IMG/VR virus record: IMGVR_UViG_3300046333_000120 | Length of the DNA: 64,000 nucleotides | From: a virus | Reading direction: 5' to 3' (one strand) | Shown here: positions 1 to 64,000 of the stretch, piece by piece | How positions within the stretch are numbered: the stretch's first letter is position 1 | Layout: each line of letters starts with the position of its first letter | Translations under genes and position numbers: made by a program | The notes under the pieces: generated by a model | The model's database searches: none | What the model saw: only the letters and a program-made list of their open reading frames with translations | Told to the model about the DNA's origin: nothing

Positions 1-774
1 GAAACTCCAGGTCCATACCAATGGAAAGAACTAAGAACCCAAGAATGGAATGATGGAGAAGAAATTAATTGGGATATGATGAGAGTAGGTGCCGATATTA
101 CATCTTCATTTAAATTTGATATTAGACAATCCGGTGGATATTCTAATGGATATGCATTTTTTATAAAACAAGTAGATCCTATTACCAATGCCGAGATAAT
201 AGATTCGTATGAAATAATATCAACGTATCCTATTGATAAATATGATTTAGTAGCATGGAGTAATATTGCAGATGAACTCTCTGGATTAGATCCAATTGAG
301 CATCCAATATTAACAAGATTTAATTACAATGCAATATTAAAGGATAATGGCGGTGATGGTATTGAAGATGAATGTACCTATATTTTAGTAGTTGGAGAAG
401 AACCTTCTAGAACCAATGATTTTGAAATTGCAGGATTTTTAAATTCAAATGGAGGCGCAATCGTTTCTGGATCTGAAGTACATTTTACAAGTTATAATCC
501 AGATTTTAATGATATATGTATAATTGATACCCATATGGAAGTAAATAGGTTAAACCATGTTACCTTTTCATATGACATTACTAATATGCCTGGTATTATT
601 TCACAAAAATGGACACTAAAAAACAATAGTGAAAATGTTAATGATATATATTATAGTAATACGTGGCTAACATACCTATTTAAATATAAAGGTGATTACA
701 CGATAGAACTTGAATTAACTGATGTTAATGGAAATAAAAACAAAATAAATAAAAATATATTAAAAATCATTTAA
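1..774 (+). CDS. C-terminal part of a virion structural protein (5' truncated by the window)
   Basis: Frame is open from base 1 to TAA at 772-774; C-terminal 'KGDYTIELELTDVNGNKN' resembles a PKD/Ig-like strand; lies in the structural gene block. Confidence 0.55.
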   Translation, partial: ETPGPYQWKELRTQEWNDGEEINWDMMRVGADITSSFKFDIRQSGGYSNGYAFFIKQVDPITNAEIIDSYEIISTYPIDKYDLVAWSNIADELSGLDPIEHPILTRFNYNAILKDNGGDGIEDECTYILVVGEEPSRTNDFEIAGFLNSNGGAIVSGSEVHFTSYNPDFNDICIIDTHMEVNRLNHVTFSYDITNMPGIISQKWTLKNNSENVNDIYYSNTWLTYLFKYKGDYTIELELTDVNGNKNKINKNILKII

Positions 775-775
775 A

Positions 776-1339
776 ATGGCAAGTATAACAACTATCTTAG
801 GAACCGACAGTGTTTCCTCATCAAGAATTGTAATTAACAATAACTTTAGTGCAGTAAATACCCAACTTGGTAACTTTGCATCGGTGTTAAATACAACAAA
901 TCAAACATTATCATTAACTGGAGAAGTTAAAGGTGGTACTTTTAGAGCAAATAATGGTACAATAGACACATTGGTTGTTTCTACAACTGATATCACTGCA
1001 AATGTTGAATCTATATTTAATAAAAAGGTAACTTTACAAGATGCATTAATTTTAAATTTAGAAGCTGGAATTACTACAATTCCAACGACTGGATATAAAT
1101 CATCTACGTATGTATTGGGTACATTTAGTTCTCCAATTTTACTTCCATCTGCTGAAGATGGTCAATTAATCACATTAATTGCAGGTGGTGGAGTAATAAA
1201 TTTAAATATTAGTAATATCCAAGGTCCTACTGTTGTTCAAATTAAAGCATCTGGATCTATTACATTAGTTTATTCTGCTACAATTACAAAATTCTATGTA
1301 GTTTCAGCAGTAAATGCTACTGTAACATATGCACCTTAA
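776..1339 (+). CDS. Putative short fibre/virion appendage protein
   Basis: T/S/G-rich beta-type composition; N-terminal 'ILGTDSVSSSRIVINNNF' resembles the N-termini of the fibre proteins at 11402 and 12798. Confidence 0.45.
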   Translation: MASITTILGTDSVSSSRIVINNNFSAVNTQLGNFASVLNTTNQTLSLTGEVKGGTFRANNGTIDTLVVSTTDITANVESIFNKKVTLQDALILNLEAGITTIPTTGYKSSTYVLGTFSSPILLPSAEDGQLITLIAGGGVINLNISNIQGPTVVQIKASGSITLVYSATITKFYVVSAVNATVTYAP

Positions 1340-1360
1340 TAAAATATAAACATACAATAA

Positions 1361-3292
1361 ATGGCAACACCATTAATAAGAATACCTCAAGAGCAAGGAG
1401 GAACTATGTATGCATTTTCAGGTGCAGCAAGGGACTTAACACGTGCATATTATAATCCAGATATCAATTTTGAATATTCAAAGTTTGCACTCGTGGATAT
1501 TCCAGTAGTTGCAGCTCCTTCTGATGGTGAAAATTATATCCAATTCGAAAATTTGTTTGAAGGTGGAGCTTCGCCAGCTGCATCATACATTCCTAATGCA
1601 GATGCAAATGTTAGTTTTGCAGAAACATTACAAAACTATGCATTGAATTTTGAAAATTTCATTTTAAGTGATGATGATTTTGATCCTTCAATATATGCAT
1701 CTGACGCTGAGAAAGTTTTCTTTAAATGGCTACATCATTTAGGTGCCTTTGAAGTTAAACCAGCAACTTCACAACAGGTTGTTTCAGGATATTCTAGAGT
1801 AACCGAGAATGAAGATACTACAAATACTGGTAATAATTATAGTAGAGTAGTAAAGTACCTTGGAAACATTGATGTGTCTAATGACAAGAATTATCAAGGA
1901 AATACTTATAATGAAATATTTGTAAATGTTCCATCGTATGCAGGATATAGTCCTGACGTTTTATTTAAATCTTCAAATTACAATACATCTGCATCAAATT
2001 ATTTACCAGATTCAGAAATAAATGGTAGAAATGGACAATCGCATCCTGACATTAATCTAACGTTAGAATCGCTTGCAGATAATGAAAATGGTACTATAGA
2101 TTTAAATCCAGCCACGACATATAATTATGGAATTGAATGGAACTCATCTATATATGCTAAAATAGCAAATGACCCTACTTTAAATAATTTTGGAGATTAT
2201 TCAAAAAGAGGTGGAGATTTTAGATTTAATGCAATTTTAGTTTACTATGATTTGTATTCTAAATCAAATGTAGTAAATAGATCAACAAATCTATATGGTA
2301 TAATAATTTTAGATAATTTTAAAAATGATCCTAATTCAACTGGATGGTATATTCCTGAATTAACAAAATATAAACCGAATGATGTTACTGGGTTAAATGG
2401 TAATGCATTTGCATTAAAGCTTAATGTTAAATTTAATTCTTCATTAGATAATGTTGGAGTTGAGGCTAATATTAATGACTTTACAACATTTTCAATGGAC
2501 ATTTTCTTAGACACAACAACTTCTTTAGAAAATGCTGCTAGATTAATGGTAGAAGCTAATAATAGATATGCAAGTATCGTTGATAGATTAGCAACTGTTG
2601 AAGATTTATTAATGACGTCAGGGGATGCTGCTAATTTATCGATTAGGGTGAATGCACTAGAGAAATCCCTAGAGGATGCCTCTCTTAATTATGCTAATTC
2701 TACATCTATTTTAGATATGATTACCTCAGTTAACTCTAGATTAAACCAGGTAATCAATGGAAAGATACCTACTGAAATACAATATAATACCGATGTTATA
2801 TCAGGTGGAGATGGAATGACAATAGATAAATCGAACCAAACATCTATAAAATTAGTAAATACAAATTATGGATATACATTAAATGATGTATTTGAATATG
2901 ATTTTATTTCTGCAATTACTGGAAATTTAATTGGATCTTCTAATTTATTTAACATGTCATTAACTGCGTCTAAAGGACTTATTACAAGAGTAAGACCTTA
3001 TGAAAATTTAATAAGAATTCATGCTAATACTGTGGTATTATCAGGAGATTTGAATATATACTTAGATGATAGTATTAATACTTGGAAAAAAGGACAAACA
3101 ATTAAGTTCTCTTTCAAGAATTTATTACCAACACTAGGAACCAACAAAATTAACATATATACAGATAAACAAAATGGGTGGCTATTAAAGGCAACATTAG
3201 ATACATCAAATCTATTAAGTCTAAAACCATACGTTGAATTAATATGTGTAGACCAAACAAACAAGACGTTTGAACTTGAAATTATAAGATAA
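1361..3292 (+). CDS. Putative virion structural (baseplate/tail) protein, 643 aa
   Basis: Long ORF in a tightly packed structural operon; coiled-coil stretch around aa 390-465; no enzyme motif recognised. Confidence 0.45.
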   Translation: MATPLIRIPQEQGGTMYAFSGAARDLTRAYYNPDINFEYSKFALVDIPVVAAPSDGENYIQFENLFEGGASPAASYIPNADANVSFAETLQNYALNFENFILSDDDFDPSIYASDAEKVFFKWLHHLGAFEVKPATSQQVVSGYSRVTENEDTTNTGNNYSRVVKYLGNIDVSNDKNYQGNTYNEIFVNVPSYAGYSPDVLFKSSNYNTSASNYLPDSEINGRNGQSHPDINLTLESLADNENGTIDLNPATTYNYGIEWNSSIYAKIANDPTLNNFGDYSKRGGDFRFNAILVYYDLYSKSNVVNRSTNLYGIIILDNFKNDPNSTGWYIPELTKYKPNDVTGLNGNAFALKLNVKFNSSLDNVGVEANINDFTTFSMDIFLDTTTSLENAARLMVEANNRYASIVDRLATVEDLLMTSGDAANLSIRVNALEKSLEDASLNYANSTSILDMITSVNSRLNQVINGKIPTEIQYNTDVISGGDGMTIDKSNQTSIKLVNTNYGYTLNDVFEYDFISAITGNLIGSSNLFNMSLTASKGLITRVRPYENLIRIHANTVVLSGDLNIYLDDSINTWKKGQTIKFSFKNLLPTLGTNKINIYTDKQNGWLLKATLDTSNLLSLKPYVELICVDQTNKTFELEIIR

Positions 3293-3293
3293 T

Positions 3294-6200
3294 ATGAGCG
3301 CTAGCAATTCAATATCACAATTACTTGAACAGTTTTTGGAGTTAAACACTAACTCATTAGAAACTTTTAATAGAATTAATGAAGCAATAACCACCAATAA
3401 AGAAACGGTGGTTATTGACCTTTATAATAGTAAGACAGGGTCCATGGAGACCATTCAAATTCCAGCATTTGGATATTTGAAAAGAGAAATTGAAAGGTTA
3501 AATAATAATATTAATTCTATCAGTGGTCTTGAAGGATCTGATGCTAATGTAAGATTAAAGGATGGTTCATATAGAACTATTCATACTGCACGATTAAAAG
3601 GACCATCGAAAGATATTACTTCGCTTGCTACTCCAACTACATTTACAACTAAATTAAATGAATTTTTTGAGGATTTTCTTAATCCATTATTAACAATTAA
3701 TCTTGATGTGACTGGTCAAATTCCAGTAGAGACTGAAAAGGTTTATGTTGAACGTTTTATTTTCGATTATGAAGATGCTGCAACTAGCACTGCATTTGAC
3801 GAAATTTATAAAGGTGGAAGTGAAATTGATTATAGCACATTTAAAACGACACTGATAGATAAAGCATATAAGTATTATGTAGATGCTGAAGTATTAGAGA
3901 TGCCAATGCGATTAATACAATATAGTGGAACATTTGATGTTACCAAAATTGATAATGCAGAAAAGAATTATGTAATTGATGGAGTATCTCAAACCAAAAC
4001 AGTAAAATTATATACTGTTAATAAATTAACTTTTACTGATTCTGCAAAGGCGCTTAAAGATACTGAAACTTTAAAGGTTGGTGATTCATTAATTATTAAT
4101 TCAGGCAATTATAGAACAAGATATCAAATAGTTTCCATAGATAATTCAACATCGCAATTAGAACTTTTATTATTGGAAGGCTCAGAGGTTGTAAGACTTG
4201 GAGCAAATCAACTTGGAATCTATAAAGACGTAGATACTAATTTAGATATTGAAGTTAAGGTTGGATATAATGAAAGACAAATTGTCTTTGTAAAAGCAAT
4301 AGATCCTAACTCTAAAATTCCAGCGGAGAACTTTTCTCCTGGTGTTGCATTCTATTCGAATGAATTAGAGATTACAGATACTACCGGAGCTTCAATGACA
4401 TTGGCTCAATATTATAGAGATCAAGTTTCTGATTTTGGACAATTTATTAAATCTTTAAAAGTAGATTATATTCCACCTAGTTCAGTTGGAATAGTTCCTG
4501 ATGCTCCTGTAATTGACACAACAAATTTTAAAGTTGTTCAAATTAATAAGCATCTTACCGATAATACTAATACTAATAAGATTAAACAGTTAAAGTCTGA
4601 TAAAGTCGCAACTGATCAATCCTTAAAGAAATTAGATGAATCGATTAAACAAAAGAAATCTTTAGTAAATACTAAGAAATTTTCTTCAAGTGCAGAAAAA
4701 GATACACATATAAATGAGCTTAGTTCATTAATCTCTCAAAGAGAATCTGAATCAAAATTATTTTCATCTATTGTAACTGAAATTAAATCATCGGCTGAGT
4801 CTGCAGATTTACAAACAGTAGCACCTAAATTTAGAGTTAGAGGATTTTGGTCAATTCCAGATCCAAAGAAAATAGGTAATGAGGTTTCGCAGGAAGTTGT
4901 TCAATTTAAAATTAGATATAGATATGTTTCTACTTCTGGTAAAACAGCAGTAGTAGACCAAATTAAATTTACAGATTCAACAAATCAAACTGAAAAAACT
5001 GCGGCGTTCTCGAACTGGACTGAAGTATTAGGACCAGTTAGAAAAAGACAGATGAATACTGAAGGAAAATACGTATGGATTATAGAAGGAGAAGAAGATG
5101 CTGACGCAGTTAACTTCAACTCATTCGATCTTCCTATCGTTCCTGGTGAAATTGTCGAATTTATGGTTAAATCTATTTCTGAGGCAGGATTTCCAGCAAA
5201 TCCAGTTGAATCAGCATGGTCAGATATTAATAAAATAGAATTTCCTGTTGCTGAAATAAATACAGATGTATTAGGTGATACTATAAAGGCAAATGAAATG
5301 GATGCCTTAAAGGTGTCTATTAAAACAGATTTAGAATCTGCGGGAGTTTATAAGCATGTTGAAGATTCGTTTACCACAGGTGACACAACATATTCACACA
5401 GTGCTAATTCAATTGCTTCTGGGTTTTTAACAGATCAACAAGCTCCAATTTCAGTATATGAAAAGTTATTAGCTCTTCAAAATGAAGTATTGAGTTTACG
5501 TGCAGTTATCGAAAAAACTACAGGAGAATTATTAATAAGAATTATTGATGAAAATGGTAATGTAACGCCAGTAACTAATAATACTACAGTTCAATTGTTT
5601 GCAGGATATTACGTGAATGAAATTCCTACAACAAACGGTAAAGGAGCAATAGTTACTAAAAACTTTAAAATTGAATTATCTAATACTAAAGCCTCTGACC
5701 TTGAATTAATAAGTAGAATAGTTGGTGATATTACACAACCTGCACCTGTTTCTACGAATAACACTCGATTTGGTAGTGGAACTGGAACTCCTGATGTTAT
5801 ATACAATAGTGATTATTATAGACAAGAAGCAAGATATGATTTAGTTCCTGTTGTTTATCAAAATATAAATGGAGCTACTGATGCTATTTATTTCAATAAT
5901 GGACCAGATCAATCTACACAATTAAAGGGACAATTCATTTATTCAAGATTCAGAAATATAGCTAATGATGATAATTTATATGTTATAACAGAGGGAACTA
6001 TCGGAGATATTGATCCTAATTCAGGATATGGGTATGACACGTATGAATATGGTCTTAATTTTAATTATTCAACAGTTCCAACGGTATCAGGTGCAGGAAT
6101 TACAAATTTTGATAATGCTATTATTAGCAATTGGAATCCAGACAATGGTTCTACTGATTTTATATGGTCAGGCGGTTTTTCAGGAACAGTTCCTCAGCGC

Positions 6201-6932
6201 ACTGCAGTATCTACGGTTACTAATGCAAAATATGATGCTGGAATATTTATGCATTCATCACACTCATTATTACAAAATGGTGCTACAACTCCATTGGATA
6301 TTATTAGTAATGGATTAGTTGGCATGCCAAAAACAGCGCCAAGAAGATCTACCGATATGCATGGAATTAAACAAACTCCGCTTAGAATAATAAATACTAT
6401 AACGAATGCAGGTGTATTAGGTCCTAGATCTACTTGTAAAAATGGATTTTCACCAGAAGATCAGTATTTATTAGGAGGAAGATCTTGTGGATCTTTCTTA
6501 TACATGTCACCACTTAATATAAATTCATTAGTGGTTTCTTCTTCTAATAAAAATGGAAAGAAAACAATTCCCGGAGGATCTGCAAATGCAATCACTGTCG
6601 ATTTAATATTTCAATATAGAATGACAGATTATTATGGATCTGGAGATACTGGAACAGGTAGAGTAGGTGGAGTACTTGCAAATACTCTTACCAACTTAAC
6701 GTATTCTAAAAAAATAGGTATAGATATTTTAGATTTTTCAAATACTGATTTCCAATTTGATGTTGAAGTTTATGCGAAATATACCACACAAGGTAAAAAC
6801 ATAAATAATATTACAAGTTCGATGCTAACTAATTATAACACTAATGCAACCGGTGGTTTAAGTGGTGGCAGAAGAAAATATTTAAGCGATAATACTATTA
6901 ATTATTCATTCCCTGAAATAAACCAATGGTAA
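3294..6932 (+). CDS. Large virion structural protein with coiled coil and FN3-like segment, 1212 aa
   Basis: Central coiled coil (KIKQLKSDK...EIKSSAE); FN3-like 'IRYRY...VKSISEAG...SAWS'; structural context. Confidence 0.5.
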   Translation: MSASNSISQLLEQFLELNTNSLETFNRINEAITTNKETVVIDLYNSKTGSMETIQIPAFGYLKREIERLNNNINSISGLEGSDANVRLKDGSYRTIHTARLKGPSKDITSLATPTTFTTKLNEFFEDFLNPLLTINLDVTGQIPVETEKVYVERFIFDYEDAATSTAFDEIYKGGSEIDYSTFKTTLIDKAYKYYVDAEVLEMPMRLIQYSGTFDVTKIDNAEKNYVIDGVSQTKTVKLYTVNKLTFTDSAKALKDTETLKVGDSLIINSGNYRTRYQIVSIDNSTSQLELLLLEGSEVVRLGANQLGIYKDVDTNLDIEVKVGYNERQIVFVKAIDPNSKIPAENFSPGVAFYSNELEITDTTGASMTLAQYYRDQVSDFGQFIKSLKVDYIPPSSVGIVPDAPVIDTTNFKVVQINKHLTDNTNTNKIKQLKSDKVATDQSLKKLDESIKQKKSLVNTKKFSSSAEKDTHINELSSLISQRESESKLFSSIVTEIKSSAESADLQTVAPKFRVRGFWSIPDPKKIGNEVSQEVVQFKIRYRYVSTSGKTAVVDQIKFTDSTNQTEKTAAFSNWTEVLGPVRKRQMNTEGKYVWIIEGEEDADAVNFNSFDLPIVPGEIVEFMVKSISEAGFPANPVESAWSDINKIEFPVAEINTDVLGDTIKANEMDALKVSIKTDLESAGVYKHVEDSFTTGDTTYSHSANSIASGFLTDQQAPISVYEKLLALQNEVLSLRAVIEKTTGELLIRIIDENGNVTPVTNNTTVQLFAGYYVNEIPTTNGKGAIVTKNFKIELSNTKASDLELISRIVGDITQPAPVSTNNTRFGSGTGTPDVIYNSDYYRQEARYDLVPVVYQNINGATDAIYFNNGPDQSTQLKGQFIYSRFRNIANDDNLYVITEGTIGDIDPNSGYGYDTYEYGLNFNYSTVPTVSGAGITNFDNAIISNWNPDNGSTDFIWSGGFSGTVPQRTAVSTVTNAKYDAGIFMHSSHSLLQNGATTPLDIISNGLVGMPKTAPRRSTDMHGIKQTPLRIINTITNAGVLGPRSTCKNGFSPEDQYLLGGRSCGSFLYMSPLNINSLVVSSSNKNGKKTIPGGSANAITVDLIFQYRMTDYYGSGDTGTGRVGGVLANTLTNLTYSKKIGIDILDFSNTDFQFDVEVYAKYTTQGKNINNITSSMLTNYNTNATGGLSGGRRKYLSDNTINYSFPEINQW

Positions 6933-6965
6933 GACATTGTTTAGATTAGTCCCAACTATACAAGG

Positions 6966-6974
6966 GATATATAA
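6966..6974 (+). promoter_or_regulatory. Putative late promoter GATATATAA
   Basis: Recurrent intergenic motif 24 nt upstream of the ATG at 6998. Confidence 0.6.
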
Positions 6975-6997
6975 TCTAAACAAAAAGAGTCTTATAC

Positions 6998-9900
6998 ATG
7001 GCTAACATTAATACTAATATTGAAAACAGTTCAATAGATGATAAATCATTTGCACTTTTAAGAACAAACCCTAAGTTAACAAGCAATGCAAAATTGCTTG
7101 TTAACGACAATGGTGATTTATTCTTAAGTTCTTTTAGAGCAAATAAGGAACTTTCCAAAATAGAATATCAAAAGTATGCAGTGTCTTCTGATGGAAGATA
7201 TTCAGATGATATTGCTAAGTTTTATAAAGGTCTTCCTTCCACACAAAAATACCAAGTACTTAGATCTAATTCAGACACCACTGTATTTTCTGACTATAAA
7301 TTTCAATATGAAGATCAGTATCAATATGGAGCTATTCATAATATTACTAAATTATATGATGAGCAATATAAGATTTTTGCTCCAATTTGGCTTGATAAAA
7401 AGATTCCAACGAATTTTGTTGTATATCGAATAGAGGACGTTGATTATTCTGTAACATTTGATGAAAATGTACAGGGTCAAAATTCAAGAATAAAGGAATT
7501 ATTAAAAAATGCCACAATAGTAAAAACATTTGATTTAAGTAAAAGTTCAAATATTGGTAAGTATTTGAATAATCATATCAATGATAAGTTATTTCCTGAA
7601 TCAGCCCTTACTATTAATTTTACAGAAGGATCTCAATCTACATTTAATGGAATTGATTTAAATAATGGCGGATTTGTAAGTAGAGCTGAACAATTAGATA
7701 AGTATTATACTCAAATAGATTATCCAGAAATATTTAGTAATGAAATAATAACACAGGGGTTTGAGAGAAATGAAATTGCAATCGCGAATATAATTAATCT
7801 TGAATTTTTATTTGATGATATTAATGCTGATAATTATAAAATATACAGATATTTTGGATTATATACAGATTCATATGAAGAAGGATCTTTTGATAGTGAA
7901 GGAATGAGTTCTTCTGGAGTTATTAATGTAAATTCAACTAGTTATTCAAGTGTTTACGATACAGATCAGTATACAACACCATTGACTATGTTTCCATTAT
8001 CTAGCGAGTTCGATATTCCATGTATAAGATGGGTTAAAGATAAAAATGGTACTTTTTATAATTTAAAGAATGCAGTTAACTCACCATATTATAGATTAAT
8101 GATTTCTCATAATAATGTAAGCGCTGATATGTTTACAGGGTATGCTAAAAATGGTAAAAGTATTATAACATCAACAAATACACCTAATCACAGAGGATTT
8201 ATTAAGTTTACTGTGACAGCGGTACCTAATCAAAACGATAGACTTTTTATATGTGATAAAACTGAACTAGGAATTTCAAAATATAATTTAGGAGATTATA
8301 TTGTTATTGCAGATCCTTCTATTTTACCAGGAAGAGCGAATGGTAATAAATTTTCAAATCAAGGTAGTTTACAACAAATTGCAATGGCAATTTCTGCAGC
8401 AATACGAAATGGAGAAATAGTGACATATGATGTTACGGTCGATGGCACATCTATTATTATTGAAGATTATTCGGCAGGTAATAGAAGAAGACAAAATGCA
8501 TTCGGAATTTATAATTTAAATTTTGTTAATTTTATTACAATTGATTCTGGCGAGTTAAACAATGTTGGTCTAGTAGATTCAATTGTTCCTCCTAGTACAA
8601 ATACAGTATTTAGTCACTGGAAAATATATACAATGATTGGTGGTTCAGATGAGGGACAAGCAGTACTTGTAGATTCAAAGGAAATAGGAAATATAAGTGT
8701 TGGCGAATGGGTAAAACAAAAGGATTCTAATGTATTTGTTCAAATAATTGAAATAGAACAAGATCCATTCGATACTAATTTTTATAGAGTGGTTTTAAAT
8801 ATTCCAGTTAAAGTATCTAACGATAATACCTTTGAAATATATGAACCATACCATGTTTCACATGGTGTATTTGCAGCATACGATTTTAAAGATTTTGATT
8901 TTGATTTTTATTCTACAAAAAATTCTAAACTAGGAGATTTATTATATGATGATAGCATAGTTTCTACATCAACATATGATGGATTAAATGGAGTATTAGG
9001 TGCCGAGACTATATATGAAGATAGTGTGCAACAGATTATAGAAAGTGAATATGATAGACTTAATGAAAATCAATTAAAAGAAACTGCAATATTGAGCAGG
9101 GTTGTTCCTACTATTTGTAAATTTGAATTAAAAGATGCAACTAATGCTAGAAATCTTCCGTATGTATTAAATGTAAATGAAGCATTCGGCGAAGATAATC
9201 TATCACCAAACATTGAAATAGAGTCTGGAAGAAAGGTAGAATATATGAATATGGAACACTTTCATATTAATAAAATACCTACTAGATTATATGGAAATGG
9301 TCAATTAGATTTTAATAATTATTTAAATTTTAACGCCGATGCTGGTTTAACATTAGATAGATTAAAAAATACTAGTTTTAATTATTTTGATGTTCACTTT
9401 AATTGGAATGGATATTATGATTCAGTCGATAATATATGGTATGATAATACTTATAAAAAACTTTGGAGTAAATTTGATATAGGAAATTCCGAAAGAAATT
9501 CTTCTGCAGTATTTAGAGGACTTAGATATTCTTATTTAAAAAGAAAGGAAAATCAAAAAGAAGTACCTACTGAATTTATATCAGATTCAAATGTTAATGA
9601 TTATAAATTTGGTGTAGTATTTAATTATAATAGTGGATCTAACATTGAAACTAATGGGGTAGATTTTAATGTTATTAAAAATGATGTTTTTAAATTTATA
9701 TGTGTTGTAGTTGAAGTTAACATGGTAGAAAACGATGTTGAATATATTGATAGATACCAAATGTATTCTTTAACTGATATCATATTAAATAATCAGGTAT
9801 TAGATACAAATATACCTTTTTTCATTGATTTTGATGGTTCAAATTTTAGTCCTTCTAATCCAGATCAAGAATCAATTTTAGAAGCTTCGCAATTTTCAAT

Positions 9901-11398
9901 ATTAGATGGTAGTGCTAAATTTAAAAAAGTTATTACACAGAATGAGTTTGGAGAATATTCATGGATATATTTCAATACACTTGGAAATATCTATGCAGTA
10001 AAGGTTGTTGAAGTTATTGATGATTCGCATGTTAAAGTAGCTGGATGGCCATGGAAGTTTGATACTATTTCAGGAGAAACTATAGTTCCTTCTGTTAGAC
10101 TGAATCCATCTAACTTTTCTCTTATTGCAATTAATGGAGAATTTAAATATTCAAAAGGAGGCAGAAATGGTTTTACAAATATCTTGAATGAAACAAATGC
10201 ATATAACTTTGCTAAGAAATTTAACCAGTATGGTAATATAAATTATGCTACAGTTAATATTGATTCTAGTGTTACTCTTAATGATTTTGTGTTAAATATA
10301 GAATCAGGAGTTGATATTATTAAACCATCGTTAATAAGGTCAGAGACTGACCCATATAGACCTAAAGCATATCAATTATCTGCAGGGGAGATTGGAAGTA
10401 TAATAACAGATAGAACCGATGGAGGTTATATAACATTATTACGAAGAATGAATGGTGCTTACAATCCATCATTTAATAATATCATTACATTTTCAGATAG
10501 GTATACAAACCATAAAATTATATTGAATGGAAATAGTGTACGAACTAAATTAATTTATAAAAAGTTTAATAATATTTCAACAGTATTTGATTCGCATAAG
10601 GGAATCGACACTAATTATGGATATATTAACAACTATTTTTTCCATAAAACCAATGCAGAGGATTCTAAAAATATATTAAAACTTTCACAAACATCTGATA
10701 AGTTACCATTATACCCTAAAATCGGAGAGGTTGCTATTGATAAGAAACAAATCAATATGTTTAAATCTAAATACACATTAGATTACTTTACAAAATCCCT
10801 GTCAGGTGGAAATAGTGAATTTGTAAATGGAACATTAAGTCCAGTTGAAAAGAAAACATTTTTATCTTCCACTATAATGAAAGTTAAAGATACGTATGAC
10901 ATTACAAAGTATACGAGTACTCAAGAATTTTCATTAGATGCATTGGATAAAGTTAGATTAAATTTATTAAATGTATCTTCAATACATTGGTATGAAGATG
11001 ATTCAGAAATTATAGCAGATATTTATTTACCTGATGCTATTTTATCAGAATTAATAGAAGACGGAATTGCTACTAAATTTAAAAATTATGTAGTGCCTGA
11101 AAACTCATATGGAGATAAAACAACACTAGATGATGATTTAAAAATATATGCAGATTACAATATTTCTCCAAGATTTATTATAGATGCAATTACAATATAT
11201 GGAATAGAAGGTAAAGATTTAAAAACTGAATTCTACTCTACAAAATACGTATCAGAATTAACTGATGATGGATTTAAACCATTAACTAATTACAATATTC
11301 AAAGTTATCAAAACGATGGATTAAGTTTTAGATTAATATATAATAAGAGAAGCGGGTATTTTTATAATTTTAAAATACACGTTAAAATACAGGCTTAA
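6998..11398 (+). CDS. Large virion structural protein, 1466 aa
   Basis: Uninterrupted ORF in the structural block, preceded by the late motif; no family recognised. Confidence 0.45.
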   Translation: MANINTNIENSSIDDKSFALLRTNPKLTSNAKLLVNDNGDLFLSSFRANKELSKIEYQKYAVSSDGRYSDDIAKFYKGLPSTQKYQVLRSNSDTTVFSDYKFQYEDQYQYGAIHNITKLYDEQYKIFAPIWLDKKIPTNFVVYRIEDVDYSVTFDENVQGQNSRIKELLKNATIVKTFDLSKSSNIGKYLNNHINDKLFPESALTINFTEGSQSTFNGIDLNNGGFVSRAEQLDKYYTQIDYPEIFSNEIITQGFERNEIAIANIINLEFLFDDINADNYKIYRYFGLYTDSYEEGSFDSEGMSSSGVINVNSTSYSSVYDTDQYTTPLTMFPLSSEFDIPCIRWVKDKNGTFYNLKNAVNSPYYRLMISHNNVSADMFTGYAKNGKSIITSTNTPNHRGFIKFTVTAVPNQNDRLFICDKTELGISKYNLGDYIVIADPSILPGRANGNKFSNQGSLQQIAMAISAAIRNGEIVTYDVTVDGTSIIIEDYSAGNRRRQNAFGIYNLNFVNFITIDSGELNNVGLVDSIVPPSTNTVFSHWKIYTMIGGSDEGQAVLVDSKEIGNISVGEWVKQKDSNVFVQIIEIEQDPFDTNFYRVVLNIPVKVSNDNTFEIYEPYHVSHGVFAAYDFKDFDFDFYSTKNSKLGDLLYDDSIVSTSTYDGLNGVLGAETIYEDSVQQIIESEYDRLNENQLKETAILSRVVPTICKFELKDATNARNLPYVLNVNEAFGEDNLSPNIEIESGRKVEYMNMEHFHINKIPTRLYGNGQLDFNNYLNFNADAGLTLDRLKNTSFNYFDVHFNWNGYYDSVDNIWYDNTYKKLWSKFDIGNSERNSSAVFRGLRYSYLKRKENQKEVPTEFISDSNVNDYKFGVVFNYNSGSNIETNGVDFNVIKNDVFKFICVVVEVNMVENDVEYIDRYQMYSLTDIILNNQVLDTNIPFFIDFDGSNFSPSNPDQESILEASQFSILDGSAKFKKVITQNEFGEYSWIYFNTLGNIYAVKVVEVIDDSHVKVAGWPWKFDTISGETIVPSVRLNPSNFSLIAINGEFKYSKGGRNGFTNILNETNAYNFAKKFNQYGNINYATVNIDSSVTLNDFVLNIESGVDIIKPSLIRSETDPYRPKAYQLSAGEIGSIITDRTDGGYITLLRRMNGAYNPSFNNIITFSDRYTNHKIILNGNSVRTKLIYKKFNNISTVFDSHKGIDTNYGYINNYFFHKTNAEDSKNILKLSQTSDKLPLYPKIGEVAIDKKQINMFKSKYTLDYFTKSLSGGNSEFVNGTLSPVEKKTFLSSTIMKVKDTYDITKYTSTQEFSLDALDKVRLNLLNVSSIHWYEDDSEIIADIYLPDAILSELIEDGIATKFKNYVVPENSYGDKTTLDDDLKIYADYNISPRFIIDAITIYGIEGKDLKTEFYSTKYVSELTDDGFKPLTNYNIQSYQNDGLSFRLIYNKRSGYFYNFKIHVKIQA

Positions 11399-11401
11399 TT
11401 A

Positions 11402-12754
11402 ATGAAAATTGATATAAAAGAAATATTCAAAAGTGACTTGGACCCTAATAGTCCAGCATGGTGGTCTACTCCTAAAATAGATAAAGTTAACTATAACTTT
11501 TATCAATTAAAAGATGGTGGTATGCCAGGTCCTGATGGTTCGATTGGCCCTGATGGCGATTTTGGAGCAGTTGGAAGTAAAGGATTTCAGGGTGCTACTG
11601 GATATAAAGGATTTCAAGGATTTCAGGGTGCTGCTGCAGATACTGACTGGCTTTATTTTCATGAAGATGCACAAAAACCAGGTTATCTGTTTCCAAAGAA
11701 GATTAGTACAAGTGGTGTACAATACGCGCCAACTCCTATCAGTATTGGAATTAGAACAAATGATAATTACGGTGGCATAAATAGATACGAAAATCCCACA
11801 GGATATGGAGATTGTGTTGTATTATCTAATGTAAATACAACTAATAATACTGGAAGTATAAAATCAAATTTAAGACTTAGTCATAGTAGTAAGGTATGCG
11901 ATTTTAAATTATCTGAAACTAATAATTTACATATTGGTAAATTTATAAGTAGTGATCCTAATTTTTCTATAATACAATATCTCACAACATCTACACTAAA
12001 GTCATATAACTCAGCAGGTGTTGGTACCATATATGCGGCGCATGTCATGGATAATACCAGTGCAATAATAAATGAAATGAATAATGCTAATGCAATTCTT
12101 TCAAATAGCTTAGTCGCTACAACGATATCAAATAGTGTATTTAATTATAATGTTGATGCTAATATTAATTATATATTAGCGTCTGATAATACTGCAGGTA
12201 ATGTTAGATGGAGGAAAAAACGTGAATTATTTCCAAGTTTTCCAATAGGTTCTATAATTTCAATAAGATCATTAGATTTAATTAGTACTTATTTTTATTT
12301 GAATGAAACAATAATACAACAACCTATTGGTGGAGTTTTACCGGCACTTAATATTAGATGGGGAAGAGGTAAATCAAATACTCAATATTCAGGATGGTAT
12401 ATATGTAATGGAAAGGAATGGAAGCCAAGTGACTCTGTCTCTCCATCATATTTAGTACCTAATCTAAATTCATATGATTATTCTATAGCATCAAATGGAG
12501 CAGGTCAACATACAGTAACAGGTGCTGGTAATAATTCACCAATATTAATAGGAGGATCTGATATTTTATTAAATGCAACACAGTCTGCTGGTGTATACAA
12601 TATTTTATATGGAAATACAATACCTGCCAATAACAATGGAACATCAATAATATTAGATAATACATCGTTAACTCCTAATTTATATGTTACAAAACAAATA
12701 CATATTATTTATTTAGAACGAGATGATTTAATTTGGCAAGATCCAGGCGTCTAA
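11402..12754 (+). CDS. Collagen-repeat tail fibre protein with tail-collar-like domain
   Basis: Gly-X-Y run GMPGPDGSIGPDGDFGAVGSKGFQGATGYKGFQGFQG; collar-like 'FPIGSIISI...GWYICNGK...VPNLN'. Confidence 0.7.
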   Translation: MKIDIKEIFKSDLDPNSPAWWSTPKIDKVNYNFYQLKDGGMPGPDGSIGPDGDFGAVGSKGFQGATGYKGFQGFQGAAADTDWLYFHEDAQKPGYLFPKKISTSGVQYAPTPISIGIRTNDNYGGINRYENPTGYGDCVVLSNVNTTNNTGSIKSNLRLSHSSKVCDFKLSETNNLHIGKFISSDPNFSIIQYLTTSTLKSYNSAGVGTIYAAHVMDNTSAIINEMNNANAILSNSLVATTISNSVFNYNVDANINYILASDNTAGNVRWRKKRELFPSFPIGSIISIRSLDLISTYFYLNETIIQQPIGGVLPALNIRWGRGKSNTQYSGWYICNGKEWKPSDSVSPSYLVPNLNSYDYSIASNGAGQHTVTGAGNNSPILIGGSDILLNATQSAGVYNILYGNTIPANNNGTSIILDNTSLTPNLYVTKQIHIIYLERDDLIWQDPGV

Positions 12755-12797
12755 TAATATTTAATGAATATATAGTAATATAAATATAGAATAAGAA

Positions 12798-15611
12798 ATG
12801 GCAATTAATTTAAAACAAATTAGTGTTTCTGATAGTGATAATATCAAATTAGACAAAGTTAATTATAATTTTGACCAATTAGTGTCAAATGGTGGAGGAC
12901 CTCAAGGTAATATTGGACCTAAGGGAGACACTGGACCACAGGGAATTACTGGAGCAACTGGAGAAAAAGGATATCAAGGATATCAGGGGTTTCAAGGACC
13001 TGCAGGATCTATTGATACTGCAACCTGGAAAAGAATTCAAGGATCTGGTGCAAGTTTAACTGCCGATACAATATTACCTATTCATAGATCAGATACAATG
13101 TTATATCCACCTGTGGTTAGCATTGGATTTTTAGAGACAGATGCTGAATATAATACTGCACAACCATTTGATGGAATTAATTCGCCATATCAGTGGATAA
13201 TTAATAGAAAAAATCATTTTAAATCAAATTTAAGATTAACCAACGCCAGCATATCTAATTATTTTGATTTTATAATGAGTTACGATTCTGTAACTAATAA
13301 AAATAACTTAACAATAGAAGCAAGTAATGGTATACAATCTACTATTACATGGTATGCTCAGAATCATATATTTAAAAGTAATGTTACTGGAGTAACACTA
13401 TTAAATATATCAGATACATCTATAACATATAATACTGATGTTATTTTTAATAGACCAGTTACTATTAATAGAAACTTGACAATATCAAATTCAAATGCGG
13501 GTACAAATAAGATAGCAGTCGCTGTAGATAGTACTGGTAAAGTTGCATTTAAAACTGCATTAGAAATAGGTGGAATAGTTCCAGTAGGGACTATAATTTC
13601 TATTTTACCTTCTATTTTTACCGATTCTACAAAATTTATTAACAGTCAAATTTATAGTGCAAATACTCCATCAACACAGATTCTACCAGTTCCTATTAAA
13701 GTAGGCGGTGGAATTGGCGATTATACAGGATGGTATTTATGTAATGGAAAAACATGGACAAATGGTATCAGTAATTATGCATTACCAGACTTAAATTCAT
13801 TTTCATATTCTATTGCTGATAATACAACAACATACGCATCAAATAGCCAAGGATTTGCAAGTGTTACAAATAATGAGATAGCTTTAATAGGTGGCGCGGA
13901 TGCCAATTTAACAGCAACAACATCTTCTCCTGGTATTTACACGATTAACGGAGCAGTACAAACTACAAGCGTGCCATTAACTGCAAATGGCAGTGGTACA
14001 TCGCTTACAATTAGAAAATTACCTCAAATCATATATTTAGGTGTTGCAGATCTTTATTGGACAGATAAAGGTACTTCCCCACAGTCAACTAATACATATA
14101 CATTTGATGATTTAAATAATACAGCAACTGGATGTGCTACGGTTACAGTGAGTGACACTAGAGCTGAAGGAACAGTATCTCCTGCAATTACATTTACAAG
14201 AGTAATAACAGCACCAAGTTCTTATTATTTCCAAACAATACCTACCGTTGCTTCATTTATCGAAGCAGGTACAGGATATGCTGTAACTAATGTGGTAGCT
14301 GGAAGTGGAACATATCCAACAACAATAACGGTCACTGTAAGTGTATCATTGCAAGAAGTTAATGGCACACAAAGAAGTATAACGTATAATACGACAAGTA
14401 ATATTGCAACAATTCCAGCATATACTATAACTTATAAATTTATAGATGAGAATACAAACAATGGAGTTCCGACTGTTCAAATAACAAATACAGGTGTTGC
14501 AGGTTCTTCTACTATACCATTAGGTAATGTTCTTATTAGTGCAGCATCACTTAGTCCAGGAATGCATTGGACTTCTGTTCCAACGTTTACTACTCCCGCA
14601 GGAAGTGGGCTAAGTTTTAGTGCAACCATAGATACCACGGATACGACTGATAAAACAATAAAAATAGCAACAAGTGTTACTAGCCAACCAGCTGATGGAG
14701 CATTTAGTGGAAATATAGTAGAAATTAAATATAATTCACTTGCATTTAAAGTATATGACACAGTATCTTTAACCTTAACTAGAGCAAATTCTCCAGCATT
14801 TGTATCTATTACAACGCCGCCTGTTAGTAACTCAATAACTAATTTCCATTATCAAAATGGTTGGACCGGAAATGTTATTATCAATGCAAACTCAGGATAT
14901 ACATATAGTAGTCCGAATGATGTTAATATGTATAGTAAAGATACATACCAACCTGGAGATACATATTCAAATGGACCAACATGGGATAGTTTAGAGTATA
15001 TAATTAATTCTAGAGTATGGACTCCAAGTACTACTGTAGGAAAATCAATTACAATGAATATTACCATTAAAGGCGATTTATCGGCAGGTTCAACATATTA
15101 TTATGGAATAGCAGGAAACCCTGTATTGACATCAATATTTACCTTTGTTTCACATGTAGGTGATCCTCAGACTTCATCGTCAGGTCCTATTGTTAGTGCA
15201 AGTACTAATGGTGGAAATTATTCATATAGTGGAATTAATATTGTTGATATGAATGGAACTACAAATCAATATGTACACTTAGTATTGGATGGAAACAGAC
15301 CAGTGGGTCTCTTTGGTGGAACTAGAGCTGGAACCCTTAACATATCAGTGGAGCCAGGATATGCTGGTAGTGTAATAGTTGTACCTAATGGAACTCCTAC
15401 TCCATTTTCGATATCAGGCGAAGATTTAGAGGCTACACCAACTGCTAGTGTTGGATCATTCTATCTATCACCAGGAAGATACCGTGTAACTATGACTGCT
15501 TCAGTATCTAATGCACCAACTAGTCAATACGGACAGAACTCTAGTGCTGTTTCATATTTATATATGTCAAATAATAATACTAATCCATGGACATTGATTG
15601 GAACATGGTAA
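12798..15611 (+). CDS. Collagen-repeat tail fibre protein with collar domain and Thr/Ser-rich C-terminal extension
   Basis: Gly-X-Y run GPQGNIGPKGDTGPQGITGATGEKGYQGYQGFQGPAG; 'VPVGTIISI...GWYLCNGK...LPDLN'; paralogue of the preceding gene. Confidence 0.7.
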   Translation: MAINLKQISVSDSDNIKLDKVNYNFDQLVSNGGGPQGNIGPKGDTGPQGITGATGEKGYQGYQGFQGPAGSIDTATWKRIQGSGASLTADTILPIHRSDTMLYPPVVSIGFLETDAEYNTAQPFDGINSPYQWIINRKNHFKSNLRLTNASISNYFDFIMSYDSVTNKNNLTIEASNGIQSTITWYAQNHIFKSNVTGVTLLNISDTSITYNTDVIFNRPVTINRNLTISNSNAGTNKIAVAVDSTGKVAFKTALEIGGIVPVGTIISILPSIFTDSTKFINSQIYSANTPSTQILPVPIKVGGGIGDYTGWYLCNGKTWTNGISNYALPDLNSFSYSIADNTTTYASNSQGFASVTNNEIALIGGADANLTATTSSPGIYTINGAVQTTSVPLTANGSGTSLTIRKLPQIIYLGVADLYWTDKGTSPQSTNTYTFDDLNNTATGCATVTVSDTRAEGTVSPAITFTRVITAPSSYYFQTIPTVASFIEAGTGYAVTNVVAGSGTYPTTITVTVSVSLQEVNGTQRSITYNTTSNIATIPAYTITYKFIDENTNNGVPTVQITNTGVAGSSTIPLGNVLISAASLSPGMHWTSVPTFTTPAGSGLSFSATIDTTDTTDKTIKIATSVTSQPADGAFSGNIVEIKYNSLAFKVYDTVSLTLTRANSPAFVSITTPPVSNSITNFHYQNGWTGNVIINANSGYTYSSPNDVNMYSKDTYQPGDTYSNGPTWDSLEYIINSRVWTPSTTVGKSITMNITIKGDLSAGSTYYYGIAGNPVLTSIFTFVSHVGDPQTSSSGPIVSASTNGGNYSYSGINIVDMNGTTNQYVHLVLDGNRPVGLFGGTRAGTLNISVEPGYAGSVIVVPNGTPTPFSISGEDLEATPTASVGSFYLSPGRYRVTMTASVSNAPTSQYGQNSSAVSYLYMSNNNTNPWTLIGTW

Positions 15612-15626
15612 AATAAATAATAATTC

Positions 15627-16463
15627 ATGAATAAAATTAATCAATACGTAGAATATTTAAAAAATCTAAAGTCTAAAATTTCAAGAACAACCCTAATTTT
15701 TATTGGGGTTGTTCTTCTTGTTTTATTACTATTACAACAATGCGATTCTAATGCTTCTCTTAGACGTGAAATTAAACAAGTTCAATTAGTAGCAGATAGG
15801 GAACTTAATAATTATAAAGCAAGTCTAGATACTATTAAAATCGAAAGAAATAAAAATAATGATTTAGTTGCAATCAAAAAAACATATGAATTTGATATAA
15901 ATTCATTAACTGCAGATAATAAAAAACTAATTACAAATTATCAAAGTGCTCTTAATCTTTCAAAGGAATTTAAAGATATTAACTCATTATTGAAAATAGA
16001 AATTAAAAGTAAGGATTCTATTATTAATGCTAAATCAAATGTATCATATGTTAATGATACATTAAGTATTATTAATTTTACCGATGAAAAAAATTGGGAT
16101 AAATATAATTGGAGAAGATTCAATGGAAAGGTTGGAGTATTTAGAAATAGTAAGACAAATTTTTTATTGGTTCAATCTAGTCAATTTAATTTTGAACAAG
16201 GAATTGAATTAAAGGCTGCAATACTAAGTGAAAATGGAGTGAGAACATTAAAGATAAGTACACCTTATTCTGGAATTACTTTCACTAATATAGAAAATAT
16301 AAATTTAGTTAATGATAAACTAAATGAAAAAAATGAAAAAAAAGCAGGTTGGTCAATAGGAGTTGGTTTAGGATATGGAATAAACCTTGGAAATGGAGTA
16401 TTAACCCTAGGACCATCTCTTAACGTAGGTATATTATGGTCACCAAAATGGCTTAGATTTTAA
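15627..16463 (+). CDS. Membrane protein, possible lysis/spanin-like component
   Basis: N-terminal hydrophobic helix (LIFIGVVLLVLLLLQQC), coiled coil, C-terminal Gly-rich beta hairpin ending in Phe. Confidence 0.4.
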   Translation: MNKINQYVEYLKNLKSKISRTTLIFIGVVLLVLLLLQQCDSNASLRREIKQVQLVADRELNNYKASLDTIKIERNKNNDLVAIKKTYEFDINSLTADNKKLITNYQSALNLSKEFKDINSLLKIEIKSKDSIINAKSNVSYVNDTLSIINFTDEKNWDKYNWRRFNGKVGVFRNSKTNFLLVQSSQFNFEQGIELKAAILSENGVRTLKISTPYSGITFTNIENINLVNDKLNEKNEKKAGWSIGVGLGYGINLGNGVLTLGPSLNVGILWSPKWLRF

Positions 16464-16477
16464 AAAACAATAAAGAA

Positions 16478-18541
16478 ATGGCAAAATCATCAAGATTCTT
16501 AAGAATAGACGAAGATGTATTATTAGAATTCATCTATCACGATCAATCGAATTCCGATCAGGTTAAGATTGAAAATGATAATAATGGAACTCAAATTAAA
16601 TACTTAAATACAGTCGATGGAGACAATAGTGCTTCAAGATTCTTAATTAGCGAGCTAGGTGCAGATGTTGTTGAGTTTACAGTTACAACTTCAAGTGGAT
16701 ATGTTATAATAAATAGTTTTGCAAGTAGACAACTTTTACTTAGAAATGGTAAAACATATAAATTCGATTTAACAGATTCAAGTATTAATAATGTAGCTGG
16801 ATTTACAATTCCAGGAGGTGCAGGTTATTTAAATGGACAAATATACGTCTATACCCCAACAACAAATGGAACATTTAAATATGAATATACTGATTTAGCT
16901 GAAACTAGTTTTATTGGAGGTCAAATTGAAGTTTCAAATAGAGCAAGTTCTCTTTTTTCAGTTCCAGAAGCACAAACTGGAAATGATATTAAAACAGCAC
17001 CTGGAGAATCTGGTAGATATTATGCAGTTCCTACTGATACTAGTGGAACCTTAGCACTATTAAATAATTCATTAAATTATCTAGATTCAACAGAATGGTT
17101 AGGAACTAATTCAAGTTCTCTTAGTGTAATTCCTACTTCAACTGTAAATGCAGTGTGGTATGATACAATAAGACTTCATTTGCGAACTGGTTATTCTTTT
17201 TCCGGAAGAGGATATGATGGATTTTTATTTCAAACAAAGATTAAAAGGCATTCTGGCATTTATAATTATTTTAATTCTACAGTTTACTTAAACTCTTCAA
17301 GTTTTGAACTTCAAAATCCAAATCCATTTATTTTAGCAGATACTTCATATTCAAAATATATTGAGATTAAAGTACCTACTTTAGTAAGTATGTATGACCC
17401 TACTAAAAATTTAGAATTTGAAGAAAGTTTCTTTGGAACTACAGGTTCTTTAGATGCAATTAATCCTTCAATAAATTATGAAATTGATTTTAAATTAATC
17501 AATGAAGTAGTTACAATAGGAGGATATGATTATATTCAAGTGGCTGAAGGTAACTCTCTTACTCTTTCACAGGAAGACGAGTATGTTGATATTTCATTAA
17601 ATGTAGAACATTCAACCGAAGGTGACTATTTTGAAATATATGGAACTAAAGATGGTTCTACTGCAGGATTTGAAAGTTATATTAATGGAAGGATGCAAAC
17701 ATCTGGAGATGATTTAACTATTTTCTATGAAGTACAAGTAAGCGAACAGTTAGGTCTTAATTATATTAATACCTTTTCAAATACATTTACACAAACATCA
17801 CAGTTCGATCAACCTATTGTATTTAGACCAGTGATTATGAACTCATCTATTTCAAATAACTTTACAATTACGGTAAATATGAGAATTTATAATGAGACAG
17901 ATAATACCCAGATATTAAAAGTAGCATCATTAATTTATAGTCAACCTAAAAAGTATGGTAAAAAATTATTGAAGTTAAATTTAAACTCAAGTTTTTCACC
18001 AACTGTGGTTTATAATACATTACCAAATACATCAGTTAATAGAGAATTAAATCAATTTGTTAATTCAATAAGACCATCCATAGGAGAAACTAAATATGTT
18101 CCAGTTGCATTAGATACATACGGTATTGTTGCATCAAATAGTAAAATATCAACAGATGGCGCAGACGTAACATCAACGGCAGACATTAAATATGATACAG
18201 AAGGAAATGGTATTATTACATTGTCAAAGGTATCAGATAACTTTATTAAATTTAAAGTTGCAAAACCAGGGGATGGAGTTCTTAATGCAATAAGTCTTGT
18301 AAATGCAGAAGACATGATATTAATTATTAAGAGTGGAACTATAGAAGAAAGAATTTCACATGACCCTTCATTTCCAGGAGTGGATATGGGTAATGGAGAA
18401 GTTTTCTTTAAAATTGCAAAGAGTACAGCAGTTAGATTTGACCAATCAGATACAAATCAAAATGCCGATAAATTTTATATTAACATAAAAAATGGTGGTA
18501 CTGAATCTTTATTGTACTACGGAAAAGTTAACATTATATAA
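16478..18541 (+). CDS. Virion structural protein, 687 aa
   Basis: Contains 'LRNGKTYKFDLTDSS', a motif type seen in myovirus structural proteins; translationally coupled to the next gene. Confidence 0.45.
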   Translation: MAKSSRFLRIDEDVLLEFIYHDQSNSDQVKIENDNNGTQIKYLNTVDGDNSASRFLISELGADVVEFTVTTSSGYVIINSFASRQLLLRNGKTYKFDLTDSSINNVAGFTIPGGAGYLNGQIYVYTPTTNGTFKYEYTDLAETSFIGGQIEVSNRASSLFSVPEAQTGNDIKTAPGESGRYYAVPTDTSGTLALLNNSLNYLDSTEWLGTNSSSLSVIPTSTVNAVWYDTIRLHLRTGYSFSGRGYDGFLFQTKIKRHSGIYNYFNSTVYLNSSSFELQNPNPFILADTSYSKYIEIKVPTLVSMYDPTKNLEFEESFFGTTGSLDAINPSINYEIDFKLINEVVTIGGYDYIQVAEGNSLTLSQEDEYVDISLNVEHSTEGDYFEIYGTKDGSTAGFESYINGRMQTSGDDLTIFYEVQVSEQLGLNYINTFSNTFTQTSQFDQPIVFRPVIMNSSISNNFTITVNMRIYNETDNTQILKVASLIYSQPKKYGKKLLKLNLNSSFSPTVVYNTLPNTSVNRELNQFVNSIRPSIGETKYVPVALDTYGIVASNSKISTDGADVTSTADIKYDTEGNGIITLSKVSDNFIKFKVAKPGDGVLNAISLVNAEDMILIIKSGTIEERISHDPSFPGVDMGNGEVFFKIAKSTAVRFDQSDTNQNADKFYINIKNGGTESLLYYGKVNII

Positions 18542-19092
18542 TGATTTTAAATAGTAGAAATAATTTATTCAATTTCAAATTCCCTAGGACTTTTATTCCT
18601 AAGGAAGTTGCTGACAAATATCGAAAGTATTTGAATAGAATGCCAGGTAATTTAATTTCAGAACCAATTGATTTTATAAATTATTCAATTCAGGGTGTTA
18701 ATCTTCCGGGTATTACATTTGATCCTATTGAAGTAGCACCCAATGATGGAACAATAACATATCATAGAGGTTCGATTCCAATACAAAATACAATTGATAG
18801 ACAATTTAAAGTTACAATGCAACTTTTAGATGGTTATATTAATTATTGGATTATGCAAGATACTTTACTTTATTATTATTCAAAAACAGTAAGGGAACCA
18901 TGGTTAAACGATATTAAACTCCAAATAATGGATGCTGAAGGTATTCATATAATGAGTGCTGTATTTGAAAAACCAATTATGAACTCAATATCTGAACTTG
19001 ATTTAAATATGAGTTCAAATATTGCAGAGTTTACTACATTTGATTTAAACTTCTATTATAACAAGTTTAATATTCAATTAGAAATAGATTAA
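18541..19092 (+). CDS. T4 gp3-like tail tube terminator/completion protein
   Basis: 'SIQGVNLPGITF...FKVTMQLLDGYINYWIM' follows the tube-fold gp3 pattern; similar size. Confidence 0.55.
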   Translation: MILNSRNNLFNFKFPRTFIPKEVADKYRKYLNRMPGNLISEPIDFINYSIQGVNLPGITFDPIEVAPNDGTITYHRGSIPIQNTIDRQFKVTMQLLDGYINYWIMQDTLLYYYSKTVREPWLNDIKLQIMDAEGIHIMSAVFEKPIMNSISELDLNMSSNIAEFTTFDLNFYYNKFNIQLEID

Positions 19093-19101
19093 GATATATA
19101 A
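19093..19101 (+). promoter_or_regulatory. Putative late promoter GATATATAA
   Basis: Recurrent motif directly upstream of the ATG at 19105. Confidence 0.45.
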
Positions 19102-19104
19102 AGT

Positions 19105-19410
19105 ATGAAAACATTTGATGATTATATAAACGAAGGAAAGGTTACTATAGATAACCTAACATTTGCAATACAGACTATTGTAGATAGAAAGGGATTAGCT
19201 ATAACATTTATACCTGATTCAAAAACATTAGATACAATTCATATTAATGGTAAAAACACTATTGTAGATATTATTGAAAAGAAAATGGCTAAAAGTTCTC
19301 CACTAATATCAACATGTATGTGGTTTGAAGCTGGTCATGACGCTGCAGGATTTACGTTTAGAATTGATCCTACTGAATTAACTGACGAATTAACTAAAGC
19401 ATTTAAATAA
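19105..19410 (+). CDS. Small protein with capsid-targeting-like leader
   Basis: Starts MKTFDDYINE; compare the T4 internal-protein leader MKTYQEFIAE. Confidence 0.5.
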   Translation: MKTFDDYINEGKVTIDNLTFAIQTIVDRKGLAITFIPDSKTLDTIHINGKNTIVDIIEKKMAKSSPLISTCMWFEAGHDAAGFTFRIDPTELTDELTKAFK

Positions 19411-19778
19411 TGAAAACATTTTTAGATTATATTAAAGAGGAAAATATATCCGATAAAGAATTAGCAATATTAACAGAATCTCTACAAACAGAGTGGACTG
19501 AAGAATTAGAAGCTAAAGTTGATGCTGCAATTGAAGAGTTTGCTTCAACATATAAAAATCTGGATGGTACTTATGATATTCATGCCTTTAATGAAGAGCT
19601 TACAAACGAAGGAGTATTAGGAAGCATATTTGGTGGATTGGCAGGTTTTGCACTTGGTAAAACTATTGGTAAAACACTGGCAAATATTCTTGGGATTACT
19701 TCAGGTATTATGTATGATATGTTAACTTCGAGATTAGTAGGAGCTGCATTAGGTTCTTCGCTTGGTAACAAAATATAA
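19410..19778 (+). CDS. Small protein with capsid-targeting-like leader and Gly-rich hydrophobic C-terminus
   Basis: Starts MKTFLDYIKEE; 'LTNE|G' precedes a glycine-zipper-like GSIFGGLAGFALG...GAALGSSLG. Confidence 0.5.
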   Translation: MKTFLDYIKEENISDKELAILTESLQTEWTEELEAKVDAAIEEFASTYKNLDGTYDIHAFNEELTNEGVLGSIFGGLAGFALGKTIGKTLANILGITSGIMYDMLTSRLVGAALGSSLGNKI

Positions 19779-19779
19779 T

Positions 19780-20436
19780 ATGAATTTTGTAACCATTGAC
19801 TTTTCCCTTAACTCTCCTGGAATCTGTATATTTAAAGATAACAAATATAATTTTATTGGTTATTTAAAACCAAAGACAGGAACTAAAAAGGAACAAATAT
19901 TACAAGAGGAACTTAATCTTCTTGAAGATACTCAGATCTCACATCAACCTGATTGGACAAATAATGAGTCCTATTCAAAGAGTGAGATGATTAAAATCCA
20001 AAGACATACTCAGACTGCAAAAGACATTATTGATATGGTTATTGAAATCACAGGTAATGATTCTCCTTTCGTTATTGCATTTGAAGGATCTTCTTATGGT
20101 TCTTCTGCAGGTACTAATAATATTATTGACATGGCAGCAGGAGCAGCAATCTTAAAGATGGAAATGATGTCAAGACTTGAAGTCTTAGAAATGATGACCA
20201 TTGCACCTTCAACCATTAAGAAACACGCAGGAAAAGGTTCCATGAAAAAGGATGAGCTTTGGCTTAAATTTCTAGAAAACATTCTTGATGATTCTTCTTT
20301 AGCATCCTCGTCTCTTCTTAAATTCTGTAAAGACAATATAGGAGAGGTAAAGAATATACCTAAACCAATGGATGATTTAGTAGATGCATATTTCTTAAAC
20401 CATTTATCTAGAAGTTTATTTTACCCCAAGGCTTAA
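19780..20436 (+). CDS. RuvC-like Holliday junction resolvase
   Basis: N-terminal 'VTIDFSLNSPGICI', 'FEGSSY', 'PSTIKKHAGKG', 'DDLVDAY'; ATG at 19780 preferred over TTG at 19762. Confidence 0.75.
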   Translation: MNFVTIDFSLNSPGICIFKDNKYNFIGYLKPKTGTKKEQILQEELNLLEDTQISHQPDWTNNESYSKSEMIKIQRHTQTAKDIIDMVIEITGNDSPFVIAFEGSSYGSSAGTNNIIDMAAGAAILKMEMMSRLEVLEMMTIAPSTIKKHAGKGSMKKDELWLKFLENILDDSSLASSSLLKFCKDNIGEVKNIPKPMDDLVDAYFLNHLSRSLFYPKA

Positions 20437-20444
20437 AGACTTAA

Positions 20445-20474
20445 GTTATATTGTCAGGGTACTGGATTGTTTCA
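20445..20474 (-). promoter_or_regulatory. Antisense TGAAAC-N18-TATAAC promoter-like site
   Basis: Reverse complement reads TGAAAC aatccagtaccctgacaa TATAAC. Confidence 0.45.
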
Positions 20475-20536
20475 GTAAAACTAAAAATAATTTAAAATAG
20501 TTTTCAAGTACCTATAAAAAGAATTAAAAATAGTAC

Positions 20537-20565
20537 TGAAACTAAATTAAATAAAGATATATAAT
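20537..20565 (+). promoter_or_regulatory. TGAAAC-N17-TATAAT promoter overlapping a late motif
   Basis: TGAAAC 20537-42, TATAAT 20560-65, GATATATAA 20556-64. Confidence 0.6.
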
Positions 20566-20596
20566 ACATGTACTAATATTTAAAAATGTATCATAG

Positions 20597-20785
20597 ATGA
20601 ATTCTTTCAATACAACCGAGCACTTTAATTTATTCAAAGCTCTAAGTAAACTAGTAACGTTAGGTAAAATCTCTAGAGATGAAATGGAAAACTTACTTAC
20701 TAAATCAGGTCTATCTAAAATAGATAAAAACCAATATAAAGATGATTCAGGTAATATTTTAACTATAGGTCGTGAAACATTTTAA
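20597..20785 (+). CDS. Hypothetical protein, 62 aa
   Basis: ORF downstream of the promoter motif. Confidence 0.45.
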   Translation: MNSFNTTEHFNLFKALSKLVTLGKISRDEMENLLTKSGLSKIDKNQYKDDSGNILTIGRETF

Positions 20786-20802
20786 GGGTATCAGTATATA
20801 AT
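20773..20802 (+). promoter_or_regulatory. TGAAAC-N18-TATAAT promoter for the SSB gene
   Basis: Motif match upstream of the gp32-like gene. Confidence 0.6.
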
Positions 20803-20843
20803 TAACAAATTAAAGTATTAACAAAAATTAAAGTATTTAAGAC

Positions 20844-21761
20844 ATGGCAGAATTTGACATTTTTAACTTAGGTGTAGCAGATGTAGACACACATGAAACA
20901 CAAGCTTCTTCAGGAAGTGACCTTTACAAACCAACAGCAGACGATGGTAAAGACGGAACTTACAAAGCAATTATTCGTTTTGTTCCAAACCCATCAAATC
21001 CCCGAAACTCTTTAGTAAAAAAATACGTACACTGGCTTACAAACGCAGGCGGTGATGGTAAAATGGTAGATTCCCCTTCAACAGTAGGAGAAAAATGCCC
21101 AATAGCTGATGTATTTTTTAAATTACGTAAAAGTGATTCAGCAGTTGATCGTAAAATGAGTGATAAACTTAAAAGACGTGAGCAGTACTTTGCTCTAGTT
21201 AAAGTTATTAAAGATCCTCAAAACCCAGATTTAGAAGGACAATACAAAATCTTCAAATTTGGTTATAAAATCAAAGAAAAAATTGACGAAGAATTGAAAC
21301 CAGCGTTTGGTGAACCAACTCAAGTATTTGACCTATTTGCAGGTAAAAACTTTGAATTGATTATATCAAGACAAGGAGATTTCAATAACTACGATAAATC
21401 AAAATTCTCATCTTCAACCAGTGCTATTGACATGGCAGGTTCTCCAGCAGAAAGAACTAAAGAAGTTATGACAACAATCAAAACTGAATTGGATGCTGCA
21501 CCTTCATTAGAACCTTACGAGTACAAAACATGGGATGAAGAAACCAGAGATTTTGTTAATAATATCTTAAGAAATTATTTAAATCCAGGTGATTCAATGG
21601 ACTCTGTTATTTCAAAACCAGCAGCTAAAAAACCAGCAGCTAAAACTGAAAGTGCAAATACATCAAGTGACTTTGAATTTCCAAGCGAAATGACTTCAAG
21701 TCCAAATTCTGCAAGTGATGCAGATGATTTAGATGATTTTCTAAATGATTTAGGAGTTTAA
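20844..21761 (+). CDS. Single-stranded DNA-binding protein (T4 gp32-like)
   Basis: 'AIIRFVP', 'PSTVGEKCPI', 'VKVIKDPQNPDLEGQYKIFKFGYKIKEKI', 'NYDKSKF'; acidic tail DDLDDFLNDL. Confidence 0.9.
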   Translation: MAEFDIFNLGVADVDTHETQASSGSDLYKPTADDGKDGTYKAIIRFVPNPSNPRNSLVKKYVHWLTNAGGDGKMVDSPSTVGEKCPIADVFFKLRKSDSAVDRKMSDKLKRREQYFALVKVIKDPQNPDLEGQYKIFKFGYKIKEKIDEELKPAFGEPTQVFDLFAGKNFELIISRQGDFNNYDKSKFSSSTSAIDMAGSPAERTKEVMTTIKTELDAAPSLEPYEYKTWDEETRDFVNNILRNYLNPGDSMDSVISKPAAKKPAAKTESANTSSDFEFPSEMTSSPNSASDADDLDDFLNDLGV

Positions 21762-21781
21762 TCTTAAAATATAGTTAAATT

Positions 21782-21814
21782 AAATGGGTCAGGTGTAAAC
21801 TTGACCCATTTTTT
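21782..21814 (+). terminator. Intrinsic terminator
   Basis: AAATGGGTCAGG-tgtaaa-CTTGACCCATTT followed by a T tract. Confidence 0.75.
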
Positions 21815-21828
21815 ATATATAATATTAT

Positions 21829-22953
21829 ATGACAAGCCCAAAAATTACAGAAGAATTAAAATCAAAGATACGAAGTTTAGTTAAAGAAGCGATTGTTAAA
21901 GCCCATAATGAACCTTCTAAACATATGCTTAAGGAAATGCCAGGTAGGATTACAATGGCATGTCCATTTTGTGGTGATTCCAGTTCTGACCATAAGAAGA
22001 AGAGAGGTAATTTATACTGGGACACTCTACAATATCATTGTTTTAATTGTGGTACTCACTCGAATGCATACCAATTACTTAAGGAACATCATGTAAAATT
22101 TAAAAATACAGACGATTCAATCCAGGTTATTGATTACATTCAAGAACATAAGATGGAAACAAATCATATTGAAGTCTTAGAACATGACGTATTTAAATTA
22201 GCATATGATTTATCTCCAACAAGAACAGAACTTAAACAATGGTTTGACTTTTATGAAATACAACCAGGAGATCCTGCATTTTTCTATTTAAGAAATAGAT
22301 TACTATCTTCAAAATTAGATAGGTTTATGTATTCGCCAAAGGATAAAAGAATTGTAGTTCTTAATCTTGCACCAAAGGATAAAGTTATTGGATTTCAAAC
22401 GCGCTCACTTATTAAAAAAGCAAATTCAAGATATTTAACATATGACCTTGAAAAAATATATGAAGAGGCAGGAAAGGAACTTGTAATATCTGAAGAAGAA
22501 TTAGTAAGTGTTAAAAAGGTTTCGACATTATTTAATGTAATGATGGTTGATTTCGAAAGAGAAGTAACTATGTTTGAAGGACCTATTGACTCAATGTTTA
22601 TACCAAACTCTATTGGACTTGCAACCGCAGGTAGATCTACAGAGGAATTCGATGAAATTCCAACTATTAGATATATGTTCGATAATGATGTTACTGGTAA
22701 AAAGAAGATGATGGAAAAATTAAAAAGAGGTAGAAAGATATTTATATGGGAAAAATTCTTAAAAGAAACATCAATTGAAAAGGATTGGGATAATTTCCTT
22801 AAAAATATTGATAAAAATAATAGAGATAAATATCCTAAACAAATAGGTGATTTAAACGATTTGGTTATTGCGGCGTGGCTAACTAAGAATAAATGTTTAA
22901 GCAAATTGATGGATTATTTTACTAACTCTAAACTTGATGCATATCACTTATGA
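21829..22953 (+). CDS. DNA primase (T4 gp61-like)
   Basis: Zn finger CPFCGD...HCFNC; TOPRIM motifs EGPIDS and FDND. Confidence 0.9.
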   Translation: MTSPKITEELKSKIRSLVKEAIVKAHNEPSKHMLKEMPGRITMACPFCGDSSSDHKKKRGNLYWDTLQYHCFNCGTHSNAYQLLKEHHVKFKNTDDSIQVIDYIQEHKMETNHIEVLEHDVFKLAYDLSPTRTELKQWFDFYEIQPGDPAFFYLRNRLLSSKLDRFMYSPKDKRIVVLNLAPKDKVIGFQTRSLIKKANSRYLTYDLEKIYEEAGKELVISEEELVSVKKVSTLFNVMMVDFEREVTMFEGPIDSMFIPNSIGLATAGRSTEEFDEIPTIRYMFDNDVTGKKKMMEKLKRGRKIFIWEKFLKETSIEKDWDNFLKNIDKNNRDKYPKQIGDLNDLVIAAWLTKNKCLSKLMDYFTNSKLDAYHL

Positions 22954-23168
22954 TAAAAAAAGAATTTTTACAAATGATCGAAGAGCAATTCGAGGACTTT
23001 GAAAATGAGAGAAGTAAAAGAAAAAATCTAAAACTAATTATAGATTTTACATCCACTAGTATCTCACACGAAGGCAAGGAATTTACAATAACAAAACCAA
23101 AACTTAAGGCTAAGTTTAATAGTTCAGTGTATATTAAAGACAATAAAAAAGGAACCTCATTATTTTAA
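22950..23168 (+). CDS. Hypothetical protein, 72 aa
   Basis: ATGA overlap with the primase stop. Confidence 0.5.
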   Translation: MIKKEFLQMIEEQFEDFENERSKRKNLKLIIDFTSTSISHEGKEFTITKPKLKAKFNSSVYIKDNKKGTSLF

Positions 23169-23179
23169 ATAAGACTAAT

Positions 23180-23608
23180 ATGTCAGAAACAATTGATAAA
23201 ATACAACAGTTAGATGATTACTTAAGTAAACAAAGAACTGACTGGACTTCTAAAATAAAGGCATTGACTGAACAATTAAAGTTAGGTAATAATTTAGAAG
23301 AGGTTAGTGCATATACATTAAGTTACCGCCAAATATTAGTAGAACATTTGGCTACTATGGGAAATCGCATTAAATCGCAAAAGGCAACTGTAGATAAAAG
23401 GTATAGAGATAAATGGATCGAATACTTTAGTTATGATTATAAGCTTACCGATAAAATGCGCGAAAAATTTGTTGAAGCTGATATTTCAGACGATACACAA
23501 ATCCTTGAGTTATTAATTACTCAAAAAGGGTTTATTGAGGGATCAGTAAAAACACTTGATAATATGGGCTTTGCAATAAAGAATCGCCTAGATATTTCAA
23601 AGCTCTAG
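23180..23608 (+). CDS. uvsY: Recombination mediator (UvsY-like)
   Basis: Helical 142-aa protein ending 'LDNMGFAIKNRLDI' (UvsY-type C-terminus); adjacent to uvsW. Confidence 0.65.
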   Translation: MSETIDKIQQLDDYLSKQRTDWTSKIKALTEQLKLGNNLEEVSAYTLSYRQILVEHLATMGNRIKSQKATVDKRYRDKWIEYFSYDYKLTDKMREKFVEADISDDTQILELLITQKGFIEGSVKTLDNMGFAIKNRLDISKL

Positions 23609-23633
23609 GGCTTAAAAAAGATCATAATGAGAT

Positions 23634-25142
23634 TTGATTTTAACATTAACGGAAGACAATCAATTTTTAAGAATTGATGAATCAACTGAACTTGAGTTAG
23701 AGCAGATTAGAATTTCTTTAACAAAACGTATTGACTCTTGGAGATTTAATCCTTTAGTCAAACGAGGTGTGTGGGATGGTTATGTAACATATATTAAAGA
23801 TGATAAATGGATTCCTGCAGGTCTATGGCGATATGTCATGGGAATATGTAAAGACTATAGATTTGAATTAAAAATTAATGGAATCAAACGATTAATAGAT
23901 CCAAATATAAATGCAGAAACATTCGAAACATGGGCATATGGCCTATTTGAAGGTTCTAAGATAACTCCAAGGGATTACCAAGTAGATGCTGCATATAATA
24001 TATTAAAATTTAGAAAGTGTCTTGCTGAACTCGCAACATCAGCAGGTAAGACCCTAATTAGTTTTCTTACAATATCTTATATGCTAGAAAAAGGAACAGC
24101 ATCTAAGATATTATTTATAGTACCAAACGTTTCGCTAGTAGTACAAGCACATGAGGATTTTCATGACTATAACTTTAAAAATAGAATTGACTTAAGAATT
24201 CAACAAATTTTTGCAGGACAAAAGATCAAATCTAATAAGAATATAGTTATTGGTACTTACCAATCGTTAATCAAAAAGGATAAAGAATATTTTGAACAAT
24301 TCGATGCAGTAATTGTAGATGAAACACATAAGGCAAAATCAGCAAGTATTAAAACGATTTTACAAAAATGTACTAATGCTAAATATAGATTTGGTCTTTC
24401 AGGTACAATTCCAAAGGATGGAACTTTAGACAAATTAACATTAATGAGTCAAACTGGTCCTGTAATTGCAGAAGTTAAAGCAAGTTTTTTACAAAAAGAA
24501 GGACACATTGCCAAATGTGCAGTTAAAGTAATTGAAATGGATTATGCAACTGACAAGCAAAAAACAGCATTAATGGAATTAGCTCAAAATAAATATGAGA
24601 ATAAAGATGTATTTGCACTAGAACAAAACTTTGTTATAAATAATGCAGCACGACTTGATTTTATTTCAAATGTAATAGGTAGAGTACCAAAGAATAGTTT
24701 AGTACTTTTTCATAGAATAGAGCATGGTCAAAGGCTTTATGAAAAACTTAGGCAAGAAACTAATAAGAGAGTATTTTATGTAGACGGTGGAACTGCAACT
24801 GATATTAGAGAGGAATACAAAAAGAAAATGGAATCCGGAGAAGAAATTGTTATTGTTGCAAGTTATGGAACCTTTTCAACAGGTATATCAATTAAGAAAA
24901 TTCATAATATATTTTTTACAGAATCTTTTAAATCTGAAGTGATAATTAGACAATCAATTGGACGTGGACTTAGACAACATGAATCAAAGGACAAGGTATT
25001 AATTGTAGATTTTGTGGATAATATTAGAACAGTAGAATGGGATAATTATTTGTATAGACATGGCAAAGCAAGACAAGCAATATACAAACAAGAGAAATTT
25101 GAATACACCATAAAGAAAGTCAATTTTGAAGGAGATATATAA
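23634..25142 (+). CDS. uvsW: SF2 DNA helicase UvsW
   Basis: 'PRDYQ', 'ATSAGKT', 'VDETH', 'GLSGT', 'QSIGRGLR'; TTG start. Confidence 0.9.
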   Translation: MILTLTEDNQFLRIDESTELELEQIRISLTKRIDSWRFNPLVKRGVWDGYVTYIKDDKWIPAGLWRYVMGICKDYRFELKINGIKRLIDPNINAETFETWAYGLFEGSKITPRDYQVDAAYNILKFRKCLAELATSAGKTLISFLTISYMLEKGTASKILFIVPNVSLVVQAHEDFHDYNFKNRIDLRIQQIFAGQKIKSNKNIVIGTYQSLIKKDKEYFEQFDAVIVDETHKAKSASIKTILQKCTNAKYRFGLSGTIPKDGTLDKLTLMSQTGPVIAEVKASFLQKEGHIAKCAVKVIEMDYATDKQKTALMELAQNKYENKDVFALEQNFVINNAARLDFISNVIGRVPKNSLVLFHRIEHGQRLYEKLRQETNKRVFYVDGGTATDIREEYKKKMESGEEIVIVASYGTFSTGISIKKIHNIFFTESFKSEVIIRQSIGRGLRQHESKDKVLIVDFVDNIRTVEWDNYLYRHGKARQAIYKQEKFEYTIKKVNFEGDI

Positions 25143-25174
25143 ATATAATAACGTAATAAAAAAACAAATTAAAA

Positions 25175-27124
25175 ATGGCAGAAGTTAATAGAATCTCATC
25201 ATTTAAAAGTTTTTCAGAGATTAAATCTCAAGAAAATGAAACTAAATTAAGAGAAGAAAACAATCTAAAGAAACAAGAAACACTATCTAAAATTGAAGAA
25301 ATTTTAGATGAGATGGGATTAACAAATCTATCTGAAATCGATGAAGATTCTCAGACAGCTTTCATATCTAAATTGTTAGGTAAAGAAACGAATGAAGGTA
25401 ATGCATTTGTATATGCTGCAGGTAAAGCTAAGGCAGATGGGAAAAAAGAATTTGAATTTAATGGTAAAACTTATAAAGTAACTATTAAAGACACTGGCAT
25501 CAAAGAAGATAATGAGATTATCGATGAAGCAATTAGCAGAAGTATATATGATAGAATGGATGGACTTCACAATATTAAAGCTATGAAATCTTTAATTGAT
25601 TCTGCGAAGACTATCTTTGATGATTTATCTGAAGAAATGTTTGAATTTGATGAAATCTGTGATTTCATTGTAATGAAAATAAAGAAAAGTAAATTAGCAG
25701 GAATGTATGAATCTGTAAATGAAGCAAGAATTAAAGCTCCTACTGCACTTCAAGAAATTATTGATGGCAATACATCAAGAGCTGAAGGTATTAAATTATC
25801 AAAACCAATGGCTGAACATATATTGAATTGGATTAATACATCAGCGTATGGTAAAAAGTATGGCAAAGATTTACCGTTAAACATGGTTATTAAGGCTTCA
25901 TTTAGTTGGGGTATTGAAAGAGGTTTAGATCCTAAATTGAAATCTGAATTAGATACATTAAAAGATAGTATTAAAGAATCTGTAATCAATGAAGCCAAAG
26001 TTAAGCAATTTGATGCTGACTTTAATGACATGGTTAAAAATATCAAATCAGGTTATGGTTGGATTGATCCAGAATATGTCGCAGATACTTGGGAAAATTC
26101 AAGTGACTCTGTTGATTTTGAATTAGTTAAAGGAGAAATCTACAAAAGATTAATTGCAGCAGGTTTATTAGCATATCCAAATCCAGATGATGAAGAAAAG
26201 AAAGGTGTGCCTGTTAGAAAATTGCAAGAACTTGGTATTAAAGAATCTATTACAAACGAAGCAACTGTTGAAGTAGATGCAACAGATCCTAAAGATAAAA
26301 ACCTTGCAAAACTATTAAAGAAACATAAAGTTTCGTTGGAAGTAATCAATAAAAATGGACCATCCGGATGGCCTGAAGTTAAATTAACAGGAGATATTAA
26401 AGATCTTAAAGCAGTTTTAGCAGATTCTGAATATGGATGGGATGATGAAGGCTTAGCAGATTATATTGAAGAATCAGTAGTTAATGAAGCTGAGAAATTT
26501 AAAAGTACTAAAGACTTTGAAGATTTCTTAGAAGAAATTGATGGTATGCCAGAGAACAGAATCAAAAGAATCATGGGTAAAGATTATATCGATACTCCAG
26601 GTGGATATAGAGATGAAGCTGATGATTATGATAACGATATTACAGAATACATGATTTCTAACATGGGTAAATCTGATTTTAATGAACTTAAAACATGGTG
26701 GGAAACCAATGTTGCTGAATCATTTATTAGTGAATCAAGTATGGGAGAAATCGATCAAATGGCACAAGATGCTAAAGATTTCAAATCATTTGTAAAAGAA
26801 TTTACAAAAAAATACCATGATTTATCCAATACAGGAGAACCTGGACAATTTAAAGAATGGTTACAATCTGCTTATGATGCAGCAAAAGAAAACATGGATG
26901 AATCATCAGTTACTGAAGCTGAAGTTAGTTCTGATGATGAATTTAAAGAATATGCAATGGCTGTTTTGAAAAAAGCATTTGGAGAAGACTTTGATGAAGC
27001 TAAGGCTGGTGAAGTAGTTGATGGAATTCTTAAAAAATGTGATGGAGACTATGGCGCATGTGTTGGAATGCTAACAAGTTCTCTTGGAGAATCGAATGAT
27101 ACCACATCATCTCAAGAATCTTAA
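25175..27124 (+). CDS. Putative internal head polyprotein, 649 aa
   Basis: Late motif at 25134-42; eight linkers ending xxE|A/G/S, mostly ES-x(1-3)-(N/S/T)E, divide it into about nine modules. Confidence 0.55.
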   Translation: MAEVNRISSFKSFSEIKSQENETKLREENNLKKQETLSKIEEILDEMGLTNLSEIDEDSQTAFISKLLGKETNEGNAFVYAAGKAKADGKKEFEFNGKTYKVTIKDTGIKEDNEIIDEAISRSIYDRMDGLHNIKAMKSLIDSAKTIFDDLSEEMFEFDEICDFIVMKIKKSKLAGMYESVNEARIKAPTALQEIIDGNTSRAEGIKLSKPMAEHILNWINTSAYGKKYGKDLPLNMVIKASFSWGIERGLDPKLKSELDTLKDSIKESVINEAKVKQFDADFNDMVKNIKSGYGWIDPEYVADTWENSSDSVDFELVKGEIYKRLIAAGLLAYPNPDDEEKKGVPVRKLQELGIKESITNEATVEVDATDPKDKNLAKLLKKHKVSLEVINKNGPSGWPEVKLTGDIKDLKAVLADSEYGWDDEGLADYIEESVVNEAEKFKSTKDFEDFLEEIDGMPENRIKRIMGKDYIDTPGGYRDEADDYDNDITEYMISNMGKSDFNELKTWWETNVAESFISESSMGEIDQMAQDAKDFKSFVKEFTKKYHDLSNTGEPGQFKEWLQSAYDAAKENMDESSVTEAEVSSDDEFKEYAMAVLKKAFGEDFDEAKAGEVVDGILKKCDGDYGACVGMLTSSLGESNDTTSSQES

Positions 27125-27140
27125 AATAATTTGAATAAAT

Positions 27141-27176
27141 AATATGACCTGGATTTTTTCTAGGTCATATTTTTTT
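27141..27176 (+). terminator. Intrinsic terminator
   Basis: AATATGACCTGGA-ttttt-TCTAGGTCATATT followed by a T tract. Confidence 0.7.
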
Positions 27177-27190
27177 ATTATATTTACAAT

Positions 27191-28477
27191 ATGAAATCAA
27201 AAATCCTTAATTTTAATCAGTTTTTAACTGAAAAATACGAAGTAAGATTAAATGAACAACTCCTATTAGAAGGAGGTGCTGCAGGACATATGTCTCATCC
27301 ATTTGATGAAAGAGACCTTACATTTAGTGACTTTAAGAAAATAATCGAAGCAGGTCTTTCGGGAGATTTAACATTTGAAGAAGATCCAACTGAAAAAACA
27401 GATGGACAGAATGTCTTTGCTACTGTCCAAGATGGTCAAGTTAAATTTGCAAGAAATAAAACTGAACTTAAGAATCCAATGGATCTTAATACATTTAAAC
27501 AGAAATTTACAGGACATCCAAGCAAAATGGTTGAAGAGACATTTCAATTTGCTGCAGAAGATTTAGCACATGCACTTATTAAATTGTCAGCCAAAGATTT
27601 AGAAGCATTTGATAATGGTAAGAATTTCATGAATATGGAGCTTATATATTCTAAGAATCCTAATGTTATTTATTACGATAGAGACATCATACAGTTTCAT
27701 GGGATTAAAATAACTGACGGTGAGGGTAATATTATCGGAGATGATAATAAATATGCTAGATCTATTGCAAAGGCCTTAGAAGATGTCAAGGCACACATAG
27801 GAAAGGTATTTACTATTATTCCTCCACAAATTATCAAGATAGGTAAGGATATAGATTTTAATATTAATAAATCCAAATTTATTAAAAAGGTAGAAGACTT
27901 AAAGAATCGTTATAAATTAACAGATGCCGATGAGGTTTCTAAATATCATGAAATGTGGTGGAGAGAATTAATAGACCAAAATTTCCCAGATTTAACACAG
28001 GATTTTAAAGAAGGTTTATTATTAAGATGGGCATATGATGATAAGAAAACTCTTAATTTAAGAAGTTTAGATAAAGAACTTGGAAAAGATAAAGCAGAAC
28101 TTATTAAGAAGTTTGATAAAGAAGATGTTAAAAAGAAATATAAAGAAAACATTAGACCATTTGAGGATTTATTTCTTGAATTAGGAAGTGTTATCTTAAA
28201 GAATGCAAGTAACTTTGTTGCTGCAAACCCAAAGGCAGAAATGCAAAGATTACATACCCAGATTAGAACAGAAGCTGAAAATATTAAATTGAATGGTGAT
28301 ACTGCTCAAATTGATAAAGTAATGTCAGAGCTTGAAAGACTTGATAGAATTGGAGGTATTGAATCAATTATTCCTACTGAAGGTATTGTATTTGTTTACA
28401 AAGGAAAAACTATGAAACTTACAGGTACATTTGCTGCCATCAATCAATTAATGGGTATCATTAAGTATGGTAGATAA
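27191..28477 (+). CDS. RNA-ligase-fold nucleotidyltransferase (DUF6267-like) with capsid-targeting-like leader
   Basis: Motif I TEKTDG, motif IV EGIVF, motif V MKLTG; leader KILNFNQFLTE; 'LLE|GGAAGHMSHPFD'. Confidence 0.55.
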   Translation: MKSKILNFNQFLTEKYEVRLNEQLLLEGGAAGHMSHPFDERDLTFSDFKKIIEAGLSGDLTFEEDPTEKTDGQNVFATVQDGQVKFARNKTELKNPMDLNTFKQKFTGHPSKMVEETFQFAAEDLAHALIKLSAKDLEAFDNGKNFMNMELIYSKNPNVIYYDRDIIQFHGIKITDGEGNIIGDDNKYARSIAKALEDVKAHIGKVFTIIPPQIIKIGKDIDFNINKSKFIKKVEDLKNRYKLTDADEVSKYHEMWWRELIDQNFPDLTQDFKEGLLLRWAYDDKKTLNLRSLDKELGKDKAELIKKFDKEDVKKKYKENIRPFEDLFLELGSVILKNASNFVAANPKAEMQRLHTQIRTEAENIKLNGDTAQIDKVMSELERLDRIGGIESIIPTEGIVFVYKGKTMKLTGTFAAINQLMGIIKYGR

Positions 28478-28495
28478 ATAAAATAAATAATAGAC

Positions 28496-28813
28496 ATGAA
28501 ATATACACAAGCGTTTGAATCATTTATTAATGAAGCTACTGATAAACCAACTTTAGATTCTTCAACTGGATTAATCTATTACTTCGATATTCCTTTCACA
28601 TCAGAAGATATGGAAGAATTATTAAGTGCAAGTAAAATGGTATTAAATGGAAAATTTACTCCAAATAAACAGTTTGAAATCCAACCGATGATTTTTATTA
28701 AAGATAAAGTTAATGGTGGAGAACATACATTTAGTGTTACACAAATTGGATTATTAGGCTCTTTTTATAATAAGAACAAAGACAGTGTTGCATCTAGATC
28801 AGATTTCAATTAA
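28496..28813 (+). CDS. Small protein with capsid-targeting-like leader
   Basis: Starts MKYTQAFESFINE|A; GATAAATAA at 28473-81. Confidence 0.55.
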   Translation: MKYTQAFESFINEATDKPTLDSSTGLIYYFDIPFTSEDMEELLSASKMVLNGKFTPNKQFEIQPMIFIKDKVNGGEHTFSVTQIGLLGSFYNKNKDSVASRSDFN

Positions 28814-28828
28814 TATAATTTAATAAAA

Positions 28829-30724
28829 ATGGCATTACAAAAATTAAGAGAGTATTTTAACGAAACCAATAGAGAAAATTTTATTGAAATGTTAAAAAGT
28901 AGGGTGTTAGTGACTGAAAAGATTGCAGCACCATCTTTTCTTTTTAAAAGAAATACAGATGGATTTGAGTTTTATAAGTCTTCAACATCAGATAAATTAA
29001 ATTTTATTGATAGAACAGTTATATCACTATATGAAATGGCAATTAATCATTTACAGAGTTTACCAAGCGATGTAAAATCTCAGTTTCCATTAGATTGGAA
29101 ATTTGGATTTGAATATTTACCAGAAACCAAAGCGTCTAATATAGATTATGCCACAACTCCAACCAATAGTTTAATTCTTACACACATTCAACAATTGAGT
29201 GAAGGTGGAAAACTTAGAAAAACTATTAATGATCCATTAATTTTAAATAAATGGGCTAAATTATTAGAAGTGCAATCTCCCAGTGTTATTTTTGATGGTT
29301 ATATGTCACAACAACAAAGAGATGAACTTCTAACCGTATTATCAATGAGTGATAGAGAATTCTCAGATTCATTTGATTACGCAATAGAAACTGAAGATAA
29401 AACAAGTTTCACTTCAAAGATATTTAAGATGTTTAATCCAAATATCTATTCAACTGCACTAAATCCAGATCTTGAAACTGAAATTGATGGATTAGTTATA
29501 AACTTCATAGAAGCAAAAACAATGAAGTCATTTAAACTTGAAGATTTTTTAAGAGCTTCCGCTGATAAAAGAGATTTAAGAGCTTCTAGCCATACTTACC
29601 AAATTGCTGTAACTGATTTCTTAGAGTATATCATACAGCAAGATCTGAACGATATTAATTTAGAAGATGAACATGCCGATCATAGATACTTAGAATTAAT
29701 GTCAGTTTTATTTAATGGATATATTGATAAAAATTCTTCAAAATATATTGGTGTTAATTTTGAAAGTGCAGAATTTTCAGAAGCACAATCATTTAGATTA
29801 AATACCAAATATATTAAAAATGAAAAAACATTAAAATTTGTAAATAATGAAGTACTTGCTGAATTATTTAAAATGGTTTTAAGTTCTTTTAGAAAGAAAA
29901 GAACTAAAGAATCAGACTTAATTGACAAAGATACAATGTCAAGAATGAATGAAATTATTGATGCAATTAATGAAAAGATATTTGTAGAAAATACAGATGA
30001 AAATGCAATATACGATTATACTAATTTTATGTTACATAATAAGATTAAATCTTCAGTAAATTTAAATGAAGCTCTTACAGTAAAACACATGGAACAAGGT
30101 AAACAACCCGTAAATATGTTTGTTGGTAGATTTCAACCATTCACATTAGGGCACGCTAAGGTATTAGAAACAATGAATAAGGAAAATGGATTTCCAGTAG
30201 TTGTATTTTTAGTTAAATCTAAGGTTAAAAAGGGCGAGGAGTTTAGTAAACCATACGATGAAAAAACACAAGTTGATATGTTTAATCATGTCAAAAAACA
30301 ATATCCTTTTTTAAAGGAAATATATGTTGTTCCTAATGCTGCAATCGATACATTATATAATGAGATGAGACCGAAATATGAACCAGTATTATGGGGAACA
30401 GGATCTGATAGAATGAAAGGATATGGATATATGGTTAATAATGATTCTTATAGAGACCAATTAAATGCTAGGGCAGATTTTGGATTATTTGAGATTCCAA
30501 GAACAGACGATAATATTTCAGCAACCAAGGTTAGAAACGCAATGTTAGATGGAAATGAAAAAGATTTTCAGACAATGACACCTAAAGCTATTCATGGAAT
30601 GTATAAAGAATTAAAGTCAAAATTAGAAGATGCTATTGGAGTTGTTCACGAAAATATTGAAAATTCAGAAGAAATCATGACATTTGAACAATTCATAAAT
30701 AAATCTAAATATATAATCTTATAA
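28829..30724 (+). CDS. Fusion of a degenerate ligase-fold domain and an HxGH cytidylyltransferase-like domain
   Basis: N-terminal TEKIAA/DGLVI/FKL; C-terminal GRFQPFTLGH, GSDR, ISATKVR; linker LNE|A; C-terminal MTFEQFIN. Confidence 0.65.
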   Translation: MALQKLREYFNETNRENFIEMLKSRVLVTEKIAAPSFLFKRNTDGFEFYKSSTSDKLNFIDRTVISLYEMAINHLQSLPSDVKSQFPLDWKFGFEYLPETKASNIDYATTPTNSLILTHIQQLSEGGKLRKTINDPLILNKWAKLLEVQSPSVIFDGYMSQQQRDELLTVLSMSDREFSDSFDYAIETEDKTSFTSKIFKMFNPNIYSTALNPDLETEIDGLVINFIEAKTMKSFKLEDFLRASADKRDLRASSHTYQIAVTDFLEYIIQQDLNDINLEDEHADHRYLELMSVLFNGYIDKNSSKYIGVNFESAEFSEAQSFRLNTKYIKNEKTLKFVNNEVLAELFKMVLSSFRKKRTKESDLIDKDTMSRMNEIIDAINEKIFVENTDENAIYDYTNFMLHNKIKSSVNLNEALTVKHMEQGKQPVNMFVGRFQPFTLGHAKVLETMNKENGFPVVVFLVKSKVKKGEEFSKPYDEKTQVDMFNHVKKQYPFLKEIYVVPNAAIDTLYNEMRPKYEPVLWGTGSDRMKGYGYMVNNDSYRDQLNARADFGLFEIPRTDDNISATKVRNAMLDGNEKDFQTMTPKAIHGMYKELKSKLEDAIGVVHENIENSEEIMTFEQFINKSKYIIL

Positions 30725-30740
30725 AATAAAATTAAAATAA

Positions 30741-32849
30741 ATGAGCACATTTGATAAATATCTAAATGACATGAATAATACGTTAAATGAGAGGTCAATT
30801 AACAAAATTCAAGCAGAATTTACAGATGTAGTAACTAAAATGTCAGCAATGGCAAAAGAATATGCTACTACAGAAGGAGATGAAAAAACAAATATTCTTA
30901 CAGAATTAAAAGGATTAACTGCAAAGAAAAATGAGTTAATAAAGGAACTCGATAATGCAGTAGCAGGAAAGGATAAAGATGTCCAATTAGCTATTAAAGA
31001 ATCTGAAATTAATGAAGCATATGGAAGCTCTAATCCTCATGCAAAACCAGCGGGTCTTGATAAAGAAGAAACTATGGTTATAGCTCAAAAATTTGCAGAT
31101 GCAATGTCTAAAGCAGAAGGAGCTAAAGTTACTGTAAATAAAAGAACATTAGAGGAAGATTCATTTGATTTAGATTACAATGGAGAAGAATTTGATGGAG
31201 GTTCATATAACATCTACCAAAATGGAAATGTTATGAATATGGCATTAAGAGATAATCCAGTATATGGTAGAAAAAACGATAGTGTAGATACTATTGCAAA
31301 GAATATGAAAAAATTCATGAGCGAATCAGTAGCTAATGAAGGTAGACATATTACTCTTAAAAGACAATACACTGGAAACCATCCTGCAACCACCGTTGGA
31401 AAAATTGCAGCTGTTAGAAATAAAGTGTTAGAGGCAATTAAAGATGGTAAAATACCACAAGAACAATTTGAAAAAATAGTTTCTGAAATTTCTAATAACT
31501 CTAAAAGATGGACAAAAAATAACTCAAAATATTTTACAATATCAGAAGACGGTGTTTCACTTTCTGGTTTTGGTAAAAAAGTACTTTCAAGTATAACAGT
31601 TAATGAAGCAGATTTTAAAGAATTTCCAAAAGGTTATAATCCAGAAATATGGGTACCTGGTAATTTTGATAAAGCTATTTCCAAATATTCAAATGCAAAA
31701 TTAACTAGAAAAATTGTATTGGATGCTGCTAAAAAATGGGATGTTACACCCGAAGATGCTATTAATTATGTAGAATTTGGATGGCATGTAGATTTATCAG
31801 AAAATATAAATATAAATATAAATATGAAAACAAAATTTATTTACGAATCATTTAGCGAATTCATTGGAGCTTTAAATGAATCTAATGAAATATTAAATGA
31901 AGCATTTGCTTCTACAAAACTTGCAAGTCTTTTAACAGGCGCAAATGCAATGCCAAAGGATCTTCCTGCTGCATTCTATAATATGTCAAAATTAGCTCTT
32001 GACAAAATTCAAGACATTGATATTCTAGAAATGACACCAGATCAAGCAAAGAAAGAAAAAAGAACAAAGGCAATTTATTTATATTTTACAACAAATGAAA
32101 AAGAAAACCCATATGCGGGTAGCCGCTCCGGAGCAGCAAATGCATTAATCCCATCAAACACATTATTAGCTATCACTGATGGTTCTAATGAATGGATGAA
32201 TACTGAATGGACTAGAAAATTTACCAGTAAATCATCAAAAACTTTGAAAACTACAAAAAGAGATGATTCCGCTGGATTTAGTAAATCAGGAGCAAGCGAT
32301 CAATATGGTACTGGTATTTCAAGTATGAAACAAGTTGCTGAACTTGCAGATAGAGCATATTGCTTAGACCTTACCATTTTGCAAGCAAGATATTCTACAC
32401 AAAATCTTAAAGATGAAAGAGATGCTGCAAGAAAAGGTGCTACTGCATTCATGAATGATAAGGAATTTAAAGCTGAAAACAAAGCAAGGTACAATGATAT
32501 TTTAGCAACTAAAGCATCATCAATGCCAATGGATTCTGTAGTTTCAGGTGCTATCGATACTCTTTCTTTACAGATTAAAAACGCAATAGCTAAAGGTGAA
32601 AAAGGAAGATATGGAGATCTTTTAATTGGATTAGATCCACGCGGAAAAGAAGTTAAACTATCAGATGCTTCTAATTTAATGAGAAATATTTTAGATACCT
32701 ATTCAAGATATGTTGGAGATGTTGCTAATGATGAAAAAGAAAAAGCAGCAGGATATACTGGAAATTATTATGCAGGTAGTTTAAAAAACCATGCAAAAGA
32801 TATACAGGACAATGTTAAAAAAATAGATACACTAAGTTACGGTTGGTAA
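30741..32849 (+). CDS. Putative internal head polyprotein, 702 aa
   Basis: Leader MSTFDKYLN; sites TLNE|R, ESEINE|A, ESVANE|G, TVNE|A, ILNE|A; second leader at 31824. Confidence 0.5.
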   Translation: MSTFDKYLNDMNNTLNERSINKIQAEFTDVVTKMSAMAKEYATTEGDEKTNILTELKGLTAKKNELIKELDNAVAGKDKDVQLAIKESEINEAYGSSNPHAKPAGLDKEETMVIAQKFADAMSKAEGAKVTVNKRTLEEDSFDLDYNGEEFDGGSYNIYQNGNVMNMALRDNPVYGRKNDSVDTIAKNMKKFMSESVANEGRHITLKRQYTGNHPATTVGKIAAVRNKVLEAIKDGKIPQEQFEKIVSEISNNSKRWTKNNSKYFTISEDGVSLSGFGKKVLSSITVNEADFKEFPKGYNPEIWVPGNFDKAISKYSNAKLTRKIVLDAAKKWDVTPEDAINYVEFGWHVDLSENINININMKTKFIYESFSEFIGALNESNEILNEAFASTKLASLLTGANAMPKDLPAAFYNMSKLALDKIQDIDILEMTPDQAKKEKRTKAIYLYFTTNEKENPYAGSRSGAANALIPSNTLLAITDGSNEWMNTEWTRKFTSKSSKTLKTTKRDDSAGFSKSGASDQYGTGISSMKQVAELADRAYCLDLTILQARYSTQNLKDERDAARKGATAFMNDKEFKAENKARYNDILATKASSMPMDSVVSGAIDTLSLQIKNAIAKGEKGRYGDLLIGLDPRGKEVKLSDASNLMRNILDTYSRYVGDVANDEKEKAAGYTGNYYAGSLKNHAKDIQDNVKKIDTLSYGW

Positions 32850-32863
32850 AAAATAATAAAATT

Positions 32864-33415
32864 ATGAAACATATTAAATTATATGAAGACTTTTTAATAA
32901 CTGAAAAGGCGTATCAATTAACAGGATCTTATGGTGCAAAGGGTATTATTGGAAAAGTTGCATTTGCATTTAAAAAAGAAGTTGAACGTACTCAATATGA
33001 TGGAAATGTTAAATCAACGATAGATGACTTAAACGATGTATGGTCTATTTGGGCAAATAAAGATGGTTCTAAAATAATTGAAGCTGAAGTAATGAAGCAA
33101 GTTAAAAATAAAGAATCCATTGTTTATATTATGGCTACATTAAATAATTATAAATGGATCGCAGATAAGGTTAATGGAGTAAATAACCCAGAACGGGCAG
33201 AATTATTATCAAGATTTCCTGGAGATTTTGTAATTAATGTGGGATTTGCGGATGATGTAAATGCTAATAAATATTCAAAAAAATTAGGTGGTATGGCAAA
33301 TACTGCACTAGCTTCAAGCGCAGATACTGAAGTTCTAGGAAGATTTGATGCTTCTGTAGGATATAATAATGTTGAAATCAGAGGATCTTTATTTTTAACA
33401 ATAGATGCAAAATAA
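32864..33415 (+). CDS. Protein with capsid-targeting-like leader
   Basis: ATG at 32864 gives MKHIKLYEDFLITE. Confidence 0.55.
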   Translation: MKHIKLYEDFLITEKAYQLTGSYGAKGIIGKVAFAFKKEVERTQYDGNVKSTIDDLNDVWSIWANKDGSKIIEAEVMKQVKNKESIVYIMATLNNYKWIADKVNGVNNPERAELLSRFPGDFVINVGFADDVNANKYSKKLGGMANTALASSADTEVLGRFDASVGYNNVEIRGSLFLTIDAK

Positions 33416-33426
33416 ATAAATAAACA

Positions 33427-33810
33427 ATGAAACACTTTAAACTATTTGAACAATTTGTAAATGAAAATTTAAATCTAAGTTCAGCGGATTTCGCAAAGTA
33501 TATAATAGATACTGTTGCTAAAAAATACCCATGGGCAGAGGTTACCAAACAGGAATTAGGTAGGGCGCCTTACCCAGATTCAATCACATTTGACGGTGCT
33601 GTTGAAATTTATTGGATGGAAGGACCTGATAATCAAACAAACTCTATGATTGGAGTAGTATCTAAAGGAAAATGGCAAAGAAATAGTGATAGACCAACAT
33701 TTGGTCCTGAAATCCAAAAAACCACTAAATGGAATAGACAGGATATTGGGGTAAAAAACTTATTAGCTGCATTAAAGACAAATAGTTCAAATTCACCTGT
33801 AAATAACTAA
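33427..33810 (+). CDS. Protein with capsid-targeting-like leader
   Basis: Starts MKHFKLFEQFVNE. Confidence 0.55.
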   Translation: MKHFKLFEQFVNENLNLSSADFAKYIIDTVAKKYPWAEVTKQELGRAPYPDSITFDGAVEIYWMEGPDNQTNSMIGVVSKGKWQRNSDRPTFGPEIQKTTKWNRQDIGVKNLLAALKTNSSNSPVNN

Positions 33811-33812
33811 TC

Positions 33813-34178
33813 ATGCCAAGTACTAGTATAGCGCAACAGCATCTAATGGGTATGGCATATTCTCTTAAAAAAGGAGAAATGGATCCTAAAGATGCAAGTC
33901 AAGAAGTAAAGGATCTTTCAGATTCTATGACACTTCAACAATTAAAGGATTTTGCAAGTACAAAACATGAAGGACTTCCAAAGAAGGCAGATGAAGGAGT
34001 TTCTTCTGAAAGCATTGGAGGTATGGGAGCGACTTTATTGCCTACTGCAACTCAACCAGGATCTGGGGATGTTCTATCAGGGGCAGGTGATGCAGAAGAG
34101 GAATACAAGAAAAAGAAAAGAAAGCGAGAAGGTATGTTAAAAACCTTTGAACAGTTTATAAATGAACAATATAATTAA
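33813..34178 (+). CDS. DUF3008-like protein with a C-terminal targeting-like motif
   Basis: 'MPSTSIAQQ...KKGE...SMT..QLKDFASTKHEGLP' fits the DUF3008 pattern; ends MLKTFEQFINE. Confidence 0.6.
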   Translation: MPSTSIAQQHLMGMAYSLKKGEMDPKDASQEVKDLSDSMTLQQLKDFASTKHEGLPKKADEGVSSESIGGMGATLLPTATQPGSGDVLSGAGDAEEEYKKKKRKREGMLKTFEQFINEQYN

Positions 34179-34229
34179 TAATTTGAGTATCATCGAATTA
34201 ACCCCTCCATAAATAGTATTTATGGACCG

Positions 34230-34260
34230 AAGACCCTAAGAAATTAGGGTCTTTTATTTT
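34230..34260 (+). terminator. Intrinsic terminator
   Basis: AAGACCCTAA-gaaa-TTAGGGTCTT plus T-rich tail; a second hairpin TCCATAAAT-agt-ATTTATGGA at 34206-26. Confidence 0.75.
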
Positions 34261-34262
34261 TA

Positions 34263-34291
34263 TGAAACAATTTAAATAACTATTATATAAG
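34263..34291 (+). promoter_or_regulatory. TGAAAC-N17-TATAAG promoter
   Basis: Motif match directly after the terminator. Confidence 0.55.
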
Positions 34292-34313
34292 TATAACATT
34301 TAACTTATATCAT

Positions 34314-34574
34314 ATGAATTATATTTTTAGGCCGGAAAACTGGAGTAAATGGTCAGTTTTAGCAATCGATAAAATAAATAAAACAATAGATTCATGCTCT
34401 ACTCAGGAACATTTGAATGTTGCCAAGGTAATGGTTGATAACTTTATAATAATAACTGCCTTAGAAGATAATATAACAGAGAAAGATCTAGAAGATGTTA
34501 TGAAATTGTTTTGGTTAAAATTAGACTTACAAAATCAATTAATTTTTGAAACAAATTTAAAAGTATTAGTATAA
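34314..34574 (+). CDS. Hypothetical protein, 86 aa
   Basis: ORF downstream of the promoter motif. Confidence 0.5.
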   Translation: MNYIFRPENWSKWSVLAIDKINKTIDSCSTQEHLNVAKVMVDNFIIITALEDNITEKDLEDVMKLFWLKLDLQNQLIFETNLKVLV

Positions 34575-34575
34575 A
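34547..34575 (+). promoter_or_regulatory. TGAAAC-N17-TATAAA promoter for the TROVE-like gene
   Basis: Motif match ending 24 nt before the ATG at 34599. Confidence 0.55.
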
Positions 34576-34598
34576 TTAAGAATATAAAAAATAACACA

Positions 34599-36023
34599 AT
34601 GAAATTTGTAGACGCTTTAAGACAAGAAGACATTTTAACAGAAAATGGAATGGCAACAAATTCAACTTCGTTGAATGCATGCGTTGATTTATTCTTTAAT
34701 ATTGGTGCAATGCGAGGTCAAGATAAACAACGTTTACTTGCAACTTTCTCTAAAGCTTTCAATGAAGACCCTAAGCGTGCTATGAAACTTTTGTTTTGGG
34801 CAAGAGATGTTAGAGGTGGAGCAGGAGAACGCCAGATATTTAAGGATATTTTAGTTTATTTAGCTGAAAATCACGATTTGGCTTTAAAACCAAATTTAGA
34901 TTTAATTGCAGAGTATGGTCGTTTTGATGATTTATTATCTTTATTAGGAACTTATTTAGAAAATGATGCTTTACGAATTATATCAGATGCACTTAACACT
35001 GAAAATGGATTATGTGCAAAATGGATGCCTCGTAAGGGTCAAAATGCAGAAAAAATCCGTGCATTCTTAAAATTATCACCAAAACAGTATCGTAAAACTT
35101 TAGTTAATTTAACGAATGTTGTTGAAACTAAAATGTGTGCTAAAGAATGGGACACTATTGATTTTGGTAAATTACCATCAGTAGCTTCTGCAAGATATCA
35201 AAAAGCTTTTGGTAAAAATGCATACACAAGTTACTCTGCTTATATAGAATCCCTTGTAAAGGGAGAAGCTAAAATAAATGCAGGTGCTATTTATCCTTAT
35301 GATGTTACTAAGTCATTAACACATGGTAATGCAAAGGTAGCAAACGAACAATGGAAAGCCCTTCCAAATTATCTAGAAGGTGCAAACGATATGATTTTAC
35401 CAGTAGTGGATGTTTCAGGTTCAATGTCATCTCCAGCAGGTGGTAGTAAAACTGTAACTTGTATGGATGTTGCTATCTCTTTGGGTCTTTATATTTCTGA
35501 AAGAAATGAAGGTGCTTTTAAGGATGCTTTTATTACATTCTCAAGTAATCCACAACTACAATTATTAAGTGGTTCATTAAGTGAGCGTTATGCACAAATG
35601 TCAAATGCAGATTGGGGAATGTCTACAAATCTGGAGTCAACCTTTAAATTAATTTTAAATCAAGCGACTAAACATAATTTATCTCAAGCTGAAATGCCAA
35701 ATAAAATTCTAATATTATCAGATATGGAATTTAATCAAGCAACTTCAACTGGTTGGAGAAATGAAGCATCATGGAACCCAACAGCTCAACAAGTAATTAA
35801 CGACATGTATGAGTCTTCAGGTTACAAAATGCCTCAAATTGTTTATTGGAACATTCAATCCAGAAATGGAGGAGTACCAGTTGCATTTGATACAGCAGGA
35901 ACTGCATTAATTTCAGGATTCTCTCCAGCAATTATGACAAGCTTACTTGGAGGAGATATTGAATCTCCACAGCAAATCATGGATAAAACAATTTTGAGTG
36001 AGAGATACGCTCCAATTGTTTAA
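34599..36023 (+). CDS. DUF2828/TROVE (Ro60-like) protein with C-terminal vWA domain
   Basis: 'TENGMAT', 'LLFWARDVRGGAGER', 'CAKWMPR', MIDAS 'VVDVSGSM', 'ILSDMEF', 'VYWN', 'ISGFSP'. Confidence 0.75.
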   Translation: MKFVDALRQEDILTENGMATNSTSLNACVDLFFNIGAMRGQDKQRLLATFSKAFNEDPKRAMKLLFWARDVRGGAGERQIFKDILVYLAENHDLALKPNLDLIAEYGRFDDLLSLLGTYLENDALRIISDALNTENGLCAKWMPRKGQNAEKIRAFLKLSPKQYRKTLVNLTNVVETKMCAKEWDTIDFGKLPSVASARYQKAFGKNAYTSYSAYIESLVKGEAKINAGAIYPYDVTKSLTHGNAKVANEQWKALPNYLEGANDMILPVVDVSGSMSSPAGGSKTVTCMDVAISLGLYISERNEGAFKDAFITFSSNPQLQLLSGSLSERYAQMSNADWGMSTNLESTFKLILNQATKHNLSQAEMPNKILILSDMEFNQATSTGWRNEASWNPTAQQVINDMYESSGYKMPQIVYWNIQSRNGGVPVAFDTAGTALISGFSPAIMTSLLGGDIESPQQIMDKTILSERYAPIV

Positions 36024-36038
36024 GATATATAATAAAAT

Positions 36039-36336
36039 TGGTTCTTTACAGCAAATAATAAACAAGCAAAACAATTAGCAACTACGATTAGAACCAGGTG
36101 GATCGGTACAGCAAAAAGTACAAACACAGATATGATAGCCAACGTATTACAGAGATAGCATCAAGTATAACAGGCAAATGGAAGTTTACCAGTATAAAAA
36201 ATGGACAAACGTCATACCACCTCAATAGGTGACAAGTAGGATGGGTCGAAGTTTAGTAGACGCTCACGAAAGTCAAAGCCGAAGACGTAAAAACAAGGTT
36301 ATTCTGCCGAGAAGAAAATCACGAACAACGATCCCG
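36039..36336 (+). ncRNA. Candidate Y-RNA-like non-coding RNA (two tandem elements)
   Basis: No ORF of 60 aa or more; own GATATATAA at 36024-32 and terminator; two units GGNTCN-N-TACAGCAAA...NGANCC with compensatory stem changes. Confidence 0.55.
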
Positions 36337-36345
36337 TTATAATTT

Positions 36346-36372
36346 AATCCAGACTTAAGTCTGGATTTTTTT
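36346..36372 (+). terminator. Intrinsic terminator closing the ncRNA
   Basis: AATCCAGAC-ttaa-GTCTGGATT followed by TTTTT. Confidence 0.8.
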
Positions 36373-36394
36373 ATGCAAATATTCCATTTAGTTT

Positions 36395-36423
36395 CGAAAC
36401 AAATTATCAATTCGATATATAAT
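36395..36423 (+). promoter_or_regulatory. CGAAAC-N17-TATAAT promoter overlapping a late motif
   Basis: Motif match; GATATATAA at 36414-22. Confidence 0.55.
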
Positions 36424-36439
36424 AACTAAACACGAATTT

Positions 36440-36712
36440 ATGAATAATATTTTAGAAGAAGCAAATCAAATTGTTAATCGCAGGTCAGAAGAAGCTGATC
36501 GTAATTATGGTCCATTTTCAGAAGGAATGGATAGAGCTGCCTTAATTTTTCAAGGTATGACTGGAATTGAAGTTACAGGAGAACATATGTTTAAGGCACT
36601 TATTGCTCTTAAGTTTTCAAGGGAATCTTATAACCATAAGAAAGATAATTTATTAGATGCAGTTGCGTATATCCAAGGATTAGATAACTACATTAACGAA
36701 AAACAAGTTTAA
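36440..36712 (+). CDS. DUF6378-like nucleotide-metabolism protein
   Basis: 'ILEEANQIV...YGPF...LKFSRE..NHKKDNLLDAVAYI' pattern. Confidence 0.6.
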   Translation: MNNILEEANQIVNRRSEEADRNYGPFSEGMDRAALIFQGMTGIEVTGEHMFKALIALKFSRESYNHKKDNLLDAVAYIQGLDNYINEKQV

Positions 36713-36713
36713 T

Positions 36714-37808
36714 ATGAAAATACTTTTTACAGGGTGTACCGCAAAACAAATAGATGATGATGCTTATAAAAGAGCAAGAGTAAAAAGAATTGATGACAGT
36801 TCCATTATTTGTAATTCTTTAAGAAAACAAGGATATTCAGTAGATCGTAAACCTGTTAAATGGGGAGAAGATCTTTCAGAATATGGATTAGCAATTATTG
36901 GAGTTGGACAATTTGGTTCAAACAATTACTCTGGAGAAATCTTCAATGTTCTATATGCACTTAAAACAGTAAAGAATGTTATTATATTTCATGAAGATTG
37001 GAAAATCGATGGAACTATGAAATCTTGGGCAGGCATGTTAAATCAAGAAACATTCGATAAATCAATTGCAAAAAAATGGAGTGATGGCAAATATTTTTAT
37101 GGAGGTGTAGATAATCCAAATTTCAATCCAACTGAAGCAATTGAAGTTATTCGCAAAGTTGTTAATGGGGAATTTGAAAATGCATTAATTCCTGCATTTG
37201 ATTGGGGAGATAAAGAAAAGGTTAGAGATATTATTAAAGTAAAAAATATATTTAATATAGATCTAACTCCTTATGTATTAGACACATGGAATATTAAATT
37301 AGATGTAGAACCACAGGTAAAGGAGAAAAAACATATGCTTGCTTCACTTGTTGACCATCGACCATGGGTTCGAAGGAATAAATTAAAATGGCAAGTAGAT
37401 TATTTTGGTGCAAAGAGTATTAAAGAGGCTAGTCAGTTGGCAACAGAAACTGACGTATTCGAAGCGTGTGGAAAGTATTGGGGAATTTTATGTCCAGAAT
37501 ATCCTCATGCAGGTTCAGGTTGGTTTAGAATTAGATGGATTTATGCTGCAATTCAAAAATCAGTATTATTATCCTCACCGAAAGACCTAGAGGCACTTGG
37601 ATTACCACAGAGTAACATTGAGATGTTGAGTGATAATCAACTAGAAGAATATGCAAAGTTACAGTCTGACACTGTATTGTCTTATATGTGGAGCAAAAAC
37701 GCATTTGATGAAAAGGTTGCAGGAATGGTAGAAATATTATGTGATACTTTGTCTAAAGATACTGAAACTAAAGTTGCAGCACCGCTTAAACAAAACGCAC
37801 TTTTTTAG
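36714..37808 (+). CDS. Putative DNA glycosyltransferase (GT-B, T4 beta-glucosyltransferase-like)
   Basis: MKILFTG start, 'LRKQGYSVD...DLSEYGLAIIG', C-terminal 'GWFRIRWIYAAIQKSVLL' parallel BGT 'ITLRVWETMASDAVML'; similar length. Confidence 0.5.
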   Translation: MKILFTGCTAKQIDDDAYKRARVKRIDDSSIICNSLRKQGYSVDRKPVKWGEDLSEYGLAIIGVGQFGSNNYSGEIFNVLYALKTVKNVIIFHEDWKIDGTMKSWAGMLNQETFDKSIAKKWSDGKYFYGGVDNPNFNPTEAIEVIRKVVNGEFENALIPAFDWGDKEKVRDIIKVKNIFNIDLTPYVLDTWNIKLDVEPQVKEKKHMLASLVDHRPWVRRNKLKWQVDYFGAKSIKEASQLATETDVFEACGKYWGILCPEYPHAGSGWFRIRWIYAAIQKSVLLSSPKDLEALGLPQSNIEMLSDNQLEEYAKLQSDTVLSYMWSKNAFDEKVAGMVEILCDTLSKDTETKVAAPLKQNALF

Positions 37809-37831
37809 TACAACTATTATATAAAAAACTT

Positions 37832-38299
37832 ATGGCAAATATAGATAACGAATGTAAAGACCTGGAAGTTAATGACTTCTACAATGAATCAACAACCCAC
37901 TTAGCGGATATTATGGAAAACCAAAAGAAGATGCAAGAGCAGACTTATGGTTTTAATTTTGAAGATATGACGCTTAGAGAGATTATGAACTTTTGGCATG
38001 TTAATACACATGCAGTAATTGATGAAATTCACGAGATGACTGATGCATTAGGAGGTATTAAAGACGGTAGTGGAAATGCAGTATGGAAATATTGGAAAAA
38101 AGACTTTGCCAAATACGAAACCTTAAAAATTAGTGACCTATCAGAAGGTGATAAAAAGGAATTGTATATGGAATGGGTCGACATCATGCACTTCTTTATA
38201 AATTATGCAGCGTCTATTGGGCTAGATGCAAAAACTGCATACAATTATTACTTTGCAAAAGCAGAGGCAAATGTTCAACGTCAGAAAAACAACTATTAA
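37832..38299 (+). CDS. All-alpha dCTPase/dUTPase (T4 gp56-like)
   Basis: 'DEIHEMTDALG', 'WKYWKK', 'MEWVDIMHFF', 'NVQRQKNNY'. Confidence 0.8.
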   Translation: MANIDNECKDLEVNDFYNESTTHLADIMENQKKMQEQTYGFNFEDMTLREIMNFWHVNTHAVIDEIHEMTDALGGIKDGSGNAVWKYWKKDFAKYETLKISDLSEGDKKELYMEWVDIMHFFINYAASIGLDAKTAYNYYFAKAEANVQRQKNNY

Positions 38300-39696
38300 T
38301 GATATTAGATATCGAGCAAAGAGAAAAGGATATCATCATATCCTATTATAATGACAAAGGTGAAGTAGCATTTAAACAATATCCTATTGACAAATTCCAA
38401 AATTGGTATGTGTGTGACGACAAAGATAAAGCAGCAAGTACACAATTTAAAAATTGGGATGGTCGTAAAGTTAAACTAGGATATGGTAGACAATTTAATA
38501 AGTTTTCAATTCTTTACTTTTTAGATTCTCTTTCTGAGAAAGATAAAAAAGAATTGACAGCATACAATATGCCAAAGACTTACTTCGTCGATATCGAAAC
38601 TGAAATTGTTGATGGCTTTCCAAAGGCAGAAGAAGCTAAAAGTAGAATTCTTTCCTTTTCAATTATTACACCAGAACGTAAAGCAATCGTATTAGGTCTT
38701 GAAGACATGGATTCAGATAGTATTAAAAAAATACAAGATGATACCAATGAATATTTCAAAGATTTTGACCAAGATTGGGAATTTAAATATTATAAATTTA
38801 AATCCGAATATGATATGGTATACACATTCTTAATGAAGTTCCTACCTAAATTCCCAATGATGACAGGTTGGAACTTTATAAACTATGACTGGCAATATAT
38901 CGTAAATCGATGCAAAAGATTACAAATTGATATTAGTGAAGTTAGTATGACAAAGGAGGTTGATAAATCTGATAGTAGACCTCTTCATATTGGAATTCTA
39001 GATTACATGCAATTATATGATAAGTATGATAGAAGTGTTAAGGTAAAAGAATCTAATTCTCTTGATTATGTTTCAAGTCAAGTATTAAAGGTTAATAAGA
39101 TTAAATTCACTGGATCTTTACAAGATCTTTACAGAGATAATTTTACAAAGTATATTTACTACAATGTAGTCGATTCTGTATTGGTTTATTATATTGACCA
39201 AAAACTAAAATCAATGGAAGTACTTTTAACACTTGCAAATATCACAAACATGCCATTATATAAGGCAAGTTCTCCTGTGGCAGTTACAGAAGCTATTATG
39301 GCCAGAAAACTCGCAGAACAAGGAATGAGAATTGGCAGTGAGGAAAAGAAAGATTCTAACAAAGATGGTCAATATGCAGGTGCATTTGTAAAAGAACCAA
39401 TACTTGGATTTTATGAAGGTGTAAGTGCATTCGATTTTGCTTCCCTATATCCTTCAATCATGAGGCAGTTTAATATTTCACCAGATGCATATATTGAAAA
39501 AATAAGTAAAAGCGAAATTGCTGAACGAAGAAAGGATAAAGACATAATTGTATGTGACAATGGAGTTGTATATAATAATGAAGATTCTATTCTCAGAAAA
39601 ATATTAAGTGACTTATATGAACAACGTAAAGATTACAAAAAAACATCGTATGAATACTATTCAAAGGCAGATCATTTAAAAAAAATGCTCAAATAA
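38299..39696 (+). CDS. Family B DNA polymerase, N-terminal half (exonuclease, motif A)
   Basis: ExoI DIETE, ExoII GWNFINYDW, ExoIII YNVVD, motif A DFASLYPSIM; ends within the fingers; TAATG coupling gives ATG at 38299. Confidence 0.9.
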   Translation: MILDIEQREKDIIISYYNDKGEVAFKQYPIDKFQNWYVCDDKDKAASTQFKNWDGRKVKLGYGRQFNKFSILYFLDSLSEKDKKELTAYNMPKTYFVDIETEIVDGFPKAEEAKSRILSFSIITPERKAIVLGLEDMDSDSIKKIQDDTNEYFKDFDQDWEFKYYKFKSEYDMVYTFLMKFLPKFPMMTGWNFINYDWQYIVNRCKRLQIDISEVSMTKEVDKSDSRPLHIGILDYMQLYDKYDRSVKVKESNSLDYVSSQVLKVNKIKFTGSLQDLYRDNFTKYIYYNVVDSVLVYYIDQKLKSMEVLLTLANITNMPLYKASSPVAVTEAIMARKLAEQGMRIGSEEKKDSNKDGQYAGAFVKEPILGFYEGVSAFDFASLYPSIMRQFNISPDAYIEKISKSEIAERRKDKDIIVCDNGVVYNNEDSILRKILSDLYEQRKDYKKTSYEYYSKADHLKKMLK

Positions 39697-39735
39697 AGAT
39701 TATATATAACTAACAAAAAAATTACTAAATACACA

Positions 39736-40716
39736 ATGAGCGGAAATATCTTTGAAAAACGAATAAATATTTTACCTTACGAATACCCCCAACTTTTAGC
39801 ATATAAAGATGCAATAAGACATTCATATTGGATTCACACAGAATTCAATTTCACAACAGATATTGATGATTTTAAAACAAAAATCTCTAGTGAAGAACGA
39901 GAAGTTATCAAAAGATCAATGTTAGCGATCGCACAAATCGAAGTTAATGTTAAAACATTTTGGGCAGATCTTTATAAAAGAATGCCAATTACAGAAATTG
40001 GAGATGTTGGTATGACATTTGCAGAATCTGAAGTAAGACACAAGGATGCTTACGCACAATTATTAAGAATCCTGGGATTAGAAGATGAATTCCAACATGT
40101 GGTAGAAATTCCGGCAATTAAAGACAGAATAGCATATTTATCAAAATACTTAGATGGTACAAGAAGTAAGGACAATAAAATGTATACAAAATCCGTATTG
40201 TTATTTTCATTGTTTATTGAACATGTTAGTTTATTTAGCCAATTCTTCATCATGATGTCTTTCAACAAAGAGAAAAACTTATTTAAAGGTATTTCAAATG
40301 TAGTTGAAGCAACAAGTAAAGAGGAAGAAATCCATGGAAACTTTGGCTCTGAATTAATTAACATTATTAAGAAAGAAAATCCAGAATGGTTTGATGAGGA
40401 GTTTGAACAACTTATAGATTCTGCATGTAAAAAAGCATATCTAGCAGAGGTTAAAATCCTTGATTGGATTTTTGAAAATGGAGAACTTGATTTTCTATCA
40501 AAGGAAACAATTAAACAGTTTATTCAAAATCGTTTTAATAATTCTTTACAAAGAATTGGAATGAAACCAATATTTGATGTTGATTTTACAGAGGTAGAGA
40601 AATCTTTATGGTTTGACGTTGAGATTCTTTCAACTAAAGAGGGAGACTTTTTTTATAAGAAGCAAATTGATTATTTTAAGAAAGGTAAATCAATAACTGA
40701 AGATGATTTGTTTTAA
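39736..40716 (+). CDS. nrdB: Ribonucleotide reductase class I, beta subunit
   Basis: Di-metal motifs ESEVRHKDAY, EHVSLFSQF, EEEIH; C-terminal DFF. Confidence 0.92.
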   Translation: MSGNIFEKRINILPYEYPQLLAYKDAIRHSYWIHTEFNFTTDIDDFKTKISSEEREVIKRSMLAIAQIEVNVKTFWADLYKRMPITEIGDVGMTFAESEVRHKDAYAQLLRILGLEDEFQHVVEIPAIKDRIAYLSKYLDGTRSKDNKMYTKSVLLFSLFIEHVSLFSQFFIMMSFNKEKNLFKGISNVVEATSKEEEIHGNFGSELINIIKKENPEWFDEEFEQLIDSACKKAYLAEVKILDWIFENGELDFLSKETIKQFIQNRFNNSLQRIGMKPIFDVDFTEVEKSLWFDVEILSTKEGDFFYKKQIDYFKKGKSITEDDLF

Positions 40717-40740
40717 TTAATGTCCTTTTTTGATAAAAAA

Positions 40741-40791
40741 ATTCAAATGATTGAGATATATAAACTATAAAAATATCTTAATCAAATGAAT
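40741..40791 (+). promoter_or_regulatory. Late promoter inside a hairpin that occludes the HNH start codon
   Basis: TGATTGAGATAT (40748-59) pairs with ATATCTTAATCA (40773-84); ATTCA pairs with TGAAT across the ATG; GATATATAA at 40755-63. Confidence 0.7.
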
Positions 40792-41607
40792 TGGACAATC
40801 ATATATAAAAACCTAATAGATAATGCAATCTTAGAAAAAAGAACTAAAAGTACTGAAATATATTATGAAAATCATCATATTGTTCCAAAACACATGGGAG
40901 GTGATAATTCTAATAATAATTTAGTACTTTTAACATTTAGAGAGCATGTATTAGCACACTATTTATTATGGAGAATCCATGGATATGAAGGTGATAAATT
41001 AATGTATTCTCTTAGAAATCTTCAAACAGAAGAAGCTCAAAGATTAAGAGTTAAACTAGCAGTTGAGGCAAATAGAAATGGAGGTAAAGGATTTAGACTA
41101 TGGGATGGTGATAAAAATCCAATGAAAGATCCATTAAAGGTTAAGCAAGCATTAGAAAGTAAGAGAGAAAAGTACGATGGTGGTGTAATGTCGATGGAAG
41201 CCAAGAAACAATGGCTTCCTAAAATTAAGATGAGAATGCAAGAAATGGCAAAGGACCCTGAAATACAAGAAAAACGTTCTAAAACTATTAAACAAATTAA
41301 TGCAACCCTAACTCCGGAAGAATTTGCACTAAAATATAATAATGCTGGTAAAAATAATGGAAATTATGGTTGGATTAAAGGGTATTATGATGTAATTGAC
41401 CCTGATGGAAATGTTACAAAATATGAAAGTCAAGAGAACATTATAAAGGAGTTAAATATATCTCAATCATTTTTAGTTAGGAATAGAAACAAAGGAGTTT
41501 TATTCACAAAACCAAAGAAAAATGCCGGACAATGGAACGGATGGACTTTTAATTACTTTAAACTTCCATGTCCAACTACTGGTAGAATACAAAAAGAACA
41601 CAAATAA
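40786..41607 (+). mobile_element. Free-standing HNH homing endonuclease (MobE-like position)
   Basis: 'ENHHIVPKHMGGDNSNNNLVLLTFREHVLAH'; sits between nrdB and nrdA. Confidence 0.8.
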
Positions 41608-41633
41608 TAAAATTTAAAAACAAAGCAAACTAA

Positions 41634-43259
41634 ATGGAATATGAAAAGAATTACTGGCTTAATGAAGACAGTAGAACATTTTTATCTAGAGGTTATATTA
41701 AAGAATCTCCAGAACAGCGAATTAAAGATGTAGCAAACACAGCAGAAAGACAATTAAAAATTGAAGGGTTTGCAAAAAAGTTTGAGGACTATATGACAAG
41801 AGGTTTTTATAGTTTATCAACTCCAGTTTGGATTAATTATGGAAAAGATAAAGGACTTCCAGTAAGTTGTTATGGTAGCAATGTCGATGATACTTTAGAT
41901 AGTATCTTAAATGGAAGTAGAGAAATTGGAATGATGTCAAAATATGGAGGAGGAACTTCCGTATTTTTAGGAAACATCAGAGCAAGAGGAACTAAAATCT
42001 CAACGGGAGGAACTGCAGATGGACCAGTCCACTATGCTAGAATGTATGATACTACTGTTGATGTATGTAAACAATCAGAAGCAAGAAGAGGAGCATGTGC
42101 AGCATGGTTACCTATTGAACATAATGATATTTTAGAATTTTTAGATATGGGTTCAGACGGAAATCCAATTCAAAATTTACAATATGGAGTTACTGTAACT
42201 GATCAATGGTTAGACGAAATGAAAGCGGGAGATGCTGATAAACGTAAAGTTTGGGCTAAAGTAATTCAAAGACGTAATGAGTTTGGTTTTCCATACATTA
42301 TGTTTAAAGATAATTCAAACAACAATTCACCGTATAAAGAATTAGGACTTGAAATTACAGCAAGTAATCTTTGTTCAGAGATTCAATTACCAACGGATTC
42401 ATTTAATTCATTTGTATGTTGTTTAGGTTCTATTAACCTATTACATTGGGATGAAATTAAAGAAACAGATGCAATCGAAACTTATGTTTTATTTTTAAAT
42501 GCAGTAATGGATGAGTTCATTAAGAAATCATATAATATGCCAGGAATGAAACGAGCACATCGTTTTGCAGAACAACATAGAGCATTGGGACTTGGAGTAT
42601 TAGGTTACCATTCATTGTTCCAATCTAAATTAATTACATTTGATTCATTACAGGCTAAGGCAATCAATCGCGATTTTTTTTCAACACTAAAAGAAAGAAG
42701 TGACGCAGCATCTAAATGGCTGCATGATGAAAAAGGTTACCGTTCAATTAGACCAGGATATGCAAATACTACATTAGTAGCGATTGCACCAACAAAAAGT
42801 AGTTCATTTATTCTAGGACAGGTAAGTATGGGAATTGAGCCAATTAAATCTAACTATTTTATTAAAGATTTAGCAAAATCAAAAACTATTTACAAAAATC
42901 CTTTCTTAATTGAAGAACTTGAAAAATATGGTTTAAATACACCAGATGTTTGGGAAGGAATCTTAAAAAGAGATGGTAGTGTTCAACATTTAGATTTTCC
43001 AACAAAAGAAGTTTTTAAATCATTTGTTGAAATCAGTCCAAAGGAAATAGTATTACAAGCGGCTCAAAGGCAACATTTTATTGACCAATCACAGTCATTA
43101 AATTTAATGATACATCCTTCAGTTTCAGCCAAAGATATTAATACATTGTATCTATATGCACATGAGGAAGGAGTTAAAACATTATACTACCAATTTAGCC
43201 AAAGTTCAGCCCAATCATTTGCAAGAGATATTTTAGATTGTGCAAGTTGTGAGGCATAA
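41634..43259 (+). CDS. nrdA: Ribonucleotide reductase class I, alpha subunit (no ATP cone)
   Basis: 'PVSCY', 'SNLCSEI', 'APTKSSS', 'IDQSQSLN', 'KTLYY', C-terminal CASC. Confidence 0.92.
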   Translation: MEYEKNYWLNEDSRTFLSRGYIKESPEQRIKDVANTAERQLKIEGFAKKFEDYMTRGFYSLSTPVWINYGKDKGLPVSCYGSNVDDTLDSILNGSREIGMMSKYGGGTSVFLGNIRARGTKISTGGTADGPVHYARMYDTTVDVCKQSEARRGACAAWLPIEHNDILEFLDMGSDGNPIQNLQYGVTVTDQWLDEMKAGDADKRKVWAKVIQRRNEFGFPYIMFKDNSNNNSPYKELGLEITASNLCSEIQLPTDSFNSFVCCLGSINLLHWDEIKETDAIETYVLFLNAVMDEFIKKSYNMPGMKRAHRFAEQHRALGLGVLGYHSLFQSKLITFDSLQAKAINRDFFSTLKERSDAASKWLHDEKGYRSIRPGYANTTLVAIAPTKSSSFILGQVSMGIEPIKSNYFIKDLAKSKTIYKNPFLIEELEKYGLNTPDVWEGILKRDGSVQHLDFPTKEVFKSFVEISPKEIVLQAAQRQHFIDQSQSLNLMIHPSVSAKDINTLYLYAHEEGVKTLYYQFSQSSAQSFARDILDCASCEA

Positions 43260-43318
43260 GGAACCGGCAATCTGAAATACGATTGCATTTTAGGACCGGG
43301 ACTAGTTCACGGAGGTGT

Positions 43319-43350
43319 AAAGCAGGGAATTCGCTACTCCCTGCTTTTTT
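43319..43350 (+). terminator. Intrinsic terminator
   Basis: AAAGCAGGGA-attcgctac-TCCCTGCTTT followed by T. Confidence 0.75.
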
Positions 43351-43452
43351 ATTTGTAAAAAAAAGATATATAATAAAAATAATCAATAAAATATTTTCAT
43401 ATATCAAATAAAATGATTATTATATTTATATAAACAAAATAAAACAAAAATT

Positions 43453-44309
43453 ATGAAACACATTCAATTATTTGAACAATTTGTTAATGAGGCAAAATTA
43501 ACCAAAAAAGTCCAGGATACGCAGAAGCGTTAGAAACTATTAAAACTAAAGATGCTTTAGAAAATTTCTTTTTAAAAAATAAGAAGAAGATGGAATCTCT
43601 TCCAATGGAACAATTCACAAAACCATCGACAACCTCCGAGTTAGCACCGAAAGTACTTCCAGAATTAATGAACCATTTACAAGGAAAATTAAAAAATAGT
43701 ATTGTTGACATGGACAACGGCGATATCAAAGTTAGTTCGCCAGAAGTCAATACTAATCAATATTACAATACTAAATTTCCATGTATTTTGTTGGGGTATC
43801 GTCATAACGATTTTTATCCGATGGTAGGTCAAGTATCACCGGATCATAATGGTTATTGGAAACAATATACTAAAAATATTGTCATAAAAACGGAAATTGA
43901 GACAGATAAATTAAATCGATGGTCTTCCAAAGGTGAGTCGATATTGCATGCTTCAAATACTAATGCAATCATTGATTTTTTAATTAGTTCTTCCACATTT
44001 AGTAATCTTTTACAAAAACACGTAAATGCTTGTACTGCTTATATAAAGGCAGTAAATGCTTATGAAGTTCCAGATAAAGAAAAACTAAAATTAGAAGCTG
44101 AAGAGGTAATATCTGAATTCGCATGGGAAGTATCTAACCAAATTGAAAAAGCTAATCAACATGATAAACACTTTAAATCTTCTAAATTTTCAGAGGAAAA
44201 AATGGAAAAATACTTTAAAAGTATGACTAAAGGATGGACATCTGAAGAAATTATATCAAATCTTACAGATTATAATTGGAGAGTTCATACGTATGAATTA
44301 GGTTTATAA
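43453..44309 (+). pseudogene. Frameshifted gene with capsid-targeting-like leader
   Basis: MKHIQLFEQFVNEA from 43453 stops at 43531-33; the -1 frame is open 43491-44309; one extra A in the A6 run at 43504-09 would join them; late motif at 43365-73. Confidence 0.6.
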
Positions 44310-44350
44310 CCACACATGATAGAATCGAAGGACCGACTCATAATAGTTTC

Positions 44351-44377
44351 AACCTGTCAGTAATGGCAGGTTTTTTT
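44351..44377 (+). terminator. Intrinsic terminator
   Basis: AACCTGTCA-gtaa-TGGCAGGTT followed by a T tract. Confidence 0.75.
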
Positions 44378-44378
44378 A

Positions 44379-44407
44379 TGAAACAAAACCTCTATTTTCA
44401 TTATAAT
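44379..44407 (+). promoter_or_regulatory. TGAAAC-N17-TATAAT promoter
   Basis: Motif match before the clamp/polymerase C-half operon. Confidence 0.65.
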
Positions 44408-44436
44408 ATCTAAATAATCAAATTTAAATAAAAAAT

Positions 44437-45198
44437 ATGAAAATTAAAATTGACAAAGTAGATCAAAACAATTTCATTGGTTTTGTGAACAGACTTAAAG
44501 TAATAGATACCTTTATCTATTTTAAAATTAAAGATGGAGTAGTACAGGCTTCTGCATATCTTCCACAACGTGATGCAGTTAAACATCACAGGGTTCCGGT
44601 TTCACATGTATTCCAATTAGAAGAAGGAACTATGGAAGCTGCAGGTTCTAAGGAATTAAAAATTGCATTTTTTGATGCGTCTAGGTTAACAGACGCCTTT
44701 AAACAATTTGAATTTGGTAATGTTCGCGCTGAAATAGAATTCGTAGAAAATGAAGAAGATTTTGTTGCAACTGAATTTAGAGTTTTTAACGAAGAACTTG
44801 AAATTAAATTATCATGTTCAGAGCCATCATTAGGTTATAAAGATCTTACTGATTCTCAAATTGCTGCAATCTTTAATGTAGAGTCAGCGAACTATGTATT
44901 TGATATGGACTACACTGCAATTTCTAAAGTACGTTCATTATTTGGATTGGATAAAGAAGAAACATTCTCAATTACAACAAGTAAGGATGGAGTTAGAATG
45001 AAAGGAAAAACATATAACTATTTAGTTACTGATGGATTCGAAGGAACTAATGGTACTGATGTAACTCTTTTCAAAAAATATCTAAACCTTTTAGATAAAG
45101 AAGATTATTCGGCAAACGTAATGGACAATCGTGTTGTTTTACGTTCTAAAGATTCTGAAACACTTTTAACAATCGCTACTTGCCAAACTGCTGAATAA
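44437..45198 (+). CDS. Putative sliding clamp (gp45-like)
   Basis: 253 aa, acidic, alternating alpha/beta pattern, directly upstream of the polymerase C-half; no exact motif recognised. Confidence 0.5.
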   Translation: MKIKIDKVDQNNFIGFVNRLKVIDTFIYFKIKDGVVQASAYLPQRDAVKHHRVPVSHVFQLEEGTMEAAGSKELKIAFFDASRLTDAFKQFEFGNVRAEIEFVENEEDFVATEFRVFNEELEIKLSCSEPSLGYKDLTDSQIAAIFNVESANYVFDMDYTAISKVRSLFGLDKEETFSITTSKDGVRMKGKTYNYLVTDGFEGTNGTDVTLFKKYLNLLDKEDYSANVMDNRVVLRSKDSETLLTIATCQTAE

Positions 45199-45201
45199 TA
45201 T

Positions 45202-46398
45202 ATGACAATAGATGAATTAATACTAAAGCCAGAGAGTGATCTGACACAGGAAGAGATTAAAATCTTGGTAGAGCATTATTCAACGTTGTCTGCCAAATAT
45301 ACTGCATATGAGCAGGCGGTTAAGGTAATGCTTAACTCAATCTATGGAGCATTTGGTAATAAATGGTTTCACTTTTTCAATATAGATATCGCAGAATCTA
45401 TTACCCTACAGGGTCAATCTGCGATTCTATATTCTGAAAAGATTCTTAATAAGTATTTTCAAGAATTCTGGCATAAAGATACTGCAGTACATGAATTTCT
45501 TAATATCCAAGTAAAGAATAAAATAGTAAGACCATCTGTTGTTTATATCGATACCGATTCATGTTATGTACAATTTGAAGAAATGTATGAATCTATTGAG
45601 TGGTTAGAAACTAAACTAACAATTGATGATTTCATTATGAAAATATACAACTTCAGACTTAAAGAGTATATTTTTAAATGCATGGAAAAATATGCAGCAG
45701 CAACAAATACTGAGAATTTCCTTACATTTGAACTTGAAACCATAGCATACTCAGGTATTTGGTTAGCCAAGAAAAAGTATTTACAAAACATTGCATGGGA
45801 AGATAAAATAGGAATTGATGAAAGATATCCATCTCTTAAAAAGATTAAAACAATCGGGTATGACACAATTCAAAGTTCTACTCCTGCAATTGCGCGCAAA
45901 CACTTAACAGAAGCATTAAAATTAATTCTTTCAGAAAAACCGACAGCATCTTTGTTAAAAAGACTTGTTGATTATTTAAAACAATGTAAGAAGGAATTTC
46001 AATTAGCAAGTGTTGATGAAATATGCTTTAATAAGAGAACAAATAATATTGAAAAATATATCGTAGATGATACAATAGAATTCCAGTATGGTCTTAAGTG
46101 TCCTCCTAATGTAAAGGCTGCAGGGTTTTATAACTTCTTAATGAATACTAATCCAAAGTATAAAAACAAGTACAAAATGATTGGTAATGGTGAGAAGTTA
46201 AAATTGTATCACTGTAAACATAATGTTTGTGAAATATTTGCATATCAACCAGGCGCACATCCTTATGAAATAGCTCCTCCGATAGATTATGAATTGCAAT
46301 TTGAAAAAAGTGTAATAGATCCATTAAACAGAGTATTAGTTGCAGTAGGGTTACATTCATTAAATAGAAACTTAATTTATTCAACATCATTATTTTAA
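45202..46398 (+). CDS. Family B DNA polymerase, C-terminal half (motifs B and C, thumb)
   Basis: KVMLNSIYGAFG, ITLQGQ, YIDTDS, AKKKY; C-terminal 'STSLF' resembles a clamp-binding peptide. Confidence 0.9.
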   Translation: MTIDELILKPESDLTQEEIKILVEHYSTLSAKYTAYEQAVKVMLNSIYGAFGNKWFHFFNIDIAESITLQGQSAILYSEKILNKYFQEFWHKDTAVHEFLNIQVKNKIVRPSVVYIDTDSCYVQFEEMYESIEWLETKLTIDDFIMKIYNFRLKEYIFKCMEKYAAATNTENFLTFELETIAYSGIWLAKKKYLQNIAWEDKIGIDERYPSLKKIKTIGYDTIQSSTPAIARKHLTEALKLILSEKPTASLLKRLVDYLKQCKKEFQLASVDEICFNKRTNNIEKYIVDDTIEFQYGLKCPPNVKAAGFYNFLMNTNPKYKNKYKMIGNGEKLKLYHCKHNVCEIFAYQPGAHPYEIAPPIDYELQFEKSVIDPLNRVLVAVGLHSLNRNLIYSTSLF

Positions 46399-46399
46399 T

Positions 46400-46591
46400 A
46401 TGAAAATAACACAGGAACATATTGTTAACTTGGTAAAACAAAATCCAAATGACGCAGTCCTAGGATCTGCAGTAAGAGAACTCGTACTTAAATCTCAAAA
46501 TACAAATGAGATTCAGATAGATCCCCAACAAATAAGTTTATTAGATTCTATTAATGAAGTAACAAATAGTGGAGATGGATATAAATATTAG
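46400..46591 (+). CDS. Hypothetical protein, 63 aa
   Basis: ORF with 'LVKQNPNDAVLGSAVR', a motif type common in small phage proteins. Confidence 0.5.
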   Translation: MKITQEHIVNLVKQNPNDAVLGSAVRELVLKSQNTNEIQIDPQQISLLDSINEVTNSGDGYKY

Positions 46592-46766
46592 TAAATTAAC
46601 AGATGAGCAACTATCAATGGTAGGATCTTATAAAAGAATCAATCAACGACTTGAAACTTTACAAAAACAAATGACCATAATTCAGTATGAGGCGCAAGGT
46701 CTTATAGAAGAGTTAGAGGATTTACGAAAAAAAGAAAATAAAACAATTAACGATGGCAAAAAATAA
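46575..46766 (+). CDS. Small coiled-coil hypothetical protein
   Basis: ORF overlapping its neighbours; ATG at 46575. Confidence 0.45.
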   Translation: MDINISKLTDEQLSMVGSYKRINQRLETLQKQMTIIQYEAQGLIEELEDLRKKENKTINDGKK

Positions 46767-47862
46767 CTTTACGTTTGACGATTTAAATAAAGAATTAGCA
46801 AGTTTAAATCCACTTGGTTCTGTAATGGACCAATCTAATTTCTCAGAAGTTACGGAATGGATTCACACTGGCAATTACCACTTAAATGCATGTGTTAGTG
46901 GTTCTCTTTTTAGAGGTTGGCCAAATAATAGATCTTGTTCAGTTGCAGGTCCTTCTGGAACTGGAAAGACTTTCCTTACTCTTAACTCAGTAAGAGAAGC
47001 AATCAATATGGGTTACATGGTAATCTATTATGATTCAGAAGCTGCAGTAGATAAAGAGCAAATGGTCAAATTTGGAATTGATACTTCTAAAGTAAATTAC
47101 CAACCTGTAAATACTGTACAAGATTTTAGAACATCAATTACAACAATTACACAAAAGATGCAAGATATTAAACGTAAAGGTGGTGAAATTCCAAAACTTA
47201 TGATTATCTTGGATTCTGCAGGTAACTTAGCAACACAAAAAGAAATTGATGATGCTGCAACCGGATCTGATAAAGCGGATATGACTCGTTCTAAAATTCT
47301 TAAATCAATCTTTAGAATTATAATGACTCCATTGGCTGATTTAAAGATTCCATTTATCTTTACAAACCACACATACCAATCTCAATCTTTTATTCCACAA
47401 CAAATCGCAGGCGGTGGAACAGGACCAGAGTATGCTGCTTCAATCGTTCTTATGTTAGGTAAGGCACAATTAAAGGATGGAGCTGATAAGGTTGGAATTA
47501 TTGTAACTGCAAAACCAAGTAAAAACCGTTTTGCAAAACCAACTCCAATTAAATTCCACCTTGATTTTAGTAAAGGTATGAATCCATATGTTGGATTAGA
47601 ATTATATGCGACATGGGATATTTGTGGAATTACACGAGGTTCTATTGAAAAAGGAGTTAAAGTTCCAAAGGCAACTGCAAGAGGTTGGATCTGCGAGCAT
47701 CTTGATGATGTAGTTTCCAATGGCGAATTCTTTACTGAAAAGGTATTTACCAAAGAAGTACTTGAAAGAATTGATGCGTATATTCAACCAATCTTTAATT
47801 ATAATTCAGATGCAGGTGGATTAGATATTGAAGAAATGTTAGAAAATTCAATGGAAGACTAA
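46753..47862 (+). CDS. uvsX: RecA-like recombinase UvsX
   Basis: Walker A GPSGTGKT, YYDSE, ILDS, 'FTNHTY', 'GGGTGPEYAAS', 'KNRF'. Confidence 0.9.
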   Translation: MAKNNFTFDDLNKELASLNPLGSVMDQSNFSEVTEWIHTGNYHLNACVSGSLFRGWPNNRSCSVAGPSGTGKTFLTLNSVREAINMGYMVIYYDSEAAVDKEQMVKFGIDTSKVNYQPVNTVQDFRTSITTITQKMQDIKRKGGEIPKLMIILDSAGNLATQKEIDDAATGSDKADMTRSKILKSIFRIIMTPLADLKIPFIFTNHTYQSQSFIPQQIAGGGTGPEYAASIVLMLGKAQLKDGADKVGIIVTAKPSKNRFAKPTPIKFHLDFSKGMNPYVGLELYATWDICGITRGSIEKGVKVPKATARGWICEHLDDVVSNGEFFTEKVFTKEVLERIDAYIQPIFNYNSDAGGLDIEEMLENSMED

Positions 47863-47863
47863 T

Positions 47864-48175
47864 ATGGAGTTAAATCTTTTTAAAATTAACGAAGATAAAC
47901 TACCTATAAAATATGTACTAGGCATCCAGGAAGAACTTGAAACCTTTCCGGATGCCTTTGACATTGTACATATTTATATTGTAGAAAATATCAATAGGCC
48001 AACTAGACCACAGACTGGATTTTCAAAGGCATCTTTATTAAAATATCATGCAAAAGATAATATCGAAAATACTGAAAAAGGAATAAATCAGGCAATTAAT
48101 TTGGGTTTAATAGAACAAACCAAATTTGAAGAAGGTAAGGAAACATATACTATAAAGATTAATCCATTCCAATAA
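47864..48175 (+). CDS. Hypothetical protein, 103 aa (possible winged helix)
   Basis: 'INQAINLGLIEQ...TYTI' resembles a winged-helix wing. Confidence 0.4.
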   Translation: MELNLFKINEDKLPIKYVLGIQEELETFPDAFDIVHIYIVENINRPTRPQTGFSKASLLKYHAKDNIENTEKGINQAINLGLIEQTKFEEGKETYTIKINPFQ

Positions 48176-48201
48176 AACTAATTCATATATTTTAATATAA
48201 T
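48173..48201 (+). promoter_or_regulatory. TAAAAC-N17-TATAAT promoter variant
   Basis: One mismatch to TGAAAC; upstream of the helicase gene. Confidence 0.45.
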
Positions 48202-48220
48202 TAGTATAAAAACAAACTAA

Positions 48221-49534
48221 ATGAAATTCGGACAAGATTTTGAAAAAATATTCTTTAAGTTATCTTTGGCAAAACCAAAATACTTAGAAAAAATACATAA
48301 AGGATTTTACACATCTGAGGAAATAGATACAATGCATTTTTTAGCTACTAAGTTTCATGAAAAATTTCATGAATCACCAAAGGCTGAACAAATGAAAATT
48401 CTTGTACAAAGCCCTAAATTTAAAGGTAAGGTAGAAGATTCAATCATAGAATTGGTTTACAATACAGATCTGACACAGTATGATGATGAGTGGTTAATAT
48501 CAACAGCAGAGGCTTGGATTAAATGGAGAACATTTGATAACACCCTGATTGATACAATCGAATATATTAAAACTACTGATGTTAATCCGGATAATGTAGA
48601 GTCAATTATTACTAAGGTTAAAACCTTAATTAATGATAGAAACTCCATCGTATTTAACTCAGATATTGGTTTGGATTTCTTTAATCCAGATGACCACTAT
48701 CAAGAAGGTAGAGTAAAGATTTCCACAGGATATTCATTCCTTGATAGATTACTTTCAGGTGGATATGATAAAGATGGTTCATTAGTAGTTTATGTTGGAG
48801 AACAAAATATTGGTAAGTCAATTTATTTAGCAAATGACGCTGCAAATTTTGTTAAGATGGGAGTTAATACTGCGTTTGTTTCTGCAGAGATGGCAGCTCA
48901 TAAAGTTTTAAAAAGAATTGGTGCAAATATGTTGACAATTCCAATGAGTGAATATGAAACTAAAGCAAAAAACAAAGAGTTAATTAAAAGAAAACTTGAA
49001 AATGTTGGTGATGGATTAACTCCACCTGGACAATTATTCGTAAAACAATTTCCAACATCTCAAGCGACTGTATTAGATATTGAAGCATATTTAAAACAAA
49101 TTGAAGAGGAAAGAAAAATTAAGCTAGGATGTATTGTAATTGATTATATTAACATCTTATCAAATTATAGAAATCCAAACTCTGAAAATATGTACCTTAA
49201 AATCAAGCAAATTGCTGAAGATTTAAGAGCGATGGGAGTACGTAATGGATGGTTAATAGTAACAGCAACCCAGATTAATAGAAATGGTTATAATTCAAGT
49301 GATATCGGGATGGGAGATGTTGCAGAATCCGCTGGACTTTCACATACTGCTGATTTAATGCTCGGAATTATTCAAGATGATTTAATGAGAGCCTCTAATG
49401 AATACTGGCTTAAAGTATTAAAAATTAGAGATGGAGAAGGAAAAGGAGTTAAATGTAAATTAGACATAAATTATAATTACATGAGACTTACAGAAACAGA
49501 TGACGTAACAAATTCAAATATACACAATTTATAA
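48221..49534 (+). CDS. Replicative DnaB-like helicase (T4 gp41-like)
   Basis: GEQNIGKS, SAEM, IDYINI, TATQINR, AESAGLSHTAD, KIRDG. Confidence 0.9.
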   Translation: MKFGQDFEKIFFKLSLAKPKYLEKIHKGFYTSEEIDTMHFLATKFHEKFHESPKAEQMKILVQSPKFKGKVEDSIIELVYNTDLTQYDDEWLISTAEAWIKWRTFDNTLIDTIEYIKTTDVNPDNVESIITKVKTLINDRNSIVFNSDIGLDFFNPDDHYQEGRVKISTGYSFLDRLLSGGYDKDGSLVVYVGEQNIGKSIYLANDAANFVKMGVNTAFVSAEMAAHKVLKRIGANMLTIPMSEYETKAKNKELIKRKLENVGDGLTPPGQLFVKQFPTSQATVLDIEAYLKQIEEERKIKLGCIVIDYINILSNYRNPNSENMYLKIKQIAEDLRAMGVRNGWLIVTATQINRNGYNSSDIGMGDVAESAGLSHTADLMLGIIQDDLMRASNEYWLKVLKIRDGEGKGVKCKLDINYNYMRLTETDDVTNSNIHNL

Positions 49535-49977
49535 TGAGAACACAAAGAGATAAAATATTCGACAATACATTCGAAGATAGCGAGTTTGAAATGGATCCTA
49601 CCTTCTCATTTGCAATTGCACCTAGTTATGCAGACAATAGAGATGAAGAGGATAAAATAGAAACAAGTATTATTATATCAAAAATACATGAGCTTATAGA
49701 AGCTTCTAGGTTTAAGAAGTTTAATAATATTAATGAATTTGAACAAACTGTAAAACTAAAAAAGATTGAAATTAATGAAATCTATGAATATCTTTCGGAT
49801 GAACTTAGGCCTAATCATTCAATCATTGAAATATTCTCGGAAGTATGTGATTATTTCAATATAAATCCAACCAAGTTCTATCAATCTCTTGGAAATAAAT
49901 TCAAAGAAGAATTAATTGAAACACTTGATAGAAAAACAAACATTCTTAAGAAAAAGAATATAAATAGATTATTCTAA
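49534..49977 (+). CDS. Possible late-transcription coactivator (gp33-like)
   Basis: C-terminal 'IEIFSEVCDYFNINPTKFYQSLGNKFKEELIE' resembles the gp33 helical pattern. Confidence 0.35.
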   Translation: MRTQRDKIFDNTFEDSEFEMDPTFSFAIAPSYADNRDEEDKIETSIIISKIHELIEASRFKKFNNINEFEQTVKLKKIEINEIYEYLSDELRPNHSIIEIFSEVCDYFNINPTKFYQSLGNKFKEELIETLDRKTNILKKKNINRLF

Positions 49978-49981
49978 CAGT

Positions 49982-51094
49982 ATGATTGATAATGCAATTT
50001 TAGATAAACCCGTAAAAAGAATATGGATTCTTGGAGACATGCACTTAGGTGTTAGGTCTAATTCATTGGAGTGGTTAGAAATGCAGAAAGATTTCTACGA
50101 TAATCAATTTATTCCAACACTTCTTGAAAACTACGAAGATGGAGATATTTTAGTTCAAGTCGGAGATGCATTCGATAATAGACAAAGTATTAATATTAAA
50201 GTACTTCATTATTCGGTAGATCTTTTTGAAAGACTTGGTAAAATATTGCCAACCCACGTAATTTGCGGAAATCATGATATTTGGGCAAAGAAGAGTAATG
50301 AAGTAAGTTCTATTGATGCATTAAAATGGATTCCTAATGTTCAAATTTATAAGGAACCAAGGACATTTAATTGGGGTGGTAGAGAAATATTATTAATGCC
50401 ATGGAGAAGAGATACTCCACATGAAGTTGAAACTTTACAAGAATATCCAAAGGCAGAAATTGTATTTTGCCATTCAGAGGTTAGAGGTATTAAATTAAAT
50501 AGCAAAGTAGATAATCATCACGGTACTGATTCAGAATCATATGATAGATTTATTGCAGTTTATTCAGGACATATTCATTATAGACAACGCAGAGGAAAAC
50601 TTAGAATGGTAGGAACTCCATATGAATTAACTCGATCCGATATGGATAATATAAAAGGATTTGACCTGGTTAATTTAGAGGACATGCAAGAAACTTTCTT
50701 TGAAAATAGCATATCTCCTAAGTTTGTTAGATTTAATTTAACACAGTTATATAATGTGCCTCTAGGGGAGTTTAAAGAAAAGATTAGAAATAATTATGTA
50801 GATCTTTATGTTCCATCTAATATCGCAACAACATCTGCGTTATCTAGGCTTATAAATAAAATACAAAAAATAAGTAGAAAAATAGATCCAAACATATATG
50901 AGCAAGATTCGTATATTGACGGTGAAATGTATGATATGGAGCAAATTGAAGATCTTTATAAGAACTATAATATTTTGCATCTCTGTAATATTTATGTGGA
51001 TAGTTTATCGCATGATGAAAATACAAAGACACAAATAAAGGATAGATTAAAGAAACTTCATGACTTTCATGCATATAATAATCAAACAGATTAA
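49982..51094 (+). CDS. Mre11/SbcD-like nuclease (T4 gp47-like)
   Basis: GDMHLG, GDAFD, GNHD, CHSE, SGHIH. Confidence 0.9.
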   Translation: MIDNAILDKPVKRIWILGDMHLGVRSNSLEWLEMQKDFYDNQFIPTLLENYEDGDILVQVGDAFDNRQSINIKVLHYSVDLFERLGKILPTHVICGNHDIWAKKSNEVSSIDALKWIPNVQIYKEPRTFNWGGREILLMPWRRDTPHEVETLQEYPKAEIVFCHSEVRGIKLNSKVDNHHGTDSESYDRFIAVYSGHIHYRQRRGKLRMVGTPYELTRSDMDNIKGFDLVNLEDMQETFFENSISPKFVRFNLTQLYNVPLGEFKEKIRNNYVDLYVPSNIATTSALSRLINKIQKISRKIDPNIYEQDSYIDGEMYDMEQIEDLYKNYNILHLCNIYVDSLSHDENTKTQIKDRLKKLHDFHAYNNQTD

Positions 51095-51097
51095 TTT

Positions 51098-52771
51098 ATG
51101 AAAATACAAAGCATAGAATTAAAAAACTTTGCTTCTTACGGAAATAAGATTCAAAAGATTGAGTTTGACGAGGATAAATCAGAATTATTCCTAACTCTAG
51201 GAAAAAATGGAGAAGGTAAGACTACTATTGCTAACGCGATAGTTTTTGCCTTATATGGTAAAGTGGAAGGAGTTAAGATGTCAGATTTACCAAATAGAAT
51301 TAATAAAGAGCTATGGGTACGAATTAAATTACAATGCAAATCCACAACAGTTGTTATTGAAAGAGGACTTGCGCCTGGTATTTTTAAAGTATTATTAAAT
51401 GGAGTTGAATTCGACAAGGCAGGAAAGAAATCAGTACAAGATTATTTAGAAGAGGAAATATTTGGTATACCTTACCATGTATTTAAGAACATTATTATTC
51501 TATCAGTTAATGATTTTAAGTCTTTCTTAACAATGAGTAGTAATGATAAAAGACAAATCATTGATAAGATGTTTGGTTTCTCAATCATTAATGAAATGCA
51601 AACTGCAATCAAAGATGAACGAAGAGCACTGAAGAGTGATATTGATTTATTTACTAGAGAACTTAGTCAAATAAATGAAAATGTAGAATCTGTTAGAGAG
51701 AAATTAGAATTATTAATGGTTGAAAGCCAAGAAAAAGATAAGCAAAAAATACAAGAACTTAAAGATTCTCTTATTAAATATGATGAAAATAAAAAGAAAC
51801 TTGAAGATGCACAAATAAAAATAACAGAAAATCTTGGAAATTTTGCAACTGATTTACAAGTAAAGCAATCTACTGAATCTGAATTAAAATATAAACTGGC
51901 AGAACTTAGAAAGAAACTAGAACTTTATGAAAATAATACATGTCCAACATGTGAAAGTACGTTAAGTGGAGATTTCCATATTGAAAGAAAGGGTGAAATT
52001 GAAAATGAATTAGACACTATTCCTGAAAGATTAGAAAAAGTAACAATCGAGGTTGATGCTGTTAAAGAATCTATTATAGATTTAAGAACAAAGGATAGGG
52101 CAGTTAGAGATAAAGTATCAACATTAAATACAAATATACGAAATTTTAAAAATGAATTGTTAAGAATTAAAGATGCAATTCAAGGTACTGCTGATTTTTC
52201 GCATCTTGAACAAATTATAAAAGATTTCGAAATTCAAGAAAAACAAAAGGAAATATCTAAAGATGAAAAATCAAATGACTATGTATTTCTAGAAATGATA
52301 GAAGAGGTTCTTGGAGAAGATGGAGTTAAAAATCTTGCAATCAAAACTATTTTACCAGGATTAAATGCAAATATTGCAGTAATGGTACAGACAATGCACC
52401 TTCACTTTCATATTCGATTTGATGAGAAATTTAATTGTATTATTAATCATTTAGGCGAGGAAATTAATCCAATGACTCTTTCCACAGGAGAACGTAAAAA
52501 GGCAGATTTTATTATTATTATTGCAATAATAAAAATTCTTAAGTTAAGATTCCCTCAATTAAACCTATTATTTTTAGATGAGTTGTTAAGTTCAGTTGAT
52601 GCTGATGGAATTCATAACATACTTAAGATCTTAAGCCAGGTTATAAAAGAGAGTAAGATAAATACATTTGTAATTAATCACACTCCATTACCAAGAGAAA
52701 TCTTTGATGCAGAGGTACAAATATACAGAGAGAATGGATTTTCCAAATTTGATGTAATAAAAATAGATTAA
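51098..52771 (+). CDS. Rad50/SbcC-like ATPase (T4 gp46-like)
   Basis: GKNGEGKT, zinc hook CPTC, LSTGE, LLFLDE. Confidence 0.9.
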   Translation: MKIQSIELKNFASYGNKIQKIEFDEDKSELFLTLGKNGEGKTTIANAIVFALYGKVEGVKMSDLPNRINKELWVRIKLQCKSTTVVIERGLAPGIFKVLLNGVEFDKAGKKSVQDYLEEEIFGIPYHVFKNIIILSVNDFKSFLTMSSNDKRQIIDKMFGFSIINEMQTAIKDERRALKSDIDLFTRELSQINENVESVREKLELLMVESQEKDKQKIQELKDSLIKYDENKKKLEDAQIKITENLGNFATDLQVKQSTESELKYKLAELRKKLELYENNTCPTCESTLSGDFHIERKGEIENELDTIPERLEKVTIEVDAVKESIIDLRTKDRAVRDKVSTLNTNIRNFKNELLRIKDAIQGTADFSHLEQIIKDFEIQEKQKEISKDEKSNDYVFLEMIEEVLGEDGVKNLAIKTILPGLNANIAVMVQTMHLHFHIRFDEKFNCIINHLGEEINPMTLSTGERKKADFIIIIAIIKILKLRFPQLNLLFLDELLSSVDADGIHNILKILSQVIKESKINTFVINHTPLPREIFDAEVQIYRENGFSKFDVIKID

Positions 52772-52795
52772 GATATATAAAAATAAAAGATATCA

Positions 52796-53605
52796 ATGGC
52801 ATCATATAACCAGAAATTTAATGGAGACGATAGTGTGATAAGACACCTAATCATTGGATTTCTTGCTGATTTAAATAACAAAGTATATTTTCACAGACAA
52901 CTTTCAAATGATGAAAGAGTTATAGTGGATGTTCCTTTCTATTATTCGATATCAGGAGACGATCAATTCCTTAGAGATCAATTTTTATTTTCTACAGCAA
53001 GTGGACCAGATTGTTCGCCTGACAAAGGATTTGCAGATGGAAATTATGATTCAATTCCAAGAGGAGTTGCTAATCTAACATCAATGTCAATAGACTCAGG
53101 TAAACTTGTTAATAAAAGAACAACTGGAAGTTACACTAAAATGAATGCAGAAGGAGCAATGGAAGGTTACACTGCAGAATTTGATATGATTCCAATTACC
53201 ATGGGATTTGATATTGAAATATTGGTATCTTCTACACTGGATTCTTTTAAAATAACAGAATCAATTATCAAAAGGTTATATAAGTCAAACTATTTTAATG
53301 TAGAAGTTGGACATTTAAATGAAGGTACATACCGAATTGCATCTTATTATGCATTCCCAGAGGATTACACACAAGAAAGACCAATTGATTATACATTTGA
53401 AGATAAGGATCAATATAAAATAACATTTGCAATAGAGGTAAATTCATTTATACCTTCATTTGCATGGGGTAATGAGGCAGGGGTTGGTACTACTGAACGA
53501 CATGTTGCAAATCGAATGTTTAGTATACAAAGTAATGCTATTAATACTAATGCTAATCAATATAATATCAGGAACATCGATGAAACTGATATTGATAATA
53601 GATAA
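52796..53605 (+). CDS. Tail sheath terminator/completion protein (T4 gp15-like)
   Basis: 'DSVIRHLIIGFLADLNN...RQL...VDVPFYYS' parallels the gp15 N-terminus; late motif at 52772-80. Confidence 0.65.
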   Translation: MASYNQKFNGDDSVIRHLIIGFLADLNNKVYFHRQLSNDERVIVDVPFYYSISGDDQFLRDQFLFSTASGPDCSPDKGFADGNYDSIPRGVANLTSMSIDSGKLVNKRTTGSYTKMNAEGAMEGYTAEFDMIPITMGFDIEILVSSTLDSFKITESIIKRLYKSNYFNVEVGHLNEGTYRIASYYAFPEDYTQERPIDYTFEDKDQYKITFAIEVNSFIPSFAWGNEAGVGTTERHVANRMFSIQSNAINTNANQYNIRNIDETDIDNR

Positions 53606-53652
53606 CGCTATCAAAATAAAGGATATATAATAAAAGAAATAAATTAAACAAT

Positions 53653-54414
53653 ATGACAACTAACATTCTTGCACCATTCGCAAAAGTAGAAGAGTCTTTT
53701 CAATTTTATGTAAATGGAAGAGTCTTTGAAATGAATAACAATGAAATTAAGGAAGTTGAAGTTTTAACTAACTCAACACTAATCAATGCTATTAATGCAT
53801 TTGAATCTTTTGAATTTTCTAATGATTCTATTAAATGGTTCCATGGACCAAGTAAATTTATTTACAATTTAATAGAAAGTAAATTCCAACATAACACTAT
53901 GTTAATTGAAGGAAGCACATTCTCAAATCATGTTTTAGCAGCAGGATTGGTAAGATATAATGAAAAAGCAAAGGCTGATTTATTTGAATCTATTCCATCA
54001 TTACTTGAAAATTTTGTAAATTTAGATTTTGCAGCATCATTCAAAGGAAATAATATTAATGTAGAATTATTTAAAATTGAAGAATCTATATTTGTTGCTC
54101 GTCTTAATAATGAAACAAGAATTTCTAAATTCTTTAAGGCTGTAAATGCAAATGAAGCATTAGAGTATGTAATGAATGAAACTGGTGAATCAGCACATTC
54201 TTTCTTAAAATCTTTATTAGAAGGAGAAGAAGCTGGTATTGCTGAAAAACAAGAAAAAATTGAAACCTACGAATCAATGATTGCTTTCTTAAAAGACCAA
54301 AAAGGTTTATTATCTGAGTCAGATAGAAATCATGAGATAATTAAAGAAGCTGAAGGGTTAATTAATACTGAAATTAAAGAATGGGAATCTAAAATTGCAG
54401 ATTTAAATGCATAA
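53653..54414 (+). CDS. Hypothetical late protein, 253 aa
   Basis: Late motif at 53622-30; C-terminal coiled coil. Confidence 0.5.
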   Translation: MTTNILAPFAKVEESFQFYVNGRVFEMNNNEIKEVEVLTNSTLINAINAFESFEFSNDSIKWFHGPSKFIYNLIESKFQHNTMLIEGSTFSNHVLAAGLVRYNEKAKADLFESIPSLLENFVNLDFAASFKGNNINVELFKIEESIFVARLNNETRISKFFKAVNANEALEYVMNETGESAHSFLKSLLEGEEAGIAEKQEKIETYESMIAFLKDQKGLLSESDRNHEIIKEAEGLINTEIKEWESKIADLNA

Positions 54415-54433
54415 TATTTTACCAAATTAAATT

Positions 54434-54461
54434 AAAAAGGGTCGTTTACGTCCCTTTTTTT
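54434..54461 (+). terminator. Intrinsic terminator
   Basis: AAAAAGGGtCG-ttta-CGtCCCTTTTT. Confidence 0.65.
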
Positions 54462-54489
54462 ATGCCTTATTTTCACAAGGTATTAAGAA

Positions 54490-54518
54490 TGAAACAAACC
54501 TTATATTTCTTATATAAT
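54490..54518 (+). promoter_or_regulatory. TGAAAC-N17-TATAAT promoter for the late sigma gene
   Basis: Motif match. Confidence 0.65.
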
Positions 54519-54542
54519 TTCTAACAATTAAACAAATTAAAA

Positions 54543-54917
54543 GTGGCTAAAACTAAAAACTATTTAAACAATAAGGATTTGCATACGGCAATGTCTGAAT
54601 CTAAGGATTTAGGAGAATTGACCCCTATCGCGCAAAAAATGTTAATATTACTAGCTGAACGTGCAATTAATAAAATGTCATATGTTAATAACGATGATAG
54701 ACAAGATTGCTTACAATTTGCAATATTAGATTTATTAAAATATTGGAGAAATTTTAATCCAGATTATCCAAATGCATTTGCGTATTTTACAGAGATTGCA
54801 AAGAGAGGATATGCAAAGGGATGGAATAAAATTCATCCATTAAAATATAAAGGAACTATTTCAATTGATAGTACTTCATCTAGTGGAGAAGATGGCAGTG
54901 GAATTTATACAATATAA
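54543..54917 (+). CDS. Late sigma factor (T4 gp55-like), short form
   Basis: 'NYLNNKDL', 'LLKYWRNFNPDYPNAFAYFTEIA'; GTG start. Confidence 0.8.
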   Translation: MAKTKNYLNNKDLHTAMSESKDLGELTPIAQKMLILLAERAINKMSYVNNDDRQDCLQFAILDLLKYWRNFNPDYPNAFAYFTEIAKRGYAKGWNKIHPLKYKGTISIDSTSSSGEDGSGIYTI

Positions 54918-55405
54918 TGTCAATTAAAAACATCAAACCAACAAAAAACTCAGGATTTAATCAAGGTTATTTTAACCCAAAGAATCCTGAAAAATATGCA
55001 GGACCATCTCCTATTATATATAGAAGCTCCTGGGAATATAAGTTTATGATATGGTGTGATATTAATGACAAGGTTTTAGTGTGGTCAAGTGAACCTGTTG
55101 AAATCAAATATTGGTCTAGACAGGGAGATAAGCAACGAAAGTATTATCCTGATTTTTATTTTAAAATATTAAAACAGGATGGAAGTACTGAAGAATTTCT
55201 AGCTGAAATAAAACCAAAGGCTCAAATACAAAAGCCACAAATTCCAACAAAAATGTCTAAAAAAGCAATTGAATCCTATAAATTTCTTGCAGAACAGTAT
55301 GTAAAAAATATGGATAAATATAATGCAGCTAAGCAATACGCAGTTGAAAGGAACTGGAAATTCATAGTTCTTACCGAAGATACTATTAAAAATGGGTTAC
55401 GTTAA
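54917..55405 (+). CDS. Head completion nuclease (T4 gp4/TnsA-like)
   Basis: 'PKNPEKYAG', 'YRSSWE', 'WSSEP', 'YYPDF', 'EIKP'. Confidence 0.85.
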   Translation: MSIKNIKPTKNSGFNQGYFNPKNPEKYAGPSPIIYRSSWEYKFMIWCDINDKVLVWSSEPVEIKYWSRQGDKQRKYYPDFYFKILKQDGSTEEFLAEIKPKAQIQKPQIPTKMSKKAIESYKFLAEQYVKNMDKYNAAKQYAVERNWKFIVLTEDTIKNGLR

Positions 55406-55991
55406 AAAACGAATAAATGAACTTTCAAAAGAACATGGAGGAAAGATAAAGGCCTCCAGTTTTTGTGAGAACTGGTTTGAAGAGTCTCTTAAGGATAGAA
55501 AGATAATAGAATCACAAATCACCAGAACTCGATTTCAAGCAGGAAAGATTTATGTATTTGGATATATGCCAAAATATAAAGATGAGCTTCCATGGTTTGA
55601 TCAGAATCCAGTTGTCCTAGCAATAGAACAAATAGGTGGAAACGATTTCGGAGTTAATTTAAATTTATTGCCAGTTCCAGTAAAGGAACAATTATTGGAT
55701 GATTTATATTCAAGACTAGGAGGACCTATGCTTGCTACATCTAAAGAAAAATCAAATCCATTGAGAGAAAAACCCTTGAGAATAACATACCAAGGAATGA
55801 AAGCTTATTTAGAAAAACATGGATGTGATTTTGCATTAAGACAATATATACCATCTAGAAAAATAAATCAGGCAGTTGTAAGTTATTCTAAATGGCCTGA
55901 AATCGCATTGTGTAATTTTATGGAATTAAATGGCACGAATTATATGCAAATCAGAATACAATTTAATGACTATTTTAAAAAGAATATATAA
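55392..55991 (+). CDS. DNA end-protector protein (T4 gp2-like)
   Basis: 'GKIYVFGYMPKYKDELPWFDQNPVVL', 'GVNLNLLP', 'ALRQY'. Confidence 0.75.
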   Translation: MGYVKKRINELSKEHGGKIKASSFCENWFEESLKDRKIIESQITRTRFQAGKIYVFGYMPKYKDELPWFDQNPVVLAIEQIGGNDFGVNLNLLPVPVKEQLLDDLYSRLGGPMLATSKEKSNPLREKPLRITYQGMKAYLEKHGCDFALRQYIPSRKINQAVVSYSKWPEIALCNFMELNGTNYMQIRIQFNDYFKKNI

Positions 55992-56013
55992 CTAAAATTA
56001 ATATTATAATATA

Positions 56014-57615
56014 ATGGCAGGATTCGTACAAAGAAATGGACCATTGAGTACAAACAAAATACCATTTAAACTAAGTGATACACTAAAGAAGTTATCTTCT
56101 TTTGGAATGTATTACGATGATTTGGTACTTAGACAATCACAGGCAATTGGACCAGTAGAGGATGCTTTTGGATATGGTGGAATGAATCCACTGGGACTGG
56201 ATAGTGATGATATGTATGGTGCATTTGCAGCTCTTTCAATGGCTGATACCACAATGCGTAAAAATATACCATTCTTTGACCAAAACTATAAAGGTAAAAG
56301 AGAGGAACTTAGAAAATTTTCGCAACATGATGAAATTGAAGACATCTTAGATATTCTTTGTGATGAAACCATTGTATTCGATAATAAAAACTTTATAGCC
56401 AATCCTGAAATTATTGGTATGGAAGTTTCTGAAGAGGTACAAAAATATCTTAATAAAGCATACAGAGACATCTATCAATATTTTGGATTTGCGGCAGATC
56501 AATCTGCATGGTATTTTTTTAGAAAATGGTTAATTGATGGTTATCTTTCATTCGAGATTATTTACAATCCAGAAATGAGTGAAATTATTGGTTTCAAAGA
56601 AATTGACCCAATAACATTAGTACCAGGATATAACCATGAAGATGGTAAGAAAGTTTGGATTCAGTTTAAAGATGATCCAATGAAAGAGAGAAAATTATAT
56701 GATTCTCAAATTATATACATTTCTTACTCTTCGATTACTACAGCATCAAGGGTTTCTTACCTTGAAAGATTAGTTCGTTCATTTAACTTAATGAGAATCA
56801 TGGAACATACCAGAGTTATTTGGGCTGTTACAAATTCATCTTATAGAATGAAATTTATTATTCCAGTTGGAGGTAAATCAAAAACTAGAGCAAAACAATC
56901 TCTTTCTCAATTAATGGGTAACTACAAGGAAGTTGTAGATTTTGATTGGGACAGTGCATCTCTGACAACAAACGGAAAACCTATGTTACAATTCAACAAG
57001 GAATATTGGTTACCTAGCAAGGACGGTGAACAACCTGAGATTGAAACATTAGGAGGTGAAGGACCAGAATTAAGTGATACCGAATCATTAAAATATTTCT
57101 CAGATAAACTTAAAGCAGTTTCTAAAATTCCATACTCTAGATTTATGTATGAAGATGGCGGTGGAGATTTTGCAATGGAAGCCGATGGAATGATTAGAGA
57201 TGAAATTAAATTTGCTAAATTCATCAATAGATTGCGTAGTTCATTCCAAGAAATATTAGTTAAACCATTATGGTTACAAATGTGTCTTAAATATCCTGAA
57301 TTTAAAGATGACCCAGGATTTAAAACTCAAATCGCATTAAGATATAATGAGGAAAACATGTTTGCTGAATTAAAGCAAATGGAAATCATGAGTAAAAGAC
57401 TTGATTTCATTGGAACTATGAAAGATTCTCTTGTTAAAACTGACCCAATTACCATGGAAGAAACTCCATACTTTGATATGGAATTCTTAGTTGACAGATA
57501 TTTAAAATTATCACCAGATGATAAAGCTGCAAATGAAGCATACAAGTCAAGAACAGCAGCAGCAAAGGCAGCTGAACCTGAAACTGAAGATCCAATGGCA
57601 GCAATGGGAATGTAA
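56014..57615 (+). CDS. Portal protein (T4 gp20-like)
   Basis: 'FRKWLIDG', 'SYLER..RSFNLMRIME', 'YWLP..DG...EIETLGG', 'RDEIKFAKFINRLR'. Confidence 0.9.
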   Translation: MAGFVQRNGPLSTNKIPFKLSDTLKKLSSFGMYYDDLVLRQSQAIGPVEDAFGYGGMNPLGLDSDDMYGAFAALSMADTTMRKNIPFFDQNYKGKREELRKFSQHDEIEDILDILCDETIVFDNKNFIANPEIIGMEVSEEVQKYLNKAYRDIYQYFGFAADQSAWYFFRKWLIDGYLSFEIIYNPEMSEIIGFKEIDPITLVPGYNHEDGKKVWIQFKDDPMKERKLYDSQIIYISYSSITTASRVSYLERLVRSFNLMRIMEHTRVIWAVTNSSYRMKFIIPVGGKSKTRAKQSLSQLMGNYKEVVDFDWDSASLTTNGKPMLQFNKEYWLPSKDGEQPEIETLGGEGPELSDTESLKYFSDKLKAVSKIPYSRFMYEDGGGDFAMEADGMIRDEIKFAKFINRLRSSFQEILVKPLWLQMCLKYPEFKDDPGFKTQIALRYNEENMFAELKQMEIMSKRLDFIGTMKDSLVKTDPITMEETPYFDMEFLVDRYLKLSPDDKAANEAYKSRTAAAKAAEPETEDPMAAMGM

Positions 57616-57637
57616 TTAAATAAAAACAAAAATAAAA

Positions 57638-57988
57638 ATGAAAATAATTAAAACATTCGAAGAATTTACAGGTTCATTGCAGGAAGATGCAATTGACGCC
57701 GGCGAAGATTCAAAGGTAGTGGTTGATGATGTATCATTAGATTCAGGTAAAGAAATTAAATCTACTGAAATTTTAGGAGCTATATTATCTTCTAAAACTG
57801 AAAAAGAATTTAAAGAATATTTCTATGATAATTATGGAAATGGTGCATTTACTGAAGAAGATCTTTTTACTTTAACTAAATTTTATACAGATTACCAAGA
57901 GGAAATCAATACAAAAGAAAAAGAAGAAGAAAAAGATAAAAAAGAAAAAGATAGTGGAGATAAAGAAGACCCACTAGCAGGACTATAA
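57638..57988 (+). CDS. Acidic prohead core-like protein with targeting leader
   Basis: Lies between portal and protease (gp67/68 position); starts MKIIKTFEEF. Confidence 0.5.
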   Translation: MKIIKTFEEFTGSLQEDAIDAGEDSKVVVDDVSLDSGKEIKSTEILGAILSSKTEKEFKEYFYDNYGNGAFTEEDLFTLTKFYTDYQEEINTKEKEEEKDKKEKDSGDKEDPLAGL

Positions 57989-58047
57989 CTTTAATTTTTT
58001 CACAAAATTAAAGTGATATATAATAGAAATATAATAAAATAATAATT

Positions 58048-59796
58048 ATGACTAAAAACTTACTGATCCTAGAAAGATCGTCTACGGAGTTAGAGTTTAA
58101 ACAAGATGGTGGGACCTATGTTCTAGAAGGTATCTTTGGAGAAATCGATAAGAAAAATCGTAATAACCGAATTTATACAGAAGATGAGTATCTTCCACAG
58201 ATTGAAGCTCTACAGGCAAAAATTAAATCTTCAAAATTATTAGGTGAATTAGACCACCCAAGTAACTTTGATGTTTCGCTTAAAAATGTTTCGCATATCA
58301 TCGAAGAACTTACTTATGATAAAGATACTAAACAAGTTAAAGGACGTATTCGATTACTAGATACGGATGCTGGAAGACAGGCAAAAGCTCTTGTTGATGC
58401 GGGAGTTCCTTTACAAATTTCAAGTAGAGCTGCAGGCGCAGTTGAATCTAATGGAACTGTAAAAATCAAACAATTATTTACTTATGATTTAGTGGCAGAT
58501 CCTGGGTTTGAGAATGCTGAATTAAAAAGAGTTAATGAGTCTTATGGATTTATTAATGAAGGAAACGACCTATTTATTTACGAGATAAATAATACAAATG
58601 AAAAACAAACAATCGAAAATATAAACGAAACAAAAATGGCAGAGTCAAAATTCATTACGACCGAGGATTTTAACAAGTACTCTAAATATCTTTCTGAAGA
58701 AATTAAATCTATTAAAGAAGGTATGAATTCTTTAACAGAATCAGAGTCAAACAGTTCTCAATTAGAATCATTAAAAGAATACACAGATTATTTAGCTAAG
58801 AAATTAGATGAATCAATTACATATTCAGAACACATTGCTGAAAAAGCAGATCAAGGTATTGCTTACTCAGAAAAACTTGCTGAAACTATGGATAATTCTA
58901 TTCAATATTCAGAGCACATCGCAGAAAGTGTTGAAGCTATTAAAAACTACACTAACTATTTAGCTGAATCTTATAATGAAGGTTCTACTTCTTATGATAA
59001 CTTAATTAAATATACTGAATATTTAAGAGAGAACTTAGAGAAAGTAACTGAATATGCTGAATATGTTGCAGAAACTGTAAACTCTAACTTATTATTAGAA
59101 GATGAAGCAGGTATTCCAGCTGAAGATATTAAAGATGAAACTGAAGATGTTTCTCCTGATGTAGTTGATGCGGATGGTAATAAATATGATTCTGAAGAAG
59201 TTGAAAATAAAGAAGGTGACTTAGAGCTTAAAGGTGAAGGTGATGCTGCTGGTAAAGACGTTGATGCTATGGAAGCTTACAAAAATTCAATCTCTTCTAA
59301 ATTAGAAGCATTAGTTGAAAAAGTTAACGCTAAGAAAAATGAAGGACCAACATTCTTTAAATTTATTTCTGAAGAAAAGGTAAATGAATTTAATTCATTA
59401 AATGAAGAAGAAAAAACTAAAATTGTAAATGCAATTGAAGGTAAAGGTTATTTAACAGAAGGACAAATCCTAGGATTATGGGCTAATTCATTAATGGGTG
59501 CAGTTCAAACACCAAGTACTCTTCCTGTTATTTCAATGATGCCTACTGAATACCATTCAACTTGGACTAAATTATCTGAAGGTAAAAAACACCAAATAAT
59601 GGCACAAGCTAAAATGGTTAAATTAGAAACAGCATATCAAGTTGCAAACTTCTGGCAAACAAGAGACCTTAGAGAATCTGCTCCAGTTTTAGAAAAAATA
59701 TCAATGATTAATGAAGCTGCTCCAGTAGAAGTTAAAACTATTGGATATGATACTACTGATATTGCAGAACAAATTGCAAAAAGATTTAAAAAATAA
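58048..59796 (+). CDS. Prohead protease (gp21-like) fused to scaffold (gp22-like)
   Basis: 'LEGIF', 'NRNNRIY', 'LGELDHP', 'ISSRAAG', 'YDLVADP'; then 14-residue Y(S/T)E(H/Y)(I/L)AE coiled-coil repeats; late motif at 58015-23. Confidence 0.85.
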   Translation: MTKNLLILERSSTELEFKQDGGTYVLEGIFGEIDKKNRNNRIYTEDEYLPQIEALQAKIKSSKLLGELDHPSNFDVSLKNVSHIIEELTYDKDTKQVKGRIRLLDTDAGRQAKALVDAGVPLQISSRAAGAVESNGTVKIKQLFTYDLVADPGFENAELKRVNESYGFINEGNDLFIYEINNTNEKQTIENINETKMAESKFITTEDFNKYSKYLSEEIKSIKEGMNSLTESESNSSQLESLKEYTDYLAKKLDESITYSEHIAEKADQGIAYSEKLAETMDNSIQYSEHIAESVEAIKNYTNYLAESYNEGSTSYDNLIKYTEYLRENLEKVTEYAEYVAETVNSNLLLEDEAGIPAEDIKDETEDVSPDVVDADGNKYDSEEVENKEGDLELKGEGDAAGKDVDAMEAYKNSISSKLEALVEKVNAKKNEGPTFFKFISEEKVNEFNSLNEEEKTKIVNAIEGKGYLTEGQILGLWANSLMGAVQTPSTLPVISMMPTEYHSTWTKLSEGKKHQIMAQAKMVKLETAYQVANFWQTRDLRESAPVLEKISMINEAAPVEVKTIGYDTTDIAEQIAKRFKK

Positions 59797-59846
59797 TATA
59801 AATTTCATTATTTTTTGATTTTTTTAAAAAAGTCACAAATAATAAG

Positions 59847-59855
59847 GATATATAA
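59847..59855 (+). promoter_or_regulatory. Late promoter for the major capsid gene
   Basis: GATATATAA followed by a roughly 110-nt leader. Confidence 0.6.
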
Positions 59856-59967
59856 TAATATTAAAACATATTCGATCATCAGTTAAGAAGCAGAAAACTG
59901 AAATTATATCGAAAACTCGTAAAATACGAAAATAATAAAAACCATTAAAAAAATAAATTAAACAAAA

Positions 59968-61368
59968 ATGGCAAATTTAATCAATGAATCAGAAATCAGA
60001 GCAACATGGTCTCCGATTATCGAATCTGCGACAGGAATCAACGACGCTAGCAAATTAGCTTGGATGTCAGAATACTGTCACAATCACAAATTATATGAAG
60101 ATGCATCTACAATGTCTTTAGGACTTGCAGGAAATATCTTTGGTATGGGAGCAACTACATTACCTTCTGCAATTGGTGCAGGTGGAGTTTCTACTGTAAA
60201 TGGTTCTGGAGATAAATCTCCTTCATTATTACCTTTAGCAATGCAAGTTGCTGCACAAACTGTAGGTTTAGATTTAGTACCTGTAGTTCCTATGGCTGGA
60301 CCAATGGGATTATTATCTTATTTAGACTTCGTTTATGAAGGTGGTAAAGTAGCTGGTTCTACTGCTCCAACCTATATTAAAACATCTTTAGCTGTTGATG
60401 CTGCTGATACTTTAGTAGGTACTTCAAGAATTGATGGTAAAAATATAGTAAAAGTAAGTGCTGCAACTGAAGCTGCTGGTGTTATTACTGATACTTATGC
60501 TGATGCAGAATTAGTAAAAGCATTAGAAGATCACATTAAAGGATTTGTAGCTGCAGACAACGCAGGTAACCCATTCTCAAGAGAAGCAGGTGAACAAACT
60601 CCAGACAAAGTAATGGGTCTTTCTTTATTCTCTAAATCAGTTTCAGCTGAAACTTTCCAAGTTGCTGCTGCTGTAACAAGAGAACAAGTTCAAGATTTAA
60701 AACAATTCGGAGTTGACGCTGTTGCTCAAGTTGAAGCTGTTTTAACTAATGAATTAACTCAATCAATTAATCAATACATCTTAGGCAGATTAAGAACGTT
60801 AGGTACAACTAACATTACTAATGCTTTCGGTGCATCTACTGATTTCGATTTAGAATTAGATGCTGCTGCATCATTAACAGGTGGTGAAACTTTACCATCA
60901 GTTCACAGAAGAATTTTATCTCAAGTATTAGCTGCTGCTAACTTAATTGCTAACAGAGGTAGAAGAGGTGCTGGTAACTTCGCTGTAGTTGGACCACAAA
61001 CTGCAACTGTATTACAGTCAATCGCTGGATTCATTGCTAACCCAATGGCTAACACATTCGCACAAGCTGCTGGAGCTATCTATCCATTAGGATCTGTTGC
61101 AGGTATTAATATCTACACTGACCCAACAATGAACTGGGGAGATTATTCAGTAACTGTAGGTAGAAAAGGTGACGGAAACGGACCAGGTGTTGTATTTATG
61201 CCTTACTTAATGGCTGAATCAGTTCAAACAATCGCTGAAGGAACTATGGCTCCTAAAGTTGCTGTTAAATCTAGATTCGCATTAGTTGATGCAGGTTTCC
61301 ACCCAGAAACTCAATATGTTACATTCGCAGTAACTGGAACATGGACTAACTTATTAACATTAGCTTAA
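59968..61368 (+). CDS. Major capsid protein (T4 gp23-like)
   Basis: 'WSPIIE', 'VVPMAGPMG', 'EQVQDLK', 'NELTQSIN', 'RRGAGNF', 'FMPY', 'KSRFAL'. Confidence 0.92.
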   Translation: MANLINESEIRATWSPIIESATGINDASKLAWMSEYCHNHKLYEDASTMSLGLAGNIFGMGATTLPSAIGAGGVSTVNGSGDKSPSLLPLAMQVAAQTVGLDLVPVVPMAGPMGLLSYLDFVYEGGKVAGSTAPTYIKTSLAVDAADTLVGTSRIDGKNIVKVSAATEAAGVITDTYADAELVKALEDHIKGFVAADNAGNPFSREAGEQTPDKVMGLSLFSKSVSAETFQVAAAVTREQVQDLKQFGVDAVAQVEAVLTNELTQSINQYILGRLRTLGTTNITNAFGASTDFDLELDAAASLTGGETLPSVHRRILSQVLAAANLIANRGRRGAGNFAVVGPQTATVLQSIAGFIANPMANTFAQAAGAIYPLGSVAGINIYTDPTMNWGDYSVTVGRKGDGNGPGVVFMPYLMAESVQTIAEGTMAPKVAVKSRFALVDAGFHPETQYVTFAVTGTWTNLLTLA

Positions 61369-61402
61369 TATTTAAATAGAATTTAACATTCTAAATATAT
61401 TT

Positions 61403-61460
61403 AAGGGAACTGAGAAATCAGTTCCCTTATAAGGGAACTGAGAAATCAGTTCCCTTTTTT
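61403..61460 (+). terminator. Exactly duplicated terminator hairpin
   Basis: AAGGGAACTGA-gaaa-TCAGTTCCCTT at 61403-28 and 61431-56; only the second has a full T tract. Confidence 0.85.
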
Positions 61461-61506
61461 ATGATATATAATTAACATTTATAACATATAAAATAAACAA
61501 ATAACT

Positions 61507-62649
61507 ATGAAAAAAACACAATCATTTAACGAATGGAATTCATCGTTTAACGAAAATGATACTATAGCGGCAGATGTTGAAGTAGCATCTACTACAAATG
61601 TTGAAATTTCGAAAGATGTTGATACTATTATTAATTCATTAGAAACTTTAGCAAATGAATTATCTGAAGATTTAAATGCTATGCAACTTGATGAAGCAGA
61701 GGCGGTTGATTTTATTAAATCATGGATTATGAGTATTAAGGCAACAAATGCACAAAGAAAGGTTAATAAAATTAAAATGAATTCAGTGGATCTTGAATTT
61801 GCAGCAAAAAAAGCAGAAGGAGATAAACAATCTGCATTAGAGGATAAAAGTGAATTGGTAAAGGCTCAATCAAATGAGTTACAGAAAATGGTAAATGATA
61901 GATTTTCAGGCAAAGGTTCATTAGTAGATAGTAAATTATCAAAGGCTAAAATTGAAGGTCAACTTGAAATTATTAAAAGAACATCCGGAATGGAAGATGA
62001 CCCTGCTCGAAAATCAGATCTTAAAACAAAGATGAAAGAACTTGCAGATAAATATAGAGAAGAAGAAGCAGCTATTGCTAAACTAGAAGATGATAATAAA
62101 GATGTAATAGAAGCTGAAAAAGAAAGAATTAACAAAGAAGCTGAAAATAAAAAGAGTAGCAAAACTGATTCTAACCCAGAAGATACCCAAGCCACTAAGG
62201 ATGCAGAAGATGCTCAAGCAGCTAAGGATGCAGAAGATGCTCAAGCAGCTAAGGATGCAGAAGATGCTCAAGCAGCTAAGGATCCAAAGGTAAAAGCGCT
62301 AGAGGATGAAATTGCTAAGTTAGAACAAGAATTAACAACTGCCGAAAATTCTCCAAATAAGAATAAAGAAGGTATATCAGTATTACAAGCTTCAATTGTT
62401 GGTAAAAAGAAATCATTAAAAACTTTAAAAGATAAAGTGCAAGATTCTTTAATTATTCGAGCAAATTCAAATGGATTAAATGAATTAGCGGTAGAAATAG
62501 GGTCAAAATTAGATTGGCAAGTTTCTGAAGGAACTGCGTTATATCTTAAGTATGATGAAATTATTAAAAAAGCAGAATATACAAATACATTAAATGAATC
62601 TCGATATAATAATTTAAGTATTAAGGATAGATTCGCAAGATTGTTATAA
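61507..62649 (+). CDS. Coiled-coil putative internal head protein, 380 aa
   Basis: Late motif at 61463-71; leader MKKTQSFNEW...FNE; sites LDE|A and TLNE|S. Confidence 0.5.
   Translation: MKKTQSFNEWNSSFNENDTIAADVEVASTTNVEISKDVDTIINSLETLANELSEDLNAMQLDEAEAVDFIKSWIMSIKATNAQRKVNKIKMNSVDLEFAAKKAEGDKQSALEDKSELVKAQSNELQKMVNDRFSGKGSLVDSKLSKAKIEGQLEIIKRTSGMEDDPARKSDLKTKMKELADKYREEEAAIAKLEDDNKDVIEAEKERINKEAENKKSSKTDSNPEDTQATKDAEDAQAAKDAEDAQAAKDAEDAQAAKDPKVKALEDEIAKLEQELTTAENSPNKNKEGISVLQASIVGKKKSLKTLKDKVQDSLIIRANSNGLNELAVEIGSKLDWQVSEGTALYLKYDEIIKKAEYTNTLNESRYNNLSIKDRFARLL
62195..62283 (+). repeat. 27-bp coding tandem repeat (KDAEDAQAA), about 3.3 copies
   Basis: CTAAGGATGCAGAAGATGCTCAAGCAG repeated exactly; a degenerate copy lies just upstream. 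Confidence 0.9.
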
Positions 62650-63147
62650 TCTTTTAGAATTCTTAAGAGCTAATCTCATAAACTCCTGTTGTTGATTCAA
62701 TAGGAGTTTTTTTATGTGTTCTTGAAAGGCAATAGATGATTTTAAAATCCTGCCATCTATCATACCTCCGCCTAGTGTGCCATGATAATCAGGGTGTACA
62801 AAGTTCTCTACACTGAAATTATTAATATTAGAACGAATGGGTTCACCAGAGAGTGCGCAGGTCCAATCTATCGTATCGTAGTTTTCATATAATTCCTCCA
62901 TTTTCATGAAATCGCCAGTAGACCAATCATAATAATATCGATTCTTTGATGTTTGGTTCTTATATTTACTAACTTCAAATAAGATTTGTAAAAACTGATC
63001 ATCTTGGGCTCTTTCCTTTATTAATGGATTTTCCAATAATAATCTACGTTGTTGTCGTGAGAGACCTTCGTAACATACACCATACCTATTTCTTGGATTT
63101 GGTCCACCTGTTCTTTTAATATTTGGATATTTATTATTGTATGCCAT
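62644..63147 (-). CDS. Hypothetical protein, 167 aa (the only convincing minus-strand gene)
   Basis: Fills otherwise empty space; local strand composition flips; divergent from the clamp loader gene. Confidence 0.65.
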   Translation of the reverse strand: MAYNNKYPNIKRTGGPNPRNRYGVCYEGLSRQQRRLLLENPLIKERAQDDQFLQILFEVSKYKNQTSKNRYYYDWSTGDFMKMEELYENYDTIDWTCALSGEPIRSNINNFSVENFVHPDYHGTLGGGMIDGRILKSSIAFQEHIKKLLLNQQQEFMRLALKNSKRL

Positions 63148-63159
63148 GTTATATTTATT

Positions 63160-63188
63160 TGAAACTTATTATATTCATTTTATATAAT
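63160..63188 (+). promoter_or_regulatory. TGAAAC-N17-TATAAT promoter
   Basis: Motif match before the clamp loader gene. Confidence 0.65.
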
Positions 63189-63213
63189 ATCTATAAAACT
63201 AAGCAAAAAATAT

Positions 63214-64000
63214 ATGATTCACAAGTTATTTACTGAGAAATACAGACCTAAAAATCTTGAAGATTTAATTCTACCTGAAAGAGTAATGTCTAAATTTAAA
63301 GATGGACTAACACAAAATATGTTATTGGCAGGAAGCCCTGGAACTGGCAAAACATCAACAGCAAAGGCAATTGTTCAACAATTTGAATTACCATATCTTT
63401 ATATTAATGCATCGACAGATACGTCGGTTGATGTTATTCGTACTAGAATAACAGACTTCTGTTCTACTATGTCAATATTGGATGATAGAGGAAAATTTAA
63501 AGTAGTTATATTAGATGAGGTTGATGGAGTATCTGATCAATTTTTTAAAGCTTTGCGTGCAACTATGGAAACATTTGCTGCAAACTCTAGATTTATTGCA
63601 ACTTGTAATTATGTAAATAAAATTCCAGATCCAATTCTTTCAAGATTTGAAGTAATTAATTTTGATTTTGATAAATCAGAAGAAAGCGAATTAACAAAAA
63701 AATATATTAGAAGAGTATATGATATATGTGGAAAGGAAAACATGACAATTGAAAAACCAGCATTGGTAGAATTTGTTAAAAGAAACTTTCCAGATTTAAG
63801 AAGTACTCTTAATAAATTACAAGGTTACAAAACACAAGGAACTACGAATATTACAGAAACAGATGTAAAGAAATTTAACTCGGTTTATAAAGATGTATTT
63901 GAGTTAATTTTCAATGAGATGGACCCTATTACAAATTATAAACATTTAGTTGGAGAGTATTCAAATAGAGTTGATGATGTTTTACAAACATTAGGAGAAG
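63214..64000 (+). CDS. Clamp loader AAA+ subunit (T4 gp44/RFC-like), 3' truncated
   Basis: My translation (absent from the ORF track): MIHKLFTEKYRPKNLEDLILP, GSPGTGKT, INAS, ILDEVD, SRF, PDLR. Confidence 0.9.
   Translation, partial: MIHKLFTEKYRPKNLEDLILPERVMSKFKDGLTQNMLLAGSPGTGKTSTAKAIVQQFELPYLYINASTDTSVDVIRTRITDFCSTMSILDDRGKFKVVILDEVDGVSDQFFKALRATMETFAANSRFIATCNYVNKIPDPILSRFEVINFDFDKSEESELTKKYIRRVYDICGKENMTIEKPALVEFVKRNFPDLRSTLNKLQGYKTQGTTNITETDVKKFNSVYKDVFELIFNEMDPITNYKHLVGEYSNRVDDVLQTLGE

Follow-up and report, generated by a model that had tools for sequence, protein, structure and literature searches.

A hypervariable gene of an uncultured T4-like phage probably encodes a polyprotein of exchangeable capsid cargo modules joined by prohead protease-type linkers

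Among the replication genes of an uncultured phage lies a gene for a protein of unrelated segments that are separated by a recurring short peptide, and the question is what such a chain is made for. The window, i.e., the whole stretch of 64,000 nt that was analyzed (IMG/VR record IMGVR_UViG_3300046333_000120), belongs to an aquatic T4-like phage, has a G+C content of 30%, and carries all of its genes on the plus strand. The genes for gp32, a primase, UvsY, and UvsW are located directly upstream of the gene under study, and the window also encodes a split family-B DNA polymerase, a ribonucleotide reductase, UvsX, gp41, gp46/47, and gp2. The head genes of the window encode a T4-type portal, a fusion of an S77 prohead protease with a scaffold-like part, and a gp23-type capsid protein, and they lie about 30 kb away. 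The nearest GenBank record is LR756500, an uncultured phage of 462 kb (51% identity for the capsid protein, 68% for the protease), and no cultured close relative was found among the GenBank phage records searched. A related capsid gene is carried by 576 IMG/VR contigs.

The initial annotation had described the gene as a string of about nine mini-domains with protease-like sites in between. All eight linkers that it listed were found in the open reading frame, and all eight end in Glu, the putative P1 residue, at positions 74, 118, 183, 273, 362, 438, 520, and 581. The linkers are thus spaced by 44-90 aa, and the segments have lengths of 74, 44, 65, 90, 89, 76, 82, 61, and 68 aa. The modules have sizes of 5-10 kDa and are mostly acidic, with pI values of 4.1-5.3 except for M4. 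In the following list the arrow marks the putative cut, and occurrences refer to 120 homologues onto which the nine modules were mapped.

25175..27124, plus strand: polyprotein reading frame P0001, one open frame, 649 aa, nine modules
25175..25396, plus strand: M1, aa 1-74, conserved N-terminal module and candidate for head targeting, ends T-N-E↓G; first in 119 of 120 homologues
25397..25528, plus strand: M2, aa 75-118, small unit with a beta-hairpin, ends I-D-E↓A; in 119/120 homologues, after M1, in 1-4 tandem copies
25529..25723, plus strand: M3, aa 119-183, ends E-S-V-N-E↓A; in 32/120 homologues, poorly predicted by AlphaFold2
25724..25993, plus strand: M4, aa 184-273, helical, ends E-S-V-I-N-E↓A; in 106/120 homologues, the only basic module (pI 8.9)
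25994..26260, plus strand: M5, aa 274-362, three helices and a hairpin, ends E-S-I-T-N-E↓A
26261..26488, plus strand: M6, aa 363-438, ends E-S-V-V-N-E↓A; its place differs between homologues, on either side of M9 or second in the chain
26489..26734, plus strand: M7, aa 439-520, very acidic (net charge -12), ends E-S-F-I-S-E↓S
26735..26917, plus strand: M8, aa 521-581, ends E-S-S-V-T-E↓A; rare, in 3/120 long homologues
26918..27121, plus strand: M9, aa 582-649, helical with two Cys, near-universal cargo module; in 119/120 homologues, near the C-terminus

The pattern ES.{1,3}[NTS]E[AGS] occurs six times in the protein, versus 0.08 +/- 0.28 expected from 5000 shuffles of the protein, none of which reached six. 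The pattern [ILVFMT]xE[AGS] occurs 16 times, versus 4.7 +/- 2.1 in the same test. An all-against-all BLASTP comparison of the nine segments revealed likeness only within the last ~10 residues, i.e., the linkers, in agreement with the initial view that the sequences in between are mutually unrelated. The likeness extends to the DNA, as had also been noticed initially, because the linkers share the common pattern GAATC(A/T)...(A/T)..AATGAAGC.

The interpretation of the linkers as protease sites gains support from modules that also occur outside of long chains. Among the shorter homologues, M4, M5, and M7 are found as stand-alone proteins or as proteins of two to three modules. Examples with a targeting-type leader are P0190 and P0132 for stand-alone M4, P0226, P0238, and P0221 for M5 (93-102 aa), and P0176 and P0146 for M7. 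All of these short proteins begin with M-K-x(3-4)-F-E-x-F-(L/I/V)-N-E, the next residue being A or G, and for all three modules the start residue is identical behind the leader and behind the linker. In a relative of 238 kb (L005), a tandem array of small genes was found, each of which starts with this type of leader. In the window itself, at least eight genes start with such a leader, at positions 19105, 19410, 27191, 28496, 32864, 33427, 57638, and 61507, one of which is:

28496..28813, plus strand: 105-aa gene, the first 13 residues of which form a T4-type capsid-targeting leader ending I-N-E↓A

The family leader aligns position for position with the leader of the T4 internal proteins IPII and IPIII, which reads M-K-T-Y-Q-E-F-I-A-E, then A (AF158101). 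It has been described that residues 4 and 7 of the T4 targeting sequence are responsible for capsid targeting and residues 8 and 10 for processing, and that gp21 cleaves after L/I-x-E (PMC9026906). Counted from the cut, these four residues are P7, P4, P3, and P1, and an exchange of the P1 Glu for Asp abolishes processing in T4 while leaving targeting intact. At 25 leader boundaries of the family, Phe is present in 44% at P7 and in 44% at P4, L/I/V in 88% at P3, and Glu in 92% at P1. The internal boundaries were set by homology rather than by the motif, and 309 unique ones were compared. They have Glu at P1 in 95%, V/L/I at P3 in 87%, and A/G at P1' in 90%, while P7 and P4 are not aromatic and the positions beside P1 and P3 vary. 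At the upstream boundary of M2, P1 is Glu in 222 of 222 cases. The linkers keep P3 and P1 without the aromatic residues, and thus they look like leaders that retain the site of cleavage but no longer carry the address, which fits a chain that would need only one address.

A different view would be that the chain is never cut, and that the repeated peptide is a flexible linker inherited together with each cassette of a multidomain protein, which acts as one chain in or outside of the virion. The linkers could then be conserved as copies of one DNA repeat. In line with this, 33 of 34 linkers use a TCN codon for their Ser, versus 76% TCN elsewhere in the same genes (Fisher p 0.0025), a bias that is only suggestive because the loci are related. 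However, it is P1 and P3 that are conserved over the 309 contexts while their neighbors vary, the same boundary ends the T4-type leader of the stand-alone homologues, and the motif agrees with the cleavage preference of the protease family that the phage encodes and is found again at conserved positions within the protease-scaffold protein. An uncut chain is thus quite unlikely.

The presumed processing enzyme is encoded in the window, which also speaks for protease sites:

58048..59796, plus strand: prohead protease (S77, gp21-type) fused to a scaffold-like C-terminal part

The N-terminal 160 residues match Peptidase_S77 (PF03420, E 4e-12), and a tblastn comparison with the T4 head maturation protease yielded 30.7% identity over residues 22-132. 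The initial annotation had pointed out that the same xNE pattern occurs in the capsid protein and in the protease-scaffold protein. The pattern is indeed present in both, and a comparison of relatives upheld some of the sites and not others. Within the protease-scaffold protein, 51-56 of 58 relatives have kept V-N-E↓S where the protease domain ends (RVNE↓S), Y-N-E↓G in the scaffold-like part (SYNE↓G), and (V/I)-(N/K)-E↓(S/A), located 26 residues from the C-terminus, whereas neither KKNE↓G nor FINE↓G, which the initial annotation had cited, is conserved. The capsid site LINE↓S, cited there as well, lacks its Glu in 20 of 79 relatives, while P-I-I-E↓S (residues 16-20) does not vary in the same set and is the better candidate site.

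The location of the gene next to those for UvsW, UvsY, and the primase could be taken to mean that a true polyprotein is cut in the cytoplasm by another Glu-specific protease of the host or the phage, yielding many small non-virion proteins. This is very improbable, since the locus revealed no further protease, the logos of leaders and linkers match the rules for T4 head targeting and gp21, and gp21-type proteases act inside the prohead (PMC9026906). The upstream region of the gene contains the following element:

25134..25142, plus strand: promoter-like motif GATATATAA, 32 nt upstream of the polyprotein start codon

This motif occurs 13 times in the window, always on the plus strand and upstream of genes, versus 3.1 occurrences expected (none of 100 shuffles reached 13), and we infer that it is a promoter. 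It also precedes the genes for the protease, the capsid protein, and a gp15-like protein as well as the genes at 53653 and 61507, and the intergenic DNA upstream of the polyprotein gene is conserved in relatives. This distribution is consistent with co-expression of the polyprotein with the head genes, which is not proven because some non-structural genes are also preceded by GATATATAA. The T4 late promoter TATAAATA is not enriched in the window (15 versus 19 expected).

The address of the chain is most likely M1. Its invariant residues are concentrated in aa 1-17 and include F10-x-x-F13, which has the same spacing as Y4 and F7 of the T4 targeting sequence. Because there is no canonical cut site directly after F-x-x-F, the first one being at residue 74, the proposed targeting role rests on analogy. 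Taken together, the gene would encode a capsid cargo polyprotein of the T4 internal protein type, to which we assign a probability of about 0.7, and this chain probably enters the capsid and is split there into individual small proteins. M1 would dock the chain with its F-x-x-F core on the scaffold core of the assembling prohead, and the gp21-type serine protease, active in the prohead, would cut after the Glu of each (V/I/L)-(N/T)-E↓(A/G/S) linker. Thereby, eight or nine small, mostly acidic proteins of 5-10 kDa would be freed, which would stay in the head and leave it together with the DNA at infection. Each linker would be a capsid-targeting leader reduced to its processing half, so that a single targeting signal would load many cargoes in equal numbers.

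A word-index search retrieved over 638 related proteins of about the same length, among them a 643-aa form (P0003-P0006), as well as 209 that are shorter and seven that are longer (1137-1226 aa, none with a Pfam domain), and an exhaustive HMMER search yielded 1,052 clusters at 50% identity. These clusters align in 1-8 separate stretches, the ends of which track the module borders. A tblastn search with the polyprotein against 50,697 GenBank phage records gave no match, and a virion proteome of a relative was likewise not found. Presence, copy number, and order of the modules vary among the 120 mapped homologues, which are therefore not invariantly colinear. M3 to M8 are each present in 3 to 106 of them, and 38 have a module order unlike that of P0001, with M5 and M7 swapped, M6 after M9, or M6 in second place. 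The smallest members of the family consist only of M1 + M9 + M9 (P0140). When 1,421 segments from 240 proteins were clustered after the linkers had been stripped, about 147 families were obtained, of which 85 are singletons, and the nine modules of P0001 fell into nine different families.

The surroundings of the gene are constant. Relatives share the gene order gp32, primase, a 72-aa gene, UvsY, UvsW, the polyprotein, a protein of 428-442 aa, a nucleotidyltransferase, and a second polyprotein gene, which in the window is:

30741..32849, plus strand: second polyprotein gene, 702 aa, same linkers, five NE↓(A/G/S) sites

The first polyprotein varies between 584 and 1029 aa in relatives and the second between 688 and 982 aa, while the flanking genes are constant in length. 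The polyprotein gene is a hypervariable spot within a conserved locus. This is also seen at short evolutionary distance, because the contig L008 has flanks that are 98% identical to those of the window and differs within the gene only by insertions and deletions of whole modules. M7 is absent from L008, and the deletion junction lies within the shared linker repeat. Three of four junctions have an overlapping homology of 11-25 nt. The M7 of the window was found with 89% nucleotide identity in the second polyprotein gene of another contig (L009), and therefore cassettes move between both genes. The suggestion that the linkers could serve as recombination points is thus supported by the junctions in the linker repeat as well as by the module in the other gene. 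Modules would be gained, lost, reordered, and moved between genes at the linkers because these share ~20 nt of DNA. As a whole, a head-targeted, protease-cut cargo polyprotein with cassettes that are shuffled at the linkers is well supported by the comparison of relatives, at the probability of about 0.7 given above.

It is conceivable that loading and cutting in the prohead do take place, but that the protein is an accessory component of the core or scaffold, the fragments of which assist assembly and are expelled, or stay inside as inert peptides, instead of acting as effectors in the host. The T4 proteins gp22, gp67, and gp68 are cut in the prohead at many L/I-x-E sites into small peptides (PMC9026906), and the density of hydrophobic-x-E↓small sites in the polyprotein equals that of the protease-scaffold protein (24.7 versus 22.3 per 1000 aa). 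In addition, M1, M2, and M9 are near-universal in the family, as a structural role predicts. However, gp22, gp67, and gp68 are conserved assembly proteins, whereas most modules of the mosaic gene are dispensable, shuffled, and hypervariable even between 98% identical phages. They also exist as separate genes tagged with a leader, like the T4 internal proteins, and the protease fusion of the phage already provides a scaffold. The protein is not colinear among relatives, and its modules are predicted to be independent globular domains without coiled-coil character, and thus it does not fit the scaffold/core type. A role in assembly is therefore unlikely, albeit less so than an uncut chain.

The prediction of independent domains comes from AlphaFold2, for which an alignment of 32 colinear homologues was used as input. 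The model of the whole protein has a pTM of only 0.27, and therefore no global fold. M4 (pLDDT 70-87), M5 (83-88), and M9 (77-90) are confidently predicted as separate small domains, with pLDDT values of 70-90 overall, and values below 50 coincide with the linkers at residues 267-274, 357-371, 421-446, 509-530, and 574-580. Independent domains had been expected from the initial reading, and the model shows them joined by disordered linkers, with no single compact fold across the linkers. M5 folded alone is also compact (pTM 0.61).

Searches for functions of the modules were uninformative, and none of the modules could be assigned a function. The only Pfam or PHROGs matches of single modules are that of M6 to phrog_5922 (an 85-aa phage protein, function not known, E 2.8e-7) and a weak match of M1 to phrog_5053. 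Neither a peptidase nor an effector domain was found in Pfam and PHROG searches with the whole protein and each module, and a PDB sequence search gave no match. A search of the ESM Atlas gave no usable match, and a Foldseek comparison of the complete model with PDB and BFVD revealed nothing significant, only local matches to phage proteins of 79-88 aa. For M5 folded alone, VIA reached at best Z 5 (RecX repeat, sigma 1.1, and similar), and Foldseek found nothing. None of these fold matches is better than what common small helical arrangements give. For the neighboring proteins of 428 and 702 aa, PDB sequence searches were without significant result. The idea of a RiPP-like multi-core precursor was discarded, because the modules are folded domains of 44-90 aa and no modifying enzymes are adjacent.

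Several known systems resemble the proposed cargo polyprotein in part. The closest likeness is to the T4 internal proteins IPI, IPII, and IPIII and to Alt, the leaders of which also have an aromatic residue at P7/P4, L/I/V at P3, Glu at P1, and a small residue at P1'. Such leaders are present here on stand-alone module homologues and on neighboring genes, the protease family is the same (S77), and in both cases small diverse cargoes are encoded in a hypervariable locus. The proposed route is also alike, from the scaffold core via cleavage to ejection with the DNA. However, T4 has one leader and one cargo per gene, whereas here up to about a dozen cargoes follow one N-terminal module, and the T4 leader is whole, whereas the internal linkers keep only its processing half. 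The linkers also differ from the T4 leader by a strong preference for Asn/Thr at P2 and by an E-S pair at P6-P5. IPI-III have no sequence similarity to the polyprotein, and IPII and IPIII are basic, in contrast to the mostly acidic modules.

Polyvalent proteins of phages and conjugative elements also combine many unrelated domains, like the nine modules here, and are thought to be delivered with the DNA and processed into units (PMC5512222). They carry an embedded peptidase of their own, usually a zincin-like metallopeptidase, as well as recognizable enzyme or anti-restriction domains (PMC5512222), whereas Pfam and PHROG searches revealed neither a peptidase nor a known domain in the polyprotein. 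Instead of processing itself, the chain would depend on the prohead protease, which would act in trans on a stereotyped linker. In the giant phages phiKZ, 201phi2-1, and SPN3US, a gp21-related prohead protease cuts head proteins after Glu in short motifs, sometimes at several sites of one protein (PMC10052503, PMC9026906). There, the additional cleavages fragment one long N-terminal propeptide, and only one mature protein results, whereas here every segment between sites is predicted to be a separate folded and exchangeable module. The motif also differs, being A/S/G-x-E in the giant phages and V/I/L-N/T-E here. The literature search revealed no account of a targeting-sequence polyprotein from a tailed phage, which is weak evidence, because the literature coverage misses most subscription journals.

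A more far-reaching reading is that the linker is dual-purpose, being a protease cut site in the protein and a recombination repeat of ~20 nt in the DNA, and that at least 60 recurrent module families would thereby be combined into cargoes that are co-packaged in equal numbers under a single targeting signal and injected against host defenses. This would amount to an exon-shuffling-like system, with which abundant aquatic T4-like phages present ever-changing sets of small proteins. We put both parts of this reading forward tentatively, at somewhat less than even odds.

If the protein is packaged and cut as inferred, it represents a polyprotein mode of loading the capsid of a tailed phage, in which one targeting signal would deliver many unrelated cargoes in fixed proportion and linkers that are protease sites would double as cassette borders. 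Widespread uncultured aquatic phages would then contain an extensive, as yet untapped reservoir of small and probably injected proteins, the size of which is indicated by the 1,052 clusters and by the module families in the 240 proteins sampled. The modules would be natural candidates for anti-defense or host takeover factors, and each of them would be a ready-made unit for expression and screening. It would also suggest that packaging via the T4 targeting sequence, which is used in biotechnology, could carry multi-cargo chains.

The genes in 25175-34178 appear to form a locus for internal proteins. Two larger proteins encoded between the two polyprotein genes have leader-like N-termini, i.e. 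N-termini that resemble the capsid targeting sequence of T4 internal proteins:

27191-28477, 428 aa, no match in the family search
28829-30724, 631 aa, with a cytidylyltransferase-like domain

A leader of the type M-K...F/Y-x-x-F/Y...E opens at least seven more genes in the window (19105, 19410, 28496, 32864, 33427, 57638 and 61507). Downstream of the locus with the polyprotein genes lies a Ro60-like gene (DUF2828/phrog_850, 34599-36023).

The second polyprotein gene (30741-32849) contains an in-frame (AATATA)n run around 31805-31824, which was detected as three overlapping matches to TATAAATA. The run is translated straight through into N-I repeats, and downstream of these an in-frame methionine is followed by a targeting-type leader with the end L-N-E↓S (the arrow denotes the predicted cut point). 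This site looks like a one-time gene junction that was fused via read-through.

The gene at 58048-59796 encodes the prohead protease as a fusion with a scaffold-like part, about 420 aa long, which carries tandem Y-S-E-H-I-A-E-like repeats, each with one L/I/V-A-E site, whose residues P3-P1 (counted back from the cut) are identical to those in the T4 leader. This repeat pattern is expected for a scaffold that would be cut into pieces. The capsid protein (59968-61368) is devoid of a long N-terminal delta domain and has an invariant P-I-I-E↓S at residues 16-20, so that the predicted propeptide has only about 19 aa, in contrast to 65 aa in T4. Of all proteins encoded in the window, one of 253 aa (53653-54414) is the most densely occupied by hydrophobic-x-E↓small motifs, with 39.5 per 1000 aa. 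Its gene lies between the gene for a gp15-like protein and the head genes, and the protein may belong to the prohead core.

The motif GATATATAA occurs at 13 sites in the window, compared to 3.1 expected (e.g., at 6966, 25134, 52772, 58015, 59847 and 61463). The sites are strand-specific and intergenic, and the motif is promoter-like. The family-B DNA polymerase is split over two genes (38173-39696 and 45202-46398). The roughly 5.5 kb that separate them contain genes for ribonucleotide reductase and, at 40786-41607, a homing endonuclease.

In the 631-aa protein, an L-N-E↓A site precedes the cytidylyltransferase-like domain. Enzymes, too, may be packaged in the head.

What the first reader, a model, noticed from the sequence alone, without database searches (positions are those of the whole stretch)
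34599..36372. Ro60/TROVE-like protein followed by tandem Y-RNA-like ncRNAs: candidate phage ribonucleoprotein system
Seen: right after the DUF2828/vWA gene is a roughly 340-nt unit with no sizeable ORF, its own late motif (36024-32) and a terminator (36346-72). It holds two elements with the same architecture. Element 1: GGTTCT-T-TACAGCAAA (36040-55) closing with AGAACC (36090-95). Element 2: GGATCG-G-TACAGCAAA (36100-15) closing with CGATCC (36329-34). The two 6-bp stems differ at two positions and both changes are compensatory; the 9-mer beside the stem is identical; the interiors differ in length (about 45 vs about 220 nt; the longer has hairpins such as CACCT-caat-AGGTG). Known: Ro60 binds Y RNAs at a stem formed by their 5' and 3' ends, with a variable module recruiting partners, and bacterial rsr-yrl loci sit with RtcB RNA repair genes. 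Inference: these RNAs are ligands of the DUF2828 protein with a different recognition motif, forming a phage RNA repair, decoy or scaffold system together with the ligase-fold genes 4-8 kb upstream. Two copies are thin evidence alone, and I cannot confirm that this is undescribed.
Basis: partly seen in the sequence, partly recalled or inferred. Interest (0 to 1): 0.9.

Follow-up and report, generated by a model that had tools for sequence, protein, structure and literature searches.

The report
Phage Ro60-like protein with handle RNAs
A freshwater T4-like phage encodes a ring-shaped relative of the RNA-binding protein Ro60, followed by a separately promoted unit for two RNAs that share one conserved "handle"; the same pairing recurs in very different phages, is in no RNA catalogue or paper I found, and looks like an undescribed branch of the Ro60/Y-RNA particle.

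Summary
The gene at 34599-36023 is Pfam DUF2828+DUF7788. Its AlphaFold model (pLDDT 90) matches Ro60 over the whole length (Z 22.8 to 1yvp), and the MIDAS residues are invariant.

The 340-nt unit has a phage promoter motif (36024-32) and an intrinsic terminator (36346-67). It holds a 56-nt and a 235-nt element. Each is closed by a 6-bp stem followed by N-UACAGCAA.

- All 75 related metagenomic loci with enough downstream DNA carry this handle, with covarying stems.
- A covariance model finds it in 10 of 10 whole phage records that encode a DUF2828 homolog, across Proteobacteria, Firmicutes, Actinobacteria and other host groups. It finds it in 0 of 5 control phages without one.
- Contigs from four freshwater metatranscriptomes cover the unit and stop at the terminator.

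Rfam has no family for it. The handle scores below threshold against Dictyostelium Class I RNA (RF01414). In a 91%-identical relative, one handle RNA carries YrlA-like tRNA-mimic cargo.

Binding of the RNAs by the protein is inferred, not shown. The claimed upstream "ligase-fold" genes are not supported. A 45%-identical homolog, Bas63 gp130, is a published anti-Ppl counter-defence protein.

This scan has already noted the same pairing on other DNA (292 notes, at least 222 genomes).

The parts
34599..36023 (+). Gene for a 474-aa Ro60-fold protein: an N-terminal helical-repeat ring (Pfam DUF2828) and a C-terminal vWA domain (DUF7788) with a complete MIDAS motif (D271, S273, S275, T343, D375)
   Evidence: Pfam. 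PHROG 850. MIDAS columns invariant in 66 homologs. AF2 model pLDDT 90.3. Foldseek top 13 hits are all Ro60/TROVE. VIA-align Z 22.8 to 1yvp_A with 414 residues aligned.
36024..36032 (+). Phage promoter motif GATATATAA, 8 nt upstream of the first stem
   Evidence: The motif occurs 13 times in the window, all on the + strand (3.1 expected on both strands; 0 of 100 shuffles reach 13). The same motif precedes the RNA pair in related loci.
36040..36095 (+). Short handle RNA (56 nt). P1 stem 36040-45 with 36090-95, spacer U at 36046, motif UACAGCAA at 36047-54. The loop is A-rich and G-poor and holds two further AGCAA repeats (36065-69, 36077-81).
   Evidence: CM R1 60 bits, E 3e-12; R2 46.5 bits, E 1e-8. 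All 6 P1 pairs covary. AGCAA repeats.
36100..36334 (+). Long handle RNA (235 nt). P1 36100-05 with 36329-34, spacer G at 36106, motif UACAGCAA at 36107-14. Helix H-a ACGUC/GACGU at 36209-13 with 36284-88. Hairpin CACCU-CAAU-AGGUG at 36218-31. Hairpin H-t UUCU-GCCG-AGAA at 36302-13. The 5' domain is variable and the 3' domain is conserved.
   Evidence: Alignment A3 of 25 homologs, (P1 and H-t covary). H-a and H-t counted over 36 distinct sequences. An RNA-run contig covers 36144-36326 with 1 mismatch (X20).
36346..36374 (+). Intrinsic terminator (9-bp stem, 4-nt loop, T run) ending the RNA unit
   Evidence: Terminator hairpins with different, covarying stems follow the long element in the relatives. 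Metatranscriptome contigs stop at about 36353.

Best explanation
The gene encodes a phage member of the Ro60 superfamily: a helical-repeat ring joined to a vWA/MIDAS domain, known to Pfam only as DUF2828+DUF7788.

Directly after it lies a separate transcription unit, from the GATATATAA promoter motif to an intrinsic terminator. It makes two non-coding RNAs, either as one roughly 330-nt transcript or, after processing, as RNAs of about 56 and 235 nt.

Each RNA starts and ends in a 6-bp clamp helix. The helix is followed on the 5' side by one unpaired base and the single-stranded motif UACAGCAA. I call this the 'handle'.

I infer that the handle is the docking site for the Ro60-like protein. This parallels the terminal stem plus 5'-strand motif of Y RNAs, which docks Ro60. 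The variable interior is then the cargo:
- in the short RNA, an unstructured A-rich stretch with extra AGCAA repeats;
- in the long RNA, a structured domain of about 220 nt.
The cargo would recruit, gate or decoy another factor.

By analogy with a published homolog (Bas63 gp130, 45% identical, counters the Ppl defence), the particle most likely serves the phage in its conflict with the host over RNA or nucleic-acid-directed defence.

Shown here: the protein fold, the RNA family and its covariation, genome-level co-occurrence, and presence in RNA libraries.
Inferred: protein-RNA binding, processing into two RNAs, and the biological role.
For: Fold:
- AF2 model pLDDT 90.3.
- The top 13 Foldseek PDB hits are all Ro60/TROVE.
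- VIA-align Z 22.8, 414 of 474 residues aligned to Xenopus Ro60 1yvp_A; vWA-only proteins reach Z 9.1 at most.
- The MIDAS residues are invariant in 66 homologs.

RNA family:
- All 75 IMG/VR loci (59-95% aa identity) with at least 400 nt of downstream DNA carry 1-3 handle elements after the gene. In 20 of them the RNAs still follow after an inserted small ORF.
- All six P1 pairs show changes on both sides, 100% of cells are paired, and 0 of 500 shuffles reach the observed score.
- H-a and H-t in the long RNA covary.

Breadth: handles flank or accompany DUF2828 genes in Felixounavirus, KVP40-like, Campylobacter, Synechococcus, Listeria, Staphylococcus, Enterococcus, Bacillus, Aeromonas, mycobacteriophage LeBron and Lak phages.

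Co-occurrence: CM R2 finds 2-11 hits at E<=0.1 in 10 of 10 whole records that have a homolog. It finds none in 5 records without one: T4, T5, phiKZ, SPO1 and Bxz1, 860 kb in total.

Y-RNA link: in a 91%-identical relative, a handle RNA encloses cargo that hits Rfam YrlA at 34.5 bits, E 2e-5, with T and D arms.

Expression: contigs from 4 metatranscriptome runs of 4 studies cover the gene and the RNA unit and end at about 36353. In one run (X20) the only contig laid is 36144-36326.

Promoter and terminator.

Homolog function: PMC11482910, with homology confirmed.
Against: - No direct evidence of binding; no tool here tests a protein-RNA complex.
- In PhageMaP, gp130 alone, expressed from a plasmid or inside T7, counters Ppl. 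That activity at least does not need the phage's own handle RNAs.
- The window's RNAs match neither tRNA nor YrlA models at E<=10, so the cargo of this locus gives no clue to a partner.
- The RNA-run evidence consists of assembled contigs from the phage and its relatives. Depths cannot rank regions, and DNA carry-over cannot be excluded (tool caveats).
- The alignments used for covariation were fitted to the model.
- In Dictyostelium, the one known direct binder of the look-alike Class I RNAs is an RRM protein, Rnp1A (PMC7919456), not a Ro60-like protein.
Confidence: 0.7

Rival explanations
1. The RNAs are real, but their handle is read by some other factor: a host protein such as Hfq, or another phage protein or nuclease. 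They sit beside DUF2828 genes only because both belong to the same tRNA/RNA-metabolism gene neighbourhood.
For: - In jumbo phages and in the 256-kb relative, handle clusters lie tens to hundreds of kb from the DUF2828 gene, among tRNA genes.
- The short RNA's loop is 50% A and 9% G with AGCAA repeats, and it weakly resembles the Hfq/Crc sponge CrcZ (E 1).
- gp130 works against Ppl without the phage RNAs.
- Class I RNAs bind the RRM protein Rnp1A.
Against: - Genome-level co-occurrence is 10 of 10 with a homolog against 0 of 5 without, across hosts from several phyla that share no single host factor of this kind.
- In most lineages the RNAs directly abut the gene on the same strand.
- In KVP40-type phages the handle sits in the gene's own 5' UTR.
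- The Ro60 fold is that of a protein known to bind exactly this kind of stem-plus-5'-motif RNA.
Confidence: 0.15
2. The elements act mainly in cis or as titrators. The handle is an operator through which the protein controls its own synthesis, and the free-standing RNAs only buffer the protein's level. They would not form an effector particle.
For: In KVP40 and Vibrio phage 1.081.O a 40-nt handle hairpin lies in the 5' UTR of the DUF2828 gene. Its loop holds the Shine-Dalgarno sequence, and its 3' arm overlaps the start codon (R2 E 0.0026).
Against: - The window's gene has no handle in its 5' UTR.
- Here the RNAs have their own promoter and terminator.
- The cargos are long, conserved and structured or tRNA/YrlA-like in relatives. 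A mere titrator would not need that.
Confidence: 0.1
3. The unit is not an RNA gene. It would be a set of repeats, attenuators or terminator-like hairpins, or a small protein-coding ORF (36098-36232).
For: A 44-aa GTG ORF overlaps element 2. The MFE z-score of the whole 340 nt is only -1.46.
Against: - A conserved single-stranded motif sits next to covarying stems.
- Homolog lengths run from 181 to 259 nt with indels that break any reading frame.
- The elements lie on the gene's strand in 45 of 50 CM hits.
- The unit is present in RNA libraries up to the terminator.
Confidence: 0.03

Closest known systems
Ro60 (Rsr, TROVE + vWA) with Y RNAs: metazoan Y RNAs, Deinococcus Yrn1, bacterial and mycobacteriophage YrlA/YrlB (Chen et al. 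2014, PMC4201824; Rfam RF02553); Thermus phage phiLo Ro60 (PMC12135203, PDB 9l5y)
   Same: - Same protein fold over the whole length (Z 22.8 to 1yvp; Z 15.8 to phiLo Ro60), with a MIDAS-bearing vWA domain.
- The RNAs are encoded next to the gene on the same strand.
- The 5' and 3' ends form a stem with a conserved motif on the 5' side, and the interior is a variable module.
- Several RNAs occur per genome.
- In a close relative, one handle RNA carries a YrlA-like T-arm/D-arm cargo.
   Different: - No sequence-level TROVE match. Pfam files the protein as DUF2828/DUF7788, and a profile of 66 homologs reaches Ro60 chains only at E 0.03-0.1.
- The 5' motif is ACAGCAA rather than GNCGAA(N)G or GGUCCGA.
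- The window's RNAs have no tRNA-like domain.
- Bxz1, a cluster C mycobacteriophage, has no handle hits. Chen et al. 2014 report Ro60 and YrlA in cluster C phages; I did not check Bxz1 for a TROVE gene here.
Class I RNAs of dictyostelid social amoebae (Rfam RF01414; Kjellin et al. 2021, PMC7919456)
   Same: [quoted passage not shown]
- A conserved, unpaired motif ...UUACAGCAA lies next to the 5' arm.
- Length is about 60 nt, and the rest is variable and A/U-rich.
- A (C/U)GU follows the 3' arm, compare the Class I CUGU end.
- RF01414 hits phage handles at 19-30 bits: 7 of 8 in Aeromonas phage 4_4572 and 3 in the window phage's relative.
   Different: - All hits are below the gathering score of 41.5.
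- The window's own short element is not hit at E<=10.
- The long element is 235 nt and has G instead of T at motif position 3.
- Class I RNAs were reported as unique to Dictyostelia, use a DUSE promoter, and their known direct binder is an RRM protein.
- Common descent is not shown.
Bas63 (Escherichia phage JohannRWettstein) gp130, an anti-Ppl counter-defence protein (PhageMaP preprint, PMC11482910)
   Same: - 45% identical over 470 residues, E 4e-131.
- The authors noted its Ro60-like structure.
- The gene lies directly upstream of a tRNA array in which R2 finds handle RNAs.
   Different: - The authors guessed that some annotated tRNAs might be Y RNAs. The handle RNAs between the tRNAs were not described.
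- The protein alone sufficed against Ppl.
- Nothing is known about Ppl or any other defence in the window phage's host.

Membership tests
Ro60 / Y RNA ribonucleoprotein | Protein with the Ro60 architecture: a helical-repeat ring plus a vWA domain with MIDAS | tested here: met
   VIA-align Z 22.8, rmsd 4.0, 414 residues aligned to 1yvp_A. Foldseek top 13 hits are all Ro60/TROVE. DxSxS..T..D is invariant.
Ro60 / Y RNA ribonucleoprotein | Sequence membership in the Pfam TROVE family | tested here: not met
   Pfam gives only DUF2828 and DUF7788 at E<=0.01. A profile of 66 homologs reaches Ro60 chains at E 0.03-0.1, over the vWA part only.
Ro60 / Y RNA ribonucleoprotein | Partner RNA whose 5' and 3' ends pair, with a conserved 5'-strand motif, encoded near the protein gene on the same strand | tested here: met
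   P1 covariation. The position after the gene is conserved in all 75 loci with enough downstream DNA. 45 of 50 CM hits lie on the gene strand.
Ro60 / Y RNA ribonucleoprotein | Canonical Ro-binding motif, GNCGAA(N)G or GGUCCGA, in the terminal helix | tested here: not met
   The conserved motif beside the stem is (U/A)NC(A/U)GCAA. The canonical motif is as given in PMC4201824.
Ro60 / Y RNA ribonucleoprotein | Rfam YrlA (RF02553) or Y_RNA match, tRNA-like domain | tested here: not met
   Neither window RNA has a YrlA or tRNA hit at E<=10. A relative's handle RNA scores 34.5 bits, E 2e-5, below the gathering score of 69.
Ro60 / Y RNA ribonucleoprotein | Physical binding of the RNA by the protein | not testable with these tools
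   Needs RIP/CLIP, EMSA or a solved structure.
Dictyostelium Class I RNA (RF01414) | 6-bp terminal stem, an 11-nt motif next to the 5' arm with T3, C6, C9, A10, A11, and a length of 42-65 nt | tested here: inconclusive
   Element 1 (56 nt; CUUUACAGCAA) meets all of these. Element 2 (235 nt; CGGUACAGCAA) fails on length and on T3.
Dictyostelium Class I RNA (RF01414) | Score at or above the Rfam gathering threshold (41.5 bits) | tested here: not met
   No hit on the window's element 1 (36025-36110) at E<=10. Related phage handles score 19-30 bits.
Pfam DUF2828 / DUF7788 (PHROG 850) | Match above the curated cut-offs | tested here: met
   DUF7788 176.5 bits (cut-off 27.1) and DUF2828 117.6 bits (cut-off 29). 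PHROG 850 E 1e-158. 6643 representative clusters at E<=0.001.

The most novel reading that the evidence does not exclude
The stem-plus-ACAGCAA handle is the universal docking tag of the DUF2828 branch of the Ro60 superfamily. Phages use it to load interchangeable RNA cargos onto one ring protein: tRNA/YrlA-like mimics, A-rich stretches, or the 220-nt domain seen here. The resulting counter-defence particle would be the mechanism behind the anti-Ppl effect of Bas63 gp130. The Dictyostelium Class I RNAs, unexplained since 2004 and thought unique to social amoebae, would be the same kind of RNA, with a DUF2828-type protein as their missing partner.
Probability: 0.25. Interest if true: 0.9.

Novelty: new variant of a known kind. 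Interest (0 to 1): 0.8.

Why it matters
Ro60/Y-RNA particles are conserved from bacteria to humans, where Ro60 is a lupus and Sjogren autoantigen. Their prokaryotic biology is known from only a handful of cases.

This finding has four consequences.
- It gives a large uncharacterised protein family a specific, testable RNA partner. The family has 6643 representative clusters at 50% identity and homologs in 710 phage records.
- It defines an RNA family that is missing from Rfam and found in phages of many phyla.
- It connects that family to a published counter-defence phenotype (anti-Ppl).
- It offers a lead on the function of Dictyostelium Class I RNAs.

For phage annotation, it explains 'empty' spacers after DUF2828 genes and inside tRNA arrays. 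The window adds two things of its own: a clade-specific 235-nt cargo with covarying helices, and metatranscriptome evidence that the unit is present in environmental RNA.

Tried and rejected
- Rfam at gathering thresholds on the whole window found nothing. At E<=10 on the unit (35900-36500) and on element 1 (36025-36110) it gave only chance-level hits: L10_leader, RyhB, RAGATH-17, CrcZ.
- ARAGORN found no tRNA in the window.
- A single-sequence fold of the 340 nt had a weak z-score, -1.46.
- RNAalifold on MAFFT alignments of the long element recovered only P1, H-t and a possible 3-bp long-range pair. The central region is too variable to align. I did not reach a full secondary structure.
- The GUAC/GUAC mini-hairpin that would present AGCAAAAA in its loop is kept in only part of the clade, so I do not count it as a family feature (reading).
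- MAFFT could not align the 3' arms of short elements of unequal length. I bootstrapped the CM from equal-length elements instead.
- Phmmer against PDB sequences found only designed repeat proteins.
- No whole genome is held for the window, so genome-wide counts come from a relative and from public phage records.
- Pfam, PHROGs and NCBIfam gave no ligase or RNA-repair family for the ORFs 4-10 kb upstream. The Atlas look-up of 27191-28477 only pointed to viral clusters, about a quarter of whose members carry DUF6267.
- Chen 2014 supplements are not held, and Avesson 2011 is not in the library.
- I could not test whether Dictyostelium encodes a DUF2828 homolog.
- The RNA-run depth differences between the RNA unit and its neighbours are contig depths summed over relatives. 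I do not use them to rank expression.
Full report
**1. What is in the sequence**

ORF 34599-36023 (474 aa) ends in TAA at 36021-23. GATATATAA follows at 36024-32.

The two elements are:
- Element 1, 36040-36095: GGTTCT-T-TACAGCAA...AGAACC.
- A 4-nt spacer.
- Element 2, 36100-36334: GGATCG-G-TACAGCAA...CGATCC.

A terminator follows at 36346-67: a 9-bp stem, a 4-nt loop and a T run. The two stems differ at two positions, and both changes are compensatory.

Within the window, 126 C[AT]GCAA motifs occur on both strands. Five satisfy the descriptor '6-bp arm, one base, NNC[AT]GCAA, perfect closing arm within 300 nt'. Permuted motifs close at 2.8% per motif, so about three chance hits are expected. 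The adjacent pair after the gene stands out mainly through comparison with other genomes.

GATATATAA occurs 13 times in the window, always on the + strand, against 3.1 expected on both strands. It behaves like a phage promoter box.

The surrounding genes are T4-like: a UvsW-type helicase, a family B DNA polymerase and a ribonucleotide reductase small chain. DNA runs that hold the stretch are freshwater metagenomes.

**2. The protein**

Pfam assigns DUF2828 to the N-terminal part and DUF7788 to the C-terminal part. PHROGs assigns family 850, 'RNA-binding protein'.

The family is very large. It has 6643 representative clusters at E<=0.001 and homologs in 710 phage records.

A 66-sequence alignment shows an invariant DxSxS...T...D MIDAS motif. 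From that alignment AlphaFold2 gave a model with pLDDT 90.3 and pTM 0.89.
- Foldseek's 13 best PDB matches are all Ro60/TROVE structures.
- VIA-align gives Z 22.8 (414 residues aligned, rmsd 4.0) to Xenopus Ro60 in complex with RNAs. It gives Z 15.8 to the Thermus phage phiLo Ro60. Proteins that share only the vWA domain stop at Z 9.1.

At sequence level the link is sub-significant: a profile of the family reaches Ro60 chains at E 0.03-0.1. The protein is therefore a structural member of the Ro60 superfamily that sequence family libraries do not connect to TROVE.

**3. The RNAs are a conserved family**

A scan of IMG/VR returned 80 loci with 59-95% protein identity. Every one of the 75 loci with at least 400 nt of downstream sequence carries handle elements after the gene:
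- 28 have the adjacent short-plus-long pair.
- 20 have the same pair after an inserted small ORF.
- 15 have one element.
- 12 have three.

The stems change while staying complementary: GGTTCC/GGAACC, GGATAG/CTATCC, GGTTTC/GAAACC, GAATGA/TCATTC, GAGTGG/CCACTC and others.

I built a covariance model by bootstrapping from equal-length short elements (R1, then R2). It aligns 24 elements in which all six P1 pairs show changes on both sides and 100% of cells pair. No shuffle of 500 reaches the observed score. One caveat applies: the alignment is fitted to the model.

The motif next to the 5' arm is (U/A)NC(A/U)GCAA, and its C, A, C, A, A positions are invariant. Short-element loops are 50% A and 9% G. 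They contain extra AGCAA copies, 35 observed against 2.6 in shuffled loops, although many of these sequences are related. The window's element 1 has three AGCAA, at 36050, 36065 and 36077.

**4. The long element**

Thirty-six distinct homologs of 181-259 nt share the handle, a variable 5' domain and a conserved 3' domain. Three helices hold up:
- P1 covaries at two positions.
- H-a, ACGUC/GACGU at 36209-13 with 36284-88, has the variants AGUC/GACU (9 sequences), CAUC/GAUG, UGUC/GACA and a G-U form.
- H-t, UUCU-GCCG-AGAA at 36302-13, has the variants UUCC/GGAA, AGCU/AGCU and CCU/AGG in 36 of 36 sequences.

A 3-bp long-range pairing, CCC with GGG, covaries to UCU/AGA. It would form a pseudoknot with H-a and remains a candidate only. 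I could not derive a complete structure.

The cargo matches no Rfam family. It shows no tRNA-like domain either.

**5. The pairing recurs across unrelated phages**

The same handle lies beside DUF2828 homologs in many lineages:
- Felixounavirus: four elements between the tRNAs.
- Campylobacter CPX: two.
- Synechococcus B3: one.
- Listeria LMTA-148: two to three.
- Staphylococcus S-CoN_Ph7: three in tandem.
- Enterococcus VRE9_3: one.
- Bacillus FADO: three.
- Aeromonas 4_4572: eight in tandem.
- Mycobacteriophage LeBron: two to three.
- Lak-B5: one.

In KVP40 and Vibrio phage 1.081.O, a 40-nt handle hairpin sits in the gene's own 5' UTR.

Whole-record scans with R2 at E<=0.1 found 2-11 hits in 10 of 10 records that encode a homolog. 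This includes jumbo phages whose handle clusters lie far from the gene. The same scan found none in T4, T5, phiKZ, SPO1 and Bxz1. Those five lack a homolog and total 860 kb.

In the window itself R2 finds only element 1. The long element escapes the model because of its insert.

**6. Links to known RNAs**

Rfam has no family for these RNAs.

- Kjellin et al. 2021 (PMC7919456) describe 42-65-nt RNAs with a 6-bp terminal stem and an 11-nt motif next to the 5' arm. T3, C6, C9, A10 and A11 of that motif are nearly invariant.
- The Rfam consensus is GaUcuC-CUUACAGCAAU...GagAuC-UG.
- RF01414 hits 7 of 8 handles of Aeromonas phage 4_4572 at 19-30 bits, E from 0.003. It hits 3 handles in a relative of the window phage.
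- All these scores are below the gathering score of 41.5. The window's element 1 is not hit.

The resemblance in design is therefore striking, but membership is not met and common descent is open.

The link to Y RNAs is more direct. The 256-kb relative G001 (91% protein identity) has a second handle cluster among tRNA-Ala and tRNA-Gly genes. One RNA there is closed by AGGATGG-TT-CCAGCAA...CCATCCT, and its cargo hits YrlA (RF02553) at 34.5 bits, E 2e-5, with aligned T and D arms. Canonical Y RNAs carry GNCGAA(N)G or GGUCCGA instead of ACAGCAA.

**7. Expression**

Six freshwater metatranscriptome runs hold part of the stretch. I laid four runs from four studies on 34000-37200, counting contigs at least 85% alike. 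Contigs cover the gene and the RNA unit, and cover ends at about 36353, just before the terminator stem. In run X20 the only contig laid is 36144-36326, with one mismatch.

These are assembled contigs from this phage and its relatives. They show presence in RNA libraries. They do not show ends, strand or level.

**8. Mechanism**

The best-supported reading is a Y-RNA-like particle. The Ro60-fold protein docks on the handle, and the interior is cargo.

Published data on homologs add two points.
- Bas63 gp130 is 45% identical to the window protein, and handle RNAs lie in its tRNA array. It counters the Ppl defence, and it does so even alone on a plasmid or inside T7.
- LeBron gp53 is moderately toxic when overexpressed.

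The protein thus has activity without its phage RNAs. The RNAs may direct, gate or extend that activity.

RNA ligase or RtcB genes do lie near homologs in Salmonella phage SE_PL and Listeria phage LMTA-148.

**9. Novelty and verdict**

I found no paper that describes these RNAs. The PhageMaP authors only guessed that some annotated tRNAs might be Y RNAs.

This scan has recorded the same pairing many times on other DNA: 292 notes in at least 222 genomes.

I class the finding as a new variant of a known kind (Ro60/Y RNA).

Noticed in passing
L082 1933-1972 (KVP40) and L083 1957-1996 (Vibrio phage 1.081.O): A 40-nt handle hairpin lies in the 5' UTR of the DUF2828 gene itself. The Shine-Dalgarno sequence is in the loop, and the 3' arm (AATGTC) overlaps the ATG start codon. 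This is a candidate translational auto-operator. R2 E 0.0026 and 0.16.
   Followed up: partly
L096 3900-5000, minus strand (G001, a 256-kb relative of the window phage): A second cluster of four handle RNAs lies among tRNA-Ala and tRNA-Gly genes. One carries YrlA-like cargo. Another has two alternative 3' arms (GAAACC at 33 nt and at about 140 nt) that enclose, or exclude, a permuted tRNA-like T-arm/acceptor/D-arm cargo.
   Followed up: partly
window 36050-36081: The short element carries three AGCAA repeats spaced 15 and 12 nt apart in an A-rich, G-poor loop. Across 44 short elements the loops hold 35 extra AGCAA against 2.6 expected. A weak CrcZ-like hit (E 1) hints at an Hfq-type ARN stretch.
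   Followed up: partly
window 36261-36380: A weak Rfam L10_leader hit (22.9 bits, E 0.15) rests on the two boxes CCGAAGAC and UGCCGAG plus the terminator. Both boxes are highly conserved in the long element, and the second is nearly invariant. Probably chance, but unexplained.
   Followed up: no
window, 13 sites (6966, 19093, 20556, 25134, 36024, 36414, 40755, 43365, 52772, 53622, 58015, 59847, 61463): GATATATAA occurs only on the + strand, about four times more often than expected. It is a likely promoter box of this phage, resembling the T4 late promoter TATAAATA.
   Followed up: partly
L005, L009, L013, L026-L030 and others, between the DUF2828 stop codon and the RNA pair: In 20 related loci a small ORF (an insert of about 300-400 nt) sits between the gene and the RNA pair. 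The promoter box then precedes the ORF rather than the RNAs.
   Followed up: no
window 28829-30724: A 631-aa protein whose C-terminal third is an NMN-adenylyltransferase-like nucleotidyltransferase. The first 370 residues have no family. This is a NAD-salvage type enzyme, not a ligase.
   Followed up: partly
window 36218-36222 with 36296-36299 region (A3 columns 158-160 / 243-245): A candidate 3-4-bp long-range pairing (CCC/GGG, covarying to UCU/AGA in another clade) would cross helix H-a and form a pseudoknot in the long element.
   Followed up: partly
W05 301.7-308.5 kb, W06 336-345 kb, W07 195.9-196.1 kb, W08 176.7 kb: In the jumbo and T4-like phages pEa_SNUABM_49, SE_PL, phiAS5 and KVP40, handle RNAs cluster tens to hundreds of kb away from the DUF2828 gene. 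I did not inspect what lies around them.
   Followed up: no
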